Below are positions 1 to 64,000 of a stretch of 64,000 bases of DNA, piece after piece. Within the stretch, counting starts at the first letter, position 1. The number at the start of each line of letters is the position of its first letter. Both the position numbers and the translations under genes were made by a program. The notes beneath the pieces are model-generated. The model made no database searches, was not told the DNA's origin, and was given only the letters and a program-made list of their open reading frames with translations. Location of the stretch: sequence record MW812339.1; one strand, given 5' to 3'.

Positions 1-959
1 CGTACGTTCAGCTTAACCAGTGCACCGTCTTTTGCATCTTCGGTCGGTTTACGAACGGAGAGCAGCAGGCTGCCCAGAGCAGCACCTGGTGCGATTTCGT
101 CGGTTTCGTCGTAACCTTCCTGCACGATGCCCGGATGAGCAGACAGCTGGAACAGGTTCAGACGCTCTTCGGCGAAGGTCAGGTAGTTGGTTGGGTACGC
201 AGGAACGCGGCCCAGCTGAACAGTTTCGTTCTCGATGATATCTTCACCGATGAAGTATTTGCTGTTCTCGCCAGTTTCCATGACGTAAGGAACGATACGG
301 ATCGCATCATCCTGCAGCACTTTGTGGTTAGACAGAGCGTTGTGTAGCGGCTGACGGTTGTCAGTCACGACGTCTTTGGTCAGCAGCGCGTTCAGAATAC
401 CACGAGTTACAGTAGTAACTTTGGTACGAACGGTAATACCAACATCGTTGGTGTCAACGGTGATGGTTGGGAACAGGGTTTCGGCGAACTTGGACTGAGT
501 TTCCAGCGCGCGTACGTTCAGAGTCCAGGTCAGACCCAGGTTTTTGTCCAGGTCTTTGTTGGTGTAGTATTCGGTTGCAACCAGCGGAGTTTTACCGTAG
601 TCAGCAGCCAGAGTAGCAGCACCAGAGATAGCGATCGGCATGAAGCTGTCGTATTTCGGGTTGTTGCTCTCAGTAGCTACACGGGACATGAACTCTTCTT
701 CATGACCAGCAGCGCCGAGGATCATCGCCGAAGCAACCTGAGCTGCACGGCTCATGGTTTTGCCAGGGAATGCAGCTTCGTAGTGCTGCTGTGCAGCATC
801 TTTCAGGTTAGAGAAAGCTGTGCCGTTTTTACGAACAGACTCGCCGGCAACCACGGTTTGCCATACGTCGTTTGCGTGAGTACCAGCCTTGGTGGCGGCA
901 ACCAGCGCATTGCCCTGCTGGACAAGAGTCTCCAGGTTAGCGATTCGGGTATCTTTCAT
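1..959 (-). CDS. Major capsid protein, 5' part; runs off the window edge (phiKZ gp120 / SPN3US gp75-like)
   Basis: Not in the ORF track. Read by hand from ATG 959: MKDTRIANLETLVQQGNALVAATK..., open to position 1. Strongly biased codons, A-T-E at residue 130 (prohead-protease-type site), and position next to the DnaB-like helicase as in phiKZ-like phages. Confidence 0.85.
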   Translation of the reverse strand, partial: MKDTRIANLETLVQQGNALVAATKAGTHANDVWQTVVAGESVRKNGTAFSNLKDAAQQHYEAAFPGKTMSRAAQVASAMILGAAGHEEEFMSRVATESNNPKYDSFMPIAISGAATLAADYGKTPLVATEYYTNKDLDKNLGLTWTLNVRALETQSKFAETLFPTITVDTNDVGITVRTKVTTVTRGILNALLTKDVVTDNRQPLHNALSNHKVLQDDAIRIVPYVMETGENSKYFIGEDIIENETVQLGRVPAYPTNYLTFAEERLNLFQLSAHPGIVQEGYDETDEIAPGAALGSLLLSVRKPTEDAKDGALVKLNV

Positions 960-1498
960 TTCAAGTTTACCTTATTAAGTAAATGACATGCGTATAACTG
1001 CGTCAGCACTTCATGGGCAGCAAACTGCGTAGACGTGCTGAACGAATCATCCACGACGCGAGTCTTGGTACGCATATATTTAAAAAGTTCTGCGCAGAAC
1101 ATCTTTTGTGCCGCGTGGTCCTCACTCAGAGTGAAACCCGGCTGTTCCGGTTTCGCTTCCGCAAATGATGCCACTGTGACATCGCCACGTTGTGAAAACA
1201 CCCAACGTAGACGACCGTCGAATGATTCCCCATATAAATCAGCGAGAGAATCCTTCGTACCACTTTCAACCAGGTTTAGCACCTGATCATAATATTTAGC
1301 TGGAAGCACTGGCGGTGCCATGAACGCTTTGTAAATGGCCAGCGGGTTGTCTTCCGGCAGAATGATGGAACTGAATCCTGGTGAGCAGTCATATAACCAG
1401 TTGAAGAAGCTTGCCTGGAGCGTTTCCAACTTTTTAACGCCAGCTGCTTTATCTATGTTAGATTGAACTTCCCACGGTGGACTAAAACGAATCTGCAT
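956..1498 (-). CDS. Conserved hypothetical, probably a virion protein, directly upstream of the capsid gene
   Basis: ORF track 956..1567. Likely start is ATG 1498 (MQIRFSPPWEV) with GGAG 10 nt upstream. Its stop overlaps the capsid ATG (ATGA). Confidence 0.65.
   Translation of the reverse strand: MQIRFSPPWEVQSNIDKAAGVKKLETLQASFFNWLYDCSPGFSSIILPEDNPLAIYKAFMAPPVLPAKYYDQVLNLVESGTKDSLADLYGESFDGRLRWVFSQRGDVTVASFAEAKPEQPGFTLSEDHAAQKMFCAELFKYMRTKTRVVDDSFSTSTQFAAHEVLTQLYACHLLNKVNLK
1431..1457 (+). promoter_or_regulatory. Putative middle promoter (TTTTTAAC-N15-TATG) for the helicase
   Basis: Same spacing as the motifs upstream of both DNA polymerase subunit genes. Resembles the phiKZ middle (AAanntTAC) plus TATG elements. 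Confidence 0.45.
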
Positions 1499-1512
1499 TT
1501 TAAGGATGCTCC

Positions 1513-3078
1513 ATGAATAGTAAAATGATGTTGATAACAGCCTTGGCCGCGCTCTACACAGAGTCACTGATGACCGACCCTGCGAAGGATCATGAAGTCA
1601 TAAGAAAAGTGCTGTTACAGATCAAGCTCCCTGAATACGCGGAAGACGGCGAAGAGCGCTTTGCGCTTATCGAGATCAAGGACATTATCTCATCTATCAT
1701 AGACGGCGGTATGGAGTACGACCACTTAAGCGTTATGAAACGTTTAAAGCTGGCAACCACTCAGGTACGTCCTCTATACGATACGATTGTCAAATTCCTT
1801 GAGGATGATGTCCCAGAAGAAGCGGACAAGCGTATCGAGCATTTCAACCGACAACTGTCCCAATACTATTTCCAGTTACGCCAATGTATTCAGAGCGTGG
1901 AACTGAAAACAAAGATGGGTCGTGCGTTCGGTGCGTTGAACGGAACAGAAACACGCATTGACTTGAACACCGCGATGTTCGAACTCAAAGATGCGCTGTC
2001 TACGTTCGGCGAACGCTCTCATAATAAGATTCCATCGCTGGTTGGCGAGTTGGTGACAGATAACAAAGCACCGTTCATTAAAGTCTTCGACTCGATTAAT
2101 AAGAAAGCTGCCGGTAATGGATTACAAACTGGCTGGAAAGCTATCAACCAAATGTTGGGCTGTAATAAGGGTATCACAGAAGAGCTGTGGTTGATGCCTG
2201 CGCTGCCATTTAACTGTAAGTCATTGTTCAGTCTGCTGCTTAGTCTGTCCATTCCTATCTTCAACACGCCTGAGAAAGTCATGGCGGATGTGAAGGGCAC
2301 ACTGCAACCGATTATCCTGGACTTGAGCTTAGAGAACGAACTCGATGTTAACCTGGCGTACGGTTACCAGGCTATCTACGGTCACTTCGAAGGACAGGTA
2401 CCAAACATGGTGCTGCCAGAGAACGCGACTGACGAAGATAAGATTCTTCACACAACCACCATGTCGGATTATCTCTGTGATAAGATTCGTGCGAATGGTT
2501 GGGAGTACATGTTCCAAAAGCACACCAACACCGATTTCAAAGTGCATTACATCAACGACCTGATCAACGACCTGCGAACGCGTGGTTATCATGTTGTTGG
2601 GATTCGTGCCGACTATTTAGGCACCATCAGCAAAGCAGGACACGGCAACGGGATTGCCGGGAGTGATATCAAAGAAATCTACCGTATCGCCCGTAACATC
2701 CAGGTGGTACGTAACCACGGCTTCCTCATCGCGCCACACCAGATTTCCCCGGAAGGGAAACGTCTGAAGGCGTTAGACCCTGCGAGCTTCTGTAAGAACT
2801 TGCCAGGTCGTGGTCTGTACGATAACTGTTCGAGCCTTGATAACGAGGCCGATGGTGAAATGTATTTCAACAAACGTGTGGTCAATGGCCATAGCTTCTT
2901 AGAAGTTCAGCGCGGTAAACACCGCACTATTATCGATACCAAAGAATCTCATCACTATACAGTGATACCTTTCCAGGATGTTGGCATCCTGCCTTGGGAT
3001 TGTGATAAAGAAGAAACCGTAACTGCGTCGTCTATCAACTTCTTCACCGGCGGAATGGGTGATGATTTGTTTGCGTAA
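1513..3078 (+). CDS. DnaB-like replicative helicase (phiKZ gp118-like)
   Basis: 521 aa. Contains LQTGWKAINQMLG before a divergent Walker A (ALPFNCKS), SLEN, the Walker B region ADYLG, HQIS, the DNEAD region and RGKHR. Confidence 0.85.
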   Translation: MNSKMMLITALAALYTESLMTDPAKDHEVIRKVLLQIKLPEYAEDGEERFALIEIKDIISSIIDGGMEYDHLSVMKRLKLATTQVRPLYDTIVKFLEDDVPEEADKRIEHFNRQLSQYYFQLRQCIQSVELKTKMGRAFGALNGTETRIDLNTAMFELKDALSTFGERSHNKIPSLVGELVTDNKAPFIKVFDSINKKAAGNGLQTGWKAINQMLGCNKGITEELWLMPALPFNCKSLFSLLLSLSIPIFNTPEKVMADVKGTLQPIILDLSLENELDVNLAYGYQAIYGHFEGQVPNMVLPENATDEDKILHTTTMSDYLCDKIRANGWEYMFQKHTNTDFKVHYINDLINDLRTRGYHVVGIRADYLGTISKAGHGNGIAGSDIKEIYRIARNIQVVRNHGFLIAPHQISPEGKRLKALDPASFCKNLPGRGLYDNCSSLDNEADGEMYFNKRVVNGHSFLEVQRGKHRTIIDTKESHHYTVIPFQDVGILPWDCDKEETVTASSINFFTGGMGDDLFA

Positions 3079-3087
3079 CAAACGCCT

Positions 3088-3105
3088 GGGGAGCTTCGGC
3101 TCCCC
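3088..3105. terminator. GC-rich UUCG hairpin after the helicase
   Basis: ggggagc-ttcg-gctcccc. No immediate U-tract on the + strand. Confidence 0.5.
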
Positions 3106-3212
3106 TACGGGGAGTTTATGCGTCCTGCCGAACAAAAAAAAAAATAAAGGACATTATTCTATGTAGGAAAGTACCCATGTGCTGTAACACATGGGTACGG
3201 AGTTACTCCCGA

Positions 3213-3359
3213 CTATCGCTTTTCGAAGATGATATCACCCCCTAGTCCTTTGACACGACGTTGGGGACGTTGTTGAGGAGCTGATACCTCTTTAACGCGT
3301 TGAAGATACTGGGCTTGTTTCAGTTGATGCTGAACAAGGTGATTGTATAAAGTGTTCAT
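3213..3359 (-). CDS. Small basic, Gln-rich protein (48 aa), missed by the ORF track
   Basis: MNTLYNHLVQHQLKQAQYLQRVKEVSAPQQRPQRRVKGLGGDIIFEKR, with AAGGA 6 nt upstream of the ATG. Confidence 0.55.
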   Translation of the reverse strand: MNTLYNHLVQHQLKQAQYLQRVKEVSAPQQRPQRRVKGLGGDIIFEKR

Positions 3360-3387
3360 GGGATTTCCTTTTGGGAATATGTGAACA

Positions 3388-3422
3388 GTCCTCTCCTTCG
3401 GGAGAGGACACCTTTTATTTTT
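3388..3422 (+). terminator. Rho-independent terminator (+)
   Basis: gtcctctcc-ttcg-ggagaggac followed by accttttattttt. Confidence 0.75.
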
Positions 3423-3429
3423 CTTTGCG

Positions 3430-3468
3430 AAAAATAATACTACTCCTCCTTACCCGAAGGTAAGGAGG
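3430..3468 (-). terminator. Rho-independent terminator (-)
   Basis: 10-bp stem cctccttacc/ggtaaggagg with a TTCG loop on the minus strand, just after the stop at 3475. Confidence 0.7.
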
Positions 3469-3474
3469 GTACAA

Positions 3475-4332
3475 CTAGCTTGTCATGATGTTGTTTGCAG
3501 TCTGACAAGCGCCACACTTGATGTTCATTGGACGAGATTGACCACGGTACATGCGCGGAATAATGGTACGGTGAGTTTTCCCGCAGGTTTCACATGTCCA
3601 TTCGACAGCAGGCTCCGGTTTGTTCTCCTTGGTGCGTGGCTGCTCTTTCAGAAGATCAACGATGGCAGTGAACTTACGCAGTTCTGCGTCCACCTTTTCT
3701 TTCCAGTCTTCGGTTAACCCCACAGATAACCAGCGTTGGACTTTCTGTCCGTGTCCGTCTGGAGTTTCATCTTCGTGGGACATGACGAATTTCAGCTCGT
3801 TCTTACCCCACAACACCGCATTCTCTACTTTAATCCCACCGACAACGCCGCTCAGTGGCGTATAGTGGAACGTTGGATAGGTGAGGTAGCACGCTTCGGC
3901 GGAGGCGAGGATGGTGTTGCCTTTGAACAGTTCCATGGCTTCGGGACCACGGGCATCATTCAATGCACGAGCTAAACGTTCGCACTTGTACTCCTCCATC
4001 TCTAAGACCTTATTGGTCATCGCCACGATACCTTGCAGGATAGCCAGGCGTTTTGTTGGGTCGAAGACGGTAGCCAGCACTTTGCAGGAAGCGCGTGCAA
4101 GAGAACTGTACAACGAGGTTAGACGGTCTTCTTTAAGGAAACGTTCTTGCTGCTCCATATCGTACACGGAGGTACCGTAGCTTTCGCCCTCAACCAAAAC
4201 AACGAACGCACGACGTTTGTCAATGTCGTGAATGATGACTTTGCTGTCGGTGAGTTCGTCGGAAACTAATACGGTACGGCCGGAAGGGGTTGGGTAGGGT
4301 ACGGAGTTGTGGTAGTCGGTGATACTGGTCAT
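3475..4332 (-). CDS. Hypothetical accessory protein with a C-terminal Zn ribbon
   Basis: ORF track 3475..4356. Likely start is ATG 4332 after AAGGA. C-terminal CETCGK...CGACQ. Confidence 0.7.
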   Translation of the reverse strand: MTSITDYHNSVPYPTPSGRTVLVSDELTDSKVIIHDIDKRRAFVVLVEGESYGTSVYDMEQQERFLKEDRLTSLYSSLARASCKVLATVFDPTKRLAILQGIVAMTNKVLEMEEYKCERLARALNDARGPEAMELFKGNTILASAEACYLTYPTFHYTPLSGVVGGIKVENAVLWGKNELKFVMSHEDETPDGHGQKVQRWLSVGLTEDWKEKVDAELRKFTAIVDLLKEQPRTKENKPEPAVEWTCETCGKTHRTIIPRMYRGQSRPMNIKCGACQTANNIMTS

Positions 4333-4336
4333 TTCA

Positions 4337-4765
4337 TTATCCTTGCGTGTTATCAATTAAGCCTTCAATGAACGTGTCGAGTGACATACTGCGGAATGGG
4401 AAATACACCCCTTCTAACGGAATCGTGCAGTGGGCGCTGATGGCAGTCTGCCATTCACGAATCCCCTCAGGGATATTCACGATGTTGAAGTGAGGATGAT
4501 CAATAGGCGGGATGGCATTGTAGACATACCCGAAAATTGTTTTGGACGGGAAGGCGGTGCGGAATTTAGGTTCGTTATAGAAGACCTCTTCCTTCGACTG
4601 CTGACCTGACCAGAAGGTGTAGCCTCCCTTCCCATCTGGAATGTATACGGCTTTGTCGCGGGGGACTGGAACGCCTGGTTGAAGTGGTACGAAGCGGGCA
4701 TACTGGTCGAGTACCATCCAGTCGCTATCGCTCTTCAGATACTTCTGGAGCTTCTCATTAATCAT
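4337..4765 (-). CDS. Hypothetical protein (142 aa)
   Basis: ORF with AAGGA RBS, coupled to the next gene. Confidence 0.7.
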   Translation of the reverse strand: MINEKLQKYLKSDSDWMVLDQYARFVPLQPGVPVPRDKAVYIPDGKGGYTFWSGQQSKEEVFYNEPKFRTAFPSKTIFGYVYNAIPPIDHPHFNIVNIPEGIREWQTAISAHCTIPLEGVYFPFRSMSLDTFIEGLIDNTQG

Positions 4766-4782
4766 TTTAATAATCCTTAGAC

Positions 4783-4808
4783 AAAAAATAAAGCCACCCG
4801 AAGGTGGC
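4783..4808 (-). terminator. Rho-independent terminator (-)
   Basis: gccacc-cgaa-ggtggc preceded on + by aaaaaataaa, which is a U-tract on minus. Confidence 0.7.
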
Positions 4809-4817
4809 GTTAGATTA

Positions 4818-5099
4818 TTACTTCACAGCACGGGCGATGAGGCCACGCATCACATTGCGATAACGTGCGACTGATTTGTCTGCTCGAGTTTCTTTCTTTA
4901 ACGGCCAGACGTTGCCATCGTAATCGGCATCCATCCCCTTGATAATCTTCACGGATGAACCATCTGCAAAGTCACCACCAAGCACCAACTTACGGGGGCA
5001 CAGTTCTTTCAAATCGCGTTTGTTACCCAGCGCGTCAATAAAGAACCCCGTCGTGCGCTCACCTTTATCTGGATTCGAAAAGTGAATATCGGTCTGCAT
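4818..5099 (-). CDS. Hypothetical protein (93 aa)
   Basis: ORF coupled to the upstream gene by a TAATG overlap. Confidence 0.65.
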   Translation of the reverse strand: MQTDIHFSNPDKGERTTGFFIDALGNKRDLKELCPRKLVLGGDFADGSSVKIIKGMDADYDGNVWPLKKETRADKSVARYRNVMRGLIARAVK

Positions 5100-5287
5100 T
5101 ATTTCTTCCTCAGCTCGCCACGGAATTTAGCCAGCTCTTCTTTCCAGTCAGGAACCGGAATAACTGACTTCGGACCAACGATAAGTGTCCGTGCCCCGGT
5201 TTGCTTATCCACCTCGAGAGACTCGTTGTCTTCGAGGACACGCAGTTCCACACCTTTACCACCGGTGTTGTTAACAATAACGCCCAT
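5099..5287 (-). CDS. Hypothetical protein (62 aa)
   Basis: ORF coupled at both ends by TAATG overlaps. Confidence 0.6.
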   Translation of the reverse strand: MGVIVNNTGGKGVELRVLEDNESLEVDKQTGARTLIVGPKSVIPVPDWKEELAKFRGELRKK

Positions 5288-5472
5288 TAAAAGCTCTCCT
5301 GGGTCAGAGGGAATACCGTGCCAGTCGGAGAGACTAGCATCACTTGTGCGTTGACGTGCACCACTTCGTCATCGTCTTGTCGATGACGGGTACCGTTAGT
5401 CAGATTGTCCCACTCGCGTTTAGTGCGAGGATTAGACAGGAATTCTGCGAACGCGGTATCTGAGAAATCCAT
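5287..5472 (-). CDS. Hypothetical protein (61 aa)
   Basis: ORF track 5287..5520. The true start is probably ATG 5472 (MDFSDTAF), overlapping the TAA of the 47-aa ORF. Confidence 0.55.
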   Translation of the reverse strand: MDFSDTAFAEFLSNPRTKREWDNLTNGTRHRQDDDEVVHVNAQVMLVSPTGTVFPLTQESF

Positions 5473-5615
5473 TAGCCGCGTCCGGTGCATTGTGCTGCAG
5501 AGTTGCCGTTGTCCAGACATTTGTTGTAGTCTTGGTTCAGGGTGATGGTCGCAACAGACAGAGCAACAATTGCGAAGATAGCCAGGATAGCGCGTTTGTG
5601 GTTACGAGTTAACAT
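5472..5615 (-). CDS. Small exported or membrane-anchored peptide (47 aa), missed by the ORF track
   Basis: MLTRNHKRAILAIFAIVALSVATITLNQDYNKCLDNGNSAAQCTGRG. AAGGA RBS; basic N-terminus, hydrophobic core and two Cys. Confidence 0.65.
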   Translation of the reverse strand: MLTRNHKRAILAIFAIVALSVATITLNQDYNKCLDNGNSAAQCTGRG

Positions 5616-5681
5616 GATAATGTTCCTTATGAAATAATGGTCGAATGGTATTAAAAAGGACGCCGTAGCGTCCTATTGATT

Positions 5682-5927
5682 TTACTTTTTGAACTTAGCT
5701 TTCAGGAAAGCAATCAGGCGTTTATCCCAGCCCATGAAGCAACCTACCAGTAAGGTGGCTGCCCAAGCACCGGCGGTTAAGCCTGATGCAATCACGCTAC
5801 CTGTAAGCCAGAAGATGATATCGTTCAATGCGAACGGTGATAAGAAGCCGATGATTGCGGAGGACAGAATCATTACAGCGATGCCGAAGCACTTGGTCAT
5901 GTCTTTTGCGAAAGCGATTTTGGTCAT
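5682..5927 (-). CDS. Small two-TM membrane protein (81 aa)
   Basis: Two hydrophobic segments and a basic C-tail. AAGGAG RBS; first gene after an early promoter. Confidence 0.7.
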   Translation of the reverse strand: MTKIAFAKDMTKCFGIAVMILSSAIIGFLSPFALNDIIFWLTGSVIASGLTAGAWAATLLVGCFMGWDKRLIAFLKAKFKK

Positions 5928-5984
5928 GATAAAACTCCTTCAGATTATAGTCGGTTAGAGAGTTTAATGATTAACTCTCACCTA

Positions 5985-6003
5985 GGTAATATATATCTGA
6001 AAT
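5985..6003 (-). promoter_or_regulatory. Early (virion RNAP) promoter containing TATATTAC
   Basis: Minus strand ATTTCAGATATATATTACC, identical to 15424..15442. TATATTAC is the phiKZ early consensus. Confidence 0.8.
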
Positions 6004-6012
6004 TGTTTTTAA

Positions 6013-6408
6013 TCAAATCAAAGCTTCATGACGTTTTGCAATGGCTATCAGGTGCTCTGCTTGTGAATAGTATTCGACCAAACACAGATGGTTGCCGGTG
6101 CTGCCATCCCAGTCTTCGAACAACTCATCATGGAACGCGATGCACGTTAGGGTCTTGTAATGTTTCTGCACCATTGCCAGTTGGTTAGCCCATAGTTGCC
6201 AGGTATGGTCGCTGATGAGGTTGTCGTCGAAGCGATAATAGATAACCGAATGAAGAATCATCTGTAAACGTCGGCGATGGATGAACTCGCGGATACGGTC
6301 TTTATCCAGACAGATACCCTGTACAATCGTTTCATCGATGTCTGGGTCTGCCACAAAATCAAAAGGTGGGAACTTGTGACGGTATTGTGGGGTTTCTTTC
6401 TTCTTCAT
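6013..6408 (-). CDS. Stand-alone protein resembling domain Ia of NAD+-dependent DNA ligase
   Basis: HSVIYYRFDDNLISD resembles the LigA Ia motif (HxxxYYxxDxPxIxD). No nucleotidyltransferase domain follows. Confidence 0.6.
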   Translation of the reverse strand: MKKKETPQYRHKFPPFDFVADPDIDETIVQGICLDKDRIREFIHRRRLQMILHSVIYYRFDDNLISDHTWQLWANQLAMVQKHYKTLTCIAFHDELFEDWDGSTGNHLCLVEYYSQAEHLIAIAKRHEALI

Positions 6409-6558
6409 GCGAATAGCCTCCAGACGCTCTCAATCGCGTTCTAAGCGCCTTTACTGGTTCTACTGTATCATTTATCGTTTATAGGGAATAAAAAGGCTGT
6501 GGATAGTCTAAAGCTTTAAATTAAAGGTACCTGGCCCCACATGGAGGCCAGGCGGGCA

Positions 6559-7362
6559 TTACATCAGATTCAAGCTTTCAGAAACCGCCACTTCGGCATC
6601 ACCGATACCGCTGGTGATAGACATCGTGAAACGACGATCGTTGATAACTTCAACAGCTTCGCTGGCACGCAGTGAATACTTGTCAGCGATAGGCAGGATA
6701 CTGTTGTCGTTCAGCGGCCCCAGAATCTGTGCTGGGAATGGCACGTACGAGTTAAAGGTAATGTACGGACCAACCTGCAACATTGGGAACACTTCGTTGA
6801 CGTTGTTTGACATGCCTTCATCAGAAGACTGAACAACGTAACGCAGACATGCGCGCATCGCAACAGTGTATTCCGGGTCACGGGATTCACCAATCATTGC
6901 AAAGCGGAAGGCATTAAACACATGGTCTTCGTTTTCGAAGTGTTCTGGCTGGAAGCGGGTAACGAATTCCGGATAAGTCGTGATATCACCCGGTACCACG
7001 TTCGCTGCAATTTTCTGTGCCAGGAAGTACGCATTCGCAAAGCCGTACTGCGCACCGATAGCACCTGAGATAGGAGCCGTGGTGATGCAGTGCAGGAACA
7101 GGAAGTAACCGAGGCCGCCTTTGTCTTCGATGGCAAAGTCTTTCTTAGCCTGGACACCGTCCTGAGTATAGATGACCGCCACTGTCTTATCCAGCGACGA
7201 AGCCATAACGAAGTCCAGGGACACATTACCCGTATGCGGGAGTGTCTTTACGATACGTTCAAACAGCTTCACCGGTTTGGAGAAATTCTGTTCTTCGTAA
7301 GCATCGATATCCAGGACAGTCTGGCCGGTCATGCGAAAGGTATGAATCGCTTTCATTTGCAA
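6559..7362 (-). CDS. Hypothetical protein (267 aa)
   Basis: Long ORF with biased codons and AAGGA RBS. Has its own promoter motif and a downstream hairpin. Confidence 0.75.
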   Translation of the reverse strand: MQMKAIHTFRMTGQTVLDIDAYEEQNFSKPVKLFERIVKTLPHTGNVSLDFVMASSLDKTVAVIYTQDGVQAKKDFAIEDKGGLGYFLFLHCITTAPISGAIGAQYGFANAYFLAQKIAANVVPGDITTYPEFVTRFQPEHFENEDHVFNAFRFAMIGESRDPEYTVAMRACLRYVVQSSDEGMSNNVNEVFPMLQVGPYITFNSYVPFPAQILGPLNDNSILPIADKYSLRASEAVEVINDRRFTMSITSGIGDAEVAVSESLNLM

Positions 7363-7386
7363 TAGTTCCTTAAGGTTTCTTCAGGT

Positions 7387-7414
7387 CATACTAGATGACT
7401 AAGCTGTAAATTTT
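7387..7414 (-). promoter_or_regulatory. Putative middle promoter AAAATTTAC-N15-TATG
   Basis: Same bipartite motif as at 14575, 29140 and 60760. Embedded in the 3' end of the upstream gene. Confidence 0.55.
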
Positions 7415-8709
7415 TCGTCTTTTAACCACAGGCTGAGTTCAGACTGTGTGTTATAGCGTCCGGAAGCCATCGTCTGCCCGTCTACGGCTGACTGGAAGAC
7501 TTCACCCACAACGGTACCGTAACGCGTATAGATCCCATAGTTGTTGGCATATACGTATTTTACTGGCATTCCCGGATAGATGAATCCGTGACTCGAACGG
7601 TTCCATGTAGTTTGCAACATGGTTCCTAATGATTCCTCGAGTTTGGAACGTTGGGGTTTATCGGTATCACTAAAGTGTTGATCGGGATCGATGGGCGCAT
7701 TCACGATTCCGCCAGGATACGCCGCAGGGTTCGCCTGAGAGACGAATTTGTCTGGGGTGGTCATACTGGTCTCACCGGGTGTGAACGACGTGCTACGGCC
7801 GTCCAGGACGCGTACAGAGCCTACACGATAACCCGTGCCGTGGTTCAGTGCATTCTCGTCACGCCGTTCCAGACTGGTTGTATCGCCACCGCAGATGAGG
7901 TACAGCACATTCCCTGCCAGGTGTGCTGTTCTGTCGAGGTTCGCCGCTTGCTCACGAGGCAGGTTATAGATAACCAACTTCCGCGCTGCTTTCGAGAACT
8001 TCTGCGAATCCCACGGACGGAACAAGTACCAACGCTGCAGATACTGGAACACCCCCAACCCTTTACTGTAAATGCCGTAGTGCTTTTGCAGGTAATCAAA
8101 CACGCCTAAGAAGTTAGTCGAGTCCGGAACCACAATATCCCGATACCCCTGCTGTTCTTCTTCGTCGTACTCAATCCCTTTCAATTGCCCTTCGGCCGCA
8201 GTACCGGTCGGGAGGGTATCCGCTAAGATTGCTCTGGCCAGCGTTAATCCGTCAGTGCCATGGTAAATCCCGCCTACCTGTCGATTGCGTAAGTACCACA
8301 TCGACTCGTCCATCAGCTCCAGTGTAACCAGTGCGAGCGATTTATCGTCCGACTGAGACAGGAACATGGTGGGCGATTCAGCATCGTGGTCACGGTTGTT
8401 TATCACGATACCGCGGTAGTTAAACACCCCCGCAATCTTCGTCCCGTTACGCAACACTAACTTCACCTTCACATCACCGTCAGAACTGGAAGTAATCATG
8501 CGCATTTGACTAAACGGAATCGCCAGAGTTAAATGCGACAGTAAGCAGATATCCTTGATGAAATGACCCGCGTGAATTATCGACAACATCTTGAGTACCG
8601 TTACCGGTGCCCCCTTCACGGTCAGAAAGACCCCGTAGTCGATAGCCGGTAACCCAGCCGCATTTGCGATATGGCTGTTCGCCATCTGTTGTAACCGACC
8701 AAAAGACAT
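7399..8709 (-). CDS. Virion protein, probable baseplate hub-like (SPN3US gp64-like)
   Basis: 436 aa. Assigned from its position in a conserved virion operon; function inferred. Confidence 0.5.
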   Translation of the reverse strand: MSFGRLQQMANSHIANAAGLPAIDYGVFLTVKGAPVTVLKMLSIIHAGHFIKDICLLSHLTLAIPFSQMRMITSSSDGDVKVKLVLRNGTKIAGVFNYRGIVINNRDHDAESPTMFLSQSDDKSLALVTLELMDESMWYLRNRQVGGIYHGTDGLTLARAILADTLPTGTAAEGQLKGIEYDEEEQQGYRDIVVPDSTNFLGVFDYLQKHYGIYSKGLGVFQYLQRWYLFRPWDSQKFSKAARKLVIYNLPREQAANLDRTAHLAGNVLYLICGGDTTSLERRDENALNHGTGYRVGSVRVLDGRSTSFTPGETSMTTPDKFVSQANPAAYPGGIVNAPIDPDQHFSDTDKPQRSKLEESLGTMLQTTWNRSSHGFIYPGMPVKYVYANNYGIYTRYGTVVGEVFQSAVDGQTMASGRYNTQSELSLWLKDEKFTA

Positions 8710-9245
8710 TAGCGGCCTCCTCGTAACCTGTACGCAATCTCGATGCGTTTCATAATCGTGTCATTAAACCGGTGCTGCTGTGTTTCTAACCGCACCTGAC
8801 CAAACAACGACTGCAGTGCCACACCCATCGTGACCTCCGGCTTCTTGAAGTAACCATAACGGTTCGCAACAGGAAACAGTTTCGAGGCTAAGACGTTAAA
8901 CTGTCGCAAGCCTTCGATGGGCACGTCGCGGTCAAACAGTTGTGGGGTCTCCAGGAACTTTAACCAGTCGGATAAATGTTCCATTATCCATCCATAGACC
9001 TTAATCCCGTCGTTCGGGTCGTTAATGTCTAACGCACCCCCCGTTGCTAAATACTCCGCTGCGTCAGAGGGGTGCAGATAGATGGGTTTCATGTTTAACA
9101 GAAGCGCGTTGCGTTTCTTAGGATCTTCAGGCAAGAACAATCCGTGCTCTTCCCGAGCGTATTGGGTAATCGTCGCGTATTCTGGAACGCGGAAGAATAC
9201 CCACGCTTTAAACAGCATAAATGCTGCACTGCGTTTCTGTGCCAT
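8709..9245 (-). CDS. Conserved hypothetical protein (178 aa)
   Basis: ORF tightly coupled within the operon. Confidence 0.7.
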   Translation of the reverse strand: MAQKRSAAFMLFKAWVFFRVPEYATITQYAREEHGLFLPEDPKKRNALLLNMKPIYLHPSDAAEYLATGGALDINDPNDGIKVYGWIMEHLSDWLKFLETPQLFDRDVPIEGLRQFNVLASKLFPVANRYGYFKKPEVTMGVALQSLFGQVRLETQQHRFNDTIMKRIEIAYRLRGGR

Positions 9246-9248
9246 GAC

Positions 9249-10604
9249 TTACCTCGCGTATTTCAAAACCACATAAACGAGCGGTACGTAGTAGAACTGA
9301 CAGTCCTTTGGTAACGCCAGCACTAACTCAGCCAGTTTAGAGGCTGTGTCACTCGGTACCGGTTGCTTATGCAAATAGAGCCACAGACAATGCTCCAACA
9401 CGGAGGCATAGCTGCCGTTATAGAACGACTCGCTCAACAGATACGGCTTATACGTCAACGGGGCAAATGCCACCATATCGTCACCACCATTACCCTGATA
9501 GCTCTCGAACATCTGTGGTTCAAATGTCGTGAACTCCGGCCACTCGGCTTCGGTAGAGCTGAGCTGATAGACCTGCGAGGTAAAGAAGCGGGTTACCGTG
9601 AACTGCGACCAGGCAATCGTGTTACGCGTCTGCATGGTGCGGAACGTACGGGTGTTCAGTGGGGACGAATCCTTCTCCACATACGGCAGGAGTTCTGGCT
9701 GCTGCTGCAGGATAACTCCGAACAGTGTTTCGATGTCCTGTACCGGCTTCGGTGGATGCGGGTAGATACGAATATCTTTCCCTACCGTACGCAGGCCAAT
9801 GGACTTCACAAACATCGCCAGGAACACATCGTAGTAACCGCCCGCTTTCAATCCTTCGAGTTTCCAGTCACGGGGATATGCCAGTGTCTCCAAACTCGTG
9901 TCGTAGAATCGACGGACATACGTCGTTTCAATTTCCTTAATGCGGTCACCAAGCTGCAGAAAGCTGCGATACTCTTTTGGTGTTAAGAGAGTATCACCGC
10001 CTGTCCAGGCACGCTCGCGAACGTAGTACAGCTCGCGAACGGTGCAACGACGAATCGTCTCTGCCATTTCTGGAGTGACTTCGTAAAGCAGCGTATAGCG
10101 AATCTGGTAGGTAGCAACTTTGTTGTTCGACATTCGCGTTACCGAAGTAACGTTGAACAGACCGTAGCGATTGTCCCCGAGTGTGGTAACAAAGAAGTTC
10201 CCTTCATTCGGGGCTATTGAGGAGACCAGTGTGGATGCACCGGTAATCTCGAAGGTCTTGTTGTCGTCAGCCTGACTGCGTTCCAGCGCGCTGGTAACAC
10301 GCAGTAGCAGTTTGTTGATTTTCTGGAACTGTTGGGTCGGTGCATCGATTTTGGTATCGAACATCGTCTTCGGATCGTTACGGCCCAGCAACGAGTTGAA
10401 GAAATCGACAGACCAATCCGAACCGTCATTGTACTGCATCAGGTACTGCTTCGGTATCCGGTCAAAGTCCGTTACCGTGGTGCGGGTTGGCACCGTGACG
10501 ATGTTCGTGCTTTCCTTCACACCGTCTTGAGATTGATTCAGAATGGGGACTTCCTGTTCGATAGGTACGAACTTGGTATCACCCTTCTTCTTCGCCTGGA
10601 GCAT
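9249..10604 (-). CDS. Virion structural protein (SPN3US gp62-like)
   Basis: ORF track 9249..10625. Likely start is ATG 10604 after AAGGGG. Assigned by synteny. Confidence 0.55.
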   Translation of the reverse strand: MLQAKKKGDTKFVPIEQEVPILNQSQDGVKESTNIVTVPTRTTVTDFDRIPKQYLMQYNDGSDWSVDFFNSLLGRNDPKTMFDTKIDAPTQQFQKINKLLLRVTSALERSQADDNKTFEITGASTLVSSIAPNEGNFFVTTLGDNRYGLFNVTSVTRMSNNKVATYQIRYTLLYEVTPEMAETIRRCTVRELYYVRERAWTGGDTLLTPKEYRSFLQLGDRIKEIETTYVRRFYDTSLETLAYPRDWKLEGLKAGGYYDVFLAMFVKSIGLRTVGKDIRIYPHPPKPVQDIETLFGVILQQQPELLPYVEKDSSPLNTRTFRTMQTRNTIAWSQFTVTRFFTSQVYQLSSTEAEWPEFTTFEPQMFESYQGNGGDDMVAFAPLTYKPYLLSESFYNGSYASVLEHCLWLYLHKQPVPSDTASKLAELVLALPKDCQFYYVPLVYVVLKYAR

Positions 10605-12093
10605 TCTCAGTCCCCTTAATTGCAATAATGGTACTGTTGAAGATGGTCAGCAGTACGCGCTTGTCTGGGTTCGGGATGCGTTTATCAATATCATCAATAA
10701 CGCTCGGCGGCAACACCGGTAAATCCCACCACCAATCCGGTACGCTCCATTTAGGGAACAGCCACTCGATAAGCACTTTGGCAGCTTTCGGGTACAGATT
10801 CAGCGGCCACAGGTTAAGGTTACGCCAGTCGTAGATGGCTGACTCGGTGAGGAAGTACCCTTTGTTGACATGTACGTCACGATTGCGTAACGAGAAGACC
10901 CCGTTTTCCCAATGGTAGAAGCGCGGTTCAACAATCTGTCCTTCTTCGAACAGTTCCATTCGGATGATCCCGGTCTGGCCAGTAGGGTCAATTGAACGGC
11001 AGTGTTCGATATACGGAATCAGGTCAGGGTTCCAGGCGTATGGCAAGTCGTCGACGTTGCAGACTTCTGGACTTTCCATGTTCTCTTCACCGAAACCTAC
11101 ATCTGTACCGAACACCGTCACCAACTTCGCTTTGAGCGGTGAGTGGGTACGTTCGAACTGTTCGGTTGGGCACAGCAGATACGGTAGGCGAATGAACCGA
11201 GTCGGTTCGTTAATCCACCACGTACCGTCCAGGTTCTTCTGCTGTTGGTGACGTGCCACGTCTTCTTCGTTACTGACCCACGGCGGGTCAATCTGTGGCC
11301 ACCACTCATCCGGCAGAGGAGTCTGGTTAATGATGTACGGATAAGAGATAACTATCTCTTCCGGGCGCTGGTAAGAGAAACGAATCACGAACTCGGCTTC
11401 GTAATGGTTTTCGTCTTTGTTCCAGGTTGGTGAGACGACGTCATACACCACTTCCACACGGGTCGGGGAATAACGTACGGCTAAAGCATTCTGACCCCCG
11501 GCAACGTTACCGGTAGTGAAGACCTCTGGCGCAAAGTGTTCTTTCAGGTACTCTTTGAAGTCAGCGTATTTTGGCACCCGTGTACCCGCTGCGACATAGC
11601 ACGCATTGAGTAACGCCAAAGCCGGCTTCGGAATCAGGTAGTAGGCCTCTGATTCGGTCATGGTCGAATAACGCCCCATGTCCACTAAGGAATCGAGACG
11701 GTTTGTCCAACGCAACAGTTCGTCGCGGGACGGTCCTACACGCCGTAACGTGGCGGTGACGTTGTACATAACGCGGACAGGTGCGGCACGCACTTGGTCT
11801 TCGACATTGTGAAAGAACGGGAGTTCAGCAGCCAATCCAACCTGACGGTTGATACGAGCCATCTCGTCACGTTCTTCTTCCACTTCGACGTACACGCGAT
11901 CCGGAGCAGCATAGTCCACAGGCGTCTCATCCCCAAGCGTAGAGCCTGGCTGGTGAGCTGTGTTAAAGCTGTCCGTGTACACCACCGCAGCCCGGTCAAT
12001 ACCAGACTCGTTGAGTACGCGTTCGATAACGCCGTCGACCGTTGCTTTGCGCATGGCCCTGTCCAACGATGGAATTTCAAAATACTGTTGCAT
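10579..12093 (-). CDS. Virion structural protein (SPN3US gp61-like)
   Basis: 504 aa. A TATG late-type motif and GAGG RBS lie upstream. Assigned by synteny. Confidence 0.55.
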   Translation of the reverse strand: MQQYFEIPSLDRAMRKATVDGVIERVLNESGIDRAAVVYTDSFNTAHQPGSTLGDETPVDYAAPDRVYVEVEEERDEMARINRQVGLAAELPFFHNVEDQVRAAPVRVMYNVTATLRRVGPSRDELLRWTNRLDSLVDMGRYSTMTESEAYYLIPKPALALLNACYVAAGTRVPKYADFKEYLKEHFAPEVFTTGNVAGGQNALAVRYSPTRVEVVYDVVSPTWNKDENHYEAEFVIRFSYQRPEEIVISYPYIINQTPLPDEWWPQIDPPWVSNEEDVARHQQQKNLDGTWWINEPTRFIRLPYLLCPTEQFERTHSPLKAKLVTVFGTDVGFGEENMESPEVCNVDDLPYAWNPDLIPYIEHCRSIDPTGQTGIIRMELFEEGQIVEPRFYHWENGVFSLRNRDVHVNKGYFLTESAIYDWRNLNLWPLNLYPKAAKVLIEWLFPKWSVPDWWWDLPVLPPSVIDDIDKRIPNPDKRVLLTIFNSTIIAIKGTENAPGEEEG

Positions 12094-12167
12094 CGGCTGT
12101 CCCTCGTTGTAGTCATATCACTGGCCTAAAACGCAAAAAAAAAGAAAGGGACCGAAGTCCCTTCTTG

Positions 12168-12716
12168 TTACTCCACCCGCACCGGGAAGTGCGGAAGTGG
12201 GGTCTTGAGAAATATCGTGCCTTCCAAAGAGAAGAAGATTTTGCTCAGCGTTTGGATATCACGGGACATTTCCTCAACGAAGCGCTCGCAATCATAGCCA
12301 ACGGCTTCTTTGATGTTGAAGTAACGCACGTCGTTCCAAGTGCCGTGCATCATCACCGTTGCGTCGTCTGGCCAGCTTACACCCATATATTCGTCGTATT
12401 TTATCCCGCTGCGTCTGTTTGGGATATTAAGCGCCCACGACGTACCACGAATAGCCCACCACTTAACGTCGTGGCCATCAGGTTTCGCAACGTAGAAACG
12501 TTCCACCTGTCTCTCTTCGGAAATATCGATAAAGATACGATAACCGTTTTCAGGCGTCCACTTAGAGAATTCACCGAGACCGAACTTCCAGTCTTCCATT
12601 AAGTCGAGAGACCAATACGGCATGTCGTCGATCTGTACCAGGGTCTTGAGAATGTGCTCGAGTGTCGTTTCATACACACCCGGCTCCACATCCTTTACGA
12701 TAAGTTCTGTTGACAT
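12168..12716 (-). CDS. Hypothetical protein (182 aa)
   Basis: AAGGAG RBS; terminator hairpin (gaaaggg/cccttc) downstream. Confidence 0.7.
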   Translation of the reverse strand: MSTELIVKDVEPGVYETTLEHILKTLVQIDDMPYWSLDLMEDWKFGLGEFSKWTPENGYRIFIDISEERQVERFYVAKPDGHDVKWWAIRGTSWALNIPNRRSGIKYDEYMGVSWPDDATVMMHGTWNDVRYFNIKEAVGYDCERFVEEMSRDIQTLSKIFFSLEGTIFLKTPLPHFPVRVE

Positions 12717-12725
12717 AAATGCTCC

Positions 12726-13058
12726 TTACAGATAAGCCATGATGCCGCGATGCCAGCGAGCACACTGAATACCGGACGGGCCGTGTTTGTCTTTGGCAAT
12801 CACCAGATGTTTATCCACGCCCACCTTGATTTCAGATGGGCTCTTTTCACCCAGCGCATTCAAGATTTCCAGATTCTCACTCGGGTCTTCGACTTTGTGG
12901 AACACCGGCTCCATCTGCCCGAATATCAGATAGAAACCTTCCATCGAACCCAGGACGTCGGTAAGACGCATTGGGCAGCTGGTAAGACGTCGGGCAATCG
13001 CTTGAGCAGATTCGGTGATAGAGTAGCGGTAAACAGTCTTGCAAGTACGGGTAGTCAT
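12726..13058 (-). CDS. Hypothetical protein (about 110 aa)
   Basis: ORF track 12726..13145. Likely start is ATG 13058 (MTTRTCK), overlapping TGA 13058-13060. Confidence 0.6.
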   Translation of the reverse strand: MTTRTCKTVYRYSITESAQAIARRLTSCPMRLTDVLGSMEGFYLIFGQMEPVFHKVEDPSENLEILNALGEKSPSEIKVGVDKHLVIAKDKHGPSGIQCARWHRGIMAYL

Positions 13059-13075
13059 CAGATACGGTTCCAGAT

Positions 13076-13579
13076 TTAATAGTGCCAGTCGTGGGTGTTC
13101 TTTTCGTTGTCGCGGGTATGGCGGATAGACAAATCCAAACGCCACACATCGCGGTCGATTTCAGGGAAGTGGGCATCAGCGCCATCAACCACCAGGTCAA
13201 TGCGGGAGACATACAGACGGTCTACTTTTGACAGCATCTGGTGATAGACTTCTGCACCGCCAATCACAAAAACTTCATCCGGATAACCGCGACACTTAAT
13301 CGCAATCTCTGCACACTTGATGGCATTGTCAATAGCTGGGGTGAATGCTGCGTGTTCGTCTTCGATGAAATCTCCCCAGTTGCGCGTCACCACGATGTGC
13401 TTACGGTTAGGCAAAGGGCGTCGACCCAGGCTGTCCCAGGTCTTGCGGCCCATGATAATAATCTTACCCGACGTTAAAGCTTTAAAGTTCGCCAGGTCAG
13501 CAGGTAAACGCCACGGCAGAGCATTCTCTTTACCGATGGCGTTATTGCGGTCCATTGCGACAATCATTGACAGTTTCAT
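13076..13579 (-). CDS. folA: Dihydrofolate reductase with an apparent premature ochre stop near the C-terminus
   Basis: IVAMDRNNAIGKENALPWRLPADLANFK, MGRKTWDS, RPLPNRKHIVVTR, VIGGAEVY and DAHFP are canonical DHFR motifs. The sequence after the TAA continues IWNRI-TGA. Confidence 0.92.
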   Translation of the reverse strand: MKLSMIVAMDRNNAIGKENALPWRLPADLANFKALTSGKIIIMGRKTWDSLGRRPLPNRKHIVVTRNWGDFIEDEHAAFTPAIDNAIKCAEIAIKCRGYPDEVFVIGGAEVYHQMLSKVDRLYVSRIDLVVDGADAHFPEIDRDVWRLDLSIRHTRDNEKNTHDWHY

Positions 13580-13929
13580 TCTTTGTCCTTTTGGAGCATC
13601 TTGTTCAGTTCGCGTAAATACAACGTTAAGTCTTTACGGCCGTATGTGTGTTGCTGCAGACTGCTAGTAATCAGCGTGATGGTAACCGTACGCGGCTCCA
13701 CATCCACAACCAGATGCTCAGTCTTCACCCCCGCAAACATCCCACTGCCGATAAACGGCGTAGACAAGCGCAAGGTGTAATAACCTACACGGTTACGGTC
13801 GTTCAAAAAGTCAAGAAGACCAACAACATCTTCTTGCACCAAATGCAGTTTCTCGCCACCTAAGGTCATGTGCAGCTTACCCTCTTTTGGTGCCGGGACG
13901 CTAATGCTGTAACGGTTCAATGGTGTCAT
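13576..13929 (-). CDS. Hypothetical protein (117 aa)
   Basis: ORF whose stop overlaps the DHFR start (ATGA). Confidence 0.65.
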   Translation of the reverse strand: MTPLNRYSISVPAPKEGKLHMTLGGEKLHLVQEDVVGLLDFLNDRNRVGYYTLRLSTPFIGSGMFAGVKTEHLVVDVEPRTVTITLITSSLQQHTYGRKDLTLYLRELNKMLQKDKE

Positions 13930-13977
13930 CCTCTACATCTCCAAAAAATAAAGGTAGCCCGAAGGCTACCTGTTAAC

Positions 13978-14541
13978 TTAGTTAATCACGCGCTGGAGTT
14001 CCTGCCATGCATCGCGGCTAGGCCCACTCAAGTTTACCACGTCACCTTTCACCGACTGGGCGTTAGCCTCGTGCATCAGATTGTCACGCACCAGCGTTTG
14101 GCGGATGTACAGCGATGCTGATAACGTTTCGAAGTTCGCGGGGTCGGTAACCACTTTGGTCTGGAACCCTTCGACATCGATTGGCAGGCGTTCGTTTTTG
14201 CGATGGAAGAAATGCTCCATCTTGGTGTAGTCGTGACTGCACACTTTACTCATGTACTGGAAGTTGGCATCGGTGATGTACTTCCACAGCCCAACCATCG
14301 CATCAGTATCGTGTTTGGTGAACGGTGCGGTGAGATAGAACTCATAGCCGTCGTATTGTAACGTGGCTTCCTTGGCAACGCTGTTATTCGCAATGGTGAC
14401 GAAGACACCCAGACCAATCATCACTGCCCGATGAACCTGGAGGTGTGACTGTGGGAATATCAGTGTTGTTTCCGGTGCCCAGAGAGGAGAAGATTTAGAG
14501 CAGAGAACATCTTGTACAGCTAACAGGTTAATACGCTTCAT
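13978..14541 (-). CDS. Hypothetical protein (187 aa)
   Basis: AAGGAG RBS; terminator (ggtagcc-cgaa-ggctacc) downstream. Confidence 0.75.
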   Translation of the reverse strand: MKRINLLAVQDVLCSKSSPLWAPETTLIFPQSHLQVHRAVMIGLGVFVTIANNSVAKEATLQYDGYEFYLTAPFTKHDTDAMVGLWKYITDANFQYMSKVCSHDYTKMEHFFHRKNERLPIDVEGFQTKVVTDPANFETLSASLYIRQTLVRDNLMHEANAQSVKGDVVNLSGPSRDAWQELQRVIN

Positions 14542-14574
14542 GGTTAATACTCCTTAAGTCTAATGGTCGATTAG

Positions 14575-14602
14575 CATACTGAGGTTAGGGAATGTAAAAT
14601 TT
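14575..14602 (-). promoter_or_regulatory. Putative middle promoter AAATTTTAC-N15-TATG
   Basis: AAATTTTACattccctaacctcagTATG, nearly matching 29140 (AAAATTACgttccccgcactcagTATA). Confidence 0.6.
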
Positions 14603-15368
14603 ACGCGGCCTTAGGCTCGGCTTCTTTTTCAGCCGGCATCTGTACTTCATGCAGCATGGAGTTGGCACACTCGAAGATAGCATCCAGGAAACCACGGTAC
14701 GGTTTCATGGCTTCGTTACGGGCGGTTTCTTTAGCTTTGGCTTCCGCTTCTTCTTTCTCAACGAGTTCCTTCGCAGTCATTTCCGGATGAGTCTTCATGC
14801 TTTCTGCCAGAGACATAACGGTCACCTGCGCATTCATCACCGGAATCTTACGCATGACGACGGTGATGTTCGTGTTAATGTCGAAATCACCCATGAGCGT
14901 GGAGAACACGCTGGAGAAGTCTTTCATTGGGTCGTCAGACACTTCCAGTACCGAAGGAGTAGCGACCACACCGAATGCCAGGACAGCTTCAACCACATCG
15001 TCAGCAACGTGGAACGCATACGGGGTTTCATCCATCTGCAGGTAATGCTTACCGTCGTATTCGAACGGTGTGAAGTTGATGGCTTCACCCTTCGGCAAGC
15101 GGATAGACTCCACCGCCATTTTGTACTGCACTTCGTACAGCTCAGGTTTGGTCTGGTCAACGTTATCCAAAGTGAACAACGTGTTGCCTACCGCCAGACG
15201 ACGTGGCAGTTTGCGTTTGTTAATCTCACGCAGCCAGACTTGCAGCGCCAGGAATTGTACTGGGCCAAAGGTCAGCTTGATGCCATTGGCTGCTTCGAAT
15301 ACAGCGCCGTCTTTTTCGGTACGGGTGATAGTTGAGTTAGCCAGGGAAAGCAGGTTGATAGTTTTCAT
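14601..15368 (-). CDS. Hypothetical early protein (255 aa)
   Basis: AAGGA RBS; first gene after the TATATTAC promoter at 15424. Confidence 0.75.
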   Translation of the reverse strand: MKTINLLSLANSTITRTEKDGAVFEAANGIKLTFGPVQFLALQVWLREINKRKLPRRLAVGNTLFTLDNVDQTKPELYEVQYKMAVESIRLPKGEAINFTPFEYDGKHYLQMDETPYAFHVADDVVEAVLAFGVVATPSVLEVSDDPMKDFSSVFSTLMGDFDINTNITVVMRKIPVMNAQVTVMSLAESMKTHPEMTAKELVEKEEAEAKAKETARNEAMKPYRGFLDAIFECANSMLHEVQMPAEKEAEPKAA

Positions 15369-15423
15369 GATAATATTCCTTAAGTGATAGTCAGTTAAAA
15401 GATTACCAATGCAATCTCACTAA

Positions 15424-15442
15424 GGTAATATATATCTGAAAT
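15424..15442 (-). promoter_or_regulatory. Early promoter containing TATATTAC
   Basis: Identical 19-mer to 5985..6003. Confidence 0.8.
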
Positions 15443-15511
15443 GATTTCCAATCGGGGACAAAAAAAGAAAAGGGAAATCCCCCACCGAAGTGGGGGATGT
15501 CGCCAGCCTAA

Positions 15512-16777
15512 TTACTTAGACTTTTCGTACGCACCGATACCAGCGCTGATGTAGCCGTTAACGCCGGCGATCAGGTTTTTCTGGCCAGCTGCAACGCAGC
15601 GTTCGGTCCAGGAGATGTACTGGTTAGCAACGGTGATAGCACGACGCGCAACACGGACGTTAGAAGTCAGTTCTGCGTTATCGTCGATTTTCACGCCGTC
15701 GATACGTTTCAGCAGTTTCTCAATAGCCTGCTCGTACTTCTCTTGAGCCTGGTTATTTTTGTGGTATGCTTTCACGTTCTCTTCGACTGCTTTACCCAGC
15801 TGGTTGAAGAATGCGGCCAGGGAGGTCAGAGTCTGGATAGACGGAGTAGAAACAGACTGCTCTACGCTGCCTTCAGCATCGATGACAGTGAAGGACGCTT
15901 CGAGTTCTTCGCCGTTCACTTTCACTTCTGCTTTACCGATCTGGTTGCCCAGCAGCTGTACTTCGCCAGCTTTACCAGCAGTGGCTTTGTTCACCGCAGC
16001 GGCGAAGCCAGAAGACAGTTTACCGCCTTCAACACCGGCCACCATCTGAGTTGCTGCTGCAACTACCGCATCCTGCTCACCGTAGATACCGCCGATGGTA
16101 GACATAACACCTTTCAGAGTGTTAACGTCGTCACCAACGAACTTGCCACCAGTGGTCAGGTTCTTGATGAAGCCACCGCTAACGGTGTCTTTCTTCTGCT
16201 TGCCCAGGCCACGCAGAGCCGCGTCATATTTCTTGGCGCGAGACTGAATGGATTTACCCTGGTTGCTGAACTTCAGCCAGCGATCTTTGATTTTGCGACC
16301 CTGCTCTTTCAGCCACTCGTAGATACGCTGCAGGAACGCTTTGATGTCGTCCCACAGAGATTCACGAGCAACCTGGCGACGGTTACGTGCGCCGTAGGAT
16401 TCGCGAGCAACGCTTACGCGATGTTCGAACGCCCAACGTTTACGGATAGATTCCTGCGCAACGTCCAGCTGCTCAGCAGCTTCGTCAGGCATGTCTTCTT
16501 CCGCTTCCATTGGCTCTTCGCCGTCGTCGCCTTCGCCTTCACCGGAGGCAGCAGCTTCAGCTGCGTCTACGGAGTCCAGCTGCGCATCGGTTTCGTCACC
16601 ATCCTCAGCCATTACGTCCGCTTCTGCGTCGTTCTGGTCGATAGGTTTGGTGTCGTGCTCGATATCAGCCAGAGTACCTTCTACGGACTCAGCTGGCAGT
16701 TCGATGCCGTCTGGCACGATAGTGCCTGCGCCTTCGACTGATTCGCGAGCGATTTTACGTTGTGCAAAGTTTGCCAT
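15512..16777 (-). CDS. Abundant inner-head (ejection) protein, paralog 2 (SPN3US gp54 / phiKZ gp93 family-like)
   Basis: Acidic propeptide with ARE-12, AQE-109, ARE-126 and ARE-139. Paralogous to 16857..18134; strongly biased codons. Confidence 0.75.
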   Translation of the reverse strand: MANFAQRKIARESVEGAGTIVPDGIELPAESVEGTLADIEHDTKPIDQNDAEADVMAEDGDETDAQLDSVDAAEAAASGEGEGDDGEEPMEAEEDMPDEAAEQLDVAQESIRKRWAFEHRVSVARESYGARNRRQVARESLWDDIKAFLQRIYEWLKEQGRKIKDRWLKFSNQGKSIQSRAKKYDAALRGLGKQKKDTVSGGFIKNLTTGGKFVGDDVNTLKGVMSTIGGIYGEQDAVVAAATQMVAGVEGGKLSSGFAAAVNKATAGKAGEVQLLGNQIGKAEVKVNGEELEASFTVIDAEGSVEQSVSTPSIQTLTSLAAFFNQLGKAVEENVKAYHKNNQAQEKYEQAIEKLLKRIDGVKIDDNAELTSNVRVARRAITVANQYISWTERCVAAGQKNLIAGVNGYISAGIGAYEKSK

Positions 16778-16856
16778 CTTCTTAGATCCTCTAGGCGGTA
16801 CCGATGAGTACCGCCATTAATGATTTTGTCAACCGACGTTCAGTTCGTAAAGCGGA

Positions 16857-18134
16857 TTAAGCTTTAGACTTTTCGTAAGCGCCAATACCGGCACCGATGT
16901 AACCGTTCAGGCCACTGATTACAGTGTTACCCACGAAGGTTACAGCGCGGTTCAGAGTTTGGTAGTTACGGACAGCCTGGTCAGCCGCGGAACGTGCGTT
17001 ACGCAGACCTTCCCACTCGCCTTCGTTGTTGGATTTGTCCAGAGCAGATGCCGCTTTCTCAGCAGCCTGTTCCAGCTTCTCAACTTCGGAGTCGTAAGAA
17101 CGGAAGTCTTGCAGCAGCTTCTCGAAGCCTTTGCCCACAGCGTCCAGACCGGAAGCAGCAGTTGCCAGCGCGGCCATAGCCGGAGTTGGAACTTCTTTCT
17201 CTTCAGAGCTGTCACCAGTAGACAGGAAGGCGATAGCAGTGAACTCCTGGCCACCGGCCAGAGTTTTGCTACCAGACTGGATGTAGGCGTTGCCTGGCAG
17301 TGCCAGAACTTTCTGGCCGTGCTCGCCGTCTTCGAACTGCGGCAGGTTGCGCAGTTTAGAAGCAGCAGTACCGAACAGAGCAACATCAACCGCGCCTTTA
17401 GCAGCAGTTGCATTGCCTTCGGCAGTTTTGGTGATCGCGACAGCAGAGTCAGCAGCCTGTGCAGACAGCGCGGTGATTGCAGCCTTCGCTTTACCGCCGG
17501 TCAGCTCTTTACCGATAGCGATAGAGTTAGCAGCATCAAATTTGCCTTCGATAGACAGTTTGCTGATGAAGCCACCAGAGATGGTTTCTTTTTTCTGCTT
17601 GCCGAGTTTGCGGATCGCTTCCTGGTAGGCTTTCGCACGTTTCTGTGCAGATTTACCTACGTTGAAGTATTTCAGCTTCAGCTCTTTAGCTTTCGCCAGG
17701 ACTGCTTTACACAGTTCAACGAAACGCTTGTACAGATCTTTCAGGGTTTCTTTCCAGCCTTCCTGCGCGGCTTTGGTCATACCACGGCCACGGCGATAGG
17801 ATTCGCGTGCCAGTTTGGTACGATCGATACCCCAACGCTTACGGATGCTTTCCTGAGCGACTTCGGCGTGAGCGATGGCTTCTTCAGACATCTCTTCGCC
17901 GTTTTCAACTTTTTCGTCAGCAGCATCGATTGCAGCTTCAGTACGCTCGGTATCGGCAGCCAGAGTTTCCTGGTCACCGTCCAGCTGATCCAGCTGACCA
18001 TCGATGGACGCGACTTCCGCCAGCTGTACGTCGATGTTCTCTTCTGCCGGCTCAACGTTGCTGATGCCGTCGATTACATCGCCAGTTGCCTCAACGGACT
18101 CACGAGCGATTTTACGTTGTGCAAAATTTGCCAT
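16857..18134 (-). CDS. Abundant inner-head (ejection) protein, paralog 1 (SPN3US gp53-like)
   Basis: Acidic propeptide with ARE-12, AQE-95, ARE-111 and AQE-125. Shares the N-terminus MANFAQRKIARESVE and the C-terminus AGIGAYEKSK with its neighbour. Confidence 0.75.
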   Translation of the reverse strand: MANFAQRKIARESVEATGDVIDGISNVEPAEENIDVQLAEVASIDGQLDQLDGDQETLAADTERTEAAIDAADEKVENGEEMSEEAIAHAEVAQESIRKRWGIDRTKLARESYRRGRGMTKAAQEGWKETLKDLYKRFVELCKAVLAKAKELKLKYFNVGKSAQKRAKAYQEAIRKLGKQKKETISGGFISKLSIEGKFDAANSIAIGKELTGGKAKAAITALSAQAADSAVAITKTAEGNATAAKGAVDVALFGTAASKLRNLPQFEDGEHGQKVLALPGNAYIQSGSKTLAGGQEFTAIAFLSTGDSSEEKEVPTPAMAALATAASGLDAVGKGFEKLLQDFRSYDSEVEKLEQAAEKAASALDKSNNEGEWEGLRNARSAADQAVRNYQTLNRAVTFVGNTVISGLNGYIGAGIGAYEKSKA

Positions 18135-18189
18135 TTCGTTTGGTTCCTTTGGTTATAACCCAATTACACGCCCCTGGTTAGGGGCCCCC

Positions 18190-18747
18190 TTAGGGACGTG
18201 CGATTTTTAAAAACACTGCTAACGACGAGATCATATCGGATAATCCGTTCGGACGCGTCATCCAACGTGCCAGCAGTTCGTGGTCTGCATAAGATAATAG
18301 ACGGTTATCCGCCTTAAGTGTCTGATGCGCTTTCCCCATAGAACGCACGGACCCGCTGCGGCCATATGCCGCGGCAAGTAAACGTGAACCCAGGGAACCG
18401 GTTTGCTCTACCTGCTTGGTAGAATGGATGTCGTTCATGTACGACACCAGCAATACCGACCATTGACCTGTTGACATCGTGCGGCGCTTACCGTCAAGCA
18501 AGAACTGTGCAGTTTCGTTATAGAACGTATTGAACGTAAAGCCGACCTGCGGATATTCGTCATATAATACCTGCTGGACAGACTCTGCAGCCAATAGCTT
18601 GAAATACGGCAGCACCACGGCACACGCATGTAACGTCTCATGAATCAATTCGTCGTCATGTGTCAGCACGGGGTTTTGGGCTAGTTTCGCCATGTAGTTT
18701 TTGATTAACTTCTCGGCGACGTTAAAATTCGGGTCATTCTCAAACAT
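18190..18747 (-). CDS. Probable head protein (SPN3US gp52-like)
   Basis: 185 aa, CAGGAG RBS; synteny. Confidence 0.55.
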   Translation of the reverse strand: MFENDPNFNVAEKLIKNYMAKLAQNPVLTHDDELIHETLHACAVVLPYFKLLAAESVQQVLYDEYPQVGFTFNTFYNETAQFLLDGKRRTMSTGQWSVLLVSYMNDIHSTKQVEQTGSLGSRLLAAAYGRSGSVRSMGKAHQTLKADNRLLSYADHELLARWMTRPNGLSDMISSLAVFLKIARP

Positions 18748-18771
18748 GACGTTCTCCTGATTATACGGCCC

Positions 18772-19704
18772 TTAGGCAAGGCCGTATTTTTTCTCCAGAC
18801 GTTCACGTTTGTACTTGAGTTCCATCAAACGCTTTTCATGCGCTTCGATGAGTTTCTCAATGTGCACGTCCCCTTCACCGGCAGCCTGTTGTTTCTTGTA
18901 CAACAGAATACGCAGCTCAGTCGCTTTCGCGGCTTCCACGCATTCGTCGTAACGATCCATTTGCCACTCAGCGATATTCAGACGCACGCGATAAATGATT
19001 GACAGCGGGAATGGAACCGAAGACATTCCGAGTGGGTCAGTCGTGCTCGAACCGAACTGCTGAACCAGGGTGGAATAAGTATCTTCGTCAAACACCGCTT
19101 CAGGGATTTCCGCGTAGTCTGCTTTCAGCTTGGCAATAGGCGTTGCCAGGACGCGCACCGCAATACAGTAGGACGTCTTACGAGTCTGCAGATATTGAAG
19201 GTCTTTCGGACCGATTCCCTTCACTGCAATGTTAGACCCCGGTATGGCGGCAATTTCTTCGGCCGTGATGTAGTTAATCAGGGTGCTAGAGTAACCGACG
19301 AAGAACTCGATCATATCCAGCATCTGCAACACGGTCTGTTTGTTGAACGTGAGAGAAGATGTCACCAGAGTTTTTCCGATGTCACGATCGATACACTGTT
19401 CGAGGAACGGACGTAGCGCCTGTACGTTCTGCATAGTCGCTACGATGTACTCCAGCATGGACGGTTCACGCAGCCCCTTCACATCCAGACCGGATGAGTG
19501 GAGATACTTGACAATCGCGGTGGACAGCTCGGCAACCGGTTTAGCTTTAAACTGTTTGCCTTGAACACTGCCTACCAGCTCCTGGAGGTTCTCGAACTGT
19601 GGCTCTAACGCAGCAATGGAATCGCAGTTAGATGACAGTTGGTTTTTCAGATTGGTGGCTTCGAAGCTCGGAAGCAGCATCGCCAACATATTTGGAATCG
19701 GCAT
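18772..19704 (-). CDS. Probable inner-head protein (SPN3US gp51-like)
   Basis: 310 aa with a C-terminal coiled coil; synteny. Confidence 0.55.
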   Translation of the reverse strand: MPIPNMLAMLLPSFEATNLKNQLSSNCDSIAALEPQFENLQELVGSVQGKQFKAKPVAELSTAIVKYLHSSGLDVKGLREPSMLEYIVATMQNVQALRPFLEQCIDRDIGKTLVTSSLTFNKQTVLQMLDMIEFFVGYSSTLINYITAEEIAAIPGSNIAVKGIGPKDLQYLQTRKTSYCIAVRVLATPIAKLKADYAEIPEAVFDEDTYSTLVQQFGSSTTDPLGMSSVPFPLSIIYRVRLNIAEWQMDRYDECVEAAKATELRILLYKKQQAAGEGDVHIEKLIEAHEKRLMELKYKRERLEKKYGLA

Positions 19705-19715
19705 TCTATTACCCC

Positions 19716-20834
19716 TTACAGTACCGGTTGCGCGCCAGCGCGATAGGCTTCGATGACTTTGTTGACATCAGCGCTACCGGCCTTAGACTTGCTAAAGTCA
19801 GATTTATCCAGTTCGGTTGAACCATTCTGACCGCGGGTGTAAATGGTGACGCGATTCCAGGTCTGGTCTACTACCACGTAGTAAACGGTCAGGGTGTCTT
19901 TGAACACGCGCTGACGAATGTTGAAATCGTCAAAGTCACCGCCCAGCTGTGCGGCCAGGTCATCAATGGTTTCTTGAGAAACAACCATCACAGACGATGC
20001 GTTGTTGATGGACGGAGCGAGACTCAGCAGACCGGACAGCCAGTTGCCGTTCTTCTTCTCCATCATCTTGCGGTAGTAACCGGACTTATCACGGAAGCGG
20101 TTCTTGCGATACTCTTCGATGAGGTCGTTCGAGAACGCGATGTCTTTCGCGTAGCTGAGCATCCCCACTTTGGCGCGCAGATAACGTTCCCAGAAGGTTT
20201 TGGTCTGGTCGCTGAACGCAATCAGGGTCTTAATCTGATCGGTTGGCACGGAGCTAACGTCGAGGCGCAAACGCATCGGCAGCTCTACCTTATTACCGTC
20301 ACGCTCGAACACCACGGAGAATTGCTTGCCGGTAGACAGGCCTTCTTGCTCGTGCAGGAATTTCAGGGTGTTGTTCGGCAGTACCGCATTAGCGGTGGAT
20401 TCGGTCGCCACTTTATTGTCGGATTTCTGACGACGAGATTCACCAACCGCGATACCGATTTTATCGTATGACGGCAAGCCAAAGCGGGAAGATTCGCCGA
20501 CTGCAAGTTTTGCTAAACGCGAACCGCTGCGGGCAGCGTTATCCAGTGCATTACGACGGGTGGAAACCTGGTCGAGTGTACCCAGGATATCGACCTCAGG
20601 CACGCCAACCAGAATTGAGATGGCGGTGAGCTGATTACCAGCCAGGAGGATTTGGATTTTCTCCAGAATGCCAGGCAGGTAGTCTAAGCCCAACAGGCTT
20701 TGTTCAACCAGCGTAGTGTGCTCGTTGTACAGGATAGAGTTGAATTCTTCCGTCGACTCCGCACGCTGGCGAAGCAGCATGGGAAACTTTGAAAGAAAGG
20801 AGACGAGCGATGTCTCAAAAGTTTTTTCTGCCAT
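19716..20834 (-). CDS. Probable inner-head protein (SPN3US gp50-like)
   Basis: 372 aa with VGES and ATES candidate cleavage motifs; synteny. Confidence 0.55.
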   Translation of the reverse strand: MAEKTFETSLVSFLSKFPMLLRQRAESTEEFNSILYNEHTTLVEQSLLGLDYLPGILEKIQILLAGNQLTAISILVGVPEVDILGTLDQVSTRRNALDNAARSGSRLAKLAVGESSRFGLPSYDKIGIAVGESRRQKSDNKVATESTANAVLPNNTLKFLHEQEGLSTGKQFSVVFERDGNKVELPMRLRLDVSSVPTDQIKTLIAFSDQTKTFWERYLRAKVGMLSYAKDIAFSNDLIEEYRKNRFRDKSGYYRKMMEKKNGNWLSGLLSLAPSINNASSVMVVSQETIDDLAAQLGGDFDDFNIRQRVFKDTLTVYYVVVDQTWNRVTIYTRGQNGSTELDKSDFSKSKAGSADVNKVIEAYRAGAQPVL

Positions 20835-20856
20835 TTTTAACTAAACTCCGGAGTTA

Positions 20857-22122
20857 ATGATGAGTAACGAGACCGATAAGAACGATCCGGGGTATGACCC
20901 GAATACCGACTACGATAATTCGTATCAGAACCCGAACAATATCGATGCCGTGCCATCAGTCGCCGACTACTACGACCGTCGCTTGTCGGACGCGAAACCC
21001 ACCACGGCTTACAATGCAAATGATGAGTTAACGGGATGGAACGACCGTATCCGTCTTACGTTAGGTTTGGGTCTGGCTGCGCAGCGTGTGACCAACCCCT
21101 ATATGGGGTTCAACCATATGATGGCGTCGAACCCGACGCCGATTAACCGTGAATACGGTGGTCTTACGTTTCTGACGCGCCCTGACTTTAACTTGTGCTT
21201 TGACAACATCGCCAACTCACGCAAGATGTCGAATATGGCATCCCAGCCAAAGTCATCGCTTGACTACTCTATTCTGGCGGCATTAGACCCTGATTTCGAG
21301 CTGGGGTTCTCGGACTCACCGATGAACAACGGTCGTCGTCGAAATCGTCTGGGTACACCGTTCATGAAGGACATCATGTTTGATAATCTTCAGGCTTTCA
21401 TACCATTGCTGAGTACGCAGTTGATGAGCCTGTCGGGGATGCCTGACCAGTCCGTCGATAACTGGATGTCGAATGAAGGTCTGATGCGCGAACAGTGGGG
21501 TATGGTTGACTCCACGCATGAGATTAATAACCAGTACAGCATGAGCATGTCACTGAACAACCCGTATGGTAATCCGATTATGCGCATGATGGGCGTATGG
21601 CTGGAGTACATGTCTGGTGTGAAGATGGGCAAGTTCAAGCCGAAGATGCGTAACTCGATTCAACGCCGTATCGATTACCAGTCACGCATGTACGGTTTCA
21701 AGTACGACGCATTAGGCAACATCACCCGTTTCTGGACAGCCTGTGTGGCCTGGCCAATGAACGATAACGCCGGTCAGATGGCCAACGTCGATAACACCAA
21801 ACCGCAGTTAAACGACGATACCACCATCAACCTGAACTGGCAATGTATCGGGGCACGTTTCGACGACCCTCTGTACATGGAGATGTTTAACCTGACCGTT
21901 TCGATGTTTAATCCGGACATGATTCCGGAACCGGGTAGCGTATCCAGTGGTAACTTTGTGCCGATTGCCGGTGACCAATTGGTACCGATTCCGCCACAGC
22001 TGTTGCCGCTGTTCAACTACTACGGCTACCCACACATCGACTCCTTGCGCCGTAAACTGACGTGGTACGTCTATCAGGCGGACTACCAAAACATTCTGAA
22101 GAGAGCGGGTCTACTCAAATGA
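20857..22122 (+). CDS. Virion protein, possible baseplate or tail-tube-fold subunit (SPN3US gp49-like)
   Basis: 421 aa. The segment ITRFWTACVAWPMN...INLNWQC resembles tail-tube-like folds; synteny. Confidence 0.45.
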   Translation: MMSNETDKNDPGYDPNTDYDNSYQNPNNIDAVPSVADYYDRRLSDAKPTTAYNANDELTGWNDRIRLTLGLGLAAQRVTNPYMGFNHMMASNPTPINREYGGLTFLTRPDFNLCFDNIANSRKMSNMASQPKSSLDYSILAALDPDFELGFSDSPMNNGRRRNRLGTPFMKDIMFDNLQAFIPLLSTQLMSLSGMPDQSVDNWMSNEGLMREQWGMVDSTHEINNQYSMSMSLNNPYGNPIMRMMGVWLEYMSGVKMGKFKPKMRNSIQRRIDYQSRMYGFKYDALGNITRFWTACVAWPMNDNAGQMANVDNTKPQLNDDTTINLNWQCIGARFDDPLYMEMFNLTVSMFNPDMIPEPGSVSSGNFVPIAGDQLVPIPPQLLPLFNYYGYPHIDSLRRKLTWYVYQADYQNILKRAGLLK

Positions 22123-25079
22123 CAACGAGAACTTACGATGCGTTAGCGAACGACTTGCTGCTGTTGGCCCATAACCCATCAGCGATGCAATCGTTAATGC
22201 TGAACCAATTGCAGGATGTGCAGGATGCCGAAGGGCAAGTTCTGCTGCGTGACCCGACCGACCCCGTCGTTTACATGAACGAAGTGGGTATCACCATGGG
22301 CCACACAGTCATCCAAGGTGACCGGGAAACGATTCCTAAGATGTTCCCATCGATGGCACAGACGATGGATGACTTATTCCGCCACATGTCCGACGTTGAT
22401 TACGTCGATGTGTTTGCTCAACCGGCTAATGCGGAGCTGTTGCTTCTACTGGACGTCGACTCGATTATAACGAAGGCGATGCCGTTGAATGTGGCGGGTA
22501 TTCGTAAAGTGGTTATTCCGCGCGATACCATCTTTAACGTATCAGGATACTCTTTTGCGATTCAGTATCCAATTGAGATTCGTGTGTTGCCGTACGGGAC
22601 AAACGACAACCCGGCCTTCCAAGTGCTATGGATTACCGAGAATCAGTCACCGATTTCTCCGGTTTCCACGAATGCCCTGGACTGGGAACTGACCAGTGCA
22701 CCGACTACCACGTCTCGCCTGTTGGCGATTCGCATCCCTACGCTGCAATACGCTGTAAAGGACGAGTCTGATACGCTGATGGGGCAGAACACCTTCGTGA
22801 TGACGCGTGCATTCACGAACAAGTTCTTCTACGTCCGGGTCTGGAACCGTCCGAGTAACAGCACTACCTGGACGGAAATCATTCACACGCACAGTCGCGA
22901 TGTGTACGACCCGAATGTGCCTACTGCCTTAATTCAGGTTGCAGGACAAACTATTCGCTGTACCATTCCGTCCATTTACATGGCGAAGAATCTGGTCAGC
23001 GGGGAAATCCGTATGGATGTCTACACGACCCTCGGGACGTTGAATCTGGACGTTTCGGCTTTCCCGTCCGACGAGTACACCTTCGCGTTGCGTGACCTTA
23101 ATGGCGAATACGACGCCAACTACATCAACCCAATCCAATCGTTCTCGATTAAGATGCTGGTTGCTGAAGAAGGCAAATACGCTACTGGGGGTCGTTCGCA
23201 GTTGTCTTTCGATGACCTTCGTAACCGCGTGGTGGATAACGCAGTAGGTGCTCGCAATCTCCCGGTAACGGAGAAGCAACTCGAAGCCACGGTTTCTGAT
23301 TACGGTCTGACATTGTCAAAACCTAACGACTACGTAACCGGGCGCACTTACTTCCTGACAGCGCCGATGCTCGACTCCACTATCTCGAAGGTGAGTTCAC
23401 CCATCGGTACCATTACAGCGCCGTTGTATTTCAGCTGGGATGAATTGGTCGCCTTACCGACGGTACGGCAGAACGGCAATCGTTTAACCATTCTACCGGA
23501 CACACTGTATCGATTCACCGACACCAGTCTGCAGATTGATGCAGAGATGACGGTACTGGCGAAAACGATGCGCAAAGAAGATTTGGTTAATGCGGGCAAT
23601 ACCAGTCGTTACCTGTTCACACCGTTCCATTACGTGGTGGACATTAACAACAAGTCCTGCGATGTCCGCATTTACCAGCTGGATAAACCGGTGCTGAACT
23701 CTAAGCGCTTTGTCACCACCAACGTCACCACTGAACTGAGTGTGGTCACTGCGGATTACCAGATTGAGAAAACGGACGCGGGTTACATTCTGCGAACCGT
23801 GACGAAATCGGAACCGCCGTATCAAGCCCTTAGCGATGACCAGGTGTTTGCACAGATATCCTTCACCCCGCGTAACGCGGATGGGAAATTGGCTTACATC
23901 AACGGGACACTGGTTGGGATGCAGGGTTCTGAACGCGTCTGGGAGTTCTTGTTGGAAACCAATCTCGACGTTGACCGTAACGATGAGCTTGTGCTTAACA
24001 ACACGCGCATCACGACCGATGTGAACGTAGACACCCCAGTACCTCTGCTGACCGAGTACAACGTGTTCTACGGCTGCTCAGGCTACTATCCGGGTAACTA
24101 CGAGCGTGCTGAGATGGACACGATGATTGTTCAGCCGACCCGCGATTCGATTGGTATCACCCATGAGATTTTCAAAATCGAACTGGGTAAAGCGATGTCG
24201 TATTACTGGCGTAAAGCGCGGGCGGTCACCGACACCATCAACTACGAATACTACCAGGAAGATGTTCTCGCATTTTGGGAGCAGGATGTGGTAGCAACGA
24301 AAGAAGATGGCATCACCCCAATATACACCTACGATCCGAATGCCACCCCACCGCTGCAGATTCAGTACCTGCATCGTAAGGGTGACCCGAAGATTGACCC
24401 GGTGACCGGCGAGCAAGAAATTGCTCACGCGAAAGGGACGCAGGTGTTTGATAACTTCGGTCAACCGTCTATCGCTAAACCGCGTAGTATTAAGTTCCGT
24501 AGCGAGATGGCTGTGTTCGATGCCCGTTATCGTTTCGCGAACACCAAAGCCGTGAAAGAGTATCTGGCGGCGATTATCGCAAACATCGTTAACTACGTGA
24601 CTGTCACGTTACCTATCTTGAAACCGCTGTTACTGGAACAAACCGAAGGGTTCTTCGTGCCGATTACCACTATGGGGTATATCGATGCGCGTACCGAAGA
24701 CGGGGTAGTTACACCGTTGCCGGCAGAAAACCAGTTCACGGTGAAATACTACCTGACCGCTGCTAACCGTTCGAACTCTGACCTGTTAGCCCAGATTCGT
24801 AAGAAGACCTCACAGGTCATCAATGCGTATTTGGCAGCCAACCTGACTATCTCTGCTACTGAAATTGGTAATGCATTGAAGTCAGCGTTATCTGATGCAG
24901 TCATCGGGGTAGAGCTGGATAACATGGGTCCGGATAAGGACATGCGTTTGTTTACGGTAGTTTCTGAAGCTTCTCGCGCAACCATTGGTAAGAAGCTGGA
25001 TGTGGAAGCAAACGGTGACATCGGTTTGAAAGATGACATCGTTATCTCTTACAACCGCCACGACACAGACAAAGAATAA
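22119..25079 (+). CDS. Large virion baseplate protein (SPN3US gp48-like)
   Basis: ORF track 22062..25079. Likely start is ATG 22119, overlapping the upstream stop (ATGA); about 986 aa. Confidence 0.55.
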   Translation: MTTRTYDALANDLLLLAHNPSAMQSLMLNQLQDVQDAEGQVLLRDPTDPVVYMNEVGITMGHTVIQGDRETIPKMFPSMAQTMDDLFRHMSDVDYVDVFAQPANAELLLLLDVDSIITKAMPLNVAGIRKVVIPRDTIFNVSGYSFAIQYPIEIRVLPYGTNDNPAFQVLWITENQSPISPVSTNALDWELTSAPTTTSRLLAIRIPTLQYAVKDESDTLMGQNTFVMTRAFTNKFFYVRVWNRPSNSTTWTEIIHTHSRDVYDPNVPTALIQVAGQTIRCTIPSIYMAKNLVSGEIRMDVYTTLGTLNLDVSAFPSDEYTFALRDLNGEYDANYINPIQSFSIKMLVAEEGKYATGGRSQLSFDDLRNRVVDNAVGARNLPVTEKQLEATVSDYGLTLSKPNDYVTGRTYFLTAPMLDSTISKVSSPIGTITAPLYFSWDELVALPTVRQNGNRLTILPDTLYRFTDTSLQIDAEMTVLAKTMRKEDLVNAGNTSRYLFTPFHYVVDINNKSCDVRIYQLDKPVLNSKRFVTTNVTTELSVVTADYQIEKTDAGYILRTVTKSEPPYQALSDDQVFAQISFTPRNADGKLAYINGTLVGMQGSERVWEFLLETNLDVDRNDELVLNNTRITTDVNVDTPVPLLTEYNVFYGCSGYYPGNYERAEMDTMIVQPTRDSIGITHEIFKIELGKAMSYYWRKARAVTDTINYEYYQEDVLAFWEQDVVATKEDGITPIYTYDPNATPPLQIQYLHRKGDPKIDPVTGEQEIAHAKGTQVFDNFGQPSIAKPRSIKFRSEMAVFDARYRFANTKAVKEYLAAIIANIVNYVTVTLPILKPLLLEQTEGFFVPITTMGYIDARTEDGVVTPLPAENQFTVKYYLTAANRSNSDLLAQIRKKTSQVINAYLAANLTISATEIGNALKSALSDAVIGVELDNMGPDKDMRLFTVVSEASRATIGKKLDVEANGDIGLKDDIVISYNRHDTDKE

Positions 25080-25123
25080 AAAAGCACTACCCACTCCTTT
25101 TCGGGAGTGGGTAGCCTTTTATT
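25078..25123. terminator. Bidirectional terminator between convergent genes
   Basis: ctacccactcc-tttt-cgggagtgggtag flanked by an A-tract and a T-tract. Confidence 0.8.
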
Positions 25124-26845
25124 TTAATCGCCGGTACTAATGTTGTTGCCTTTCACCAGTGGGTTGCGTTTCGCGAGGTTCAGGATTGTCTGCAGCGTTG
25201 CAGCGCCTTGACAAATGCGACGCACGATGCCGAGGTTCTTACGCAGAATCGCAAAGAAGTCAACATCATCCTGACCTTTATAGAAGACCATCGACAGTTC
25301 ACGACCGCCCGTCTTCAGACCGGTAGGACGTTCCAGTTCTTTGGTGATGACCTCGCTAATCAGATTAACGTACTGAGCGTTATTCTTGACCAGGTCTTCG
25401 AAGTCCTTCACTTTCTTGATGGTCTGCTCAACGGCCTTATCCAAATCGCTGTAGCGATTCAGGTTGGTGGCAGCAGTGTTGTCAGTGAAGCCTTGCTTAC
25501 CGAGTGTTACCACCACGGCTAACAGTTCGCGTTCATCGCCCACCGACACCAGACCTGCTTGACGCAGTTGTTCCAGACATTCACGGCCCAGGTAAGCAGA
25601 CGCTTGCGCGTTTACAATCACTTTACCCGGCATGAATTCAACACCATCGTCGTGACCGACCAGCCCACGAGCCATACCTTCCGGCATCACGACAGACGGA
25701 CAGGTGTCTGGACCGAAGCCACGTTTCGTGACATCGGAGACCATATAATTCATGGACGTGTTGAGGTTAGCCAACGATTGACCGAAGATTGCTGCGGTGT
25801 CATGCGCCAGTTTATTAACCAGTCTGCCGTCGTGTTCGGTTTTCTGGCCATTCCCGTTCATGCCACCGGCAACTGCTGGGTCAGTCATTTCAGCAAAGGC
25901 TTTCTGCAGAGAACCGAAGTAACCGATCAGCTCGTTAGCCGCATTCGATAGCTGCTTATAGTTCAGCTCGTTCGGGATACGGACACCAGCCTCACGGACT
26001 TTCTTCGGCAGGCCTGCGTGGGCTTTCGCCGCAACCTGCATCGGATAGATACCGTACGTCACATTGAACTGCAGGAGCATGTCGAGGATGTCGTGAATCA
26101 CGCTCTGTTGTGATTGACGCTTCTTCGGATATTCCTTGAACATTTCCGTGAACGGCGAACGTTTCAGCATAGAAGCCAGGTCGTTCAGGTATTCTTCCGC
26201 AGCCATGTTGGTCAACACTTCATCGGCCAGGGTTACGGCCAAGTTCAGGTTTTCCAGGTCACGCCCTTTCAGGCCTTTTGCTGCGGCCATGTACGCATCT
26301 TTGATGGTGGTGACTTTCAGCGAGCCCAGGACGGTGTTTTCATCCGTGCTGTAACTCTCAACTTTCTCATTCACCCCTTCCGCGTATGCTTCACCATCAG
26401 GTGTTGCATTGCCGGCAAAGCCAGAGCCGTTGTTGATAATCCAACCGATGATTTTCACAATCGCGGTCATCACCAACACAACCAGGCCGACTTTACCTGC
26501 GTTTGCCCAAGACTCCAGAGCAACGATAGTTTCTTTCTGGTGAGTCTTGGTGTAGTTCGATGTCAGTACACTACGGATGGCCGTTGGAATGGTGCCCGGA
26601 CGGCTAGATTCAACCGCTACCGCGACATCACGAGACAGGCCAGCACGACGCACTTCGTCGAGGATAGCCTCGAGCTGAAGAATCAGACGAGTACCGTAAA
26701 TCAGATCGGCTTCGTTGCGCTGCATGTACAGGTTAAGCTGGTTGACTGAATCAACACGCTCTGACATGCGGGAACGCAGGACTTCACCAATCTCCCCCAA
26801 ACGCCATTTGGGGTGGGAGGCGTTACCTGTCATTTCCATGCTCAT
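25124..26845 (-). CDS. Inner-head ejection protein (SPN3US gp47-like)
   Basis: 573 aa with AVE-79 and ALE-111 candidate cleavage sites, followed by a hydrophobic helix. Confidence 0.6.
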   Translation of the reverse strand: MSMEMTGNASHPKWRLGEIGEVLRSRMSERVDSVNQLNLYMQRNEADLIYGTRLILQLEAILDEVRRAGLSRDVAVAVESSRPGTIPTAIRSVLTSNYTKTHQKETIVALESWANAGKVGLVVLVMTAIVKIIGWIINNGSGFAGNATPDGEAYAEGVNEKVESYSTDENTVLGSLKVTTIKDAYMAAAKGLKGRDLENLNLAVTLADEVLTNMAAEEYLNDLASMLKRSPFTEMFKEYPKKRQSQQSVIHDILDMLLQFNVTYGIYPMQVAAKAHAGLPKKVREAGVRIPNELNYKQLSNAANELIGYFGSLQKAFAEMTDPAVAGGMNGNGQKTEHDGRLVNKLAHDTAAIFGQSLANLNTSMNYMVSDVTKRGFGPDTCPSVVMPEGMARGLVGHDDGVEFMPGKVIVNAQASAYLGRECLEQLRQAGLVSVGDERELLAVVVTLGKQGFTDNTAATNLNRYSDLDKAVEQTIKKVKDFEDLVKNNAQYVNLISEVITKELERPTGLKTGGRELSMVFYKGQDDVDFFAILRKNLGIVRRICQGAATLQTILNLAKRNPLVKGNNISTGD

Positions 26846-27291
26846 GAAATTTGTCCTTTCACCTCAGCCATGTAGAAACCGAACGTTTCCATGAAACGTC
26901 CAATCCACAGACCGACTGTTTCCCAGACATCAGCGCCAAGCGCCTGGTCGAAGATTTCACGCACAGAGAAACTCTGCATCGCACGTTCACCGCCGAATAC
27001 GTTGCAATAACGGTTCACGTACAGACCTACGGTCATGTCTTCGACAACACCCAGATCGACGCAATACAGTTCGTTTACGTCAGAAACGATGCTACGCATA
27101 ATCGGGCGCAGGAAGGTGCTGGCGGCTTCGGCACCACCACGAATGCCATTATCAGGCAGAACAGCGTTAAACGCCAGAGCGTAGGCTACAAGGCCTGTCA
27201 GGGCGCGTTGTGCCTCCACACCCTTTCCTTCATTGGTACGTTTGAAATCCAGTACCAGATTGTTCAATGAGACTTTGTGCGTCATGGTCAA
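26842..27291 (-). CDS. Probable head protein (149 aa)
   Basis: ORF coupled to the downstream gene; AAGGG RBS. Confidence 0.6.
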   Translation of the reverse strand: MTMTHKVSLNNLVLDFKRTNEGKGVEAQRALTGLVAYALAFNAVLPDNGIRGGAEAASTFLRPIMRSIVSDVNELYCVDLGVVEDMTVGLYVNRYCNVFGGERAMQSFSVREIFDQALGADVWETVGLWIGRFMETFGFYMAEVKGQIS

Positions 27292-27301
27292 TACCCTTAA
27301 C

Positions 27302-27742
27302 TTAAGAAACGGTCAAACCTGCTTCTTTGATGTGGTTAAGCAGCGTGTCGTAGATCACCTCTTCGTAATCAGTCACACCGCGAGTATAGTATTCGTGGGA
27401 ACCTTCGTAGGCCTGCAGCCAAGGTTCGGAACAATGGGTGCTATCAATGCGATACAAATGCAAGCTATCACCCGTCGTCATCTGATTTGCCCAGCCACCA
27501 GTGCTGCAAAGCTTCAGCGTATTACCGATTTGCTGAACTTTCACCGTGGCGGCAATGTTCTGCCCGCCATCACTGCCGCGATTCTTTGAAGCTGCATATT
27601 CGATGCCCGCCTTAATCGCTTCGCCTCGTGAGGGGAATGCAATCAGGGTCGGGCTATCGGTACCGATGCGTGTACCGTACAGATCACGATCGATTTGTTC
27701 AGCAGAAAGCACTTTCCAGTGATACGGCAACATCATCCACAA
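27302..27742 (-). CDS. Hypothetical protein with weak resemblance to Arr-like ADP-ribosyltransferase folds
   Basis: 146 aa. PYHW...LIAFPSRGEAIKAG...LHLYRID...HEYYT pattern, judged by eye only. Confidence 0.4.
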   Translation of the reverse strand: MWMMLPYHWKVLSAEQIDRDLYGTRIGTDSPTLIAFPSRGEAIKAGIEYAASKNRGSDGGQNIAATVKVQQIGNTLKLCSTGGWANQMTTGDSLHLYRIDSTHCSEPWLQAYEGSHEYYTRGVTDYEEVIYDTLLNHIKEAGLTVS

Positions 27743-27774
27743 CGTCTGTGGAGCAGGTTCAGAAGATTCCCTTG

Positions 27775-29121
27775 CTACTTTACCTGGGAGAGTTTCGCGG
27801 AAGCAACACGCAGGTCATTCGACAGGTAACGTTCCAGAGAACGCTGGTAATCAACACCCGCGCGTTCACGACGACCAGACGGAGTCAGGGTCTTCATGAT
27901 AAAGCTGTAGATGTTATCTTTGTCTTTGACCGTCAACAGCAGCTTGTCGATTGACGCGATGCCGGCCAGAATACGTTTACGGTGGTCATTAGCCGCCTTG
28001 GTATTCTGGTCTTTGATAGTGTTCAGTTCTTCCACCAGGTTACGACGAATCGTTTCGAAACGTTCCTGCGGAGGATCGTAGATAGTGCCTTTCGGGTCAT
28101 TGATAATCAGACCGAAGGCCATGGAGATGGTACTGATGAACAAACCAACCGGCGAGGCCACCCCGACGATTAACATCGCCACTTCCATCATCTCCAGTGC
28201 CAGGTGAGCACCGTAGTTCATGTACGAACGGTTACGGAACAGATAGAACTGCGACGTTTCCATTTTGTACAGAGCAGATGCCAGGTATGGCGCTGCACCG
28301 AAGCGTGCCGCAAAGTCGTCAGCTGCGCGTTCCCAGGTACGGTTAGCAAAACCTTCCGAACCGGTCACAAACGGACGCTCCAGCAGAGTCTGCGTAACCA
28401 GGTGCATATAGATGTTCTCTTTTGAAAACTCTTTACACACGGTCTCAGGCTGGTTAATTTTGGTGTTCAGCATTCGCTCAACATCCTTCACGACCTTCAT
28501 GCGCACTGCCGGGTCTTCGGTTTCCATCATGCGGTTAGCCGCAGCATCCGCAATCAGGTTCGTGACCACAGTACGCATCAGCGTACGGAAGTAGTAATAA
28601 ACGTGGCCCACTTCATGCAAGATAACTGCCGCAATTTCCAGGTCGGACATGTCTAACGATGTCAGCAACTTAGGCGTCAGGTAAAGTGGGGACGGCACTT
28701 TACTGAGGTCGCCGGAAATCTTCGCGTTCTTGTCATCGAACTCACCGTTCAGCTCGTTCTCTTTGATGAACTTGCTGTAGACATCGAGGTCTTTGTTGCC
28801 CTGATAGAAGGTACGTTGCAGGTTGGAGACGATAGGGTTGTTCGCATCCAGTTTTGGCGGCTCTACGCCCGCGAACACCACGTCAGCAACGCCGAGTTCA
28901 GAACCGTTACGGAACAGAATGGTGATTCCGTTGTTTTCCAGGACCCAGGCAGCCACACCAGAACTATCATAGCCCGCAGGCGAGAAGTCGCCTGCTTCGC
29001 GGAATTTACCGATGACCGCAGCGAGAGCGGCCAATTTCTTTTTATCTTGGAATCCGATGGATTCCCTGGCCACGACTTTCGCCTCGGCCACACTACGAAT
29101 GTGCTTTTGCCAGTGTCCCAT
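27775..29121 (-). CDS. Head protein with a zincin / M48-like metallopeptidase signature (SPN3US gp45-like)
   Basis: ARE-20 site, HEVGH (169-173), and ERAADDFAARFG-AAPYLASALYKM. C-terminal hydrophobic segment. Confidence 0.7.
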   Translation of the reverse strand: MGHWQKHIRSVAEAKVVARESIGFQDKKKLAALAAVIGKFREAGDFSPAGYDSSGVAAWVLENNGITILFRNGSELGVADVVFAGVEPPKLDANNPIVSNLQRTFYQGNKDLDVYSKFIKENELNGEFDDKNAKISGDLSKVPSPLYLTPKLLTSLDMSDLEIAAVILHEVGHVYYYFRTLMRTVVTNLIADAAANRMMETEDPAVRMKVVKDVERMLNTKINQPETVCKEFSKENIYMHLVTQTLLERPFVTGSEGFANRTWERAADDFAARFGAAPYLASALYKMETSQFYLFRNRSYMNYGAHLALEMMEVAMLIVGVASPVGLFISTISMAFGLIINDPKGTIYDPPQERFETIRRNLVEELNTIKDQNTKAANDHRKRILAGIASIDKLLLTVKDKDNIYSFIMKTLTPSGRRERAGVDYQRSLERYLSNDLRVASAKLSQVK

Positions 29122-29139
29122 TTAGACGTTCCTTAATAG

Positions 29140-29167
29140 AAAATTACGTTCCCCGCACTCAGTATAG
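29140..29167 (+). promoter_or_regulatory. Putative middle promoter AAAATTAC-N15-TATA
   Basis: Directly upstream of a DNA polymerase subunit gene; matches the other copies of the motif. Confidence 0.6.
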
Positions 29168-29191
29168 AAGCCACCGAATTGAGAGTGAACC

Positions 29192-30976
29192 ATGGAAATC
29201 AATACTTATTTTGCACCTGAAGATGTCGTTGCAAAAGAGTGCAAACACGTCGCGTATGCCACGGACGATGAGAAGGAAAATGATTTTGTCCTCATCAAAG
29301 AGGTCATCCATACTAAGGAGGGCAGGTCTATTGGCCGCCTGGTAATGCGTGAAAACTTGAAGCGTCCAGTGTACGTTACTCGTCCTGAATTCCAGAACCA
29401 TCAAGAGAAAAAAGAGTTCGAGGAAAAGAGTAAATGTCAGGAGCTGTTCACGACCGATGCAGCGATGGCGAAGACGTTACAAATGGGTTTAGGCGCTCGA
29501 TTCCCTGACCCGAAAAAGAACCTGCGTCGTGTCTGTACCAGTCCGTATGCATATTGGGCTGACTTGCCCATTACGTCTTGGATTAAACAGAAGTATCTAA
29601 AGAAGTGGCCTAACGCAGTAACTCCAAATCGTCTATGCATCTACGACGTGGAGACCAACGAAATGGAAGGTACGAAAGAGCCGTGGATTATTTCGTTCAT
29701 CCTGGACGATGAGATTCACTTCTTTGGTGCCAAGAACTACATGGACAGGATTGGGAAGAATGCAGAAGAAATCATTCTCAAGAAGGCCCAGGAGTTGCTC
29801 AGCAAAATCGCGTTCGATGAAAAGAACAAGAAGACTGGTGAGAAGGAAACGAAGATTAAGGACATTATCAAAGGCTTCAAAATCTTCACTTACACTTGCG
29901 CTACCGCCGGTCAATGCATTGTTCGCATGTTCGAAGAAATCCACCCACGACTGCCTGACCTGTTAGTCGCTTGGAACCACCAGTTTGATATCTCCAAAAT
30001 GCTGGAGTGTTTGAAGAATGAAGGTATTGATCCTTTGGGTGTCTTTAACCATCCGGACGTTCCAGAGAAATACCGTCGTCTGTGGTTCAAAGAAGACCAG
30101 GCGAACAAAAAGACGGAGTCCAAGTCACTGACCAAGGCACCGTCGCAACAGTGGCACGTACTTTACTGCACCGCTTCGTTCTACTGTGTAGACGCCATGG
30201 TGCTGTTCCGTTCCTTGCGCGTACACGAAGGTCAACGTCCGTCGTATAAGCTCTCTGCGATTCTGTACAGTGAGCTGGGCTTGAACAAACTTGACATTCC
30301 AGGTCTGCCGTATGAAGACAACTTGCAATGGCACATAAAAGCACAGCGGGACTATCCGGCCGAGTACGCCGTCTACAACATCATGGATAACCTGTTAATT
30401 CTGTTGTTGGACAAAAAGACAAACGACTTGTCTTCAGCCATCTCGATTCTGGCCGGTTTCTCGATGTACGATATTTTCCCATCGCTACCGAAGCGTATTT
30501 GTATCGCCTTCACCTATTACCTGTACGAGCAAGGGCTGGTGATTGGTTCTGTTGGTTCTGCGATGCGTAACGATTACGATGAGGAGGTTATCGGGACGGA
30601 TGGGTGGATTGTCACCTTAACGGCGTGTATGAATGCCGAGAATGGTTTGACGGATATCCTGGAAGAGATTGGCTCGTTCTATTCTGCCTTCCGTGGTCAG
30701 ACCGCAGATGCCGACTTAACGCAGGCGTATCCATCAGCCACCAACATGATGAACCAGTCTCGTGAGACGACACTTATCGAGCTGCTGTCCATCACCGGTG
30801 TTGCTGAAGAGATTCGCCGTCGTGCTGGCGTGAACCTGACTGCTGGTCGTGTGAATGCCATGGAAATCGCAACCGACTTCTTCCGTCTGCCGGATAAGGA
30901 TACTGTATTGTCAGCGTTCTTAACGCGTCAGGGAGAAGCAGTGACTGACCCGATTGAGTACATCAACGGGTTCTAA
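29192..30976 (+). CDS. Split family-B DNA polymerase: 3'-5' exonuclease plus motif A subunit (phiKZ gp82-like)
   Basis: ExoI IYDVET, ExoII WNHQFD, ExoIII YNIMD; polymerase motif A DADLTQAYPS. Confidence 0.85.
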   Translation: MEINTYFAPEDVVAKECKHVAYATDDEKENDFVLIKEVIHTKEGRSIGRLVMRENLKRPVYVTRPEFQNHQEKKEFEEKSKCQELFTTDAAMAKTLQMGLGARFPDPKKNLRRVCTSPYAYWADLPITSWIKQKYLKKWPNAVTPNRLCIYDVETNEMEGTKEPWIISFILDDEIHFFGAKNYMDRIGKNAEEIILKKAQELLSKIAFDEKNKKTGEKETKIKDIIKGFKIFTYTCATAGQCIVRMFEEIHPRLPDLLVAWNHQFDISKMLECLKNEGIDPLGVFNHPDVPEKYRRLWFKEDQANKKTESKSLTKAPSQQWHVLYCTASFYCVDAMVLFRSLRVHEGQRPSYKLSAILYSELGLNKLDIPGLPYEDNLQWHIKAQRDYPAEYAVYNIMDNLLILLLDKKTNDLSSAISILAGFSMYDIFPSLPKRICIAFTYYLYEQGLVIGSVGSAMRNDYDEEVIGTDGWIVTLTACMNAENGLTDILEEIGSFYSAFRGQTADADLTQAYPSATNMMNQSRETTLIELLSITGVAEEIRRRAGVNLTAGRVNAMEIATDFFRLPDKDTVLSAFLTRQGEAVTDPIEYINGF

Positions 30977-31023
30977 GAAAAAAATAAAGTCCTCTCTACC
31001 CTAGGGTAGAGAGGTACTTTTAT

Positions 31024-31524
31024 TTAGCCGCCAAATGCGTGGATGATCAGCGACTGTAGGTCTGGGTCGCTTACGCGTTTCGCCAGACGGTTTACGTCGT
31101 TGGTCAAACTGAAGTTCGCTTTGTTCGTGCAACGTGCGTAACGTACCAGCATGTTGATGAAGATAACGAACGCTTCACGCTCATCGCGGTTCGGGAAGTT
31201 ATCAGTAACACGCTTGTTCACTGACGGGGCGTAGAAGATACCGTTACGGTATTTGTTCGCTGCTTCCACGAAGATATAGAACGCATCCAGGAATGCCTGG
31301 CCACGGAGTTTAAACAGCGCACGGAACGACTGGTGCAGTTTGTTGTACGCGTCTTTCTCAGCCTGAGTACCGGAGGCCTTGCTTGGACCTGCGCCATTAC
31401 CCGCTTCATCCAGCTGCGTTGCAATCAGTTTTACCTGGAACTGCTCGTCACTGCTGTACGCAGAATCTGCACGCGTAACACCTTCAGTACGCTGGTCCAG
31501 AGTCGTTAAGTCATTTTTAGCCAT
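31024..31524 (-). CDS. Conserved hypothetical protein (166 aa)
   Basis: Biased codons and AAGGA RBS. A bidirectional hairpin lies at about 30980-31020. Confidence 0.75.
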   Translation of the reverse strand: MAKNDLTTLDQRTEGVTRADSAYSSDEQFQVKLIATQLDEAGNGAGPSKASGTQAEKDAYNKLHQSFRALFKLRGQAFLDAFYIFVEAANKYRNGIFYAPSVNKRVTDNFPNRDEREAFVIFINMLVRYARCTNKANFSLTNDVNRLAKRVSDPDLQSLIIHAFGG

Positions 31525-31536
31525 GGGGAATAATCC

Positions 31537-32853
31537 TTAGGTAATGTGGAATTTAGGGATGAACTCTTTCACGACCGTTTCACGACCGTGCATTGCACCC
31601 ATCGCGGTGGTCATAACGTTCGAGAAGCCGGAAGAGATATCCGCAGCGATTGCACGCGGTTCTTCTGCTTTGTGGGCGTTAGCACATGCCGCACAACAGT
31701 CTACGTGACCCTGCTGACATAAGATGGGTCGACGAATACGGACAACTTTACCCATCTGCTTCTTCAAGAACTCTTCGGTCATCTGGTAGGGTTTGCCATC
31801 TACCATCGCGTTCATGCCGACATAGCGCTTGTAGTTTGCCTGGTTGATAACCAACGCATGGGTAAGTTTGGTACCGCAATCCCCAGGGACGATTTTGTGG
31901 TTCTGGAAAATCATCTGGATAATACGTACCTGCTCACCACCTTTTGCGGTTTCAGCACCACGCATGAAGGAGCCTTCACGGGTATCGTTGAACTTCTCAA
32001 CCAGATTGCGCATCCCCGTCTGGTCAACTTCCATCAGACTGGTTGGGATTAGGGTGAAGTCCGCACCTTCTTTGAAGGCAGTTTGAATCCCGTACATCAG
32101 CATCAGCTTACGACGACGCATACGCGATTTCGCTGAACTGTAGAACTCCACAGATTGGTCACCAGACAACCATTCTTTATCGAGTTCATCCAGCGCTTGC
32201 TCAATCTTAACAATGACCGCTGGGTTATCCAACTCGTCTTTGTGCTTGAGTAATAACGCATCACGCACCTTATACGCATCAGGATGCGTTGTAAGGCTTC
32301 TAATCGTACCGGTAGGGGCAATGCCTCGGGTAAGTGGTGCAAGCTCGTGTAAGCCGCCCACGAAGCGTCCTACCATCTCTGGACGAATAGCCACGTCGTT
32401 CTCTGGTTCGTCGTCGTCATTATCCAGGCAACGGTCGTACATCTCTTCGGTGTACGACATCGGGTCACGGGATTCGGCCAGGTACGGCATTCGCGTTTCG
32501 AAAGCGTAATAGATGACAATCCAGTTGAACACGTAGCGACCAACCGTGGTTGGAATAGGCCCGTTTAATCCTGGGTACATTTCTGGGCGCAGTTCAAACT
32601 GATCTTCGGGGAAGAACAACTCTTCTCCTTTCTTCGCTCCCTGAATAGGCTCCCAACTTCCTACCCCATCCTTTTCCACGTAGTAGTGCGCGGTTTCGTC
32701 GATGTAGTTTAAGTCGAACGGTTCTGGCGGTTCTCCGTTCTCATTGAAGATGGCAACGTTGAACACAGCGATACGCCATACCAGTCGCCGCCAGGCTTCT
32801 GCTTGGCACGCTGCGACCAAGTATTCAATCTTGTTCATAGTTTTCCTCTTCAC
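31537..32853 (-). CDS. Virion RNA polymerase beta'-like subunit (phiKZ gp80 / SPN3US gp42-like)
   Basis: GAETAKGG, GDCGT, VRIRRPILCQ...CCAAC and AMGAMH resemble beta' C-terminal regions; synteny. Confidence 0.8.
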   Translation of the reverse strand: MKRKTMNKIEYLVAACQAEAWRRLVWRIAVFNVAIFNENGEPPEPFDLNYIDETAHYYVEKDGVGSWEPIQGAKKGEELFFPEDQFELRPEMYPGLNGPIPTTVGRYVFNWIVIYYAFETRMPYLAESRDPMSYTEEMYDRCLDNDDDEPENDVAIRPEMVGRFVGGLHELAPLTRGIAPTGTIRSLTTHPDAYKVRDALLLKHKDELDNPAVIVKIEQALDELDKEWLSGDQSVEFYSSAKSRMRRRKLMLMYGIQTAFKEGADFTLIPTSLMEVDQTGMRNLVEKFNDTREGSFMRGAETAKGGEQVRIIQMIFQNHKIVPGDCGTKLTHALVINQANYKRYVGMNAMVDGKPYQMTEEFLKKQMGKVVRIRRPILCQQGHVDCCAACANAHKAEEPRAIAADISSGFSNVMTTAMGAMHGRETVVKEFIPKFHIT

Positions 32854-33688
32854 CCTCTTCGTCGTTGCCGTAGATGACTTTTAACGCACCCATGGCACGA
32901 CGCAGCAAATCGTTCGCTGGTAAGTTCTCTGAGTTCAACAACGCAAAGTTCCGCGACAACGCTTCATAGGCATCGTCATACGTTTCGTTCGGAATAATCG
33001 ACAGGCCCACGCTGTACATGATGAGCAGGTCTTCTTCACTGATATCGTCAGCATCGTAATCGAAGGACTGTTGTACGACGGTCAGGTCAGGTTCCGGTGG
33101 CAAGTTCAAGAACACGAAAGCAGATGGGTTCTCAGGGAATGCACGCAAGTATGCAACGATGCGCCCCTGGCGTAAGTAGTCGTTGCCGGCATCCTGTTGT
33201 TCTAACGCGGCGGCAGACAAGAAGTTCTGCATCACCGTCATCACCCTTGGGCCCACCTGGGTAATCAAATCTTCGAAGTGCAGCTGGTCATCGCCGTAAA
33301 CATAACGACACATGTTTTCCAGGATGTACTCCGGTGTTTCGCCCGACAGCACGATACCGTATAATGTATCCGTATCTTCGAACTCTTCAAACTTCTCAAG
33401 CAGACCGTGCAGGATGCGCACCGTCTCTTTGGGTTTCTGGTAAACAATCTGCGGGTTCAGACCAACCCCCAAACGGTTTCCTAATGCGACTGCCACTTTA
33501 ACGATGATTCCTTCCAGTCGGATGGTTTCTTCTGCTGGTTCGGACAGCGGATTGTAATACGCATCAGACAGGGCGACATCGTAACCGTATTCCATACCGA
33601 GCGTGACTAAGTCAAGCATGGGCGCTGCACGGTCTTCGTGACGATTGACCGTTAAGACGGCCGCATAGTCGGTATAAATGTCAATCAT
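32825..33688 (-). CDS. Probable virion protein (287 aa)
   Basis: Acidic ORF between the chaperone-like pair and the vRNAP subunit; synteny. Confidence 0.6.
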   Translation of the reverse strand: MIDIYTDYAAVLTVNRHEDRAAPMLDLVTLGMEYGYDVALSDAYYNPLSEPAEETIRLEGIIVKVAVALGNRLGVGLNPQIVYQKPKETVRILHGLLEKFEEFEDTDTLYGIVLSGETPEYILENMCRYVYGDDQLHFEDLITQVGPRVMTVMQNFLSAAALEQQDAGNDYLRQGRIVAYLRAFPENPSAFVFLNLPPEPDLTVVQQSFDYDADDISEEDLLIMYSVGLSIIPNETYDDAYEALSRNFALLNSENLPANDLLRRAMGALKVIYGNDEEGEEENYEQD

Positions 33689-33761
33689 GGCTTTCTTCCA
33701 CTATGGACTGGGTAACATACGAAGGCAAAAAAGAAAAGGGAAACGGGGCCGAAGCCCCGGA

Positions 33762-34259
33762 TTATTTGTTGCCCTGTCCCATCGCTTCTTTTTCCAAGAG
33801 TTCCAGCGCACGGGCACCGACAAGTCCATTACCCGCTTGGTTGATGGCGGCATTACGACGACGGATGTTATCCAGCATCAGCAATATCTCCCAACGTGGG
33901 CGGTCTAAGAACCTGTCAATGTCCATCTTGTAATGTTCACCCACTTGCTCACGCAGGAAGGTGGCATACCAGATATCGTACAAGCTGCCGAAGATGGGGT
34001 TCTCGAACTCTGAGAACCCTACCTGATGCAAACCTGTCTCAAGACCGAGTGTTCGGTCATACGCACCCATCAACTCGTCATGTGCTTCCTGATAAGTGAT
34101 GGGGCGTGCGCTACGCTGCTTGAACAGTGAGGTGGTATCCATCTTGAGCGTGGTAATGATTTGCTCCGATGGGACCTCTTCCTGGTCTAGCCAATATCGG
34201 CGTATTGAGCCAGCAAGAATTTCTGAATCTCGGACACCACTCGAGAGAGCACGAAAAAA
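33762..34259 (-). CDS. Probable -1 frameshift extension of the 680-aa ORF (GT-like tail chaperone C-terminal domain)
   Basis: This frame is open through the slippery T TTT TTC (34259-34253). HYKMDIDRFLDRPRWEILLMLDNIRRR resembles P2 E' / T4 gp51-type motifs. The alternative start, ATG 34142, has a poor RBS. Confidence 0.6.
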   Translation of the reverse strand, partial: FFRALSSGVRDSEILAGSIRRYWLDQEEVPSEQIITTLKMDTTSLFKQRSARPITYQEAHDELMGAYDRTLGLETGLHQVGFSEFENPIFGSLYDIWYATFLREQVGEHYKMDIDRFLDRPRWEILLMLDNIRRRNAAINQAGNGLVGARALELLEKEAMGQGNK

Positions 34260-36229
34260 ACCCTGTCCGGAGAGATGGTAACGATACCACGGTACAGACC
34301 TTCTTTCTCGCCGTGCTGTTTGCCACACGCAGGACAACGTTTGCCCATGTAACCAAACACCGCCAGGCGGGTACGTTCGATGTACTCAGCAATTGCGTTC
34401 TCGAACTGACCAACGTACAGACGGTCAGACGACAGCTCTTCGAGCATTTCGATAATCTTCTGCTCGTTGGTTTCGGTGGTTGGAATCGGCTGGTATTCAC
34501 CGTTGACTTCACGCTCTTCGATAACCGTAATGGATTTAACCATGTGGGCATAGCGAGTCAGTCGACGGGATTCAGCGGTTAAGCGCATGTGGTTCTCACG
34601 CTCACGTTCCGTACCGAATTCTGCCAGTGCTGCGGTGGTCGATGCGTTGACATCTTCAATCCAACGTTCGGTGGAGTCGAAGAAGCGACCGAGGGACGAA
34701 CGACCGAACTCGACCTTCACGTGGTTGTAGTCGAAGATAGCAGCAGGGTCAACGGCGTGTGCTTTCACATACTCCGCTTGCTCAGCCATGCTAATCATAG
34801 GACGTTCAGTGCCACGTTGACGAGCCCACAGTTGTTTCTGCAGGTCAGTGAACAGACCAGTACCGAAACGAATGCAGCGTGCGATGTTCAGCTTAACCGC
34901 ATCTTCCTGAGTACAACCGTCCAGACCACACAGCAACGTCCACGGAATACCGCCTGGGAACTTCGCCTGCAATGGCCCCAGGACGATTAGCCAGTAGTCA
35001 GCCAGGTCGACTTTCTCCAGCAGTACCGTACGCAGGTCATTACCTTCGCAGTCAATGGTCGCTTCGGTAACAAACTGCAGAGCGAACTCAACCATGTGAC
35101 GCATGTACACGCCGGAAGACGAGGACAGCATCAAGCCGTAGGTCTGCATCCCGATGGTGGCAGTTTCCAGCGCCAAGCGCATGTCGAAGTCACACAGGTC
35201 GCGTTCGTGCGGCGAACGGAAACCGACGTAGATACCGGTTGCAGGCAACCAGACCGAGTTCGGAATACCCGACTTACGTACACGACGCAGTGCCGCAATC
35301 GCACCAGTGTGCATGTTGTCGCGCGGAGAGATAGCGCCAGCGAAGTTACCTTCTGACAACTCAACACGCTGTTCCCATGCCGTATCGGTACGCATCAGCG
35401 CACCTGCAAACGACGGGGTACCATCCTGCAGACGCGGCGGCGTCATGTTCAACGCACGATAGATAGAATCGTAACGTTCCTGCTGCTCAGCAGACTCAAA
35501 CAACGGACGCCCATCTTTCGGTGAACGTTTGATGCTGTTGAGGAACTTCTGCAGGTCTTCTGCAATCAAGTTGGGGTCCTGCATGATGCCCAGGAGCGTT
35601 CCCGGCTGCAGTAAGATGTTGTTCGGGTCATCAGAATCCAGCGCCGAGGTTTCAGCCAGATGGTTCTGCGTACCGAAGTTAATCTCACGGTCTTCTGCCA
35701 CTTCCGGAACCTGTGGAGCGGCTTCGTCTTTAATCGGAGCAGCCTGAACGGGGGCGGGTTGTGGAGTAGGTTGTTGGACAACCGGTTTCGGCTGCTCTAC
35801 CGGTGCCGGTTCTGGGACTTCGGCATGAACGTGTGGACGTTCCGGGTCGGTCAGGGAAACACTCGCTGTGGTAACACCAGTAGTGACCGTGCCGGTCGGC
35901 ATAATCGGGTCTTGGACTGGTGCCGGTTGATGGTGATGCTGGTCAAACACCGCCGCAGGGGTAGGCAGTGGCTCGTCTTCATACTGCGGACGTTCGAGCT
36001 TCGGCTCGGGCTGTCTGTGAGCGTAATGTTGATTGTACGCTTCTTCTGCCTGGGCAAAAGAAAAAGACGGGTTAGTACGTTTGATGGCAAGGATGATCGT
36101 ATCCGCATCTGCGTCGTCAGACACAGTCGGAAGGATCACCTCTTGCTGGGTAGCAGCCGCGACTGGCGCAGGCTGCTCGGGATTAGGGCGACGAGCATTG
36201 CTCGGACGCTGGTCCTGGGTTTCAGACAT
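34187..36229 (-). CDS. Putative tail or baseplate assembly chaperone with a Pro-rich N-terminus (680 aa)
   Basis: VWLPATGIYVGFRSP and a CPACG Zn knuckle resemble T4 gp26-like chaperones. Contains a slippery site near the 3' end. Confidence 0.55.
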   Translation of the reverse strand: MSETQDQRPSNARRPNPEQPAPVAAATQQEVILPTVSDDADADTIILAIKRTNPSFSFAQAEEAYNQHYAHRQPEPKLERPQYEDEPLPTPAAVFDQHHHQPAPVQDPIMPTGTVTTGVTTASVSLTDPERPHVHAEVPEPAPVEQPKPVVQQPTPQPAPVQAAPIKDEAAPQVPEVAEDREINFGTQNHLAETSALDSDDPNNILLQPGTLLGIMQDPNLIAEDLQKFLNSIKRSPKDGRPLFESAEQQERYDSIYRALNMTPPRLQDGTPSFAGALMRTDTAWEQRVELSEGNFAGAISPRDNMHTGAIAALRRVRKSGIPNSVWLPATGIYVGFRSPHERDLCDFDMRLALETATIGMQTYGLMLSSSSGVYMRHMVEFALQFVTEATIDCEGNDLRTVLLEKVDLADYWLIVLGPLQAKFPGGIPWTLLCGLDGCTQEDAVKLNIARCIRFGTGLFTDLQKQLWARQRGTERPMISMAEQAEYVKAHAVDPAAIFDYNHVKVEFGRSSLGRFFDSTERWIEDVNASTTAALAEFGTERERENHMRLTAESRRLTRYAHMVKSITVIEEREVNGEYQPIPTTETNEQKIIEMLEELSSDRLYVGQFENAIAEYIERTRLAVFGYMGKRCPACGKQHGEKEGLYRGIVTISPDRVFFVLSRVVSEIQKFLLAQYADIG

Positions 36230-36839
36230 TTGCAGCTTCCTCTACTTTCACTTCAACGTCGTGATGGTCAACTGGCGCAGGCTGCACTTCTTTCGCCTGG
36301 TCTGCAATGGCCTGGGCCAGGAGCGCTTTCGCTTGGTCCATGGTCTGGCCTTTGTTCAGTGCTTGTTTCACGAATTTGATTTCAGCATTGTAGCGAGAGA
36401 ACAGCTCGATGCTGGTATAATTGAAATCTGCAGACAGCATCATGCTGGCCTGTTCGATGTTCGACATGGACAGCTGGTCCATGGTCACCTGGTCTTTAAT
36501 GTCTTTCCAGGATTTGGTGTGGTCATCCAGCAGGGCTACCAGCGGAGTAGCGATGGCATCCATCTCAACGACCATCTGGTTAAACTTCGGCGTGACATCA
36601 GCACCCATACCGATCAGAGCCGCTTGTGCGCGGTCTAACGCTTCCAGGGTGTATTCTTTCAGCTCAACGTGGTCAATAGCACCAACGACTTCACGTTCGC
36701 GATCAACACGGCCGGACAGGAAAGAACCCGATTCCACGAATACCGCCTGACGTTTCAGCAGGTCTTTCATGGAACTGACTACGCTATCACGAGCCAGTTT
36801 ACGCGGGTTATAAGCGGGTTTCTTTTTGCGACGACTCAT
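36222..36839 (-). CDS. Hypothetical protein, probably virion (about 205 aa)
   Basis: ORF track 36222..36887. Likely start is ATG 36839 (MSRRKKK) after AAGGA. Confidence 0.65.
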   Translation of the reverse strand: MSRRKKKPAYNPRKLARDSVVSSMKDLLKRQAVFVESGSFLSGRVDREREVVGAIDHVELKEYTLEALDRAQAALIGMGADVTPKFNQMVVEMDAIATPLVALLDDHTKSWKDIKDQVTMDQLSMSNIEQASMMLSADFNYTSIELFSRYNAEIKFVKQALNKGQTMDQAKALLAQAIADQAKEVQPAPVDHHDVEVKVEEAANV

Positions 36840-36898
36840 CGTAATATTCCTTATTGAAAACGGGGTGGGTGTATACACAATATACACCCAAAACGTGA

Positions 36899-37282
36899 TT
36901 AACTTGCGTCGTGGGGCACAGTGACCCAGTCATGCCATTTTTCCGAATATAAGCGATAAGCCATCTTCGGGTTTTGGTCGACGCTACCCGCCGGGTTCTC
37001 GTTCCACAGTGTGTACGTGTACAGCTCATACGACGACGTGTTGCGAATACTCGACGTGCGGGTCACGTAGAACGTAAGCCCGCGTTGGAGGATATGCAGG
37101 CCACCATAATGCTCGGTGACCATGTAGTAGTGAAACGCCCGGTTAATATTGGCGTCGGTGCACAGCGCTTTAGCGACGTCTTCTGCGCCGGGATAAGCCT
37201 TTAGAATGTTTTCGAGAAAACTTGCTAAGGTCAGCCCGACATAGGGCGGCGTTGGCGCGGCTGGAAGCGGCGGAGTGAGCAT
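36899..37282 (-). CDS. Hypothetical protein (127 aa)
   Basis: AAGGA RBS. Its 5' part is overlapped by the 3' end of the helicase. Confidence 0.6.
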   Translation of the reverse strand: MLTPPLPAAPTPPYVGLTLASFLENILKAYPGAEDVAKALCTDANINRAFHYYMVTEHYGGLHILQRGLTFYVTRTSSIRNTSSYELYTYTLWNENPAGSVDQNPKMAYRLYSEKWHDWVTVPHDAS

Positions 37283-38876
37283 TGGATTTCCTTACGACGT
37301 ATGGTGAGGTGGCAATCTTGAACGACAGAACCACATCCGTCAGAGACTTGAGACGAGCATTCAGATAGTTGCAATGCTTAGGTACGTTGTACGCATGGAA
37401 CAGCCACACCGTTGGGTCTATTTCACCCCATTCGTTGTGCAGAATCTTACGTGGACGTCCTGCCATCTGTTCGTTCAGTTGTTGGTCTTCCACTGGGGTT
37501 GAGATGTACATGTGTACCAACCCTGGCTTATCGACCGCAGTCCCCGCTTTCCCCGGAGTGGAGATAGAGAAGTCTGCTGCAATGAAGTCGTCATACGAAT
37601 CCCCTGCATTATACTTCGCGACCATCAACGGGAAAAACTTCGCGTCTCTGGACAGCTTATCTCTCACGTACTCGGTAAAGAACTCACACATCGCAACCGT
37701 TGCAAACAACGTCAGGCACTTCTGGCCCGGCTGATAGTTCTTGAGGAAGGTCTTCTCAATGATATCCCAAATCATGTCCGCGTATGTGACATGTAGGTTC
37801 TCTTTAATCAGTTTCCCTTCGAACAGTTTGTGGTTGTACGGGGTCATCTTCGACGCCCACCACGCAAACTTCTTATCATCCAGGCGATAGTACAATGCCT
37901 TCACATCCACCACAGGGATAATCGGAATACTGATACGATAATCCATGGGGAAGCGTTCCATGTAGCGGTCAGCGATAAACGCTTTGCTGCTACCCGGCTT
38001 CAACGTTGCCGACATCTCCAGTGATGCTGGCGGGTTCAACATGATCCCAGCCATGTACACCAGATGGAAATGTTCGTGCACTTCGTCCATTGCTACCAAA
38101 CCCACACCCAACACGTCGTAGAACGTATCCAGGTCGACAGGGTTCGTTGCTGCGGTATTGACGTACTCTTTCAGGAAGCGCTGCAGCGTAACGGTCGGTA
38201 AAATGATGACCTTTATTCCGCGTCTATCCAGTTCACCCGATTTACCCATCTCTAAGGCGTCATAGACCGCCTGTACGCCCGTACAGACCAATACTTCATC
38301 ACGGAGGATGCGTAGGCCTGTCTCATCGTCGCACACGTCAAACAGCCATTTAGGCACGTAGGATGGACGATGTATCAGCGCAGTACGGGTACCACGGCGT
38401 ACCATGGTTTTCATACACGATTTGGTTTTACCGCGACCCGTCTGGATGGCGAAGATGGTCTGTGGTCGTTGTTCATCGGATGCAGCATCAACAACTTCGT
38501 TCTGATAGAAGAAACGGGATTCGGGATTGGTTTCCACCATCGAGAAGCCGTAGTTGTCAAATGTACAACGGTAGGGTTCCTTACGTTCGGGGACGTGCTC
38601 CAGCAAACCGTACTGGAACCCGTACTCAATAGCTGCTCGTTGAATCAGTTTCTTGATCTGGTCAGCGAACATCTTGTGGAAAATGAATGTGCGTAACGAC
38701 GGGATGTGTACGTAATACGGGTCACCCCGCTCGGTCGTTATGCGGCCGTGCTGCTTGCCCATCTTGGGGGCGTGCATATTTTCCTCAGCCCACGCGAGGA
38801 TGGCTTTCTCAGCCTGTCGGATCGGGACTTCAATCCGTACCCCCATACTCGTGTAGGTCATGTGAATGTCAATCAT
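37170..38876 (-). CDS. Superfamily 2 helicase (phiKZ gp75-like)
   Basis: Motif I QTGRGKT, motif II MDEVHE, motif III MSAT, and QMAGR. Confidence 0.88.
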   Translation of the reverse strand: MIDIHMTYTSMGVRIEVPIRQAEKAILAWAEENMHAPKMGKQHGRITTERGDPYYVHIPSLRTFIFHKMFADQIKKLIQRAAIEYGFQYGLLEHVPERKEPYRCTFDNYGFSMVETNPESRFFYQNEVVDAASDEQRPQTIFAIQTGRGKTKSCMKTMVRRGTRTALIHRPSYVPKWLFDVCDDETGLRILRDEVLVCTGVQAVYDALEMGKSGELDRRGIKVIILPTVTLQRFLKEYVNTAATNPVDLDTFYDVLGVGLVAMDEVHEHFHLVYMAGIMLNPPASLEMSATLKPGSSKAFIADRYMERFPMDYRISIPIIPVVDVKALYYRLDDKKFAWWASKMTPYNHKLFEGKLIKENLHVTYADMIWDIIEKTFLKNYQPGQKCLTLFATVAMCEFFTEYVRDKLSRDAKFFPLMVAKYNAGDSYDDFIAADFSISTPGKAGTAVDKPGLVHMYISTPVEDQQLNEQMAGRPRKILHNEWGEIDPTVWLFHAYNVPKHCNYLNARLKSLTDVVLSFKIATSPYVVRKSNAHSAASSRANAALCRADLSKFSRKHSKGLSRRRRRR

Positions 38877-38920
38877 GCTGCCCCTCTTACAAAAAAAGAG
38901 GGGCGCACGGCCCCTCAGTT

Positions 38921-41026
38921 TTATACTGGTATTTTCACTGTTGCCATCAAATCATCATACAGCGATGCCGGTATCTCGCGCTCGGTATAGAAGCCGACGC
39001 GATCGATGTTATTCTGCTGCCCTTCAAACAACAACATAGGCAACGCTGAGCGTACACTGATAAGCGTATTGTGGTCAACAAACCGTTTACCTGTTGCGGT
39101 GGTGGCATCTTCACTATCGAAGCCAACTGCTGGGAACGGATTGGTCGGTGATTCCACACGGGATATCGCCAACATAATCGCAATATGCGTCATCGGTATA
39201 CCATTCAACTTACGCTGGATGTATTTGAACGTGTCCATCAGTGCGTACGTGCACTGTTTCTCCGTCGCACCACCCATTTCTACCAACGTGATTGGTTTAA
39301 CGCGACCCTGTTTCTTATTCATCTTCACGGTGGAAGCCGTGTTAATGATTTCTACAATGTCCTCGTTCTTATCTGCGGCAATGGAGCGGAGTTTGGTTTC
39401 CAACCCTGCCACAAATTCAGCCATCGATTCAGAACGGTTAGTGTAGATAAGCACCGGATGTTGTGTCTTCCAACTCTTCAGTGGCAGATGCACCATTTTC
39501 TTCACAGTGCGAATCGCATCACGCTGCTTCAGGAAGTAATGCAGGAACGGTTTGGAGAAGTTCCCGCATACGCCCATACGCACGTCAATAGAATCTACTG
39601 CAACCGGTTCATTGTCCGGACCCAGACGTTGGAATGTCAGGTCGGTAATTTCCGGTAAGGCTGTTTCATCAACCGCATCGAGATCTTCGTGATACGCAAT
39701 CTGGCTGAGTTCAGAATACACCTTGTCTGTTACCACGAGTTCATACTCTGCCCATTCACCGCGCTGAGGCTTCGATGTCAGGCACAACCCTTTCACAGAA
39801 TTGTGTTTGTACTCGGTCATATACTCGCGCATACGCGGCGTCAGAATCAGGTTCAGCAGATAACGCAGGAAGTCGAGGTGCTTAGTGGACAGAATCCCCT
39901 GAGTACCTTTTTCCGAGATAGAGGTTGAGGCTAAGTGGCCGGGCGACGTCCCTTCAGAGAGGTTATAAATCAAGTCACCCATGCAGGTTGCACAGATAGA
40001 CTGATTCGCCATCTCTTTACAGGTCATCGCACTACGGAACACAATCGGTTTCCCGACCAGCTCCTCATAACCCCCTTTCTCGAAACGCAACCACGGACCA
40101 TTACTGTCTTCTTTGCGGTAACGCATCCCCACCATTGCCTTATACGCACGCTCATCGAGCTTGGTATCTTTAAAGGTGTAACGGTGGGCATGGGTGGTGC
40201 CACAATCGTCGTAGGTAAAGTACATCAGCACGTTGGCGGCTAACTGCAGCTTACGTGAGGCATACTCGGCTTCGGCAATCTTATCTGTGTTATACAGATG
40301 CGAACGCGACGTAGCCCCAGACTCTTTCAGGCGACTGATAACGGAATGCATCCCGGTAAAGAAACCTTCCCACACTTGGTTCGTGTAGACACGGGAGTCA
40401 ATCTCTGACGTTTTCCCACGCACAAAGGCTTGCAGTACCTGGTTCATCTTAATGGTGCCGTCCAGTACGGACATTACCACCGGGTTGTATTTCAACGATG
40501 GGTCTTTGAAGATGTTCTCAATCAGCTTGTAGGCTTCTTCGACCATGTCCCGACCGTCTTCATCGTATCCAGTTGGGTATTGTTTCTCCCACTCGCGGAT
40601 AAGTTCGAAGTTCGGATGGTCGTAGATTTCCATCATCGTGTCGTAGTCGATGGTCGTACAATATGCCAGCAAGTTCTTCACTGTCATGTTGAACGCATCA
40701 GCATAGACATGTTGACTCAGGATATAGCGCGTTTCGGCCAGGTCTACCCCAGCCTTGCGTGCCAATACTGCAGCCTCGGACATAAAGTCCAGATGGAGAT
40801 CGTCTGTAGCCACCTGGTCCGGACGATACGCCATCGTCGAGGGCGTAGGCACCTGCGGATACAAACGCGATACACCCCAATACGGCCAACTGAGTTTGAT
40901 GTGGCGACTGCCCATTTCGAGTGACTTACCATCATCGAACGTGACGTAATAACGTCCACGCAGTTTCCACACCTGGTCAGAGTTAAGTGCGCGTAGGTCA
41001 CGCACGTGGACAGAACGACCCGCCAT
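38921..41026 (-). CDS. Non-virion RNA polymerase beta' C-terminal subunit (phiKZ gp74-like)
   Basis: DDCGT, FRSAMTC...ICATCMG Zn site, and trigger-loop-like GTQGILSTKH. Confidence 0.85.
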   Translation of the reverse strand: MAGRSVHVRDLRALNSDQVWKLRGRYYVTFDDGKSLEMGSRHIKLSWPYWGVSRLYPQVPTPSTMAYRPDQVATDDLHLDFMSEAAVLARKAGVDLAETRYILSQHVYADAFNMTVKNLLAYCTTIDYDTMMEIYDHPNFELIREWEKQYPTGYDEDGRDMVEEAYKLIENIFKDPSLKYNPVVMSVLDGTIKMNQVLQAFVRGKTSEIDSRVYTNQVWEGFFTGMHSVISRLKESGATSRSHLYNTDKIAEAEYASRKLQLAANVLMYFTYDDCGTTHAHRYTFKDTKLDERAYKAMVGMRYRKEDSNGPWLRFEKGGYEELVGKPIVFRSAMTCKEMANQSICATCMGDLIYNLSEGTSPGHLASTSISEKGTQGILSTKHLDFLRYLLNLILTPRMREYMTEYKHNSVKGLCLTSKPQRGEWAEYELVVTDKVYSELSQIAYHEDLDAVDETALPEITDLTFQRLGPDNEPVAVDSIDVRMGVCGNFSKPFLHYFLKQRDAIRTVKKMVHLPLKSWKTQHPVLIYTNRSESMAEFVAGLETKLRSIAADKNEDIVEIINTASTVKMNKKQGRVKPITLVEMGGATEKQCTYALMDTFKYIQRKLNGIPMTHIAIMLAISRVESPTNPFPAVGFDSEDATTATGKRFVDHNTLISVRSALPMLLFEGQQNNIDRVGFYTEREIPASLYDDLMATVKIPV

Positions 41027-43263
41027 TATTTCTTCTCCCGAATTGGACGTACTAACTGGAACCCTTCACAAAGGTGGATGTTACGAATCATCCTGTCGAT
41101 TTGTGAATCCCCCAACGGCATCTTATTGCGATCGATTAACACCCCTGGGTTAGTAGGTGTTTGGGAATTGAACATCCCCGTCACGATCGCGCGATGCACT
41201 GCTGGGTTGTTGGCACGGTCATGCGTTTCCGGGAAGTTACCCGGACCAAAACCATCCGTCAGTCGTTGTTCTGACGGGCCGCCCCATTTCAGGGATTTCA
41301 AGTTAATCGGATACGAGCCACGGCCCTGGTTGGAAGCATCGATGGAGCCCAGGAAGTTGGTATACATGGAAGAAATGCTGGAAAACTCACGACCGGTTTT
41401 ATCCAGGCGTAACGTTTCTACCAGACCCACGTAAAACTCATTCTTCGTCCATTCCTGTTCACCCTGATAGTTGGTAATCAGCAGCTTGGATTTACGCGGT
41501 GCGTATTCGCCGAGACGCTGACAGATTTCTACCTGAGTGTCGTTCAGTTCGTGTGGCAGCCAGATGCGGACGGTGAAGTCGTAGATCTCTTTAAAGAGTT
41601 CCAGCTTAGACTCTACCGTGTTGTGGCTGGCATTCAAATAGAACGTCCAACGTGGGTTGTACTTGTCGATATAGTCCATCAGGATGGACCACGCTTCTTC
41701 TATCTGCCCTGCAGCCAGAATCGGCTTCAAGCGCATCTTCAACTGCTCAGATGCGGCTGACCAATACATGTGGAACAGCGCAGCATAAGTCGAGCGACGA
41801 ATTACGGCGTTCATGGAACGGATGACATGCACACGTTCACCGAGTTCGTTAATCGGCATTTGGTCATCAGGACGTACTGCCCCGACAATCCCTTTCGTGC
41901 CCGAGCGGTCGGTAATCTTCGAGGATACGGTTACCGGAATTGGATAGCGGACAACCACGCGGATGGTGTAACTTCCGATTGGGTCCCACAGTCCACGTTG
42001 CACCGGTTGAGAGATTTTGTTCAGCACGTTTTTATCTGCAGAACGGTTGTATTCACCCTTACGCATCGCATCGTCGTATTCACGACCAATTTCTTCGCGG
42101 AAGTCATTGTAGACTTCATACGTTTCAGACGAGAACGCCTTATCCAGAATCTCAAACGCCTTCGGTGACCAGACAATGTTCTTGTCTTTGGACATCGAGA
42201 AATAGAAACGCACCATGTCGTTGTAGAAACGTTTCAGGGCGTTGGCGTAGTGATCTAACTCCTTCTTGTTCTCTTCTGTACATGCGATGTTGTTGGTACC
42301 GCGATCGCATTTGGTTTCATCGCGCCACACCTGAATATCAACCACACGAGAACCCGTACGTTCCATCTTTTCGATGTCGTTGGCCAGACGTGCTTTGTAA
42401 TGCTCTGGGTCAGCATCAACATATTCACAGCGGTCGAAGTTCGGTGAGGCGTGTTGGGTTTCCCCGACATGCGAATCGATAGCTGCCCACAGCTTATCGA
42501 AACGACGTGCTGCCATGACCAGACCATCGTCACGAATCGCACCACCCACGGGCGGCAAATACTGCGGACGGCGAGTGCCATCAATCTGCGTTGTGCCGTA
42601 AGTGTCTAACAGATACTCATCGTCGCGCAATGTGAAGTCAATGGTACGCAGACCACTGGCGTGCATCATTGCTGCTGCGGTTTCAGAGATGGTGTAGGAA
42701 TCCTCAATGATGTCCGGATGCGACATCGTTACGGTTGGCAGGTTAACCCCGTCAACAAATTCACCATTCTGCTGTGCCGGTAACACGGTGAGCATTTCAT
42801 CTTTTTCCAGTTGCTGCGTCTGGCCACGTAACAGCGCCTGCAGTTTACCGGTTGGTGTTTTCTGTGAAGAGAACACGTTGTCGTGATCGGTGTAATACTT
42901 AATGTCGATAACATCAATCATGACTTTGCGCTGATTGGTTAGTTCAGTGCGCTTAAAGAACAAAACATGTTGGCGCGGTTCATGGTCACCCTCACGACCG
43001 TAACGCGCAAATACTGCAGCCCGAGTAACACCTTCTTTTGTCGTGTAGCTACACACAGTACCGCTATCTTCAACAATGTCATTAAAACAATAGTCGTGAT
43101 AGTTGGTATCAGCGCCAGTGAAGTGCGGAGTGGGTTGGGGATTATCCAACGGCACCGCCGACTTCATATGTCCACCTACCATCGAGGCACGAGCCCCGGA
43201 TACCGTATCAACGTTAATCTCACGGTCAGCTACGCTTGACTTGAGTTCAACTGGTGTTTTCAT
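41026..43263 (-). CDS. Non-virion RNA polymerase beta C-terminal subunit (phiKZ gp71-73-like)
   Basis: ARASMVGGHMKSAVP, IIEDS and SKITDRSGTKGIV (the GDKxxGRHGNKG equivalent); uninterrupted. Confidence 0.88.
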   Translation of the reverse strand: MKTPVELKSSVADREINVDTVSGARASMVGGHMKSAVPLDNPQPTPHFTGADTNYHDYCFNDIVEDSGTVCSYTTKEGVTRAAVFARYGREGDHEPRQHVLFFKRTELTNQRKVMIDVIDIKYYTDHDNVFSSQKTPTGKLQALLRGQTQQLEKDEMLTVLPAQQNGEFVDGVNLPTVTMSHPDIIEDSYTISETAAAMMHASGLRTIDFTLRDDEYLLDTYGTTQIDGTRRPQYLPPVGGAIRDDGLVMAARRFDKLWAAIDSHVGETQHASPNFDRCEYVDADPEHYKARLANDIEKMERTGSRVVDIQVWRDETKCDRGTNNIACTEENKKELDHYANALKRFYNDMVRFYFSMSKDKNIVWSPKAFEILDKAFSSETYEVYNDFREEIGREYDDAMRKGEYNRSADKNVLNKISQPVQRGLWDPIGSYTIRVVVRYPIPVTVSSKITDRSGTKGIVGAVRPDDQMPINELGERVHVIRSMNAVIRRSTYAALFHMYWSAASEQLKMRLKPILAAGQIEEAWSILMDYIDKYNPRWTFYLNASHNTVESKLELFKEIYDFTVRIWLPHELNDTQVEICQRLGEYAPRKSKLLITNYQGEQEWTKNEFYVGLVETLRLDKTGREFSSISSMYTNFLGSIDASNQGRGSYPINLKSLKWGGPSEQRLTDGFGPGNFPETHDRANNPAVHRAIVTGMFNSQTPTNPGVLIDRNKMPLGDSQIDRMIRNIHLCEGFQLVRPIREKK

Positions 43264-43292
43264 TCGTAAATGCTCCTTTTGGTTACCTCGGT

Positions 43293-43308
43293 AAGATAAT
43301 ATCTATCT
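43293..43308 (-). promoter_or_regulatory. Early-type promoter variant AGATAGATATTATCTT
   Basis: Identical 16-mer at 48479..48494. A variant of the AGATATATATTAC early motif. Confidence 0.7.
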
Positions 43309-43329
43309 GTTTTATTTTAAGGAGAGATC

Positions 43330-43653
43330 ATGCTCGATAGCTTCACTACCCTCGCCGAAGTAATACCTTCGCCTGATTCGACCAAGTATAAGGTGTTGCA
43401 TGACTACGCAGATTTCCTGCGCAAGCACCCAGATACAACAGAGGAGGTCGTCGACCCGAAATACGCATGGCCGGAGACCCATAGCTTCTACGCCTATTGC
43501 CGTCTAAAGGAATACGACAACAGTATCATTTACCCGATGATGCTGATGAACGGAATTGACACCCCATTCGACTTCACACCCGACATCAAATCTTTACTGG
43601 TGCCGAGCGTCAGTGTAGTCAGCAACATCTTGTCTACAATTGTAGATGCCTGA
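43330..43653 (+). CDS. Small protein, possibly a LysM / T4 gp53-like baseplate wedge component
   Basis: AAGGAG RBS. The pattern YPMMLMNGIDTPFDF...LLVP resembles gp53/gpX LysM proteins. Confidence 0.45.
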   Translation: MLDSFTTLAEVIPSPDSTKYKVLHDYADFLRKHPDTTEEVVDPKYAWPETHSFYAYCRLKEYDNSIIYPMMLMNGIDTPFDFTPDIKSLLVPSVSVVSNILSTIVDA

Positions 43654-43689
43654 AAAAAAGAAGGGACGCCCAGTCCCTTCTTCTTCCAT

Positions 43690-45057
43690 TTAGATTCGAG
43701 CAGAGCCGAAAGGCAGGTTGGAGAAGTTATCACCACCCAAACCGCCTAAGGCATTGTTCGAACCTCCCAGCAAGTTATCCCCACCGAGTCCACCACCACC
43801 TAATCCCCCACTGTTACCCAGCAGGTTCGTTGAGCTGGAGCTATTACCCAAAAGCCCATCACCCAGACCGCCTTGTTTTGTTTCAGCCTGGCCACGCAGA
43901 GCCGCACCCAACGAAATGTTGTTGATGCTGTTCTTTGGAATCTGGCCGTTGTTTTCAGCTAACGTACGCTGCAAGGCAGGCGGCAGTGCATTGAAGTTAC
44001 TCGATGCAGTTTGCTGCTGTGCTTTCTTCGCGCGGAAGAATGCTGCCGGGTCGCTGAGATCGACATCCGCAGGCGGAGCGTCCTGAGATGCCAAACGTTG
44101 CGTCAGGTTATTAGTGCCGGATGGCGTACGTCCGATACGGAAATCAGAGGCCGTGGTATCCTGGGCCGCTTCATTACGAGGCCCCGTGTTATACGGCAGA
44201 GTCTGAATCACGTTATCGAACACGTGCATGTTGTCCAGCTCACCAATCCATTCTTCTTCTAACGGACGTAGTGGTGTGTAGTCACGAAGACCACGCACAA
44301 CCAGGTTATAGTTGGTCACGTATTGTGCCCAACCGCGCGCCAGAGAACCGAAGTACGGACGTGGGTCATTGGAACCGACCACGCTTGGGTACCAACCGAA
44401 CACGGCAGACAACAGATTAAACAGAATCACCTTATCCTGTTTGCGCTGCAGCTTTGCCCCGAAGAACATCGCGGTACCGTCAAGTGACTCTTCTTCGAAC
44501 ATGTGCTGATAGTTCGATACACGAATGTACTTGACGCCTTCGATGGACATGTCGCTGGAGATAAACAGACGGGTAATCTTCGTCTTCTTATCTTCTTCCA
44601 GCAGACCGTACACATAGTTCTTCACCGCATTCCAGCTTTGTACCAGTTTCTTGTCCATGGTCGGATCTTTGATATCCGCACAGACAACATCACTCAGAAA
44701 CTTCTTGTACGCAGCCAGGCGAATGGTTTTACCTTCGGCTGCCGTTTCCAGAATGGCATCGATCAACTCGAAGCTCTTCAGGAACAGATTGGTGGTGATC
44801 GTTTTCTTCAGGAAACGGATAGTACCCGATTCCCCCGCCAGCACCGATTCGCACAGCGGATGGAACGCATGACATTCACTACCGTCTTCGTCTTCCATCC
44901 CGTTCTTAATCATGGCTGCGGTTGGAAGCGCCAGACGGCGCTTCACTTTATTGTAGGTGAACATCGCAGGATGGCCATCATCCATCGTCAGCAAATCACC
45001 GTCGAACCCGTAGCCCAGGGAGGTCAGGAACGAGCGATAGAACTCAACAATCTTCAT
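43690..45057 (-). CDS. Conserved chimallivirus core protein downstream of PicA (phiKZ gp70-like)
   Basis: 455 aa with a low-complexity GLG-rich C-tail; synteny. Confidence 0.6.
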   Translation of the reverse strand: MKIVEFYRSFLTSLGYGFDGDLLTMDDGHPAMFTYNKVKRRLALPTAAMIKNGMEDEDGSECHAFHPLCESVLAGESGTIRFLKKTITTNLFLKSFELIDAILETAAEGKTIRLAAYKKFLSDVVCADIKDPTMDKKLVQSWNAVKNYVYGLLEEDKKTKITRLFISSDMSIEGVKYIRVSNYQHMFEEESLDGTAMFFGAKLQRKQDKVILFNLLSAVFGWYPSVVGSNDPRPYFGSLARGWAQYVTNYNLVVRGLRDYTPLRPLEEEWIGELDNMHVFDNVIQTLPYNTGPRNEAAQDTTASDFRIGRTPSGTNNLTQRLASQDAPPADVDLSDPAAFFRAKKAQQQTASSNFNALPPALQRTLAENNGQIPKNSINNISLGAALRGQAETKQGGLGDGLLGNSSSSTNLLGNSGGLGGGGLGGDNLLGGSNNALGGLGGDNFSNLPFGSARI

Positions 45058-45069
45058 GGTTAGTAATCC

Positions 45070-46800
45070 TTAATCTAAAAGACCTTTGCCCAGACCACCG
45101 CCGCCTAAGCCGCCCAGACCATTGCCCAGGTCGTTGCCTGCGCTACCGGTGTCCAGACCGCCCAGTAATCCGCCACCTAGTCCACCCGACGTAGGGATGT
45201 TCGACAGGATGCGATTACGGCCGTTACGTTTTTCGTAACCGTTGTAACCTTCTTCAACGGCAGTCAGCAGGGTCGCTGTGTTCTGTGCCAGTTCACCCAC
45301 GTACAGAAGGTCGGTGGTGTTACCGGTATGCAGACGGAACTGCATGAACGATGCGTAGGTGTAATACTCTAACGGTTCGTCATCAACACGGATTTCGATA
45401 CGCGTTACGGTACCCAGTAATGCTTTAACCAGCATGTGGCAGCGTACGTGGTTGTGCTTCGTAACCTGAATCATTGCTTCACTCAGGTTCTGATAGAAAC
45501 GACGACCTAACGCCTGCGGCAACTGACCATGCGTTAAGCTCCCCACGGACTCTGGCAGAATCTGCAACGTGGCATCGCTCATGATATCCGCGTTGCGGTT
45601 ATCGTAAACGAAGCTGACTTCACCCAGCAGGTTACGGGACATGATAGAACCCAGCATCATCGCCAGGTCGTACGAGACCAGTGAACCCTGAGTGGAGTAA
45701 CCGTTACGGCCAATCCAGTGGTCAGTCTGCGAGGTCAGACCCATGCCCAGACCACGACGCGCTGCCATGGACAGAGATTCGCTAATACATTCATCCATCC
45801 GCAGTGGGTTGGTGATCGCATCGCGCAGGTCTTTCAGACGGAACGTAGCTTTACTGGTTGATTTCCAACCACCCGATACATCAGACAGGTTGTTCTGCAA
45901 CGCTTGACGCATTGATGAAATCAGTTCGTGGTTGCTGAAGTTACGGATAACTCCACGCTGTTTCAGTTCAGACTCAACCCCGATGGAGTTATTGCCTGTA
46001 AAGAAGCTTTCCACGCTACCCAGTTCAGTGTCTACACCGGAACTTGCCAGATATGCATTACTGATGGCAGATACGTAGTTCTCAGGACGGGTCAACTGCG
46101 CCACCATCAACTGCGGCGACGCGTTAGCTGTGGCTGACAATACCGAATCTCTCGTCGGAACGTATTTCTCGCCCGTGTTCATTTCGATACGTTTTACCAT
46201 GTCCGCCGCTTTCGCAATGGAGATGATATCAACCGCACTTTCCGTTTGTCCTTCGACGGACAACGCTTTCGATAACACGTAGTTATCCAGCAGGCGATAC
46301 GAATCCGGGTTCAGCTGACGACCCCCGAACGAATCCTGCATGTACGTTGCCTGCATCCCGTAAATGTCGTTGATGTACAGCACCATGTCATCCGGCAACA
46401 TCCCGCCGAGACTCTGGTCGGCTTGGCTGGTATAACCGGAGATGATGTATTGCGTTTCTTGCGAACGGGTATTGTTGTTAGCGATAGGCTTCGCAATCAA
46501 TACCGCGACAAAGTTAAAGATGCCGGTGTCGCGCGATTCGTACGCAAACTGAATCGGACTTGCGTCGTCATCGGATACGTTAATGAACGGACGTTCAAAT
46601 CCGTTCTGACCACCGTCGAACCCGACGATGCCTGATAATGCTTGTTGGTACTGCTGTGTTGCCACAGCTTTCTCACCGCCCAGTTCGACCGCTGCTGCCA
46701 GGTCATCCAATGCGCCAGATGAGGCGTTGAAGCCGATACGGCGACGAATCTGCTCTGGAACATCATAGACCGGGTACATCTGTAGATTTACGAGTTGCAT
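45070..46800 (-). CDS. picA: Phage-nucleus protein importer PicA/Imp1 (phiKZ gp69-like)
   Basis: 576 aa in the conserved order ChmC, RNAP fifth subunit, PicA, gp70-like, RNAP beta. Identity inferred from synteny. Confidence 0.65.
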   Translation of the reverse strand: MQLVNLQMYPVYDVPEQIRRRIGFNASSGALDDLAAAVELGGEKAVATQQYQQALSGIVGFDGGQNGFERPFINVSDDDASPIQFAYESRDTGIFNFVAVLIAKPIANNNTRSQETQYIISGYTSQADQSLGGMLPDDMVLYINDIYGMQATYMQDSFGGRQLNPDSYRLLDNYVLSKALSVEGQTESAVDIISIAKAADMVKRIEMNTGEKYVPTRDSVLSATANASPQLMVAQLTRPENYVSAISNAYLASSGVDTELGSVESFFTGNNSIGVESELKQRGVIRNFSNHELISSMRQALQNNLSDVSGGWKSTSKATFRLKDLRDAITNPLRMDECISESLSMAARRGLGMGLTSQTDHWIGRNGYSTQGSLVSYDLAMMLGSIMSRNLLGEVSFVYDNRNADIMSDATLQILPESVGSLTHGQLPQALGRRFYQNLSEAMIQVTKHNHVRCHMLVKALLGTVTRIEIRVDDEPLEYYTYASFMQFRLHTGNTTDLLYVGELAQNTATLLTAVEEGYNGYEKRNGRNRILSNIPTSGGLGGGLLGGLDTGSAGNDLGNGLGGLGGGGLGKGLLD

Positions 46801-46811
46801 CTAAATACTCC

Positions 46812-48446
46812 TTAAGAATTAAACCATTCAACTTCTTCTAACTTGCGACGTGCATTAATTACCATGAATTCAGACAAGGTATTGTGCAGTGACAAGTGAG
46901 GGATATAACGTTCTTTGTCCGTCTCACACCGTAACAGCGCAGCTGCTTCTGGTGTAGCCCTGAGATGGAAAAGATATGGGTCGATGTGATCTTTGTGCAG
47001 AAGGTTTAACGACTCCCGTGGTGTTGACTGCGGTTCTAAGTTCCGCGGGTTACGATACTCCTGACGATAATATCTATCCAAATCTGTTTTGAGTTCAGGT
47101 CGGATAGGTTCAGCAGCATAACCGATGGACATCTCCGAGAAGACCATATCGCAACTCAACAGCTGCGCGATATCGTACATCCCGTAATTGAGATAGGTTA
47201 TTTGCGCCAGCGCCATACCGTACATGAAGGCTTCTGGACCACACTCGCTGTACGTTCTGTAGTGTGCACTGCGGTGCAACGCCAAAGCAACCAGCCACTC
47301 GTGCAGAACATAAATCGGACCCTTATGCGTTTCCAGCATGGAGTCGATTAATATCTTCGCATCAGCCGGGGCGGCATTCGGCAGATTCATGGTCTTTAAG
47401 AACCGGCGATAGTTCAGGAACGAGACCTCGGTACGAACAAACTCTTTCATCGGTGCAGTGCTTCGTGCCTGTACCAAGTCCATGGAGTTAATCTTGCCTT
47501 TCTCGCCATTGAACACCACACTCTCTGGGTGCAGTTTCAGCAAGACTGGCTGGTTCGAGATCTTGGTTGCGAAACCGGTTTCGATTTCCTGCTTCACCAA
47601 GAAGTACATCCCCGTGACCACGTTATTGCTGGTCATGGTTTCTCTTGGTAATTCACCACCGATATCTCGGATGGACAGCAGGCGGATAAGTGCGAATGCC
47701 AGAATGTACTCTTCCATCATATCCGTACCGTAGCCACGCATGGCCGCCAGTACCGACAAGCTGGTATTGTTCATTCCTTTATTAGACTGTTCCTTCTCAA
47801 CCTTTTCCATCACGCTTTGCAGGAAGCCTTCCAGTTTCGGAATACCCGGCAGAGACATGATTTCGGTGTCGCGAAGCAGCTCCAGGCAATAGGTCAGATT
47901 GTCGACCATCTTGCGCTGGGTATCGATTGGCAGGTTCTTACCGACCGGGAATGTCCCCATGGTCAGGAACACCGGGATATACGGCTTCACCATCAATGCC
48001 AGAATCAACAGCTCGTAATAGTCCGGACGGATATACGTCATCGCTTCCGGATAGTTGCTGTTCATGTCATCGTGTGTGTCTTCCATGTTCTGCGGAACCC
48101 ACAAACGTTCGATAGGATACAGCTTACGATAGACTTCCGCTTTATGGAACTTCGCGATAGTCTGGATAATCTTCGGCATATGCTTTTTCTGCGTGACGAT
48201 GTCTTCATTAGACAGTTCGTCCAGCATCAAGTACGCCATGAACAAGTCGTCTTGCTCTTCTGGATTCAAGTAGTCCCATACGCGTTGCAATTCCATGAAC
48301 AGGATGTTTTCGCGTGCGACCTTTTTACCATTAGCTTCAACGTAGTCAGATAGGTTGTTATCTTTACGATAACGAAGACCTATAAAAGAAATCTGTTGAT
48401 CGCGATGCTCGATAATCATCCGATCTTTTGTTTTAGTAACTTTCAT
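46812..48446 (-). CDS. Non-virion RNA polymerase fifth (sigma-like) subunit (phiKZ gp68-like)
   Basis: 544-aa helical protein at the syntenic position, with its own early-type promoter. Confidence 0.65.
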   Translation of the reverse strand: MKVTKTKDRMIIEHRDQQISFIGLRYRKDNNLSDYVEANGKKVARENILFMELQRVWDYLNPEEQDDLFMAYLMLDELSNEDIVTQKKHMPKIIQTIAKFHKAEVYRKLYPIERLWVPQNMEDTHDDMNSNYPEAMTYIRPDYYELLILALMVKPYIPVFLTMGTFPVGKNLPIDTQRKMVDNLTYCLELLRDTEIMSLPGIPKLEGFLQSVMEKVEKEQSNKGMNNTSLSVLAAMRGYGTDMMEEYILAFALIRLLSIRDIGGELPRETMTSNNVVTGMYFLVKQEIETGFATKISNQPVLLKLHPESVVFNGEKGKINSMDLVQARSTAPMKEFVRTEVSFLNYRRFLKTMNLPNAAPADAKILIDSMLETHKGPIYVLHEWLVALALHRSAHYRTYSECGPEAFMYGMALAQITYLNYGMYDIAQLLSCDMVFSEMSIGYAAEPIRPELKTDLDRYYRQEYRNPRNLEPQSTPRESLNLLHKDHIDPYLFHLRATPEAAALLRCETDKERYIPHLSLHNTLSEFMVINARRKLEEVEWFNS

Positions 48447-48478
48447 TATTTTGAACTCCGCGAATAGTCGATTGCCCT

Positions 48479-48494
48479 AAGATAATATCTATCT
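48479..48494 (-). promoter_or_regulatory. Early-type promoter variant AGATAGATATTATCTT
   Basis: Identical to 43293..43308. Confidence 0.7.
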
Positions 48495-48578
48495 AAGATA
48501 GCTTACACTGCGAGTTACACCACAACACATAAACGCTAATAGCCCAAGGTCTCCCTTGGGCGTATTTTTTATTGTTCG

Positions 48579-49238
48579 TTAAATGAAGCTATCGAAGTCT
48601 TCGTTCGTTGCTGGAGGCTGGGATTGCTGTTGCTGCTGGTAGCCGCCCTGGCGCTGACCGCCGCCTTGACCACCACCGCTGTAACCGCCTTTACCATACT
48701 GACCACCACCGGTGTTGTTGAACTCACGTGGCTTATATTTCTCTTCGAGCAGCTGAATGAACTTCTCAAAGTTAGTGATAAACGCACGAGCACAACGCTC
48801 AGACAGTTCCAGGTCGGAAACCTGCTGGCCATCACGGAAGATACGGAAACCTTTCGGATAGGAGAAGTAGAACTTCTTCTGGCGTGCGCCAACGCCCTGG
48901 ATTTCACCAGCAATCGCGATAAACGGGTTCAGGTTATCTTCACGGCCAACGATGATACTTACCGGCGGTTTGTTGCCGTTTTCGTTGGTGAACTTCAGCA
49001 TCGACTTTTCATTTTTGCGCAAGCAATCCTGCAGCGCTTCAATGATTGTGCGACACACGGTGAGTGGAGCAGAGAAGTAAAGACCTTCGCCTTTACCGAA
49101 CGAGTAGCTGAACTTCATCCCTTCAACATCGCCATTGAAATCGTTAGGTTCAATGTTCAGTTTACGGGTGCGGTTTTGCTGATCCGGTTCGGTTTGCGGA
49201 TAGAGCCATTTGTCTTTGAAAATCTCTTGATTCATCAT
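48579..49238 (-). CDS. chmC: Nucleus-associated nucleic-acid-binding protein, ChmC-like (phiKZ gp67 position)
   Basis: 219 aa with a G/Q-rich disordered tail ending PATNEDFDSFI; synteny. Confidence 0.55.
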   Translation of the reverse strand: MMNQEIFKDKWLYPQTEPDQQNRTRKLNIEPNDFNGDVEGMKFSYSFGKGEGLYFSAPLTVCRTIIEALQDCLRKNEKSMLKFTNENGNKPPVSIIVGREDNLNPFIAIAGEIQGVGARQKKFYFSYPKGFRIFRDGQQVSDLELSERCARAFITNFEKFIQLLEEKYKPREFNNTGGGQYGKGGYSGGGQGGGQRQGGYQQQQQSQPPATNEDFDSFI

Positions 49239-49275
49239 TATTTATTCCTTTTCGGAAAAGCAGTCTAGTGGTTCA

Positions 49276-49303
49276 CACATGATGTCCCACTAACGTAAAT
49301 TTT
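49276..49303 (-). promoter_or_regulatory. Putative middle promoter AAAATTTAC-N15-TGTG
   Basis: Same spacing as the other copies, with one mismatch in the TATG element. Confidence 0.4.
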
Positions 49304-49305
49304 AG

Positions 49306-50142
49306 CTATTTGATAAGCCGACGGAGCAGTTCAACTACGAAAGGCTCGTTCACCAGTTTTAGACAGTTGTAAATACGGTCCATAGTGGTGTCTTGTCGCC
49401 AGTCGTATTTCTCTGCAGTTTTCAAAACCACACCTCTGACCTTGCGATCTAAAGGAGAGAACATTATCCCGTCACCAAACAACGTTAAGAAGGCTTTGTT
49501 GAATGGGACTTGAGAAGGCTTCCCGTTCATCTTGGTGTACCATTCCAGACGCGTTTTCACTTTGCCGGTATGGGATTCCAACAAGCCGAGTTTCGGGAAG
49601 TCTTTACGTGCCAACAAGTCTGCTGGCATGTGGGTTAACAGCAGTGTGTCATGTTGCCCCTCAGGGAACACATCAAATTTGCGATAACCATCAGGATGTT
49701 TCTCGTCGAACATTTTTAAGGTGTCGTGTTCCAGTGCGTTGTAATGCAGCTGGTTCGGCGTCATCTTATCCTGCCCGCCTGCGATGTTTTTGAAGGAAGC
49801 TTCAGGGAACACTTTGTTTGCACTTTTGTAAGTACAGACATACGGAACGCATAACACCGAAGGGGCTACCGCTTTCGCGGTAGCCATGAGATTATTGATA
49901 TCTTCTTCAATCGATGTCAGCATTACGTCTGGTGTTAACCGTTCTCTATTCTCTTCAAACGCATAAAAGGCGTTACGGAACAACGTCCGGAGATTCAGGA
50001 AGATTTCCTGATAGTCATGGATAGGCAGCTTGCCCTTCCAGTCGGCAAATTCGCCGGTATGCAACAATCCTTCAAACGCCAGCGAACTGGCGATTGACAC
50101 TGAGTAGAACCCGTATGTGCGATCAACACTTATGGGATTCAT
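49306..50142 (-). CDS. Conserved core protein, possibly a 5'-nuclease / PIN-like fold
   Basis: 278 aa with LNLRTLFRN, THMPADLL and LLESHTG. Translationally coupled to the SbcD-like gene. Confidence 0.45.
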   Translation of the reverse strand: MNPISVDRTYGFYSVSIASSLAFEGLLHTGEFADWKGKLPIHDYQEIFLNLRTLFRNAFYAFEENRERLTPDVMLTSIEEDINNLMATAKAVAPSVLCVPYVCTYKSANKVFPEASFKNIAGGQDKMTPNQLHYNALEHDTLKMFDEKHPDGYRKFDVFPEGQHDTLLLTHMPADLLARKDFPKLGLLESHTGKVKTRLEWYTKMNGKPSQVPFNKAFLTLFGDGIMFSPLDRKVRGVVLKTAEKYDWRQDTTMDRIYNCLKLVNEPFVVELLRRLIK

Positions 50143-51290
50143 GCAACGTTCCTAATGATGGTAGTGACAACATCGGGGTCGTACTTGACCGATGTCAATT
50201 CTTCAAGAATCAAACGCTCGATATTCTCTTGCGTTGGCATTTCGAACACTGGGGCATCGTCCGAAAAACTCTTCACTAACAACTCGTCTTCTTCCGAAGA
50301 CCGAACACGTTCACCGGAAATGTGAAACGCGTACTCTTTCTTCCACCGATTGACATGTTCTGCCAAAGGGGAACCTGCGTAATACTCGACCTCAAACCGC
50401 CCAATAACGGACGACGGATGATTATCGATGTATTCGAGTGCTGAAAGACAGGCAGCTAACTGCGCATCGTAGTCTTCCTGTGCCTTCACTTTACGTTGCG
50501 GGCACGCACGTGGGTTAACCAAGAAGTAATCTCGGCAAACCGTTTCGGTGAAATCGACAATGGCTACACCCTTGTCTTCCTCTTCACCCTGGGCAAGTCT
50601 CTCAGGACTGCCTACAACTCGTATCTTGTCGTGTTCTTTCTTGCGATGGTCATGCCCAATGTAAATGAGGTGCTTGACTCTCGGCAACCAGAAGCTCTCG
50701 TTAAAGGAACGAGGTGACTCGATTGGGAGTTGAAAAGTAAAACAGCCATGCATGAAGATGAAGTCCAGTTGCTCCAATCCACGCGTTGCCATTAACTCTG
50801 CCATTTCTGCTTCAGTAGCAGCGGCATTAATTTCATTTCCGCCACCGGCTTTATACTCGTCTTGCACCCAACCGACAGTAGCATCAAGGGCCGGATCGTA
50901 AAAGATTCCAATCCCAGGCAAGTACAAACAATCGGCACCAATACTGATGTTCAGTGCCTCGACTATTTTGGACTGCCCGTGGTCATGGGACGGCGTTCCT
51001 TCAACGATGCGTACCGCGGTATCTGTGTCTTTCGACCAGCGGAGCAACCAAGTCAAGAAGCCTACAGCTTCCTGTGAATCCTCTTGGCGGAGATGTCGGG
51101 AATCGTCAAATAAATCCCCTGCTATATAAAGAGCGTCGAGCGTATTTTCGCAGCTAACGAGTATTTCTTGCAGCACGTCAACGATGTGCCAGGTCGGCAC
51201 ACGCTTGTGTAACAAGTGAATATCGTTCATGTTCAGAATACGCCTGACGCCCACAGGCTTGCGTGGTGGCCTAGTAATCTTCTCCATCAC
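50139..51290 (-). CDS. sbcD: SbcD/Mre11-like metallophosphoesterase nuclease
   Basis: DIH, AGDLFD, GTPSHD, HG and GHDH calcineurin-like motifs. Confidence 0.85.
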   Translation of the reverse strand: MMEKITRPPRKPVGVRRILNMNDIHLLHKRVPTWHIVDVLQEILVSCENTLDALYIAGDLFDDSRHLRQEDSQEAVGFLTWLLRWSKDTDTAVRIVEGTPSHDHGQSKIVEALNISIGADCLYLPGIGIFYDPALDATVGWVQDEYKAGGGNEINAAATEAEMAELMATRGLEQLDFIFMHGCFTFQLPIESPRSFNESFWLPRVKHLIYIGHDHRKKEHDKIRVVGSPERLAQGEEEDKGVAIVDFTETVCRDYFLVNPRACPQRKVKAQEDYDAQLAACLSALEYIDNHPSSVIGRFEVEYYAGSPLAEHVNRWKKEYAFHISGERVRSSEEDELLVKSFSDDAPVFEMPTQENIERLILEELTSVKYDPDVVTTIIRNVA

Positions 51291-51945
51291 CTATCCCAAC
51301 GGCAGGTTGTGGGGTCGCAGCAATTTGTGCGGTCGGTTGTGCTGCTTGCGCTGTGGCTTTACCGCCAGTAATCCGCGCAACATACTCTTCCAGACCATCA
51401 GGATACGGCAGACGACCGTCCAGCTTGTAGCGTTTGAAAATCCAGTTCAAGAGATCGATGATGTACTTCGCCCGCACCGAGTTTTCCGCATGACTTTGGT
51501 CAGCGATACCGGTTAAGGTGTAGTCAATCATCTGGTACATTTGCTTCTCGCCGACGCTTGGAATCGCTTCGGCTTGTAAACGAATGTGCTCGGTCTCATC
51601 ACTGAGTGACGCCTGGCCATCTACAGTAATCAAAGAACGGCCGGTATTGAGCAGCGCTGGAATGGTGAACAGCAAACGAGTGTTGTCCATGTCATCCACA
51701 ATCTGCAGCGGCACGAAGGCGTTGCCCACGTAATCTATCCAGGTATCGTCGTTAAACGTACCGTCTAACATCCCGGACAGTAATGGAAGACCTTGACGGC
51801 GGAACTGTGCTTCGGTAAAGGTCGAGCACACGTACTGACCTTCAATCAAATCCGCTTCGAAGCTTTTGAGCTTTTCGTACTCAAAACGCATCTTGTCGTC
51901 CATCTTACTTAACGGTACGCCGTTAAATGTCGGTTCCTGACTCAT
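51271..51945 (-). CDS. Conserved hypothetical protein (224 aa)
   Basis: ORF coupled on both sides. Confidence 0.7.
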   Translation of the reverse strand: MSQEPTFNGVPLSKMDDKMRFEYEKLKSFEADLIEGQYVCSTFTEAQFRRQGLPLLSGMLDGTFNDDTWIDYVGNAFVPLQIVDDMDNTRLLFTIPALLNTGRSLITVDGQASLSDETEHIRLQAEAIPSVGEKQMYQMIDYTLTGIADQSHAENSVRAKYIIDLLNWIFKRYKLDGRLPYPDGLEEYVARITGGKATAQAAQPTAQIAATPQPAVGIGDGEDY

Positions 51946-52325
51946 TGCGTATCCTCAATTACAGTTGTTTCTGTTTCCACATAACGTTCCGCATCGTACC
52001 ACACGCCCTGCTCAGACACGCGCAGAGCAATGTAGATACGGAAACGCACATCTGAATCCGGCATATAGTCCCAGCTGGTTTCAACTTCAACCCCTTCCGG
52101 GAATACATTACCGTACAGATTCTCCAAATCAGTCTTGATCTGGTTCGCCATGCCGTCGGGGTCTTGTGCAAAGACTGCTTGAGTATAGGCAAGAGATTTC
52201 ACGTTCTTCTGATAAATCACCGATTGGCTATAGCCGGCTTCGGTATAATGGTTCATCAGCTCACGGATTTTCTCCTGTGGTGTGCGTGCCCATCCTCGTG
52301 TTGATAACGTACCTACAGCAATCAT
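51942..52325 (-). CDS. Probable T4 gp25-like baseplate or sheath-initiator protein
   Basis: 127 aa. IKTDLENLYGNVFPEGVEVE...FRIYIALRV pattern; synteny. Confidence 0.45.
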   Translation of the reverse strand: MIAVGTLSTRGWARTPQEKIRELMNHYTEAGYSQSVIYQKNVKSLAYTQAVFAQDPDGMANQIKTDLENLYGNVFPEGVEVETSWDYMPDSDVRFRIYIALRVSEQGVWYDAERYVETETTVIEDTQ

Positions 52326-52379
52326 TGTGTTCTCCCCGTCGGGTATAAAGAAAAAAAGAGGGGCCGAAGCCCCACTTTC

Positions 52380-52970
52380 CTAGCACGTAGCACCAGTCTC
52401 CGAACAAGGATCACCATCTTCCCAGTCGAAAGCTGACATACGCGCCCAGTTAAGTTGAATATCCACCTTGTCGATACGACTCAGTCTTACCGCACGATCT
52501 TCATTGGTAGCCCATTGCCAAATCTTATCGTCGTCATACTTTGTCGAAATCCCCGAGGTCGCTTCACGGAAGTTATCGTCGGTACGCATGTACGCGTTAC
52601 CTTTGAACACATCCAACTGCGAGAAGCCGTTCTCATAACCTGCTGCCATACCGTCGTTATACAACTTACGATATTCAGGCATGGCTACCAGGAACGGCTG
52701 TAAAGCAGGATTCGCGAATTGGAATTCACCCAACTCTTCTATCTGTCGCACCATCTCAACCGCATCGTTATAACGCAGTTTGCGAGCAGTGCTGAATGTT
52801 TCACGGAAACGCTCCAGTGATAACAATTCCTGACAGTGTTCTTTCACACGGCCGATGAGATCGGGTGCCAGTGCGTCTAATGAGAAGTTCTCTTTGAACA
52901 ACTCAAACACGCCACTGCCTTCGCCCTGTCTCGTCCATACCGTGCTGCCTTGCGCCCACATGCCATCCAT
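52380..52970 (-). CDS. Conserved chimallivirus core protein (196 aa)
   Basis: Directly downstream of the RNAP beta' N subunit; contains FLVAMPEYRKLY..GY. Confidence 0.65.
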   Translation of the reverse strand: MDGMWAQGSTVWTRQGEGSGVFELFKENFSLDALAPDLIGRVKEHCQELLSLERFRETFSTARKLRYNDAVEMVRQIEELGEFQFANPALQPFLVAMPEYRKLYNDGMAAGYENGFSQLDVFKGNAYMRTDDNFREATSGISTKYDDDKIWQWATNEDRAVRLSRIDKVDIQLNWARMSAFDWEDGDPCSETGATC

Positions 52971-52979
52971 TTACTGCTC

Positions 52980-54578
52980 CTATGCTGCTAATACCGCTTC
53001 TAACGGAAGGCCCTCTTCATCGTCCTCATCTGCTTCAATAAGGAACTGGTTCTGCATACTGATTAGCTCGTTATGTAAAACCATGCCGTGTTCTACACGG
53101 TCAACATCGGTGGACGACATGAAACCGTTGTCCGGACGATATTGCGTAGCCAAATCCATTTCAGTTTGGTCGATAGGTCGACGTACCTGGAACTGGTCAC
53201 CGTCAAAGTCACCGTTAGCCATCTTGATAACACGGTCAGAGATACGCAGTGAGCATTGGTTCACATCAGTAATAATTTCGTCGATGTACAACGTCTGCAC
53301 CGACAGCTGTACCAGCGTCGGGTTACGTAGTGGCTCTACCATGATACCCAAACCGCCTGGGGTTTCGATAATCAGTTCTTTAAAGATGTCATCTACCAGA
53401 GGGTCGTATTGCATACACGCTTTCGCGATAACGCGCTCGCACATCCGTGCAGAATAAATCATGTTCAGCAGTTTACTTTCAATATCGACCGACATCAACC
53501 CGACTGACCAACGCCACGGAGCTTTTAACTTCCAGGCATCGTGCGGTTCAGAGATTGGTGAGATTGTAGCACGGCCACCGAACGGAATGTGGGTTGAACC
53601 CACTTTCGCACGATAGTCACCCGGTTTACCTTCCATGGATTCACGACGGAAATCCACGTAGAAGTACGCCAACTGACGATTCGCCTTAATAGCACGACTG
53701 GTCAGGAACCTTGGCTCAATACGCTTGCGCTTCGTGTACAGCAGCGCAATGTTCTTCACGGCATCAATGGCACCCGTAAACACCGGGTCAACCATTACAC
53801 CACGACGACCTTCTTCGGTTACAATCAACTTGGAAGATATCAGTGGCAGATGTTTCGGGAAGAATGCTTTACTTTGTGTTTCGAAGAAAGTCTTCCACTG
53901 TAGCCTTAACAATTCACCCTCCAGTGCATTGTGTCGGTTCGGTGCGAAGATTTCTTTCCAGCACTCTGGCGATGTCAGAATCTGGAAAATGGTCTTGTGG
54001 TGATCTACCAGGTTACGAATCCCACGCACGTATTGATGTTCTTCCAGGATACGTTTTACGGCGTGTGCACGTTTACCATCCGGCTCATCATTACGATAGT
54101 ACGGGTCGATCATCCACATCATTAAATCTGGACCACGTTCTACCGTGACTTTGTTGCGATCGAATTTCTTCAGTTTACCGTTGAAGAATGCATTGAACAG
54201 CTGCCAGAATCGTGGGTTAATGAAGTTACCCATTTCATCCGGTGCACGGAGCCAGACATCCGACTCAATACGGTGCTCAGTCACACGGTAGCCGCAACAT
54301 GGACACTTGCGTCCCAAGTTGTAGCGATGAGCGATAGGTGCCTTACAGTCCAGACTACAAACCGGCGCAGAGTTTAGCTCTTCGTCGATGATGCGGTTCT
54401 GTACCATGCGGTCAATCAGCTCTGAAGTTTCGATTGCATCCCCGTTAATGGCGACATCGTTGATAATGGTAGGCGGTTGAATCTCATTAGTGGCAGCGTA
54501 TATCTGCAATTCAGCCAGATAGTTATCCTGATTCACCAACATAGCGGAAACGCCGTAATACTTCGGTACCTTATTCAA
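52980..54578 (-). CDS. Non-virion RNA polymerase catalytic beta' N-terminal subunit (phiKZ gp55-like)
   Basis: Zn finger CSLDC...CPCC, LRNPTL, and catalytic NGDFDGD. TTG start. Confidence 0.9.
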   Translation of the reverse strand: MNKVPKYYGVSAMLVNQDNYLAELQIYAATNEIQPPTIINDVAINGDAIETSELIDRMVQNRIIDEELNSAPVCSLDCKAPIAHRYNLGRKCPCCGYRVTEHRIESDVWLRAPDEMGNFINPRFWQLFNAFFNGKLKKFDRNKVTVERGPDLMMWMIDPYYRNDEPDGKRAHAVKRILEEHQYVRGIRNLVDHHKTIFQILTSPECWKEIFAPNRHNALEGELLRLQWKTFFETQSKAFFPKHLPLISSKLIVTEEGRRGVMVDPVFTGAIDAVKNIALLYTKRKRIEPRFLTSRAIKANRQLAYFYVDFRRESMEGKPGDYRAKVGSTHIPFGGRATISPISEPHDAWKLKAPWRWSVGLMSVDIESKLLNMIYSARMCERVIAKACMQYDPLVDDIFKELIIETPGGLGIMVEPLRNPTLVQLSVQTLYIDEIITDVNQCSLRISDRVIKMANGDFDGDQFQVRRPIDQTEMDLATQYRPDNGFMSSTDVDRVEHGMVLHNELISMQNQFLIEADEDDEEGLPLEAVLAA

Positions 54579-54659
54579 TCTGTCAACCTCAACAAAAAAA
54601 GAGGGAAGGACAGAGGCGTTAGCCCCTGTCCTAAACCTAATTACTTACCAGTCACGCTG

Positions 54660-56534
54660 TTACAGCTTGAAGCTGCCCAGAGTAACGCCCAGATCGAAGT
54701 CGCTACCGCTTGCGGAGAGGCCATTGCCAGACAGAGTGAAGTCTTCGCCGCCGTTGTTGAAGAACAGGGACGTCGCCATCGTGTTGTAGGCATTAACGCC
54801 AGTCATCGACCAGGTGCAGTTAGCACGGACGAAGTCCAGCAGGCACTTACCGAACACCGGGTTGATCGCCATATCCAGGGATTCGCCAGTAGTGGTCGGA
54901 TTCTTGGAAGCGAACAGAGACGCAGCCAGTTTCAGCATGTAGATACGCTGAGCACGGTTGCCGAACTCACGGTGAGAGTAGGACTGAGCATTCAGGTAGG
55001 TGTACACATCGTTCGCGTTATCGCCGAGTTTGGTGACAACGGATACGAGGTCCATATCCTGGAAGCTACGTTTCTGAGCAGCGCCAGTGTAGACGCCTGC
55101 AACAGTTGGTACCGCTGCTTTCACGATGTGGTTGCACTGGATGGAACCTTTGTAGGAATCGCCCAGAGCCTGCTTAAGCGCAGATGCAAACATAACAGTG
55201 AAGCTAGTTTCTGGTACAGTTTCGCCCTGACCGTCACGCGGGGACATGCCGTTCAGAATAGCGAGGAGCTGTTTCAGAGACTGGTCGTTACCGACTGCGA
55301 TTTCAGACAGCAGAGTAGACAGACCACCCAGACCGTTACCGGCACGGTGGCTCACTACCAGTGCTGCTTCGCGAGGTGCGAACATATCCAGGCAACCTTC
55401 GATAGCTTCTTTGCTACCGTCGATTTTGGATACGTCAGGACGCGCGTCTGGACCCCAGGACAGGTATTCTGCCACACGGGAGAACTTGCGATCGTTCTTG
55501 TTCAGACGTTTCATGAACAGGTCACGCCAGCCGCCGATAGCCGCGATTTCTGCGAAGCCTGCCAGAATCAGAAGCTGACGCTCGTACGGTGCCAGAGAAC
55601 CTTCTGCCTGGGAGTCAACCAGAGATACTACGATTTCAGCTTGCAGCTGCTTCAGGTCGTATACGCCGTTCTGTACGGCTTTCTGACCGGTGAAGCGCAT
55701 GTTGACGAAACCAGTACCGTGAACACGCGGGTACACATTAGCCTGACTGTTATCCAGTAGGGTAGGGTTCGCGTTGTCCTGGTTAGTTGGAGTGTGCTCC
55801 AGGGTGATGGCGAAGTCTGCACGCTGTGCGTGACCGTTACCATCGATAACAGCGCCTTCTTCCAGCGGCATTACCGACGCGTTGAAACGGTCAGACTTAC
55901 GCAGACGCATTTCGCCCAGGTAGCCCACGATACGGCCGAAGATGCCAAGCATCATCTGACCCATCAGCTGACGCGCCCACTGCTCATCCAGCTGCTTACC
56001 GAGATCCGGTACGGAGTTGATGGCCATGAAGTTTGCGTTCGGCAGGTCATGTGCGGACATGATGCTGGCCTGAATAACTTTCAGCGCTTCGTTGTTGAAC
56101 AGCTCAGTGATGGTGTAGTAATCTTCCTGAGCGTTGTTGTTGGTTTCTTTCAGACGCAGTGACTGACCGCGTTCGAAGAAGATGATACCGTACAGCCAGT
56201 GGCCCTGGTATTCGCCGGCAACGTATGCCGCAGAACCCATTTCACCACCAACACCTGCCACGGTACCCCAACGGAAGCGGTTGAGGTATTCGTTGTTCTT
56301 ACGCACATCTTCCATCAGGTTGACGAAGTGAGAAGCGTAAGAGTTAATGTTACGCCAGCCGAATGCGCTGTCGTAAGAACCCACGTTGGAAACACCGGCT
56401 GCTGCACGCTGAGTTGCTGCGTTGTCTGCATTGCCGCCCAGGCCGCCACCAAGACCGCCAGCGTTCTGCTGAGTCTGGTTAGTAGTAGTCTGCTGAGAAG
56501 CGCCGTTGTTGTTTTCGTTTACAATCTTAACCAT
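54660..56534 (-). CDS. chmA: Chimallin, major phage nuclear shell protein (phiKZ gp54-like)
   Basis: 624 aa with extreme codon bias and a disordered N-tail. Lies immediately upstream of RNAP beta' N; two early-type promoters. Confidence 0.82.
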   Translation of the reverse strand: MVKIVNENNNGASQQTTTNQTQQNAGGLGGGLGGNADNAATQRAAAGVSNVGSYDSAFGWRNINSYASHFVNLMEDVRKNNEYLNRFRWGTVAGVGGEMGSAAYVAGEYQGHWLYGIIFFERGQSLRLKETNNNAQEDYYTITELFNNEALKVIQASIMSAHDLPNANFMAINSVPDLGKQLDEQWARQLMGQMMLGIFGRIVGYLGEMRLRKSDRFNASVMPLEEGAVIDGNGHAQRADFAITLEHTPTNQDNANPTLLDNSQANVYPRVHGTGFVNMRFTGQKAVQNGVYDLKQLQAEIVVSLVDSQAEGSLAPYERQLLILAGFAEIAAIGGWRDLFMKRLNKNDRKFSRVAEYLSWGPDARPDVSKIDGSKEAIEGCLDMFAPREAALVVSHRAGNGLGGLSTLLSEIAVGNDQSLKQLLAILNGMSPRDGQGETVPETSFTVMFASALKQALGDSYKGSIQCNHIVKAAVPTVAGVYTGAAQKRSFQDMDLVSVVTKLGDNANDVYTYLNAQSYSHREFGNRAQRIYMLKLAASLFASKNPTTTGESLDMAINPVFGKCLLDFVRANCTWSMTGVNAYNTMATSLFFNNGGEDFTLSGNGLSASGSDFDLGVTLGSFKL

Positions 56535-56581
56535 GGTTAATAATCCTTAATAGTGAATACAATCGTAGTAAAGTTCACAGT

Positions 56582-56597
56582 GATAATATCTAGCTGA
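56582..56597 (-). promoter_or_regulatory. Early-type promoter, proximal (TCAGCTAGATATTATC)
   Basis: Variant of the motif at 43293 and 48479, upstream of chimallin. Confidence 0.6.
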
Positions 56598-56671
56598 GAA
56601 TTTATGGAATGCAGGCAAGCCGTCGCTTGCAACAGACACATAACCCAAAGAGATAACCGGAACTGTCACAT

Positions 56672-56687
56672 AGATAATATCAATCTG
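56672..56687 (-). promoter_or_regulatory. Early-type promoter, distal (CAGATTGATATTATCT)
   Basis: Second copy, 90 nt upstream of the first. Confidence 0.55.
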
Positions 56688-56738
56688 TAAATTTTTTGAC
56701 TGTGACTGACTTCCTATGTGGAATCTAAGGAGTCTGCC

Positions 56739-57803
56739 ATGTTCAGCCAAGCCGAGTTAAACCAAGTGGCCATAAAGGGTCACAACACGGACCCCTCCGC
56801 TATAACATTAGCGGCTCACGTAAAAAACAACAGCCAGCGTATACGCAACTACTTCGAACAGCTAAATCGCAGTGCTGGTAATGGCCATTTGTTGCAACAG
56901 GTGCTGTCTGCCATCGGCTATGCCGCTGACCCGGACTACGACGATATCGAATGGGCTTGCCGTCGCAAGCTTGTCCAAATCGGTAACGCCTTACGCCTGA
57001 CGTCTGTTGGTGAGTACGGTCAAATCTTTAATAGTGTGTTTATCCAGGGCCAAGATGAAGTAATCTCACTTGTTGCCCGCCCAGTAAATCCTGACCTGTC
57101 GTTCCGCGATTACACCCCCGCCCGTTACCTGTACCATGAGTACACTAACCTCAACTGGAAGTTAGGTGACGGACGGCCCCGAGGTGTATCTGTGATCGAG
57201 ATCAATCTGGTTGCTTTACTTTGGCAATACGTCAAAGGTCAGCAACACTACAGTCGCGGAACCGAACCCATTGCCACGCCCGTGTATCTTCAGCGCCATG
57301 TGATTTCTCGCATGTTGCCAAGTTACATGGATATCGCCTTCTTAAACATCCATAGGGCGATTGCGTTTGGGAGAAAGATAGAGCCTGACGAGACCTTAAA
57401 GGTAATTCCGGTTCCACCGCTTCACGATTTAGCCGTGAGGCACGCGCAGAACATCAACTCTAAGTTGTGTGCTGCTAACCCGTTACCTGGTCAAGTCTTG
57501 AACAACGTTCCGCTGTTCTTTCAATTTCCTGGCGAAGACGACCATACGGCCGTTGAACTGATTCTCTTCCGAGAAACAGGTCAGACCCTGCAAAACACCT
57601 GGCACCAGAACTTAGTGAACTGGTACTGGGCATTGTACTGTTTCCAGTACGACCAGGGACACATGGACAAATACAAGAAAACGCTACTCGTCGACTTAGC
57701 CCGATATGAGGACTCGAAGGTTCTTAATCGGTTAACCAAGTCATTCTACAACTACGTGAAGCGCGATCTGATTACACCCATGTATGCTGCGTTAGAAAAT
57801 TGA
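56739..57803 (+). CDS. Probable virion protein (SPN3US gp21 / phiKZ gp52-like)
   Basis: ORF track 56718..57803. Likely start is ATG 56739 after AAGGAG; TATG lies upstream. Confidence 0.6.
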   Translation: MFSQAELNQVAIKGHNTDPSAITLAAHVKNNSQRIRNYFEQLNRSAGNGHLLQQVLSAIGYAADPDYDDIEWACRRKLVQIGNALRLTSVGEYGQIFNSVFIQGQDEVISLVARPVNPDLSFRDYTPARYLYHEYTNLNWKLGDGRPRGVSVIEINLVALLWQYVKGQQHYSRGTEPIATPVYLQRHVISRMLPSYMDIAFLNIHRAIAFGRKIEPDETLKVIPVPPLHDLAVRHAQNINSKLCAANPLPGQVLNNVPLFFQFPGEDDHTAVELILFRETGQTLQNTWHQNLVNWYWALYCFQYDQGHMDKYKKTLLVDLARYEDSKVLNRLTKSFYNYVKRDLITPMYAALEN

Positions 57804-57849
57804 GACTTACTCTCTCCTACGAACATCCTTTCGAATGTTCATACTATAT

Positions 57850-57887
57850 ACAAAAACTGCACACTTCGGTGTGCAGTTCTTTTATTT
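57850..57887. terminator. Bidirectional terminator
   Basis: aactgcacac-ttcg-gtgtgcagtt with a flanking A-tract and T-tract. Confidence 0.75.
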
Positions 57888-58079
57888 TGCCGCATTGGTG
57901 GAATCTTCAGCATACGGGTGGCCGTGTACATCTATCTTCCGTTTGCGCTTGGGGTCAATAGCGCTGATGTGGATATGTGTTCCACCGCGATGCAAAATGA
58001 TATCAGTACACCCACGTTCCTCGAGATCGCGTTGTATCTCCGATATCATCGCTGAGGCTTTAGCGGGGTTTCGATACAT
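57882..58079 (-). CDS. Small protein with a HicA-like pattern (65 aa)
   Basis: Likely start is ATG 58079 after GGAAGG. Sequence LEERGCTDIILHRGGTHIHIS...IDVHGHP. Confidence 0.45.
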   Translation of the reverse strand: MYRNPAKASAMISEIQRDLEERGCTDIILHRGGTHIHISAIDPKRKRKIDVHGHPYAEDSTNAAK

Positions 58080-58329
58080 AACCTTCCACTTCCACGTTTC
58101 TGGCAGACACATGGGCGAACCAGCCGTCCAGCGGGTCATCGTGAATCTTATTGATGCTCACCACCGGAACGCGAGTACGCCACTCGTCACTCACCACGTT
58201 TATCAGCTGGGAGGATTGCGGCTTGTATGTGGTCGGCAACGACAGTACGTGTTGGCGTATAGCATGGGGCTGACTGTGCAGGTACATTTGCCGCCATGCC
58301 CAGTCGTTGGCTTTCTTGTTCTTGCTCAT
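58060..58329 (-). CDS. Hypothetical protein (89 aa)
   Basis: AAGGAAG RBS upstream of the ATG. Confidence 0.5.
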   Translation of the reverse strand: MSKNKKANDWAWRQMYLHSQPHAIRQHVLSLPTTYKPQSSQLINVVSDEWRTRVPVVSINKIHDDPLDGWFAHVSARNVEVEGYVSKPR

Positions 58330-58451
58330 TTAAGTCTTCCTTAAAAAGAGACAACCACGCATCCCAAAACTTCTGTGGAGGCGGACGGAAAGGGTACCAC
58401 AACTCTGCGTCGGTTAGGGCGCAGACATGCATGGGTACTCCCGGTAAACCA

Positions 58452-60734
58452 CTACTCTTCTGCTTCTTCTCCATCTTCGTCCTCTTCGATGTCACGCTCC
58501 GATTTCTTCACATACTTCCCGTCGCCCAGAATCTCTTTCACTTCTTCCAGAGACTCGCCGTAGTAATCTGACAACAGACGTGTTTTGTGTTCGTCCATCA
58601 TGAAGACACCCAGGCATTCCAGAATGTGATAGTACGGCTCAACCGTCGAGAATGCGCTACGACGGACGTTTGCTGCATCAATCAGTTCTGGCGGAATACC
58701 GAAGTTCTCTACCAGGAACTCTGGCAGTATCAGTGTACGGTAGCAACGATAGTTGTGTTCTTCGAACCACTGGGTGGCAGTGTTCTTGATCATCGGGTCT
58801 TTGATACCCGCTAACCATTCTTTCACTGCCGTTTTGTTTTCCAGGTTAACCGGAAGTTTAACCGCGTCATAAGGAGGCTCATCCAGGTAGCCGTACTTCG
58901 GCCCGAAGATGGTGTTGTACATGCGGTGATAGTGGTAGCTTTTCTCATCGTCTTCCGAATACGCCGAACGGTCTTTGATGTTGGTTGTTTTCAAATACCC
59001 TGCGTTACCGGCGCGAATAGAGTTCACCACGGTATGTTCAATCGCTGCCACTTTCTCCAGTAACGGAAGAATGTGGATTTTATCCCCACGGGCAACAATC
59101 TCACAAAGTTCTTTAATCGTGCGCTTAAATTCCTTCATGACAATCGGAGGAATGTTCGACGTACGTAAAGATACCCCTTTTACTTCCAGCTCTGGGTCAG
59201 ACTTCAGCTGTCCTTCCTGGCCGGTAATAATGGAGAAATAGTGTTTTGCTTTGGTGGTTAAGGCGAAGGAGTCGAATTTGAATTCGTTCTTCATCGCATA
59301 CAGGAACAGGCGCTCTTTGGCTACCCCGATGTTTGCCGACATGCTGGCCATCAGGTGACGCAAGTGCTGGGTAGCAATATAAATCATTGCATCCGACACA
59401 CGCGTTGCTTCTACGCCGTAGTGCTGCCCCGTATACCACTTCGCCCACCACTGCGCGGTCATCATCGTCGAGTCAGTATCTGATACCACACCCACACGAC
59501 GAATCACATCCGGCATACGGGCGATGTTAATCGGTAAGTTCTTGGTGGTCAGAACGTTACGAATCAGAATCGAGTATTTACCGATGGTTTTCTGCAGGTA
59601 GACCGCAGAGCGAATCAGCTCTTTGTATTTGACCTGGAGGTCCCACGGTTCGGCTTTGTTGGTGTTCTCGTCTTTGAGCTTGACGTCGGAGAAAGATTTT
59701 CCTAGCGGGACGATATCGGTACGGAATTGGGAAATGATGATCTGCATATCGCCATCGATAGAGCGCTCAGCTGCATCCCAATCGGTAATTTCATCTTCCA
59801 TCTCCTCGGCTATCAATGCAGACACGAAGTCACGCATGAATTTGTCGTTATACTTCGCCAGGTGATAGAAGTCACCCATGTACACGAATGCAGCGCGTAC
59901 CAACTCGGTGGTGTTCGCCAGGTAATGACGAATGAACTGCAGGCCTTCGTCGTTACGGAAGTAGAAGTCAGCCGAGTATTCGATAACCTCCATTACTTCA
60001 TCTACGGTCGGATAATGCAGACCATAGTGCTCCATGCAACGTTTGAATTCGTGGAAGTCGGTCAGGGTGCCGATTGACAATAAGTGATCAATGACACGCG
60101 ACGGCGTATCGTAATGACGATTACCACCCAACAGACGTTCGTTACCCGCGTTACCAAACGAGGTTGCCGTACGGCAGGTCGACGTCAGCACCGAGTGCGA
60201 CGACTGGTTAAAGATTACGGTGTAAGGCGATGAGAAAGCGCCCGACATCCCGTTGTTCAAAGTCTTAACGGCGTTCTGTTCGTTCTTTTTGTTGATACGT
60301 AAGACTTCGTTACCCGCAGCCCCGGCTGCGTACATTTCTTTCTTAACCACAGCACGTTTACGCACGTTCTCTGCGGTGAATTCCGCAAGCTTGGAACGCT
60401 TAACGTGTTCTGGTAAATAGAAGGTCAACGATGGTGCGGAGATGATCTGCTTATCAATCACCGTACGGAATAATTTATCGACGGTGGTATACTTCTCTTC
60501 GCGATCGCCGGTCTTCTGGTTGCGCACCCACATTTTGCACACGGGGAAATCGTGTGCCAGTTCTCCACCGTCCGCAAACATCTCTTCAACCTGCTGTCGA
60601 CAGGTTTCTAAGGAATACTTCTGTGCGGTTACGGTATGAATGTAGAGCGCCAGTTGTTCGTAGTACGCATCGATAACGTCAATGTCACGTTGGTACTCGT
60701 CTTGACTCAGACGGAAAGGTGAATTGTAATCCAC
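58452..60734 (-). CDS. Split family-B DNA polymerase: catalytic motif B/C subunit (phiKZ gp50 / SPN3US gp18-like)
   Basis: QNAVKTLNNGMSG (motif B), VSDTDS (motif C), AKHY and KGV. The true start is probably GTG 60734, because the ORF-track extension runs through a terminator. Confidence 0.88.
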   Translation of the reverse strand: MDYNSPFRLSQDEYQRDIDVIDAYYEQLALYIHTVTAQKYSLETCRQQVEEMFADGGELAHDFPVCKMWVRNQKTGDREEKYTTVDKLFRTVIDKQIISAPSLTFYLPEHVKRSKLAEFTAENVRKRAVVKKEMYAAGAAGNEVLRINKKNEQNAVKTLNNGMSGAFSSPYTVIFNQSSHSVLTSTCRTATSFGNAGNERLLGGNRHYDTPSRVIDHLLSIGTLTDFHEFKRCMEHYGLHYPTVDEVMEVIEYSADFYFRNDEGLQFIRHYLANTTELVRAAFVYMGDFYHLAKYNDKFMRDFVSALIAEEMEDEITDWDAAERSIDGDMQIIISQFRTDIVPLGKSFSDVKLKDENTNKAEPWDLQVKYKELIRSAVYLQKTIGKYSILIRNVLTTKNLPINIARMPDVIRRVGVVSDTDSTMMTAQWWAKWYTGQHYGVEATRVSDAMIYIATQHLRHLMASMSANIGVAKERLFLYAMKNEFKFDSFALTTKAKHYFSIITGQEGQLKSDPELEVKGVSLRTSNIPPIVMKEFKRTIKELCEIVARGDKIHILPLLEKVAAIEHTVVNSIRAGNAGYLKTTNIKDRSAYSEDDEKSYHYHRMYNTIFGPKYGYLDEPPYDAVKLPVNLENKTAVKEWLAGIKDPMIKNTATQWFEEHNYRCYRTLILPEFLVENFGIPPELIDAANVRRSAFSTVEPYYHILECLGVFMMDEHKTRLLSDYYGESLEEVKEILGDGKYVKKSERDIEEDEDGEEAEE

Positions 60735-60759
60735 GACTGGCCCCTTGGTTAGTCCTCTG

Positions 60760-60788
60760 CTATAAGACTTCCCGCAAACGTGAAAAAA
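60760..60788 (-). promoter_or_regulatory. Putative middle promoter TTTTTCAC-N15-TATA
   Basis: Same geometry as the promoter of the other polymerase subunit gene. Confidence 0.5.
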
Positions 60789-60825
60789 GAAAAAAAAGAA
60801 ACCCACTCCGAAGAGTGGGGATTTC

Positions 60826-61236
60826 TTAGCCCGCCACGTTGTCGACAATCTCGAAGTCAACATCGTTAAAACCACGGGAGGCCAGTGCCAGTTTCAGGTC
60901 ATCGATTTCCTGTTTGTTGTCCATCATCACCGTGAAGCGGACCGTCACATTCTCGATAATCTGAACGTTACGAATCCACGCATCAGCAGCAACCTTCGGT
61001 TTCCCGTCAGCGCCTTTGAAGATAAGGTACGTGTATTTGTTCACGTTGTCTTCTGGTTGTGCGACGAGCGAAGAATAAATGTTCTTCTGCTCGGCCATCA
61101 CGTCCATGTACGTTTTGGCCATTTCGTACCCAGCCCCGGTAGACAGAATGACCACACGCGTCTCTTGCCCCTTGAGTGGGGTGTCGTACACGATGTTAAC
61201 CTTCTGCCCCGCAACGAGCGTTCTTACGTCAAACAT
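60826..61236 (-). CDS. Conserved core protein (136 aa)
   Basis: GGAGGA RBS; terminator downstream. Confidence 0.7.
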   Translation of the reverse strand: MFDVRTLVAGQKVNIVYDTPLKGQETRVVILSTGAGYEMAKTYMDVMAEQKNIYSSLVAQPEDNVNKYTYLIFKGADGKPKVAADAWIRNVQIIENVTVRFTVMMDNKQEIDDLKLALASRGFNDVDFEIVDNVAG

Positions 61237-61835
61237 TATTCCTCCTCCGGAACATCAATCAGCAGCCTCATATCCAAGGCATTAGCTTGGAGACTTTTCG
61301 GGAAGTCAACCTTTAGCACCATGGTGCGGATGGGGCCACAATATGCCTGTAAGAACATATGGACTGGCTCCTCGTAGTTCTGCATAACAGCATCCGTCAC
61401 AGCGGTCGCCATCAGATCGAGCGTATAATGTTTGAGCGTTTCCCAATGAGAGTTCTCACGGGTTTTGTACTCTAACGCTAAATCCAGCAATGGAGCCAAG
61501 CCATTAAAATGCGATTCCGTACTGGCTTCCATTGACACGTTGAATTTCCACCGACGGTATTCGTCCGTCAGCAACGTAAAGAAGTCGTGGAGGAAACTGA
61601 GGTCAGTACGCGGTAGCATACAGCGGAAGTCGTACGTGTAACCGGTTAATGTTTCACGTATTGCTTCGTACACCTCGTCCTTATACAGTTCCCTAACAGG
61701 CAGCTCTACCGTGATTCGCGGCAGCTTGGTAATGGTGTCAATCACCAAACCCAGAAACCGCTCACCGTCAGGTAAATAGCCCACGACCCCCAGTTCCACA
61801 TTGATTAAGTGGTTGGCGATCACTTTGTAGATCAT
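61236..61835 (-). CDS. Hypothetical protein (199 aa)
   Basis: ORF coupled by a TAATG overlap. Confidence 0.7.
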   Translation of the reverse strand: MIYKVIANHLINVELGVVGYLPDGERFLGLVIDTITKLPRITVELPVRELYKDEVYEAIRETLTGYTYDFRCMLPRTDLSFLHDFFTLLTDEYRRWKFNVSMEASTESHFNGLAPLLDLALEYKTRENSHWETLKHYTLDLMATAVTDAVMQNYEEPVHMFLQAYCGPIRTMVLKVDFPKSLQANALDMRLLIDVPEEE

Positions 61836-61844
61836 TACTGCCCC

Positions 61845-62276
61845 TTAGCATTCAACACAAATTAATGCGTTGCCTATTTCGTTCATAAGGAGAGAAACGT
61901 TGGTTTTTTCTGCGCCTTCTTTCGGAGACATCCCTGCCAACTTCCAGGTATGCTCCACGACCGACAGAATATCATAGAACCGTACGTCTTCCTTAATCCC
62001 ACACGTCGTCCCGTAATAATGCAACGGGATAACCTTCTCATCGCCCCACATTCCACGGAGTTGTGAAAGGATAAGCGTTGGGTCGGGTGGAATGAACGTC
62101 AGGAAATTTTCGCCTTTGCCCAGTCCCGTAACAATAGACTTTACGGTCTGCTCGGCGTAACTCGCCAGAAACAAATAAGCAACAGCGGGCTCGACCTCGC
62201 TAGTATCAGCAAGTTCGGCCCGATGCAGTAATGACTCCTGCTCGAAGATTTCAGCAATAGTCAAATATAGTTTCAT
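61845..62276 (-). CDS. Hypothetical protein (143 aa)
   Basis: ORF coupled by an ATGA overlap. Confidence 0.65.
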   Translation of the reverse strand: MKLYLTIAEIFEQESLLHRAELADTSEVEPAVAYLFLASYAEQTVKSIVTGLGKGENFLTFIPPDPTLILSQLRGMWGDEKVIPLHYYGTTCGIKEDVRFYDILSVVEHTWKLAGMSPKEGAEKTNVSLLMNEIGNALICVEC

Positions 62277-62827
62277 TCGCAGATTAACACCACATCATTG
62301 AACGCATCCCCAACGTGGGTAAAGTATCGCCCTGGATACAGAGACTCTATCAGTCCAGCGAACCCGGTGAGAAGCGTCAGTTCCTTTTCCAGTAACGCCG
62401 CAGCGGCTTCAAACGCCAGTGCATGTTGTTCGTCACTGCCCTCGGCGGTTAAGAACGTCGATACCCCAATCTCGCCTTTCGCAAACTGGTCAGTAATCAC
62501 CAGATTGTTCATATCGAGTCCCAAGGTCTTTTCAGGCGGCTCAGTCTGGAGAATCGTTAGCCCCGAATCATCCGTCACGTCCTGCCAATCGCCTAATGGG
62601 TCATAGGTATCTTCCGTCAGCAGCTCAAGCATCTGCTGAGGGTCGCGGGTCTTTACACCGATGATGTATGCATACGCAAATCGCTGGTAGAAGTCACGGA
62701 TTGTGAACTCATTCAGCTCGAGGTTACTTGCCTCCAACACAGCCAGCGTCGCTTCACGAACTTGCTCGTAAAACTTGCTGGCACCGTACTGATTTGCGAT
62801 GTCCGCCACGTCAAACATTACTCTCAT
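62273..62827 (-). CDS. Hypothetical protein (184 aa)
   Basis: ORF coupled by an ATGA overlap; GGAGG RBS. Confidence 0.65.
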   Translation of the reverse strand: MRVMFDVADIANQYGASKFYEQVREATLAVLEASNLELNEFTIRDFYQRFAYAYIIGVKTRDPQQMLELLTEDTYDPLGDWQDVTDDSGLTILQTEPPEKTLGLDMNNLVITDQFAKGEIGVSTFLTAEGSDEQHALAFEAAAALLEKELTLLTGFAGLIESLYPGRYFTHVGDAFNDVVLICE

Positions 62828-63330
62828 AACACGCCTCCGAGATTTCCGATAAGCAGGTCGATTACCGGAAGCAGTTGTGGGGTAATGTGTTCGTAAGCCT
62901 GCGGATTATTCCAGTCTGGAAACTTTAACCCCTGACTGTAATCCAACAAGAACTCAACCGAACTTGGGTCATGCGTGGTGTACTGCGCAGCCACCCAGCG
63001 GCCATAGTGCGTGAACCAGTATGGGGAACTGGATACCGCGGTCATATACGCACGTCCTACAGATTGGATAGCTGCTCCGTAGGTGATGACCTGATCGTTC
63101 TCCAGGATGACACCGAGTGCATTCAGTTCACGAGCCACGTAATTAAACGTACCATTCATCATGAACTTTAACTCGCCGACGGTACCCTCCTGAACAAACT
63201 GCATCGCGGTGTTAATGATACCATTCAAATCATCATTAACCTCGCGGAGAATATCGTTCGGTGGCAGTTCCGTTAAAGGCCCCGCCAGGAACAGATACTC
63301 TGGGATGAGAAAGTGCGATCGTTCAAGCAC
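62824..63330 (-). CDS. Hypothetical protein (168 aa)
   Basis: ORF coupled at both ends. Confidence 0.65.
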   Translation of the reverse strand: MLERSHFLIPEYLFLAGPLTELPPNDILREVNDDLNGIINTAMQFVQEGTVGELKFMMNGTFNYVARELNALGVILENDQVITYGAAIQSVGRAYMTAVSSSPYWFTHYGRWVAAQYTTHDPSSVEFLLDYSQGLKFPDWNNPQAYEHITPQLLPVIDLLIGNLGGVL

Positions 63331-63724
63331 AGTAAGAAACCCCTGTAGTTAACATTTTCCAGATACCGTCTCCTACATGCCAGAGGAGAAAGTCGGATTG
63401 TGGGAGGAACGTCATGTCACGGTGAACAGCCCACCAGATACCGTGATCTACTTTCAACGTGTCCTCCAGCAGATGCAACAACCAATACTTGTCAGTGGTG
63501 CTGGTAGAAAACAACGGATTGTCACGAACATAGTCCATGAAAAGACTGCGAACAATGCCATCAACAATACCGTATTTTTTCTCGAGCACATGGAGTCGAA
63601 CTATCTGCTCAATGTACCCATCTATCTCAACCGCCGCATCCACGTAATCGAGGTCTGCGACGTTCTTGAGTATTCCCAGCAGTTTCCCAGTGAGTTCAGG
63701 AAACTCAGCGTATACTGTCATCAT
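63323..63724 (-). CDS. Hypothetical protein (133 aa)
   Basis: ORF within the operon, overlapping both neighbours. Confidence 0.6.
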   Translation of the reverse strand: MMTVYAEFPELTGKLLGILKNVADLDYVDAAVEIDGYIEQIVRLHVLEKKYGIVDGIVRSLFMDYVRDNPLFSTSTTDKYWLLHLLEDTLKVDHGIWWAVHRDMTFLPQSDFLLWHVGDGIWKMLTTGVSYCA

Positions 63725-63995
63725 AAACGTCTGTAACCTTTCGTGGAATGAAACGGAGGATTCTGTCCACCTGATTAAAGTGATACCTAAACCCTTTGGG
63801 AGGAATGCCCATTTCCTCGCAGATGGATCGGTGGACGTGACATGAGATCATATGCACATCACGTGGCGTAGATTTTGGACGATACGACTTCACGATTAAC
63901 GCAGCAACCTGAGCATCCCAGGTTCCGTGCTCGTTGAACGTCGGTATCATGTGCTCAATCAAAACCAGGATGATGTGCTTGAGTCCCGTCGACAT
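63705..63995 (-). CDS. Hypothetical protein (96 aa)
   Basis: ORF at the window edge, overlapping the next gene. Confidence 0.55.
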   Translation of the reverse strand: MSTGLKHIILVLIEHMIPTFNEHGTWDAQVAALIVKSYRPKSTPRDVHMISCHVHRSICEEMGIPPKGFRYHFNQVDRILRFIPRKVTDVYDDSIR

Positions 63996-64000
63996 GTCGT

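What the first reader, a model, noticed from the sequence alone, without database searches (positions are those of the whole stretch)
27775..29121. Head-cluster protein with a full M48-type zinc-protease signature and a membrane segment
Seen: ILHEVGH (28603-28617), a downstream third-ligand motif WERAADDFAARFG followed by LASALYKM, a hydrophobic stretch (VAMLIVGVASPVGLFISTISMAFGLII), and an ARE-20 maturation site. Established: HExxH plus ExxAD...LxSALxKL typifies M48/HtpX-like membrane zinc peptidases. Inference: a second protease, probably packaged and ejected, that could process ejected proteins, remodel the membrane or destroy defence proteins at entry.
Basis: partly seen in the sequence, partly recalled or inferred. 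Interest (0 to 1): 0.65.

Follow-up and report, generated by a model that had tools for sequence, protein, structure and literature searches.

The report
Head-packaged M48-like zinc peptidase
This jumbo-phage gene encodes a zinc protease of the Ste24/HtpX type that is packed inside the phage head; the family was already flagged in the literature, but nobody knows what it cuts or where.

Summary
ORF 27775-29121(-), 448 aa, carries HEVGH, WERAADDF, LASALYKM, a 27-residue uncharged hydrophobic stretch and V-A-R-E20|S. The window is Erwinia phage pEa_SNUABM_29. The protein is the ortholog of SPN3US gp45 (82.7% identity) and phiKZ gp84, chimallivirus core gene cg22.

Across 134 relatives (21-83% identity) E20, H169, E170, G172, H173, E264, D268 and R354 are invariant. 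A family profile hits ZMPSTE24 at E=3.3e-5 over both zinc motifs. A pLDDT-90 model has M48 structures as its top structural matches.

Published mass spectrometry shows SPN3US gp45 is a head protein cut by the prohead protease after residue 20. So "packaged M48-like peptidase" is well supported.

It is not new. Iyer et al. 2021 cite SEGD1_047, an 82.7%-identical ortholog, as a conserved uncharacterised zincin-like metallopeptidase of group 1 jumbo phages. AR9 g051 and some orthologs are already annotated as M48.

- the M48 assignment through colinear motifs;
- a cleavage site kept family-wide and inside fusion polyproteins;
- a composition-conserved, sequence-variable TM-like segment;
- a neighbour (gp47 ortholog) whose mature N-terminus is a TM-like helix.

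Ejection, membrane action and substrates remain untested inference.

The parts
27775..29121 (-). Gene for the 448-aa M48-like metallopeptidase. It is the ortholog of SPN3US gp45, phiKZ gp84 and SEGD1_047, and belongs to chimallivirus core gene cg22 and PHROG 2767.
   Evidence: ORF. 100% identical to MW812339.1 QVW55161.1. phrog_2767 E=2.8e-167. Orthology.
29062..29121 (-). N-terminal 20-residue propeptide ending in V17-A18-R19-E20, cut before S21. This is a predicted prohead-protease site and capsid-targeting peptide.
   Evidence: SPN3US gp45 is cleaved at ASE-20 by gp245 in every MS experiment; the site logo is V-A-x-E|S. E20 is invariant and P3 is S/A/G in 121 of 134 relatives. The site is kept at the junction of fusion polyproteins.
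28699..28713 (-). G137-D-L-S-K141, the predicted edge strand before the active-site helix. It corresponds to the M48 N-A-F-A strand.
   Evidence: G137 is near-invariant. hhalign aligns this stretch plus HExxH to E. coli BepA, HtpX and LoiP. Strands at 134-137 and 144-148 in the model.
28603..28617 (-). HEVGH, residues 169-173: two zinc-ligand histidines and the catalytic glutamate.
   Evidence: H169, E170, G172 and H173 in 134 of 134. Aligned to ZMPSTE24 H335-E-x-x-H339.
28297..28335 (-). WERAADDFAARFG, residues 263-275. E264 is the predicted third zinc ligand; D268 is also invariant.
   Evidence: Aligned to the ZMPSTE24 R-R-F-E415-x-x-A-D motif. The same E..AD motif is invariant in E. coli BepA, LoiP and HtpX.
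28261..28284 (-). LASALYKM, residues 280-287: continuation of the Glu helix, matching the M48 L-x-x-A-L-x-K-L motif.
   Evidence: L280 in 120, L284 in 119 and K286 in 109 of 134.
28102..28182 (-). Uncharged hydrophobic segment, residues 314-340. The model shows a helix-turn-helix (303-321 and 324-340) with a conserved Gly326 in the turn.
   Evidence: KD19 is at least 1.6 in 96% of 134 relatives. Charged fraction is at most 0.03 per column. Column entropy is 3.05 against 2.12 for other hydrophobic columns (p=4e-10). Indels occur at 324-331.
28060..28080 (-). Y348-D-P-P-Q-E-R354, the likely counterpart of the M48 C-terminal H-P-x-x-x-x-R motif.
   Evidence: R354 is invariant; Y348 occurs in 128 of 134 and His in 5; D349 in 131 of 134. 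E. coli M48 proteins keep H246-P247...R252. A sub-optimal hhalign alignment puts R354 on BepA R252. The structural alignment ends at model 359 and ZMPSTE24 470.
27302..27742 (-). Accessory 146-aa gene directly downstream, of unknown function. It is probably not part of the peptidase function.
   Evidence: phrog_22066. Present in 25 Seoulvirus-like records at this position, absent from SPN3US.
26842..27291 (-). Ortholog of SPN3US gp46, a small head protein encoded in the same gene string.
   Evidence: phrog_8529. SPN3US_0046 is scored as a head protein. Same gene order in phiKZ, gp84-85-86.
25124..26845 (-). Ortholog of SPN3US gp47, an essential head protein. V-A-L-E111|S is followed at once by a TM-like helix at residues 114-140. 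It is a possible partner of the peptidase.
   Evidence: phrog_8131. SPN3US gp47 is cleaved at ALE-111 and is essential. KD19 of 2.55 is the highest in the window. Two metagenomic polyproteins join a gp47-like stretch to the peptidase domain.

Best explanation
The gene encodes a zinc metallopeptidase of the M48 (Ste24/HtpX/BepA) lineage that is an internal head protein.

Shown, or shown for close orthologs:
- The protein is made with a 20-residue N-terminal peptide and incorporated into the prohead.
- The T4 gp21-like prohead protease trims it after V-A-R-E20.
- The roughly 48-kDa mature form stays in the DNA-filled head.
- All residues needed for zinc binding and catalysis are under strict selection (H169, E170, H173, E264), as are D268, Y348 and R354.

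Inferred:
- The enzyme is active.
- Its 27-residue uncharged, sequence-variable hairpin is a latent membrane anchor that is shielded inside the capsid.
- The protein leaves the head with the DNA, together with the gp47 ortholog, whose mature N-terminus is also a TM-like helix.
- It then inserts into the host inner membrane and cuts membrane-proximal substrates at the entry site, either co-ejected phage proteins or host envelope proteins.

Confidence in identity (packaged, prohead-protease-processed M48-like peptidase) is about 0.85. Confidence that it acts after ejection at a membrane is about 0.35. The figure given below is for the whole chain.
For: Identity:
- Pfam PF01435 scores 20.3 bits, equal to its cut-off. 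It is the only such match in the whole phage genome.
- The 134-sequence profile hits ZMPSTE24 at E=3.3e-5, aligning HExxH and E415.
- The AF2 model has pLDDT 90.5 and pTM 0.90.
- In the second-look alignment the six best structural matches are all M48: ZMPSTE24, Ste24p and BepA at Z 6.2-7.8, with the next match at 5.0. The wide search also lists 3c37, the HtpX domain and M13 gluzincins.
- hhalign to E. coli HtpX and LoiP gives 84-86% probability.
- The catalytic Glu, which is not a metal ligand, is invariant in 134 of 134 sequences.

Packaging and processing:
- SPN3US gp45 is a head protein with about 340 PSMs per replicate. It is cleaved at ASE-20 in all experiments.
- The site is conserved family-wide and inside polyproteins.

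Membrane inference:
- The hydrophobic segment is conserved in composition but not in sequence or length.
- The gp47 ortholog has a TM-like helix right after its cleavage site.
- Fusions join gp47-like and gp45-like parts.
- All cleavages mapped in SPN3US heads fit the prohead-protease motif, so no in-head activity of a second protease has been seen.

Importance:
- phiKZ orf84 has no disruptive transposon insertions in 1242 bp.
- The gene is a core gene of nucleus-forming phages.
Against: - No experiment shows zinc binding, activity, ejection or membrane insertion for any family member.
- Phage heads contain no lipid, so the hydrophobic hairpin may simply be buried in the fold or in an oligomer interface. 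The model coordinates could not be inspected for exposure.
- Structural Z-scores are below 8 and the best Foldseek E-value is only 0.09.
- The M48 His of the C-terminal H-P motif is Tyr here.
- In Bacillus phage AR9 one paralog lacks any hydrophobic segment and the other has it in a different place, so the hairpin is not universal.
- phiKZ orf85-86 also lack insertions yet tolerate deletion, so the Tn-seq result for orf84 may reflect a polar effect or other artefact.
- gp84 was not among the injected proteins reported for phiKZ in the papers read.
Confidence: 0.4

Rival explanations
1. Maturation peptidase acting inside the prohead. After activation by the prohead protease, the enzyme degrades propeptide or scaffold fragments, or makes additional cuts, so that they can leave the capsid before DNA packaging. 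The hydrophobic hairpin forms part of a substrate chamber or an oligomer interface rather than a membrane anchor.
For: - This is the role proposed by Iyer et al. 2021 for this very family.
- The enzyme is present in the head at the right time, and is itself a prohead-protease substrate.
- SPN3US propeptides are broken into several pieces and mostly cleared.
- M48 enzymes typically act on peptides or unfolded chains (established knowledge).
- AR9 g118 lies next to the major head protein gene.
Against: - All 14 cleavage sites mapped in SPN3US heads follow A-x-E, the gp245 motif, and recombinant gp245 alone fragments gp53. No orphan cleavage that would need a second enzyme is reported.
- This reading does not explain why a 27-residue charge-free stretch is kept in composition while its sequence and length drift.
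Confidence: 0.3
2. Assembly-stage membrane tether. The hairpin anchors the protein, and with it the nascent prohead core, to the host inner membrane where these phages start capsid assembly. The peptidase activity releases the particle or processes membrane-bound partners before the capsid leaves the membrane.
For: - Conserved TM-like segments occur in two head proteins of one gene string.
- Assembly of chimallivirus capsids at the cell membrane is my recollection of published microscopy; it was not checked here.
- T4-type portal-to-membrane recruitment is discussed for other jumbo phages.
Against: - The full-length mature protein, hairpin included, is recovered from purified heads at the expected 48.2 kDa. 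It would therefore have to be extracted from the bilayer intact.
- There is no evidence for any membrane step.
Confidence: 0.1
3. Non-catalytic structural head protein that retains a zincin-derived fold. The metal site serves only to stabilise the fold, or is vestigial.
For: - Databases mostly call it 'virion structural protein'.
- No activity has ever been measured.
- His is replaced by Tyr in the C-terminal motif.
Against: The general-base Glu170, which is not needed for metal binding, is invariant in 134 of 134 sequences at 21-83% identity. So are H169, H173, E264, D268 and R354. The active-site blocks are the most conserved parts of the protein. Pseudo-enzymes normally lose such residues.
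Confidence: 0.1

Closest known systems
SPN3US gp45, SEGD1_047 (AMR59696.1) and phiKZ gp84 (chimallivirus core gene cg22, PHROG 2767)
   Same: These are direct orthologs: 82.7% identity to SPN3US and SEGD1, about 24% to phiKZ. They share the same position beside the split DNA polymerase and the gp46/gp47 string, the same motifs, and an N-terminal (S/A/G)-x-E site. SPN3US gp45 is experimentally a head protein cleaved after residue 20. SEGD1_047 is the exemplar of the 'uncharacterized zincin-like metallopeptidase' of Iyer et al. 2021.
   Different: There is nothing essential. This phage has ARE-20 instead of ASE-20, and an extra small gene downstream that SPN3US lacks.
ZMPSTE24 / Ste24p (MEROPS M48A)
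   Same: The best sequence-profile and structure matches are to these proteins. HExxH, the E-x-x-A-D third-ligand helix, the L-x-x-A-L-x-K-L continuation and a C-terminal ...P-x-x-R motif appear in the same order.
   Different: Ste24 is a seven-helix integral membrane barrel. The phage protein has one short hydrophobic hairpin, inserted after the Glu helix. It also has a soluble N-terminal domain (residues 21-125), a four-helix insertion (181-252) and a C-terminal helical domain (355-448). It has Tyr instead of His in the last motif, and it is packaged in a virion.
E. coli HtpX, BepA and LoiP (M48B/C)
   Same: They share the edge strand plus the HExxH helix (hhalign 84-86% probability for HtpX and LoiP), the E..AD motif and the final Arg. 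BepA is a structural match at Z 6.1-6.2.
   Different: HtpX has its hydrophobic helices before HExxH and between the two motifs. BepA carries a TPR domain and is periplasmic. None of them is made with a prohead-protease propeptide.
Bacillus phage AR9 g051 and g118 ('zincin protease')
   Same: These are distant relatives found by structure (BFVD E=2.5e-6 and 4e-3) and by the family profile, in three colinear segments. g051 is annotated pfam01435, and g118 lies beside the major head gene. Both begin with a short peptide ending in Glu.
   Different: There are two paralogs instead of one. g051 has no hydrophobic segment, and g118 has it between the motifs. The host is Gram-positive and the phage does not form a nucleus.
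T4 internal proteins (IPI-III) with capsid-targeting sequences
   Same: Both have a short N-terminal peptide of 10-20 residues removed by the prohead protease after Glu, and both reside inside the head. The SPN3US authors draw this comparison for gp45.
   Different: T4 internal proteins are small, abundant, non-enzymatic or anti-restriction proteins known to be ejected. Ejection is not shown here, and this protein is an enzyme-like 48-kDa protein.

Membership tests
MEROPS M48 / Pfam PF01435 Peptidase_M48 | HExxH motif on the active-site helix (two zinc-ligand His residues and the catalytic Glu) | tested here: met
   HEVGH is at residues 169-173. H, E, G and H are invariant in 134 of 134 relatives. 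The motif aligns to the ZMPSTE24 HELGH.
MEROPS M48 / Pfam PF01435 Peptidase_M48 | Third zinc ligand Glu in an E-x-x-A-D motif on a downstream helix (gluzincin arrangement) | tested here: met
   E264 and D268 are invariant, and position 267 is A/S. The motif aligns to the ZMPSTE24 E415 motif. The same motif is invariant in E. coli BepA, LoiP and HtpX.
MEROPS M48 / Pfam PF01435 Peptidase_M48 | Score at or above the curated Pfam gathering threshold | tested here: met
   20.3 bits against a cut-off of 20.3, E=5e-4, profile positions 50-164 of 186. The six-frame search gives 19.4 bits, or 22.2 with neighbours in the frame. This is a marginal pass. The nine fusion-protein relatives that were scanned had no Pfam family at E<=0.001.
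MEROPS M48 / Pfam PF01435 Peptidase_M48 | Zincin catalytic fold resembling solved M48 structures | tested here: met
   The model has pLDDT 90.5. The top matches are ZMPSTE24 at Z 7.8 (184 residues aligned, rmsd 7.0), Ste24p at 7.2-7.6 and BepA at 6.1-6.2. The first unrelated full-domain match scores 5.0. Foldseek's top hit is ZMPSTE24 at E=0.09, probability 0.87. All Z-scores are below 8, so the fold evidence counts only together with the sequence-profile hit.
MEROPS M48 / Pfam PF01435 Peptidase_M48 | C-terminal H-P-x-x-x-x-R motif | tested here: inconclusive
   E. coli M48 proteins keep H246, P247 and R252. The phage family has Y348-D349-x-P351-x-x-R354, with Arg invariant, Tyr in 128 of 134 and His in 5 of 134. 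The only alignment is a non-significant 10-column one, plus matching ends of the structural alignment. A 38-residue fragment found nothing in the PDB.
MEROPS M48 / Pfam PF01435 Peptidase_M48 | Zinc binding and peptidase activity | not testable with these tools
   No biochemical data exist for any family member.
MEROPS M48 / Pfam PF01435 Peptidase_M48 | Membrane association (integral in M48A and HtpX; not universal, since BepA is soluble) | tested here: inconclusive
   There is one uncharged segment at residues 314-340, with KD19 of 2.18. It is conserved as a property in 96% of relatives. No TM predictor or experiment was available, and the protein is recovered from lipid-free heads.
SPN3US gp45 / phiKZ gp84 head-protein family (cg22, PHROG 2767) | Full-length sequence similarity to the family | tested here: met
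   phrog_2767 E=2.8e-167 over residues 1-447. 82.7% identity to SPN3US gp45. The family profile finds 2103 cluster representatives at E<=1e-3.
SPN3US gp45 / phiKZ gp84 head-protein family (cg22, PHROG 2767) | Conserved gene neighbourhood: divergent from the DNA polymerase and followed by the gp46/gp47 (phiKZ gp85/86) string | tested here: met
SPN3US gp45 / phiKZ gp84 head-protein family (cg22, PHROG 2767) | N-terminal prohead-protease site, (S/A/G)-x-E, giving a short propeptide | tested here: met
   The sequence V-A-R-E20|S fits the published V-A-x-E|S logo. E20 is invariant, P3 is S/A/G in 121 of 134 and P1' is A/S/G in 125 of 134. Cleavage itself is shown only for SPN3US.
SPN3US gp45 / phiKZ gp84 head-protein family (cg22, PHROG 2767) | Presence in the mature head | not testable with these tools
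   This is taken from SPN3US mass spectrometry of virions and tailless heads. No proteome of this phage was seen.
Ejected internal head proteins (T4 IP-like, phiKZ inner-body cargo) | Delivery into the host cell with the DNA | not tested
   No data. phiKZ gp84 is not named among the injected proteins in the papers read.

The most novel reading that the evidence does not exclude
The gp45-like peptidase and the gp47-like protein form an ejected, membrane-inserting module. Both are head proteins trimmed by the prohead protease, both carry a TM-like segment, and they are occasionally fused in metagenomic phages. On this reading, the M48-type enzyme enters the inner membrane at the injection site. 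There it cleaves host or phage membrane proteins to help build or release the lipid vesicle that shelters the incoming genome of nucleus-forming phages.
Probability: 0.12. Interest if true: 0.75.

Novelty: already known. Interest (0 to 1): 0.35.

Why it matters
Nucleus-forming jumbo phages pack more than 50 proteins into the head, and most have no known role. This is one of the few with a recognisable enzymatic site. It is a core gene, and in phiKZ it tolerates no disruptive transposon insertions.

If the enzyme is active, it is either a second maturation protease or an enzyme delivered into the cell at the first moment of infection. That is the stage at which these phages form a lipid vesicle around their DNA by an unknown mechanism.

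The catalytic residues, the cleavage site and the hydrophobic hairpin defined here give exact targets for mutagenesis in the SPN3US amber system or the phiKZ Cas13a system. As a discovery it is modest, because the peptidase prediction is already published and annotated.

Tried and rejected
- Single-sequence search of the PDB gave only noise.
- The first AF2 model, from 15 close relatives, was poor (pLDDT 65.8, Glu-helix region below 50). Its Foldseek search was meaningless. It was replaced by the 134-sequence model.
- Foldseek on the good model stayed above E=0.001.
- A 38-residue C-terminal fragment found nothing in the PDB.
- hhalign against single E. coli M48 proteins aligned only the strand plus HExxH. 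The BepA probability was only 36%.
- No whole genome is held for the window, so the GenBank record was searched instead.
- The word-based homolog search found only close relatives.
- Pfam found nothing in the nine fusion proteins.
- The ESM Atlas gave only unnamed viral clusters; in one of them 15% of members carry PF01435.
There is therefore no verdict on binding.
- Literature searches found no functional statement. Terms tried were jumbo phage/M48/virion, PHIKZ084, gp84 and M48+jumbo+phage. The Goslar structure paper, the EPI-vesicle papers and the 2016 SPN3US paper do not mention the protein. Thomas et al. 2012 is not held.
- I rejected a chance HExxH and a vestigial site, because of the invariance across 134 sequences.
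Full report
**What is there**

The window is identical to Erwinia phage pEa_SNUABM_29 (MW812339.1, genus Seoulvirus). The flagged ORF, 27775-29121 on the minus strand, encodes 448 residues and is annotated there only as a hypothetical protein.

- HEVGH at residues 169-173 (28603-28617). The quoted coordinates cover HEVGH; ILHEVGH runs to 28623.
- WERAADDFAARFG at residues 263-275.
- LASALYKM at residues 280-287.
- A hydrophobic stretch at residues 314-340, which holds the protein's Kyte-Doolittle maximum of 2.18.
- ARE at residues 18-20.

**Who it is**

tblastn finds the protein in 203 phage genomes. It is 82.7% identical to SPN3US gp45 ('virion structural protein 1'), in the same gene order. 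It lies divergent from the DNA polymerase and upstream of the gp46 and gp47 orthologs. The phiKZ ortholog is gp84, followed by gp85 and gp86.

In the core-genome table of nucleus-forming phages it is cg22 (Goslar gp067, phiKZ gp084, RAY gp286). It is listed as 'putative virion structural protein' and is not marked as unique to chimallin-encoding phages. PHROG 2767, of unknown function, matches at E=2.8e-167.

An exhaustive profile search finds 2103 cluster representatives at E<=1e-3 and 616 at E<=1e-30. This is a very large family, mostly metagenomic.

**Is it an M48-type peptidase?**

Sequence evidence:
- Pfam PF01435 scores 20.3 bits, exactly the gathering cut-off. It is the only such match in the phage genome.
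- A profile of 15 close relatives puts ZMPSTE24 and Ste24p on top of the PDB, but only at E=0.07.
- A profile of 134 diverse relatives (21-83% identity) raises this to E=3.3e-5. HExxH aligns to ZMPSTE24 H335-H339, and the phage E264 aligns to the third zinc ligand E415.
- In those 134 sequences the invariant columns are E20, H169, E170, G172, H173, E264, D268 and R354. Y348 and D349 are nearly invariant.
- The two motif blocks have the lowest column entropy in the protein.

Structural evidence:
- The shallow alignment gave a poor model. The deep one gave pLDDT 90.5 and pTM 0.90.
- An all-against-representatives structural search ranks ZMPSTE24 (Z 7.8) and Ste24p (Z 7.2) first. It also lists BepA (6.1), the M48 protein 3c37 (6.0), the HtpX domain (5.1) and M13 gluzincins.
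- In the second-look alignment the six best chains are all M48, at Z 6.2-7.8. The scores then drop to 5.0.
- Foldseek alone is weak; its best hit is ZMPSTE24 at E=0.09.

Comparison with E. coli M48 proteins:
- hhalign against HtpX and LoiP gives 84-86% probability, but only over the edge strand plus HExxH.
- E. coli BepA, LoiP and HtpX share invariant HExxH, E..AD and H-P-x-x-x-x-R.
- The phage Y348-D-x-P-x-x-R354 lies in the corresponding place. A sub-optimal alignment puts R354 on BepA R252. Five family members have His instead of Tyr at position 348.
- I take that last correspondence as likely but unproven.

Taken together, the assignment to the M48 lineage of gluzincins is sound, at about 0.85. 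Features specific to this family are:
- an N-terminal domain (residues 21-125);
- a four-helix insertion between the two zinc motifs (181-252), which on its own matches many small helical bundles;
- the hydrophobic hairpin, inserted between the Glu helix and the final motif;
- a C-terminal helical domain.

**Packaging and processing**

This part rests on published work with the 82.7%-identical ortholog. SPN3US gp45 is scored as a head protein in virions and tailless heads, with about 340 spectrum matches per replicate, similar to gp47. The prohead protease gp245 cleaves it at ASE-20 in every experiment, giving a 48.2-kDa mature protein listed as 'Head, unknown function'. The authors compare the 20-residue peptide to T4 capsid-targeting sequences.

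The gp245 logo is V-A-x-E|S, and the protein here reads V-A-R-E20|S. Across the family:
- P1 Glu is invariant;
- P3 is S/A/G in 121 of 134 sequences;
- P1' is A/S/G in 125 of 134 sequences;
- the new N-terminus (S/A)-I-x-(F/Y/H)-Q is itself conserved.

Metagenomic proteins of 800-1450 residues carry the peptidase domain at their C-terminal end. At least six of the seven keep the same (S/A/G/T)-x-E|(A/S/G)-I..Q junction internally. The prohead protease would therefore release the domain from these polyproteins.

**The hydrophobic segment**

Columns 314-341 are almost free of charge in all 134 sequences, with a charged fraction of 0.03 or less. A 19-residue hydropathy of 1.6 or more is reached in 96% of sequences. 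In 132 of 134 this segment holds the protein-wide maximum.

These columns are nevertheless far more variable than other hydrophobic columns: entropy 3.05 against 2.12, p=4e-10. They contain indels around a conserved Gly326.

Conserved composition with drifting sequence and length is what lipid-facing segments show, and is unusual for a protein core. It is still only a property. No TM predictor was available, I could not inspect the model for exposure, and the protein is recovered from lipid-free heads.

**The neighbourhood**

The gp47 ortholog (25124-26845, minus strand) has V-A-L-E111|S. SPN3US gp47 is cut at ALE-111 and is essential. The site is followed immediately by the strongest hydrophobic segment in the window, residues 114-140 with KD 2.55.

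Two of the fusion proteins have an N-terminal stretch weakly similar to the gp47 family. The matches are phrog_8131 at E=1.5e-6, and phmmer at 6.6e-5 and 2.8e-4.

**Genetics from the literature**

In phiKZ Tn-seq, orf84 (1242 bp) has no insertion that passes the filters, and 10 when all reads are counted. The genome-wide density is one insertion per 42 bp. However, orf85-86 look the same in that data set yet tolerate deletion. Essentiality of orf84 is therefore suggested, not proven.

**Prior art**

Iyer et al. [quoted passage not shown] AMR59696.1 is SEGD1_047, the ortholog of this protein.

Annotation had also picked up the similarity:
- AR9 g051 is annotated 'zincin protease, pfam01435'.
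- Some orthologs are labelled 'beta-barrel assembly-enhancing protease' or 'M48 family lipoprotein protease'.
- BFVD lists related uncultured-phage proteins as M48 peptidases.

None of the SPN3US, phiKZ or Goslar papers that I read connects the head protein gp45/gp84 with this prediction. No paper in the library contains M48, jumbo and phage together.

The core of the finding is therefore already known as a prediction.
- the M48 placement through colinear motifs;
- the link to the mass-spectrometry data;
- family-wide conservation of the cleavage site, including in polyproteins;
- the quantitative description of the hydrophobic segment and of its counterpart in gp47.

**How it most likely works**

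Shown, or shown for close orthologs: head location, cleavage after residue 20, and strict conservation of a complete catalytic set that includes the non-ligand Glu170. That conservation argues strongly against a vestigial site.

Inferred: the enzyme is active. The short propeptide serves targeting and possibly latency.

The site of action is open. I favour action after ejection, at the inner membrane, at about 0.35, for two reasons. No non-A-x-E cleavage has been reported in heads. And two co-encoded head proteins carry TM-like segments that have no obvious use inside a capsid.

The other readings:
- The maturation role proposed by Iyer et al. is nearly as likely, at about 0.3.
- A membrane-tether role during assembly is at about 0.1.
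- A purely structural role is at about 0.1.

AR9 has two paralogs, one without a hydrophobic segment and one with it in the HtpX-like position. This shows that the hairpin is not a fixed feature of the wider clade, and it is a caution against building too much on it.

**Verdict**

The peptidase prediction is already in the literature, and the function is still uncharacterised. Interest is moderate to low as a discovery, but the gene offers a clean, testable target.

Noticed in passing
window 25124-26845 (-): In the gp47 ortholog, the conserved prohead-protease site V-A-L-E111|S is followed at once by the strongest TM-like segment in the window (residues 114-140, KD19 2.55). The mature essential head protein would therefore start with a hydrophobic helix.
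   Followed up: partly
window 27302-27742 (-): A 146-aa accessory gene (phrog_22066, no Pfam match) is wedged between the gp45 and gp46 orthologs. It is found at this position in 25 Seoulvirus-like phage records but is absent from SPN3US itself.
   Followed up: partly
proteins P0065, P0066, P0068, P0102, P0117, P0119, P0145 (metagenomic): Polyproteins of 800-1450 aa end in the peptidase domain, and at least six of the seven keep an internal (S/A/G/T)-x-E|(A/S/G)-I..Q junction. In two of them (P0066, P0117) the N-terminal part weakly resembles the gp47 family. The remaining N-terminal parts match nothing in Pfam.
   Followed up: partly
L033:4784-6061 (-) and L034:2655-3626 (+) (Bacillus phage AR9 g051 and g118): These are two distant paralogs annotated 'zincin protease'. 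Both begin with M-V-x-T-x-L-L-E, possibly the AR9 prohead-protease site. g118 sits next to the major head gene and has its hydrophobic segment between HExxH and the Glu motif, while g051 has none.
   Followed up: partly
window 29192-30976 (+) and 31537-32853 (-): The divergent upstream neighbour is one part of the split DNA polymerase (phrog_3011). It is followed by a virion-type RNA polymerase beta-subunit fragment (phrog_2962). Replication, transcription and head genes are interleaved here, as is described for phiKZ-like genomes.
   Followed up: no

Follow-up and report, generated by a model that had tools for sequence, protein, structure and literature searches.

The distal part of a 680-codon gene of the jumbo phage pEa_SNUABM_29 is probably decoded in two ways. 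On comparative grounds, and with a probability of roughly 0.7, a programmed -1 ribosomal frameshift would yield an 822-residue protein next to the annotated 680-aa product. The gene, hereafter referred to as A, is carried on the minus strand of the window, that is, the whole stretch of 64,000 nucleotides of record MW812339.1 analyzed here, the source of which is this SPN3US-like Erwinia phage. The majority of ribosomes would read straight through U_UUU_UUC and stop 21 codons further on, releasing the 680-aa protein. A minority, holding two tRNA-Phe on UUU and UUC, would slip back by one base, whereupon both tRNAs could re-pair, now with UUU in the -1 frame, and 163 further codons would be translated, appending a helical domain, hereafter B, to the shared first 659 residues. 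The slip would be made by the ribosome, its efficiency would be low and fixed given that no conserved stimulatory RNA structure accompanies the site, and the two products would act together at a set ratio.

Reading frames around the putative shift site

ORF A occupies positions 34187..36229 (minus strand, as are all features below) and terminates in a TAG at 34189-34187. Its N-terminal ~190 residues (35660..36229) are rich in Pro, Gln and Ala and lie outside the shorter phiKZ-type homologues of about 530 aa, while residues 191-680 (34190..35659) make up the folded core of the AlphaFold2 model described below. The first-pass annotation of the window had drawn attention to the codons AGG GTT TTT TTC toward the end of this ORF as harboring an in-register slippery heptamer, and the sequence bears this out: the 0 frame around the site reads AGG GTT TTT TTC GTG, with T_TTT_TTC occupying 34253..34259 (P site, Phe658; A site, Phe659) and a T7 run at 34254-34260 overlapping the heptamer. 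Reading in the -1 frame is uninterrupted from 34337 to a stop at 33764-33762, and thus, as had been noted, from the heptamer to 33762; the count of 659 + 163 residues given for the 822-aa fusion is likewise right. Read post-shift, B covers 33762..34253, of which 33765-34253 correspond to its 163 codons and the remainder to the stop. The two frames overlap at 34187..34252, where A's last 21 codons and stop (0 frame) coincide with codons 1-22 of the extension (-1 frame). The annotated intergenic spacer leading from A's stop to the ATG of the downstream gene (34143..34186) codes for protein in the -1 frame, and that downstream gene, a 126-aa homologue of SPN3US gp40 annotated from ATG 34142, is the last part of B.

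Among the homopolymer runs of at least seven nucleotides found in the 64-kb window, the T7 of A is the sole one located deep within a long ORF, the remaining nine falling outside long frames or close to their upstream ends. Unique in this respect in the window, and unchanged in relatives despite the local codon bias, the in-register T7 run of A is more than chance.

Conservation of the junction and of the -1 frame

Conservation of the heptamer and of the open -1 frame across relatives had been named in the first-pass annotation as a check on its proposal, and both were found. The junction was compared in 56 related loci, yielding 44 non-identical junctions from Seoulvirus, Erskinevirus, Machinavirus, Wellingtonvirus, Derbicusvirus, Agricanvirus, phiKZ, 201phi2-1-like, Noxifer, RSL2-like, Moabite/PhiEaH1, pTD1, Miami and Xoo-sp14 phages, Bacillus phage AgentSmith and metagenomes. 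N_TTT_TTN was kept in register in 44/44 of them, those of phiKZ gp77 and a Bacillus phage among them, and a -1 ORF of 151-176 codons was present in every complete locus. In phiKZ, the site consists of a T7 run followed by a 165-codon -1 ORF, the end of which is annotated as PHIKZ076.4. The junctions are distributed over T_TTT_TTC (26), T_TTT_TTT (13), T_TTT_TTA (1), G_TTT_TTT (3) and G_TTT_TTC (1), such that 40 of the 44 are perfect heptamers and the other four keep U_UUY with a G at the first position. In the four lineages concerned, this G is expected to weaken P-site re-pairing. The run is preceded in several lineages by a -1-frame stop at a distance of just 2-6 codons, and in distant phages the homology to A stops at the shift site.

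The nucleotides of the site are also conserved to a degree not demanded by the encoded protein. Its first Phe codon is TTT in 21/21 lineage representatives, despite the Phe codons elsewhere in A being mostly TTC, with TTT:TTC counts of 4:14 in the window, 0:18 in RSL2 and 0:12 in Xoo-sp14. Sequence comparison thus indicates that TTT is fixed here against a TTC bias.

That homopolymers are error-prone, and that some SPFM Salmonella phage assemblies are fragmented in the A/B region, might raise the concern that a single genuine 822-aa gene, or a recent pseudogene, has been miscalled as two through a sequencing error. This is refuted by the distribution of the arrangement, which recurs in the same frames in 56 independently sequenced loci, never as one ORF, and by the conservation among relatives of A's own 0-frame tail past the run; its probability is practically negligible. 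Searches for a fused single-ORF homologue returned none among 61 word-index matches (528-721 aa) or among the best 150 of 1370 profile matches (279-705 aa).

The same long protein could be produced by a phage or host RNA polymerase adding one U on the T7 run in some transcripts, and the product being identical, protein data cannot separate this mechanism from a ribosomal one. Runs are indeed long in most lineages (T7 in 31, T8 in 7 and T9 in 1 of the 44 junctions), U7 runs are avoided in all frames of bacterial genes, possibly on account of such slippage (PMC4066793), and the multisubunit RNA polymerases of these phages, encoded next to A, are unusual. Shorter runs nevertheless occur: pTD1, Noxifer and the Phabio/201phi2-1-like clade have T6 or T5, every T4-type locus examined (see below) has T6, and Klebsiella phage 0507-KN2-1 has just ATT TTC; these are poor templates for polymerase slippage, yet the -1 ORF is kept in each case. 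Furthermore, the register that preserves U_UUY in the A site in 44/44 junctions is not needed by an RNA polymerase, although the invariant Phe-Phe would fix the register as well. Slippage during transcription is on balance unlikely.

The pattern of divergence among relatives points to translation of the -1 frame from the shift site onward. By codon position, mean pairwise divergence was 0.31/0.25/0.51 in the 90 nt upstream of the overlap and 0.15/0.28/0.29 within it; in the 42-nt spacer following A's stop it was 0.38/0.26/0.65 by -1-frame codon position, a periodicity equal to that of the B core (0.30/0.17/0.57). Judging from these values, the 42 nt past A's stop evolve as -1-frame codons and the A/B overlap is under extra, dual constraint. 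In line with the former, alignments obtained by tblastn with the 163-aa B began at residue 1 in 62/71 records, and the 37 residues ahead of ATG 34142 were conserved as -1-frame protein.

These observations bear on the arrangement given in GenBank, in which A and a 126-aa B starting at ATG 34142 are two ordinary genes, the presence of a T run and of an open -1 frame being incidental. All database records annotate two genes at A/B, and the ATG is present in three Seoulvirus loci. As the first-pass annotation had remarked of this start, however, no Shine-Dalgarno-like motif was found before ATG 34142, and the corresponding codon is Leu (CTN or TTG) in 13/16 SPN3US-like loci. When 29 loci were searched between the upstream -1 stop and 60 codons past the site, eight contained no ATG, GTG or TTG at all, and Shine-Dalgarno-like motifs were absent from almost all candidate B starts. 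The start chosen for B by annotators differs from genome to genome, and one gene caller placed no gene there. No start codon of B's own is thus conserved among the loci aligned. Together with the conservation of the spacer and of the residues ahead of the ATG as -1-frame protein, and with a slippery run held against codon bias, this makes two independent genes very unlikely. The annotated 126-aa gene is in all likelihood mainly the tail end of the extension rather than a free-standing gene; in Seoulvirus, a free B could be made from ATG 34142 besides the fusion.

A spacer that is coding past the stop but devoid of AUG would also be accounted for by ribosomes terminating at A's TAG and restarting nearby on a non-canonical -1-frame codon to make a separate B of ~140 aa, and the stops of T4-type loci, found 0-1 codons past the run, would suit this mechanism. 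Across the jumbo-phage loci, by contrast, between 8 and 44 codons separate the run from A's stop, while the position of the run relative to both conserved domains is constant. Termination followed by reinitiation would, moreover, not explain why TTT TTY is retained against codon bias, nor is it in keeping with the dual constraint on the overlap, and we consider it very unlikely indeed.

The remaining feature put forward in the first-pass annotation, a tctcg/cgaga stem, is present in the window as a 5-bp hairpin with a 9-nt loop (34228..34246, positions 34246-34242 pairing with 34232-34228) located 6 nt past the heptamer. Its role as a frameshift stimulator was not supported by the sequence comparisons: RNAalifold applied to 17 relatives found no consensus structure downstream of the heptamer, the local fold following the heptamer had no extra stability relative to shuffled sequence (z = +0.35), and the stem showed 0 compensatory changes and was broken in Wellington-like loci and in three further loci (L013, L014 and L016). 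Nor was the upstream Shine-Dalgarno-like AGGG conserved in relatives. From the lack of a conserved downstream structure and of a conserved AGGG, the efficiency of the ribosomal frameshift may be very low. A stimulatory element is not an obligatory feature of -1 frameshift sites, and the H_HH.U_UU.Y class ranks with the most efficient in E. coli, U_UUC being the second-best tetramer (PMC4066793).

Identity of A and resemblance to known and putative recoded genes

A belongs to the Chimalliviridae core gene family cg18, as established from its homology to PHIKZ077 (tblastn E 9e-16), synteny and Table S3 of PMC10299810. Homologues include SPN3US gp39 and phiKZ gp77 (gp077), with Goslar gp081 and RAY gp267 in the same family; the genes referred to as 'gp77' in the literature on Goslar, PCH45 and PhiPA3 are unrelated. 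Compared to its direct homologues of the phiKZ type, the A of the window has the additional ~190-residue low-complexity N-terminus. A was matched in 224 phage records by tblastn and in 1370 protein clusters at 50% identity by profile search. It matched PHROG 8054 (E 1.6e-295) and PHROG 4585 (E 2.4e-63), both without known function, the matches to PHROG 4585 and those obtained by tblastn beginning near residue 138-275. The AlphaFold2 model of the A core, built on 41 sequences, reached a pLDDT of 87.5 and a pTM of 0.87. Cys 434, 439, 632 and 635 are nearly invariant and probably form a zinc site situated shortly before the shift site. Neither Pfam, PHROG labels, PDB sequence search nor Foldseek against the PDB pointed to a function for A, and the first three gave none for B, which matched PHROG 7580 and PHROG 12109, has a conserved C-terminal helical domain and folded poorly on its own (pLDDT 57). 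A match to TetR_C_17 (E 0.006, below that family's own cutoff) was set aside as chance.

The neighborhood of cg18 is kept among relatives, with a gp78-like gene upstream and a gp79-like gene and a virion RNA polymerase subunit gene nearby. In the window, A is flanked by RNA polymerase subunit, helicase and DNA polymerase genes with no tail module, in agreement with the earlier remark that it stands far from any tube or tape-measure gene. The core-genome paper (PMC10299810) enters cg18 as hypothetical, and its main text nowhere uses the word 'frameshift'; gp39 and gp40 are unmentioned in the main text of the SPN3US virion papers. The Churi homologue of phiKZ gp077 is a non-structural protein present by 15 min after infection (PMC11849849).

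Tail assembly chaperone frameshifts of the lambda G/GT type, including E/E+E' of P2, were reportedly described by Xu, Hendrix and Duda in 2004, and the A/B pair had been presented in the first-pass annotation as G/GT-like. What finds strong comparative support in this description is the programmed -1 shift generating a short and a long product. As in lambda G/GT, a -1 slip would take place toward the close of the upstream ORF, on a slippery heptamer that stands bare of any strong stimulator, to give a short product and one lengthened at its C-terminus, the N-terminal part being common to both. The likeness is of architecture only, and the arrangement is conserved well past sequence similarity. 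What does not hold is membership of the tail-chaperone family. Upstream proteins of the lambda G/GT type are about 100-150 aa long, whereas A has 680; the lambda genes are located between those of the tube and the tape measure, whereas A is found amid replication and transcription genes; the lambda site is of the G_GGA_AAG type, that of A a U run; and no match of A to tail assembly chaperone families was found in Pfam, PHROG, PDB sequence or Foldseek PDB searches. A is thus not a lambda G/GT member, and the label fits as an analogy of logic only. With dnaX tau/gamma and IS3/IS1, the locus shares an X_XXY_YYZ heptamer to be read by bacterial ribosomes, and U_UU.U_UU.C itself is used by some IS elements (PMC4066793). 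The dnaX and IS3/IS1 sites differ in having strong stimulators, namely an upstream Shine-Dalgarno sequence, a downstream hairpin or a pseudoknot, none of which is conserved at A.

A closer counterpart may be found in T4-type phages. Foldseek searches of BFVD with A returned proteins of ~250 aa carrying the name of baseplate hub assembly protein, chaperone or subunit, including a 'Baseplate hub assembly protein, T4-like' (E 9e-4, target-normalized TM 0.49) and a 'hub assembly chaperone' (E 4e-3, TM 0.51); these matches are weak overall, with E values of 9e-4 to 5e-2, target-normalized TM scores of 0.46-0.51 and 8-11% identity. Seven T4-type loci (L058-L063 and L065) were compared with A/B. Their gp26 (PF12322) ends in an invariant Phe-Phe on T_TTT_TTC, and a gp51-like ORF, open from the Phe-Phe site and often without a start codon, lies in the -1 frame. 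The conserved part of A likewise closes in Phe-Phe on T_TTT_TTY with the next ORF in the -1 frame. B and the gp51-like ORFs are both helical and carry a similar aromatic-Ile/Leu-x-x-x-Arg motif, a likeness seen by eye only. The resemblance of the extension to T4 gp51 suggested in the first-pass annotation did not extend to sequence: Pfam searches with 14 members each of A and B matched neither PF12322 nor Gp51_C (PF28602), and hhalign of the A and B alignments with single gp26-like and gp51-like proteins of DLP6 gave probabilities below 1%. It is the weak fold match of A and the T4-type gp26/gp51 junction that lend the suggestion indirect support. A has already been labeled 'T4 gp26 like' by other annotators.

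The proteins gp26 and gp51 are given as hub assembly chaperones in PMC3004832. T4-type gp26 has about 230 aa, A being two to three times longer; the gp51-like ORFs have 57-69 aa, B being ~100 residues longer; and the T4-type genes belong to a baseplate/tail module, in contrast to the replication and transcription genes surrounding A. The presence of the Churi homologue at 15 min is early for a tail factor and counts against a role in hub assembly. We therefore propose only tentatively, at somewhat less than even odds, that the A/B products are non-virion assembly factors related to the gp26/gp51 hub assembly chaperones of T4, acting together at a set ratio. Held a little more tentatively still is the possibility that an ancient -1 frameshift joining gp26-like and gp51-like modules is common to T4-type myoviruses (Straboviridae, Kyanoviridae and relatives), nucleus-forming jumbo phages of the phiKZ type and AR9-like Bacillus phages.

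Implications for nucleus-forming and T4-type phages

No description of the A/B frameshift was found in the literature on SPN3US, phiKZ gp77, programmed frameshifting in jumbo phages, a phiKZ tail assembly chaperone or a gp26/gp51 frameshift. The frameshift looks old and so far unannotated, and it looks as though two related assembly proteins are made from one gene. If so, the annotation of a core gene would be corrected in several hundred jumbo-phage genomes, and a recoding event would be added to the nucleus-forming phages, none having been found in the literature searched. A protein present in two forms at a fixed ratio, as is typical of assembly chaperones, would also provide a first handle on the function of cg18. 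Should the link to gp26/gp51 be true, control of assembly factors by frameshifting, the G/GT principle, would apply to the large contractile-tail phages as well, which could explain the gp51-like ORFs without a start codon in many T4-type genomes. Should the frameshift prove ancient and shared, it would supply contractile tails with the counterpart to lambda G/GT frameshifting that has long been missing, and cg18 and the poorly understood T4 gp26/gp51 would represent a hub assembly chaperone produced in short and long forms at a fixed ratio.

The predicted shift site and its setting

Positions 33600-36300 are a 100% match by megablast to Erwinia phage pEa_SNUABM_29 (MW812339.1, genus Seoulvirus), an SPN3US-like jumbo phage. 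Both genes of this locus are annotated as 'hypothetical protein' in GenBank: the 680-aa ORF on the minus strand (36229-34187), hereafter A, and, on the same strand, a gene of 126 aa with its start codon (ATG) at 34142, which corresponds to the end of a longer, predicted -1-frame extension of A, hereafter B. Their counterparts in SPN3US are gp39 and gp40. The pair is surrounded by genes for an RNA polymerase beta-type subunit, a helicase, two small hypothetical proteins, a second RNA polymerase subunit and a DNA polymerase, a neighborhood that is not a tail module.

The 0 frame of A reads AGG GTT TTT TTC GTG, placing T_TTT_TTC (34259-34253) in the X_XXY_YYZ register with Phe658 in the P site and Phe659 in the A site. 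The stop codon of A (TAG, 34189-34187) lies 21 codons past the heptamer, and the -1 frame stays open to 33762, yielding 163 codons following the shift. A 5-bp stem begins 6 nt 3' of the heptamer, and no Shine-Dalgarno (SD)-like motif was found at ATG 34142. The sequence statements of the first-pass annotation, which proposed a programmed -1 frameshift generating a G/GT-like tail-chaperone pair, all proved correct. Ten A or T runs of at least 7 nt occur in the 64-kb window, and only the T run at the shift site of A is located deep within a long ORF. The nine others are A runs of 7-11 nt on the plus strand (3134-3144, 12135-12143, 15460-15466, 30978-30984, 38891-38897, 43653-43659, 52351-52357, 54594-54600 and 60790-60797), and thus T runs on the minus strand, where most coding lies. 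Located outside long frames or close to the upstream ends of frames, and often adjoined by G+C-rich palindromes, they look like intergenic terminator or promoter-region tracts.

Conservation of the junction and coding in the -1 frame

Fifty-six loci were gathered from GenBank phages (through BLAST matches), metagenome contigs carrying distant homologues of A, and IMG/VR. Three single-protein IMG/VR scans used peptide patterns unrelated to the shift site; another used two patterns, one of which contained the Phe-Phe of the site. The 56 loci reduced to 44 non-identical junctions, all of which have the 0-frame codon pair TTT TTN at one shared position of the alignment (26 T_TTT_TTC, 13 T_TTT_TTT, 1 T_TTT_TTA, 3 G_TTT_TTT and 1 G_TTT_TTC), and the -1 ORF from the junction measures 151-176 codons in every complete locus. 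The set covers five SPN3US-like genera and marine metagenome relatives with only 35-38% identity in A, as well as phiKZ, where gp77 corresponds to A and the annotated small ORF PHIKZ076.4 is the end of a 165-codon -1 ORF. It also takes in the 201phi2-1-like clade, Noxifer, Ea35-70, RSL2, Moabite, PhiEaH1, pTD1, Miami, Xoo-sp14 and Bacillus phage AgentSmith. The codon preceding the run differs among loci (GTT, CTT, ATT, ACT, GGT and others). Phe codons elsewhere in A are mostly TTC, with TTT:TTC ratios of 4:14 in the window, 0:18 in RSL2 and 0:12 in Xoo-sp14, and the TTT fraction ranges from 0 to 0.54 per lineage; the first Phe at the site is TTT in 21 of 21 lineage representatives. Judged from these codon frequencies, such invariance would be far beyond chance even with only a dozen independent lineages.

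G replaces T at heptamer position 1 in the 201phi2-1-like/Phabio clade (L042, L043 and L054) and in Noxifer (L055), where the sites read ACG TTT TTT or GAG TTT TTC and B is still fully conserved in the -1 frame. The substitution would make P-site re-pairing imperfect. These lineages are useful natural variants from which the required parts of the site may be judged.

Mean pairwise divergence by codon position was compared across 16 SPN3US-like loci. In 0-frame positions 1/2/3 it amounted to 0.31/0.25/0.51 over the 90 nt upstream of the site and to 0.15/0.28/0.29 over the 63-nt overlap, the lower overall divergence there being as expected if both frames are coding. The 42 nt past the stop of A, taken as intergenic by GenBank, displayed the same pattern in -1-frame positions 1/2/3 (0.38/0.26/0.65) as the B core (0.30/0.17/0.57). 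By tblastn, the 163-aa piece aligned from its residue 1 in 62 of 71 records; A and B served as separate queries throughout. A conserved start for B was not apparent: 13 of the 16 SPN3US-like loci have a Leu codon (CTN or TTG) in place of the window's ATG; in 8 of 29 loci no ATG, GTG or TTG occurs between the upstream -1 stop and 60 codons past the site; and almost no candidate start is preceded by an SD-like motif. The annotated start codon of the small gene changes from genome to genome with few exceptions, and one caller predicted no gene. Entry into the frame is further pinned to the run by a -1-frame stop located 2-6 codons upstream of it in several lineages.

No homologue carrying A and B in a single frame was found among 61 word-index matches (528-721 aa) and four further fragmented SPFM entries, which were shorter, or among the best 150 of 1370 profile matches (279-705 aa), and homology to A in distant phages stops at the site. 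In some ten SPFM assemblies (LR535901-LR535917; Salmonella phages SPFM1, 6-10, 12, 14 and 20), A/B homologues match only in short pieces and the region homologous to 33762-36229 is annotated as odd-sized ORFs, which suggests many assembly frame errors rather than biology. With the site conserved, the -1 frame apparently coding and a conserved start absent, the predicted -1 frameshift between A and B is well supported by sequence comparison; the trans-frame product, its ratio and its function are inferred.

Ribosomal or transcriptional slippage

In E. coli, H_HH.U_UU.Y heptamers are experimentally among the most efficient -1 shift motifs, U_UUC is the second-best tetramer for -1 shifting, and U_UU.U_UU.C and U_UU.U_UU.U shift at more than 0.1% without a stimulator (PMC4066793). 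The stem noted in the first-pass annotation is present, with 72% of cells paired, but it shows no compensatory change, is broken in Wellington-like loci and in three other loci (L013, L014 and L016), and is not supported as a stimulator. RNAalifold returned no consensus RNA structure downstream of the site in 17 relatives, and the local fold of the window scored z = +0.35. As no conserved stimulator was found, shift efficiency would be low and fixed. The lambda G/GT frameshift likewise operates at a low, fixed efficiency.

Transcriptional slippage on the T run, the chief alternative, would lead to the same protein. Ribosomal slippage is favored by two findings: several lineages with B retained in the -1 frame have a run of only T6 or T5, and the A-site U_UUY register is never lost among the junctions. 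Phage RNA polymerases may nonetheless contribute to the frame change.

Comparison with lambda G/GT and T4-type gp26/gp51

The G/GT comparison holds as a logic, in which a bare heptamer would give rise to two products with a common N-terminus. As family membership it fails: A/B fits lambda G/GT neither in the position of the gene nor in size, and no family match links them. The PHROG families matched, 8054 and 4585 by A and 7580 and 12109 by B, are all of unknown function; Pfam and PDB sequence searches with A and B were empty. A is Chimalliviridae core gene cg18 (phiKZ gp077, Goslar gp081, RAY gp267), listed as 'hypothetical protein' and not marked as unique to chimallin-encoding phages in the core-genome paper, whose main text does not contain the word 'frameshift' (PMC10299810). 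The Churi homologue of phiKZ gp077 is listed as non-structural and as present at 15 min after infection (PMC11849849), and SPN3US gp39 and gp40 are unmentioned in the main text of two virion-proteome papers.

Residues 1 to ~190 of A (35660-36229, minus strand) form a low-complexity, Pro/Gln/Ala-rich region present in SPN3US-like phages and missing from the ~530-aa phiKZ-type homologues. Four nearly invariant cysteines, Cys434/439 (34913-34930) and Cys632/635 (34322-34334, minus strand), form two C-x-x(-x-x)-C pairs, the second only ~25 residues upstream of the shift site, and suggest a putative zinc site. AlphaFold2 modelled residues 191-680 confidently with 41 homologues (pLDDT 87.5, pTM 0.87), and B alone as a helical protein with low confidence. 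Solved structures yielded no match to the A model, the best E being 0.17. Against predicted viral structures, its best matches were its own jumbo-phage homologues, followed by ~250-aa proteins named 'Baseplate hub assembly protein, bacteriophage T4-like' (E 9e-4), 'Baseplate hub assembly chaperone' (E 4e-3) and 'Baseplate hub subunit', with target-normalised TM of ~0.5. Two sets of GenBank annotators had already named A 'T4 gp26 like'.

T4-type junctions were examined starting from the T4-like Stenotrophomonas phage DLP6 (locus L058; accession via PMC5349666), where a gp51-like ORF of 60 aa comes after a gp26-like gene (Pfam PF12322), the region being 15483-16369 of that locus on the minus strand. 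In an alignment of 25 PF12322 proteins, 38-80% identical to the first sequence, the C-terminus is an invariant Phe-Phe with no more than one residue after it. This Phe-Phe is encoded by T_TTT_TTC in register in DLP6 and in four metagenome loci, as well as in Aeromonas phage 65 (Straboviridae) and cyanophage S-SM2 (Kyanoviridae). In loci L058-L063 and L065 of this comparison, the -1 frame contains a gp51-like ORF of 57-69 codons that is open from the site; one of these ORFs carries Pfam Gp51_C, and in three loci no start codon is found at its head. Aeromonas phage 65 has a -1-frame stop directly upstream of the run, and only a 26-aa ORF is annotated in the gp51-like stretch. By tblastn, gp26-like genes were found in 752 phage records. 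The -1 junction seems general in T4-type phages. In Klebsiella phage 0507-KN2-1, an Ackermannviridae relative (L064:1650-1900), only a T_TTC tetramer (ATT TTC) ends the gp26-like gene; the gp51-like ORF is still in the -1 frame with a possible ATG shortly downstream, and this lineage may be moving to independent initiation.

In the metagenome loci L059-L062, Pfam PF23849 (Phage_TTP_2) is assigned to the gene directly upstream of gp26; the corresponding gene of Aeromonas phage 65 encodes the baseplate-tail tube initiator gp54. The T4-type pair thus sits in a tube/baseplate context, unlike A/B. PMC3004832 classes both T4 gp26 and gp51 as 'hub assembly chaperones' and not as clear components of the completed baseplate. 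The anatomy of the two junctions is the same, and sequence-level homology tests of A against gp26 and of B against gp51 were negative. The gp51 likeness claimed for the extension was not demonstrable by sequence, but it pointed in an interesting direction. From weak fold similarity and the shared junction, A/B may be linked to gp26/gp51, a tentative reading that we place somewhat below even odds.

The openly searchable, non-subscription literature yielded no description of this frameshift, whether for jumbo phages or for the gp26-gp51 junction. A/B would join the known cases of conserved -1 frameshifting in phage morphogenesis-type genes.

Follow-up and report, generated by a model that had tools for sequence, protein, structure and literature searches.

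Genes and features of the locus

The window analysed here, a 64,000-nucleotide stretch (record MW812339.1) of the genome of Erwinia phage pEa_SNUABM_29, carries on its minus strand a 576-residue ORF (45070..46800; phrog_3141) that is assigned as the orthologue of PicA/Imp1 (PhiKZ gp69, PhiPA3 gp63, and Goslar gp174). In iterated profile searches, round 0 matched 201phi2-1 gp125 (E = 5e-6) and PhiPA3 gp63, and round 1 reached PhiKZ gp69 (E = 4e-37), RAY gp244, and Goslar gp174, with one match per genome, always the syntenic ORF. Searches of Pfam and of the PDB, by sequence and by fold, gave no match for this protein, and its tblastn matches were confined to the SPN3US/Erwinia clade. Its position conforms to the block SbcD–gp66–gp67–gp68–gp69–gp70–nvRNAP beta, which is collinear in PhiKZ, Goslar, RAY, PhiPA3, 201phi2-1, PCH45, RP12, PhiEaH1, vB_pir03, 2050HW, BUCTxx100, RSL2, Psa21, Yong XC32, RTH11, and pVp-JHP1101. 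In the AlphaFold2 model, the last helix (residues 498–534) is followed by a C-terminal tail rich in Gly and Leu (residues 534–576; 45073..45201, minus strand), predicted to be disordered (pLDDT 31–35). PicA/Imp1 has been reported to be essential, as is Goslar PicA, which still forms a shell punctum; it recognizes cargo via a folded surface, the published mutations that alter import all lie in the folded core, and the single punctum is thought to be an oligomeric complex requiring further partners. The phage nucleus has no known transport channel or transport receptor.

The adjacent ORF on the same strand (455 residues, 43690..45057; phrog_3520) is assigned to the nuclear-shell-associated family of PhiKZ gp70 and PhiPA3 gp64 on the basis of round-0 profile matches to PhiPA3 gp64 (76 bits), RAY gp245 (66 bits), 201phi2-1 gp126 (51 bits), Goslar gp173 (47 bits), and PhiKZ gp70 (45 bits), and of its synteny in every sampled genome. 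Its AlphaFold model comprises a confident core over residues 1 to about 290, a low-confidence linker (residues 290–385, 43903–44190, minus strand; pLDDT 40–63), and a C-terminal tail of Gly, Leu, Asn, and Ser that is predicted to be disordered (residues 386–455, 43693..43902, minus strand; pLDDT 30–38). The PDB fold search with the core gave no significant match, and the fold searches with the PicA and gp70 cores revealed no channel-forming or transport-receptor-like relative. The initial annotation had suggested this protein as an unrecognised import component; however, PhiPA3 gp64 was already reported in 2023 to be localized at the shell and proposed as an import/export candidate. PhiPA3 gp63 and gp64 are both found at the shell, and they occur together in ChmB pulldowns. 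In a preprint, PhiKZ Imp1 and gp70 co-expressed in E. coli did not co-purify, and the same preprint classes PhiKZ gp70 as nuclear, not shell. The cluster is anchored by a non-virion RNA polymerase beta-like subunit (745 residues, 41026..43263, minus strand), whose tblastn matches, in 261 phage records, are to genes carrying the annotation RNAP beta or nvRNAP beta. A small conserved gene lies on the plus strand between it and the gp70 orthologue (107 residues, 43330..43653; phrog_3455), and an opposite-strand gene of about 110–120 residues occupies the same site in Goslar, RAY, pVp-JHP1101, 201phi2-1, PCH45, RP12, PhiEaH1, 2050HW, BUCTxx100, RSL2, Psa21, Yong XC32, and RTH11.

Also on the minus strand, a 219-residue ORF (48579..49238) is the ChmC/Imp6 orthologue (PhiKZ gp67 and PhiPA3 gp61), for which the iterated profile gave a single syntenic match per genome, including both of these proteins. 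It carries a disordered tail rich in Gly, Gln, and Tyr with an acidic-aromatic tip (about 48582–48728, minus strand), and a ChmC tail is kept in 33 of the 35 genomes compared. The disordered, Asn/Gly-rich ChmC tail with its acidic end has been shown to be required for condensates with RNA, and Imp6 has been found to bind Imp1.

The 624-residue ORF at 54660..56534 (minus strand) is assigned as chimallin (ChmA), the major nuclear-shell protein. Neither the single sequence nor a narrow profile matched the PDB; a wider-family profile (A4), with link sequences recruited by the narrow profile at an E-value of 1e-3 or better among 1.84 billion proteins, gave matches along almost the whole length to the PDB chimallins 8FNE (E = 9e-24), 7SQQ (4.5e-11), and 8IGG (5.6e-11). 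Single sequences and narrow profiles of PicA, the gp70 orthologue, and chimallin yielded nothing useful from the PDB, Pfam, or NCBIfam. Like PhiKZ gp54, the gene is flanked by DNA polymerase and RNAP beta-prime genes (58452–60875, with a DTDS motif, and 52980–54578, with a DFDGD motif), an arrangement common to PhiKZ, PhiEaH1, Goslar, and pVp-JHP1101. Its N tail (about residues 1–52; 56379..56534, minus strand) is rich in Asn, Gln, Thr, Ala, and Gly, and its last 30 residues (54663..54752, minus strand), ending in GSFKL, are presumed to be the equivalent of the lattice-docking C-terminal segment (CTS). In the chimallin lattice, protomers are joined through flexible N- and C-terminal segments that dock on their neighbours, the function of CTS1 and CTS2 having been described for the 201phi2-1 and Goslar proteins; residues 1–47 of 201phi2-1 chimallin are unresolved and dispensable for lattice assembly. 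The names proposed initially for the three proteins are thus upheld as sequence-based assignments: PicA/Imp1 by iterated profile and synteny, gp70-like by round-0 profile and synteny, and chimallin by profile A4 and gene position.

Low-complexity tails in the window and in the orthologues

The tail peptides that had drawn attention to this locus were recovered exactly on translation: 45070–45192 (minus strand) encodes the C-terminal 40 residues of the PicA ORF, 19 of which are Gly and 10 Leu, and which include 13 LG/GL dipeptides; 43690–43875 (minus strand) encodes the C-terminal 61 residues of the gp70-orthologue ORF; and GGLGGGLGG corresponds to residues 26–34 of the chimallin ORF (56433–56459, minus strand). 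Both C-terminal tails are predicted to be disordered (pLDDT 30–38), and the entropy over 30 residues falls to 1.99 bits in the PicA tail, compared with 3.67 bits in the cores. Among the 152 six-frame ORFs that reach 100 residues, the five Gly-dominated Gly/Leu runs of at least six residues are confined to PicA, the gp70 orthologue, and chimallin. There are nine mixed Gly/Leu runs of at least five residues, whereas 200 within-ORF shuffles led to an expectation of 2.5 and a maximum of 7. The remark that no such tracts were noticed in other genes of the window is therefore right for Gly/Leu tracts and wrong for low-complexity tails rich in Gly: only three ORFs reach 10 or more Gly per 30 residues, and the third is the ChmC/Imp6 orthologue, not chimallin. 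Elsewhere in its genome, beyond the window, this phage encodes a portal protein whose Gly/Asp-rich tail contains GFGG and GLGGG motifs.

Across 35 orthologues, a low-complexity tail of 43–195 residues is present in every gp70 protein within the C-terminal 200 residues, and it is kept across a divergence that leaves the cores barely alignable; we propose, from sequence comparison, that a low-complexity disordered C-terminal tail may be a hallmark of the gp70/gp64 family. A low-complexity PicA tail is missing in 12 of the 35 orthologues (e.g., those of Goslar, RSL2, Yong XC32, and vB_pir03). PicA tips are kept within subclades, for example as an LLD ending. In this comparison the gp70 tail is conserved, the PicA tail is often absent, and the Gly-Leu chemistry is not maintained. 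The chemistry of the gp70 tail differs by lineage, being Gly/Leu, Phe-Gly, Asn-Pro-Phe, Gln/Met/Pro, or Arg/Asp, and the Gly-Leu-Gly type is limited to a small subclade, so that a shared Gly-Leu-Gly code, as first put forward, does not extend to the lineages with Gln/Met/Pro or charged Arg/Asp tails. The chimallin N tail is likewise poorly conserved; in close relatives GGLGGGLGG shrinks to LGGLG or just LGG, and it is replaced by SFGG...AFGG in the FG-type genome and by GFSVG in NPF-type genomes. The N tail is rich in Arg, Glu, and Asp in pVp-JHP1101, PCH45, and distant chimallin representatives.

Covariation of tail chemistry

Within a genome, the PicA and gp70 tails resemble each other in composition, with a centred cosine of 0.478 over 27 lineages, compared with 0.000 ± 0.072 when the pairs are shuffled (z = 6.6, 0/20,000 shuffles, which correct for phylogeny only partly). 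The match persists over 17 lineages (z = 4.1). Taken separately, the SPN3US-like clade gives p = 1e-4 and the lineages beyond it p = 2e-3, and the result is robust to the definition of tail length. No covariation was obtained with the ChmC tail (-0.13, 0.01) or with folded-core segments, except that the PicA core gave a small positive signal against the gp70 tail (0.14–0.23); part of the tail effect is accordingly due to proteome-wide composition. The likeness extends to specific motifs: GNSLLD occurs in both tails of three lineages (L010, L011, and L012), with GNSILD/GNSILG in L013, Phe-Gly repeats occur in both tails of L005–L009, both tails are Arg/Asp-rich in pVp-JHP1101, L020, and PhiEaH1, and LGLL closes both PhiPA3 tails. 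PhiKZ shows only a moderate match (0.35), its gp70 tail, but not its PicA tail, being Met-rich.

Both termini of chimallin follow the same trend more weakly. Against the gp70 tail, the cosine is 0.33 (z = 3.5) for the chimallin N tail and 0.35 (z = 3.8) for the C tail, with controls near zero, and the C tail also matches the PicA tail (0.26, p = 0.001); within subclades the chimallin signal is weaker (n = 7, p = 0.15; n = 10, p = 0.013). Phage 2050HW, whose DNA polymerase and RNAP genes have no annotated chimallin between them, was excluded from this three-way test. The inclusion of chimallin in a shared code is favoured by the covariation of its N and C tails, but the element originally singled out comprises only nine residues of a poorly conserved N tail, whose 201phi2-1 equivalent is dispensable for lattice assembly. 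In F-type genomes, Leu is exchanged for Phe in all four tails jointly, while the Leu and Phe frequencies of the cores remain constant, and the FG-type lineage is nested among G/L-type lineages. The FG relatives have seven FG/GF dipeptides per 70 gp70 residues and five per 40 PicA residues, whereas the window tails have 0–1 FG/GF and 13 LG/GL dipeptides.

Trivial sources of the likeness were considered. Paralogy of PicA and gp70 is ruled out by their unrelated cores (hhalign probability 0.2%), and neither recent gene conversion nor tandem repeats common to both genes can be reconciled with the tail-coding DNA, in which matches span merely 7–17 nt and which contains no tandem repeats apart from one weak 15-bp array. 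Compositional drift, whether set by the host or genome-wide, is rejected as the chief source by the flat ChmC-tail and core controls, by the constant core Leu/Phe content, and by the phages of a single host, Erwinia amylovora, which show five tail chemistries. A literature search found no earlier description of these tails or of their covariation.

Interpretation of the matching tails

The best reading of these results, to which we give about an even chance of being correct, is that the tails co-evolve and mediate like-with-like association among shell-associated proteins. The disordered terminal tails of PicA/Imp1, the gp70/gp64 orthologue, and chimallin would present stickers, either hydrophobic or charged, set in Gly/Ser/Asn/Gln spacers, with one chemistry per chimallivirus lineage (Leu-Gly here; Phe-Gly, Asn-Pro-Phe, Gln/Met/Pro, or Arg/Asp elsewhere), used by the PicA and gp70 tails of a given genome and, more weakly, by the chimallin N tail and C-terminal segment. 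Weak multivalent binding of a tail to a matching tail, or to a common tail-bearing shell partner, may then bring gp70 and PicA to the chimallin lattice or keep them there, and make the association lineage-specific. We infer that the covariation reflects physical contact, which would serve the assembly of the shell or of the import site; as judged from sequence, the matching tails suggest mutual recognition of PicA, the gp70 orthologue, and chimallin.

An unlikely alternative, in our estimation, is that each tail is a Gly-rich leash whose C-terminal hydrophobic tip mimics the docking segment of chimallin and plugs PicA (and gp70) into a chimallin pocket, so that the covariation records co-evolution of tip and pocket. 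The chimallin lattice is indeed joined by flexible docking termini, PicA tips are conserved within subclades, the chimallin C tail co-varies with the PicA tail, and the PicA and chimallin tips are alike in L014 (SSFNF/DSFNF, with GGFSF in gp70), L015–16 (NSFTL/DNFTL), and L018 (GHFTF/QPFSF, with NNFTF in gp70). However, the tips differ in the window phage (chimallin GSFKL, PicA KGLLD, gp70 FGSARI) and likewise in SPN3US, phiEaH2-type, and ChrisDB-type genomes, the covariation spans whole-tail composition and internal motifs beyond the tip, and a mere leash would not need lineage-matched stickers. Mimicry of the chimallin C-terminal tip, found in a few lineages, does not hold in the window phage. 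Also very improbable is that the tails have no specific function and are unconstrained disordered appendages made alike in adjacent genes by mutational bias or genome composition. The poor conservation of tail residues, the loss of the PicA tail in several lineages, and the composition signal of the PicA core agree with such a view, which is opposed by the retention of the gp70 tail in all 35 genomes despite barely alignable cores, by the lack of covariation of the ChmC tail encoded in the same cluster and strand, by the joint Leu-to-Phe switch against constant cores, by specific motifs shared without DNA similarity, by the same chemistry in chimallin 10 kb away, and by the five chemistries among single-host phages.

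The initial annotation had envisaged that the PicA, gp70, and chimallin tails co-condense at the import site as a nucleoporin-like selective barrier, with gp70 as a core import component. The tails are predicted to be disordered, are nearly uncharged, carry hydrophobic stickers in Gly/Ser/Asn spacers, and co-vary; close relatives have true FG, GFG, or SFG repeats at equivalent positions; PicA forms a single, presumably oligomeric punctum with further partners; and the adjacent ChmC tail forms condensates. Disorder, covariation, and the FG repeats of relatives thus speak for the idea, but as a general mechanism it is not supported: Goslar PicA, which lacks such a tail, is essential and still forms the punctum, and the mutations affecting import specificity all map to the PicA core, cargo being bound via a folded surface. 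In many lineages, moreover, the tails are of the Gln/Met/Pro type or are Arg/Asp tails with 60–73% charged residues, neither being FG-like, the Imp1–gp70 pulldown was negative, and neither core has a channel-forming or transport-receptor-like relative. Nucleoporin FG domains are much longer than 40–70 residues and contain tens of repeats. The window tails, with 43 (PicA) and 70 (gp70 orthologue) residues and 10–13 stickers, are far below this valency, and they share with FG nucleoporins the predicted disorder but neither the repeated Phe-Gly motifs, which are found in L005–L009, nor the high valency. We consider the barrier very improbable, and import cannot universally depend on the tails. 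A more elaborate scheme, which we also regard as rather improbable, is that a tail code on chimallin, PicA, and gp70 (perhaps also on the portal) picks the members of the shell and import site, the tails at the PicA punctum forming a small cohesive plug similar to an FG mesh, and the divergent chemistries (Leu, Phe, NPF, Gln/Met/Pro, and Arg/Asp) keeping the shells of same-host phages unmixed.

The covariation is a sequence-based pointer to functional coupling of gp70/gp64 and of the free termini of chimallin with PicA, and nominates specific contacts to be sought in structural and proteomic data. The natural FG-repeat tails make the comparison with the nuclear pore concrete, and the Arg/Asp and Gln/Met/Pro tails argue that matching between partners outweighs any single chemistry. 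That five chemistries occur among the phages of a single host suggests that they may help to separate phage nuclei during co-infection.

These tails are worth comparing with known systems. With FG/GLFG nucleoporins they share disorder, few charges, and stickers spaced by Gly, Ser, and Asn (Leu in the phage; Phe in L005–L009 and in CR5/Derbicus relatives), as well as their location on proteins bounding a selectively importing, nucleus-like compartment; unlike them, they are shorter, have Leu in place of Phe here and Gln/Met/Pro or Arg/Asp in other lineages, and show no homology, and the Goslar PicA works tail-less. The C-terminal tail of ChmC (PhiPA3 gp61, PhiKZ gp67) resembles them in its gene cluster, phage-nucleus context, and Gly-rich disorder, but it combines Gly, Asn, and Gln with Tyr/Trp and an acidic-aromatic tip, a chemistry that is almost universal; it shows no covariation with the PicA, gp70, or chimallin tails and is linked to a Whirly fold that binds RNA. 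Chimallin's NTS, CTS1, and CTS2 are also flexible shell-protein termini making lattice contacts, and in some lineages the PicA and gp70 tips are similar to the C-terminal tip of chimallin; these segments are, however, short ordered peptides in defined pockets, whereas the window tails are longer low-complexity tracts, and GGLGGGLGG lies in the N tail that is not needed for 201phi2-1 assembly. Eukaryotic nuclear-body proteins carry mixed-charge low-complexity domains of the Arg/Asp or Arg/Ser type. The Arg/Asp gp70 tails of PCH45, PhiEaH1, 2050HW, RSL2, pVp-JHP1101, and L020 and, in pVp-JHP1101 and PCH45, the Arg/Glu/Asp N tails of chimallin are similar to these domains, a likeness of composition only, the chemistry in the window phage being different.

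Identity and genomic setting of the proteins

The window, which matches Erwinia phage pEa_SNUABM_29 (record MW812339.1; genus Seoulvirus, host Erwinia amylovora) at 100% identity and in which every gene is annotated as 'hypothetical protein', is collinear in gene order with the PhiKZ locus. The 624-aa chimallin (54660–56534, minus strand) occupies the place of PhiKZ gp54 (shell), followed by a 532-aa protein for gp55 (RNAP), a 383-aa protein for gp65 (SbcD-like), a 278-aa protein for gp66, and, all on the minus strand, a 219-aa protein for gp67 (48579–49238), a 544-aa protein for gp68 (46812–48446), a 576-aa protein for gp69 (45070–46800), a 455-aa protein for gp70 (43690–45057), and a 745-aa protein for gp71–73 (RNAP; 41026–43263). 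With the neighboring RNA polymerase subunit as tblastn query, 261 phage records, PhiKZ among them, were matched, and the PhiKZ-type gene block was found in all lineages sampled.

Searches of Pfam, NCBIfam, and the PDB (single-sequence) with the window proteins gave no matches, and PHROGs returned families of unknown function only. Iterated profile searches were therefore run against all ORFs of the fetched loci, each profile matching exactly one ORF per genome, every time the syntenic one. The 576-aa family profile matched 201phi2-1 gp125 and PhiPA3 gp63 in round 0 and PhiKZ gp69 in round 1 (E = 4e-37), that of the 455-aa family matched PhiKZ gp70 and PhiPA3 gp64 in round 0, and that of the 219-aa family extends to PhiKZ gp67. 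PhiKZ gp69, PhiPA3 gp63, and Goslar gp174 have been described as the protein importer PicA (Imp1), and gp67 as ChmC (Imp6). A narrow chimallin profile found no match in the PDB. When 1.84 billion representatives were searched exhaustively, 29 relatives were recovered, and the wider profile subsequently reached the solved chimallins 8FNE, 7SQQ, and 8IGG (E = 9e-24 to 6e-11).

Three further observations concern the loci themselves. A 107-aa gene (phrog_3455, 43330–43653, plus strand) lies on the opposite strand between the gp70 orthologue and the nvRNAP beta gene, and at least 13 distant chimalliviruses have a gene of comparable length, likewise on the opposite strand, in the corresponding position. 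In Serratia phage 2050HW (L039; NC_048668.1, 230000–238500), the annotation of the interval from the DNA polymerase gene to the RNAP beta-prime gene, where other genomes carry chmA, lists small ORFs only and none the size of a chimallin gene. In several records of Salmonella phages SPFM1-22 (P0041–P0044, P0082–P0086, and P0120–P0123), PicA, gp70, and chimallin are encoded as block-scrambled versions whose short identical segments follow one another in a rearranged order, apparently through an artefact of assembly or deposition.

Gly-Leu tails in pEa_SNUABM_29 and their predicted structure

The peptides quoted in the initial annotation for PicA (45070–45192), its neighbor (43690–43875), and chimallin (56433–56459) are reproduced exactly on translation. 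The last 40 residues of PicA include 19 Gly and 10 Leu, the last 77 of the gp70 orthologue include 23 Gly, 14 Leu, 10 Asn, and 9 Ser, and chimallin residues 26–34 (GGLGGGLGG) lie within an N/Q/T/A-rich N tail. Of the 152 six-frame ORFs in the window that reach 100 aa, only those of these three proteins contain Gly-dominated G/L runs of at least 6 residues, and 9 mixed G/L runs of at least 5 residues were observed against 2.5 expected from shuffles. The initial remark that no such tracts were noticed elsewhere in the window thus holds for Gly-dominated G/L runs but not for Gly-rich stretches, since the three ORFs with at least 10 Gly in 30 residues are those of the two tails and of the 219-aa ChmC orthologue, which had been missed. 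The ChmC tail (about 48582–48728, minus strand) is G/Q/Y-rich and ends in an acidic-aromatic tip that is found in nearly all lineages sampled. The architecture of the tail, and of its tip in particular, may resemble that of the bacterial SSB C terminus. The tail-coding DNA does not consist of tandem repeats, and the PicA and gp70 tails share DNA matches of 7–17 nt only.

AlphaFold2 runs with family alignments confidently predicted folded cores for PicA and the gp70 orthologue, which are unrelated to each other and have no significant structural match in the PDB. Very low confidence was obtained for PicA residues 534–576 (pLDDT 31–35) and gp70-orthologue residues 386–455 (pLDDT 30–38), by which both tails are predicted to be disordered. 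Residues 290–385 of the gp70 orthologue (43903–44190, minus strand; ~95 residues) form a low-confidence linker from the core to the G/L tail; it has short helices in the prediction and a small number of conserved positions (S382, L383, and G399), and could be a second interaction element.

Tail chemistry and covariation across lineages

With low complexity defined as a 30-residue entropy below the first percentile of core windows, a C-terminal low-complexity region is present in all 35 gp70 orthologues (43–195 residues), 33 of 35 ChmC orthologues, and 23 of 35 PicA orthologues; a strong one in PicA is confined to the close relatives of the window phage, and Goslar PicA has none by entropy scoring. 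The tail chemistry is lineage-specific: G/L in the window, SPN3US, and phiEaH2 type; true FG repeats in loci L005, L006, L008, and L009; NPF or F-based in CR5 and Derbicus; GNSLLD/GGSLL motifs in the ChrisDB, Caitlin, and Huxley types and relatives; Q/M/P/Y in PhiKZ, PhiPA3, 201phi2-1, Psa21, RAY, and BUCTxx100; and R/D, with 60–73% charged residues, in pVp-JHP1101, PCH45, PhiEaH1, 2050HW, RSL2, and L020.

The PicA and gp70 tails, cut at fixed lengths, resemble each other in amino-acid composition within the same genome (mean centered cosine over 27 lineages 0.478, vs 0.000 ± 0.072 when genome labels are shuffled; z = 6.6, matched in 0 of 20,000 shuffles), the shuffles controlling for phylogeny only partly. 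The similarity is 0.39 (z = 4.1) with 17 lineages, 0.43 (p = 1e-4) inside the SPN3US-like clade alone, and 0.40 (p = 2e-3) outside it, and is stable under three tail-length definitions. It is also visible in motifs, with GNSLLD common to both tails in L010, L011, and L012 (GNSILD/GNSILG in L013), FG repeats in both in L005–L009, and LGLL ending both in PhiPA3. Controls are flat for the ChmC tail against the PicA and gp70 tails (−0.13 and 0.01) and for core against core (−0.07); that of PicA core against gp70 tail is not flat (0.14–0.23), indicating that a minor share of the signal is proteome-wide composition.

Chimallin follows the same trend over 17 lineages, its N and C tails scoring 0.33 (z = 3.5) and 0.35 (z = 3.8) against the gp70 tail and 0.16 and 0.26 against the PicA tail, with controls near zero and weak covariation inside subclades. 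GGLGGGLGG itself is found in this phage only, relatives carrying LGGLG or LGG; the equivalent position has SFGG...AFGG in the FG-type genome and GFSVG in NPF-type genomes, and in R/D-type genomes the N tails are R/E/D-rich and the C tails R-rich. In the two F-type lineages, all four tails show a drop in LG/GL dipeptides, to 0–1, and an increase in FG/GF, the L and F frequencies of the cores being unchanged. In a distance tree of cores, the FG type is nested within G/L lineages, and the NPF type forms a separate deep branch.

Possible role of the tails at the nuclear shell

These patterns are best fitted by tails acting as co-evolving sticker-and-spacer segments, through which shell-associated proteins would associate weakly, like with like; it would be the matching of partners that counts and not one particular chemistry. 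PhiPA3 gp61, gp63, and gp64 have all been localized to the nuclear shell and were proposed earlier as mRNA export or protein import candidates, gp63 and gp64 being present in ChmB pulldowns, and the disordered ChmC tail is needed for condensates with RNA. In PhiKZ, gp70 has been classed among the nuclear proteins, and gp67 but not gp70 was pulled down with Imp1. Neutral drift of the tails is disfavored, as the covariation controls count against it.

The nucleoporin-like selective gate put forward initially gains a natural FG-repeat variant but fails as a general model, because R/D and Q/M/P lineages exist, tail-less PicA proteins are still functional (Goslar PicA is essential), the tails are short, and specificity mutations sit in the PicA core, where every reported import-altering mutation maps. 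C-terminally tagged PicA of three phages was seen as a single punctum in each nucleus. No paper on the tails of PicA or gp70, or on a model of the FG type, turned up in the literature searched. Alternatively, the tail tip might be a docking peptide that mimics the C-terminal segment of chimallin, whose NTS, CTS1, and CTS2 dock on neighboring protomers, the N tail of the 201phi2-1 protein (residues 1–47) being unresolved and dispensable for assembly; such mimicry fits a few lineages but does not agree with the window phage.

Outside the window, the portal protein (MW812339.1, 51106–53883; L046:39106–41883, plus strand), a homologue of PhiKZ gp129 (PDB 9XPE, E = 2e-50), has a C-terminal tail of ~90 residues that is rich in G/D and contains the motifs GFGG and GLGGG. 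Since the PhiPA3 portal docks on the nuclear shell, that of pEa_SNUABM_29 could by analogy be another tail-bearing shell partner, although its tail is strongly acidic. The scan, which covered all but 35 kb of the phage genome, also picked up two more proteins of unknown function outside the window, at 54552–56204 (phrog_8185) and 183487–184743 (phrog_5028) of the record, both on the minus strand; Gly-rich stretches inside them hold the short G/L motifs GGLLGG and GGGLG.
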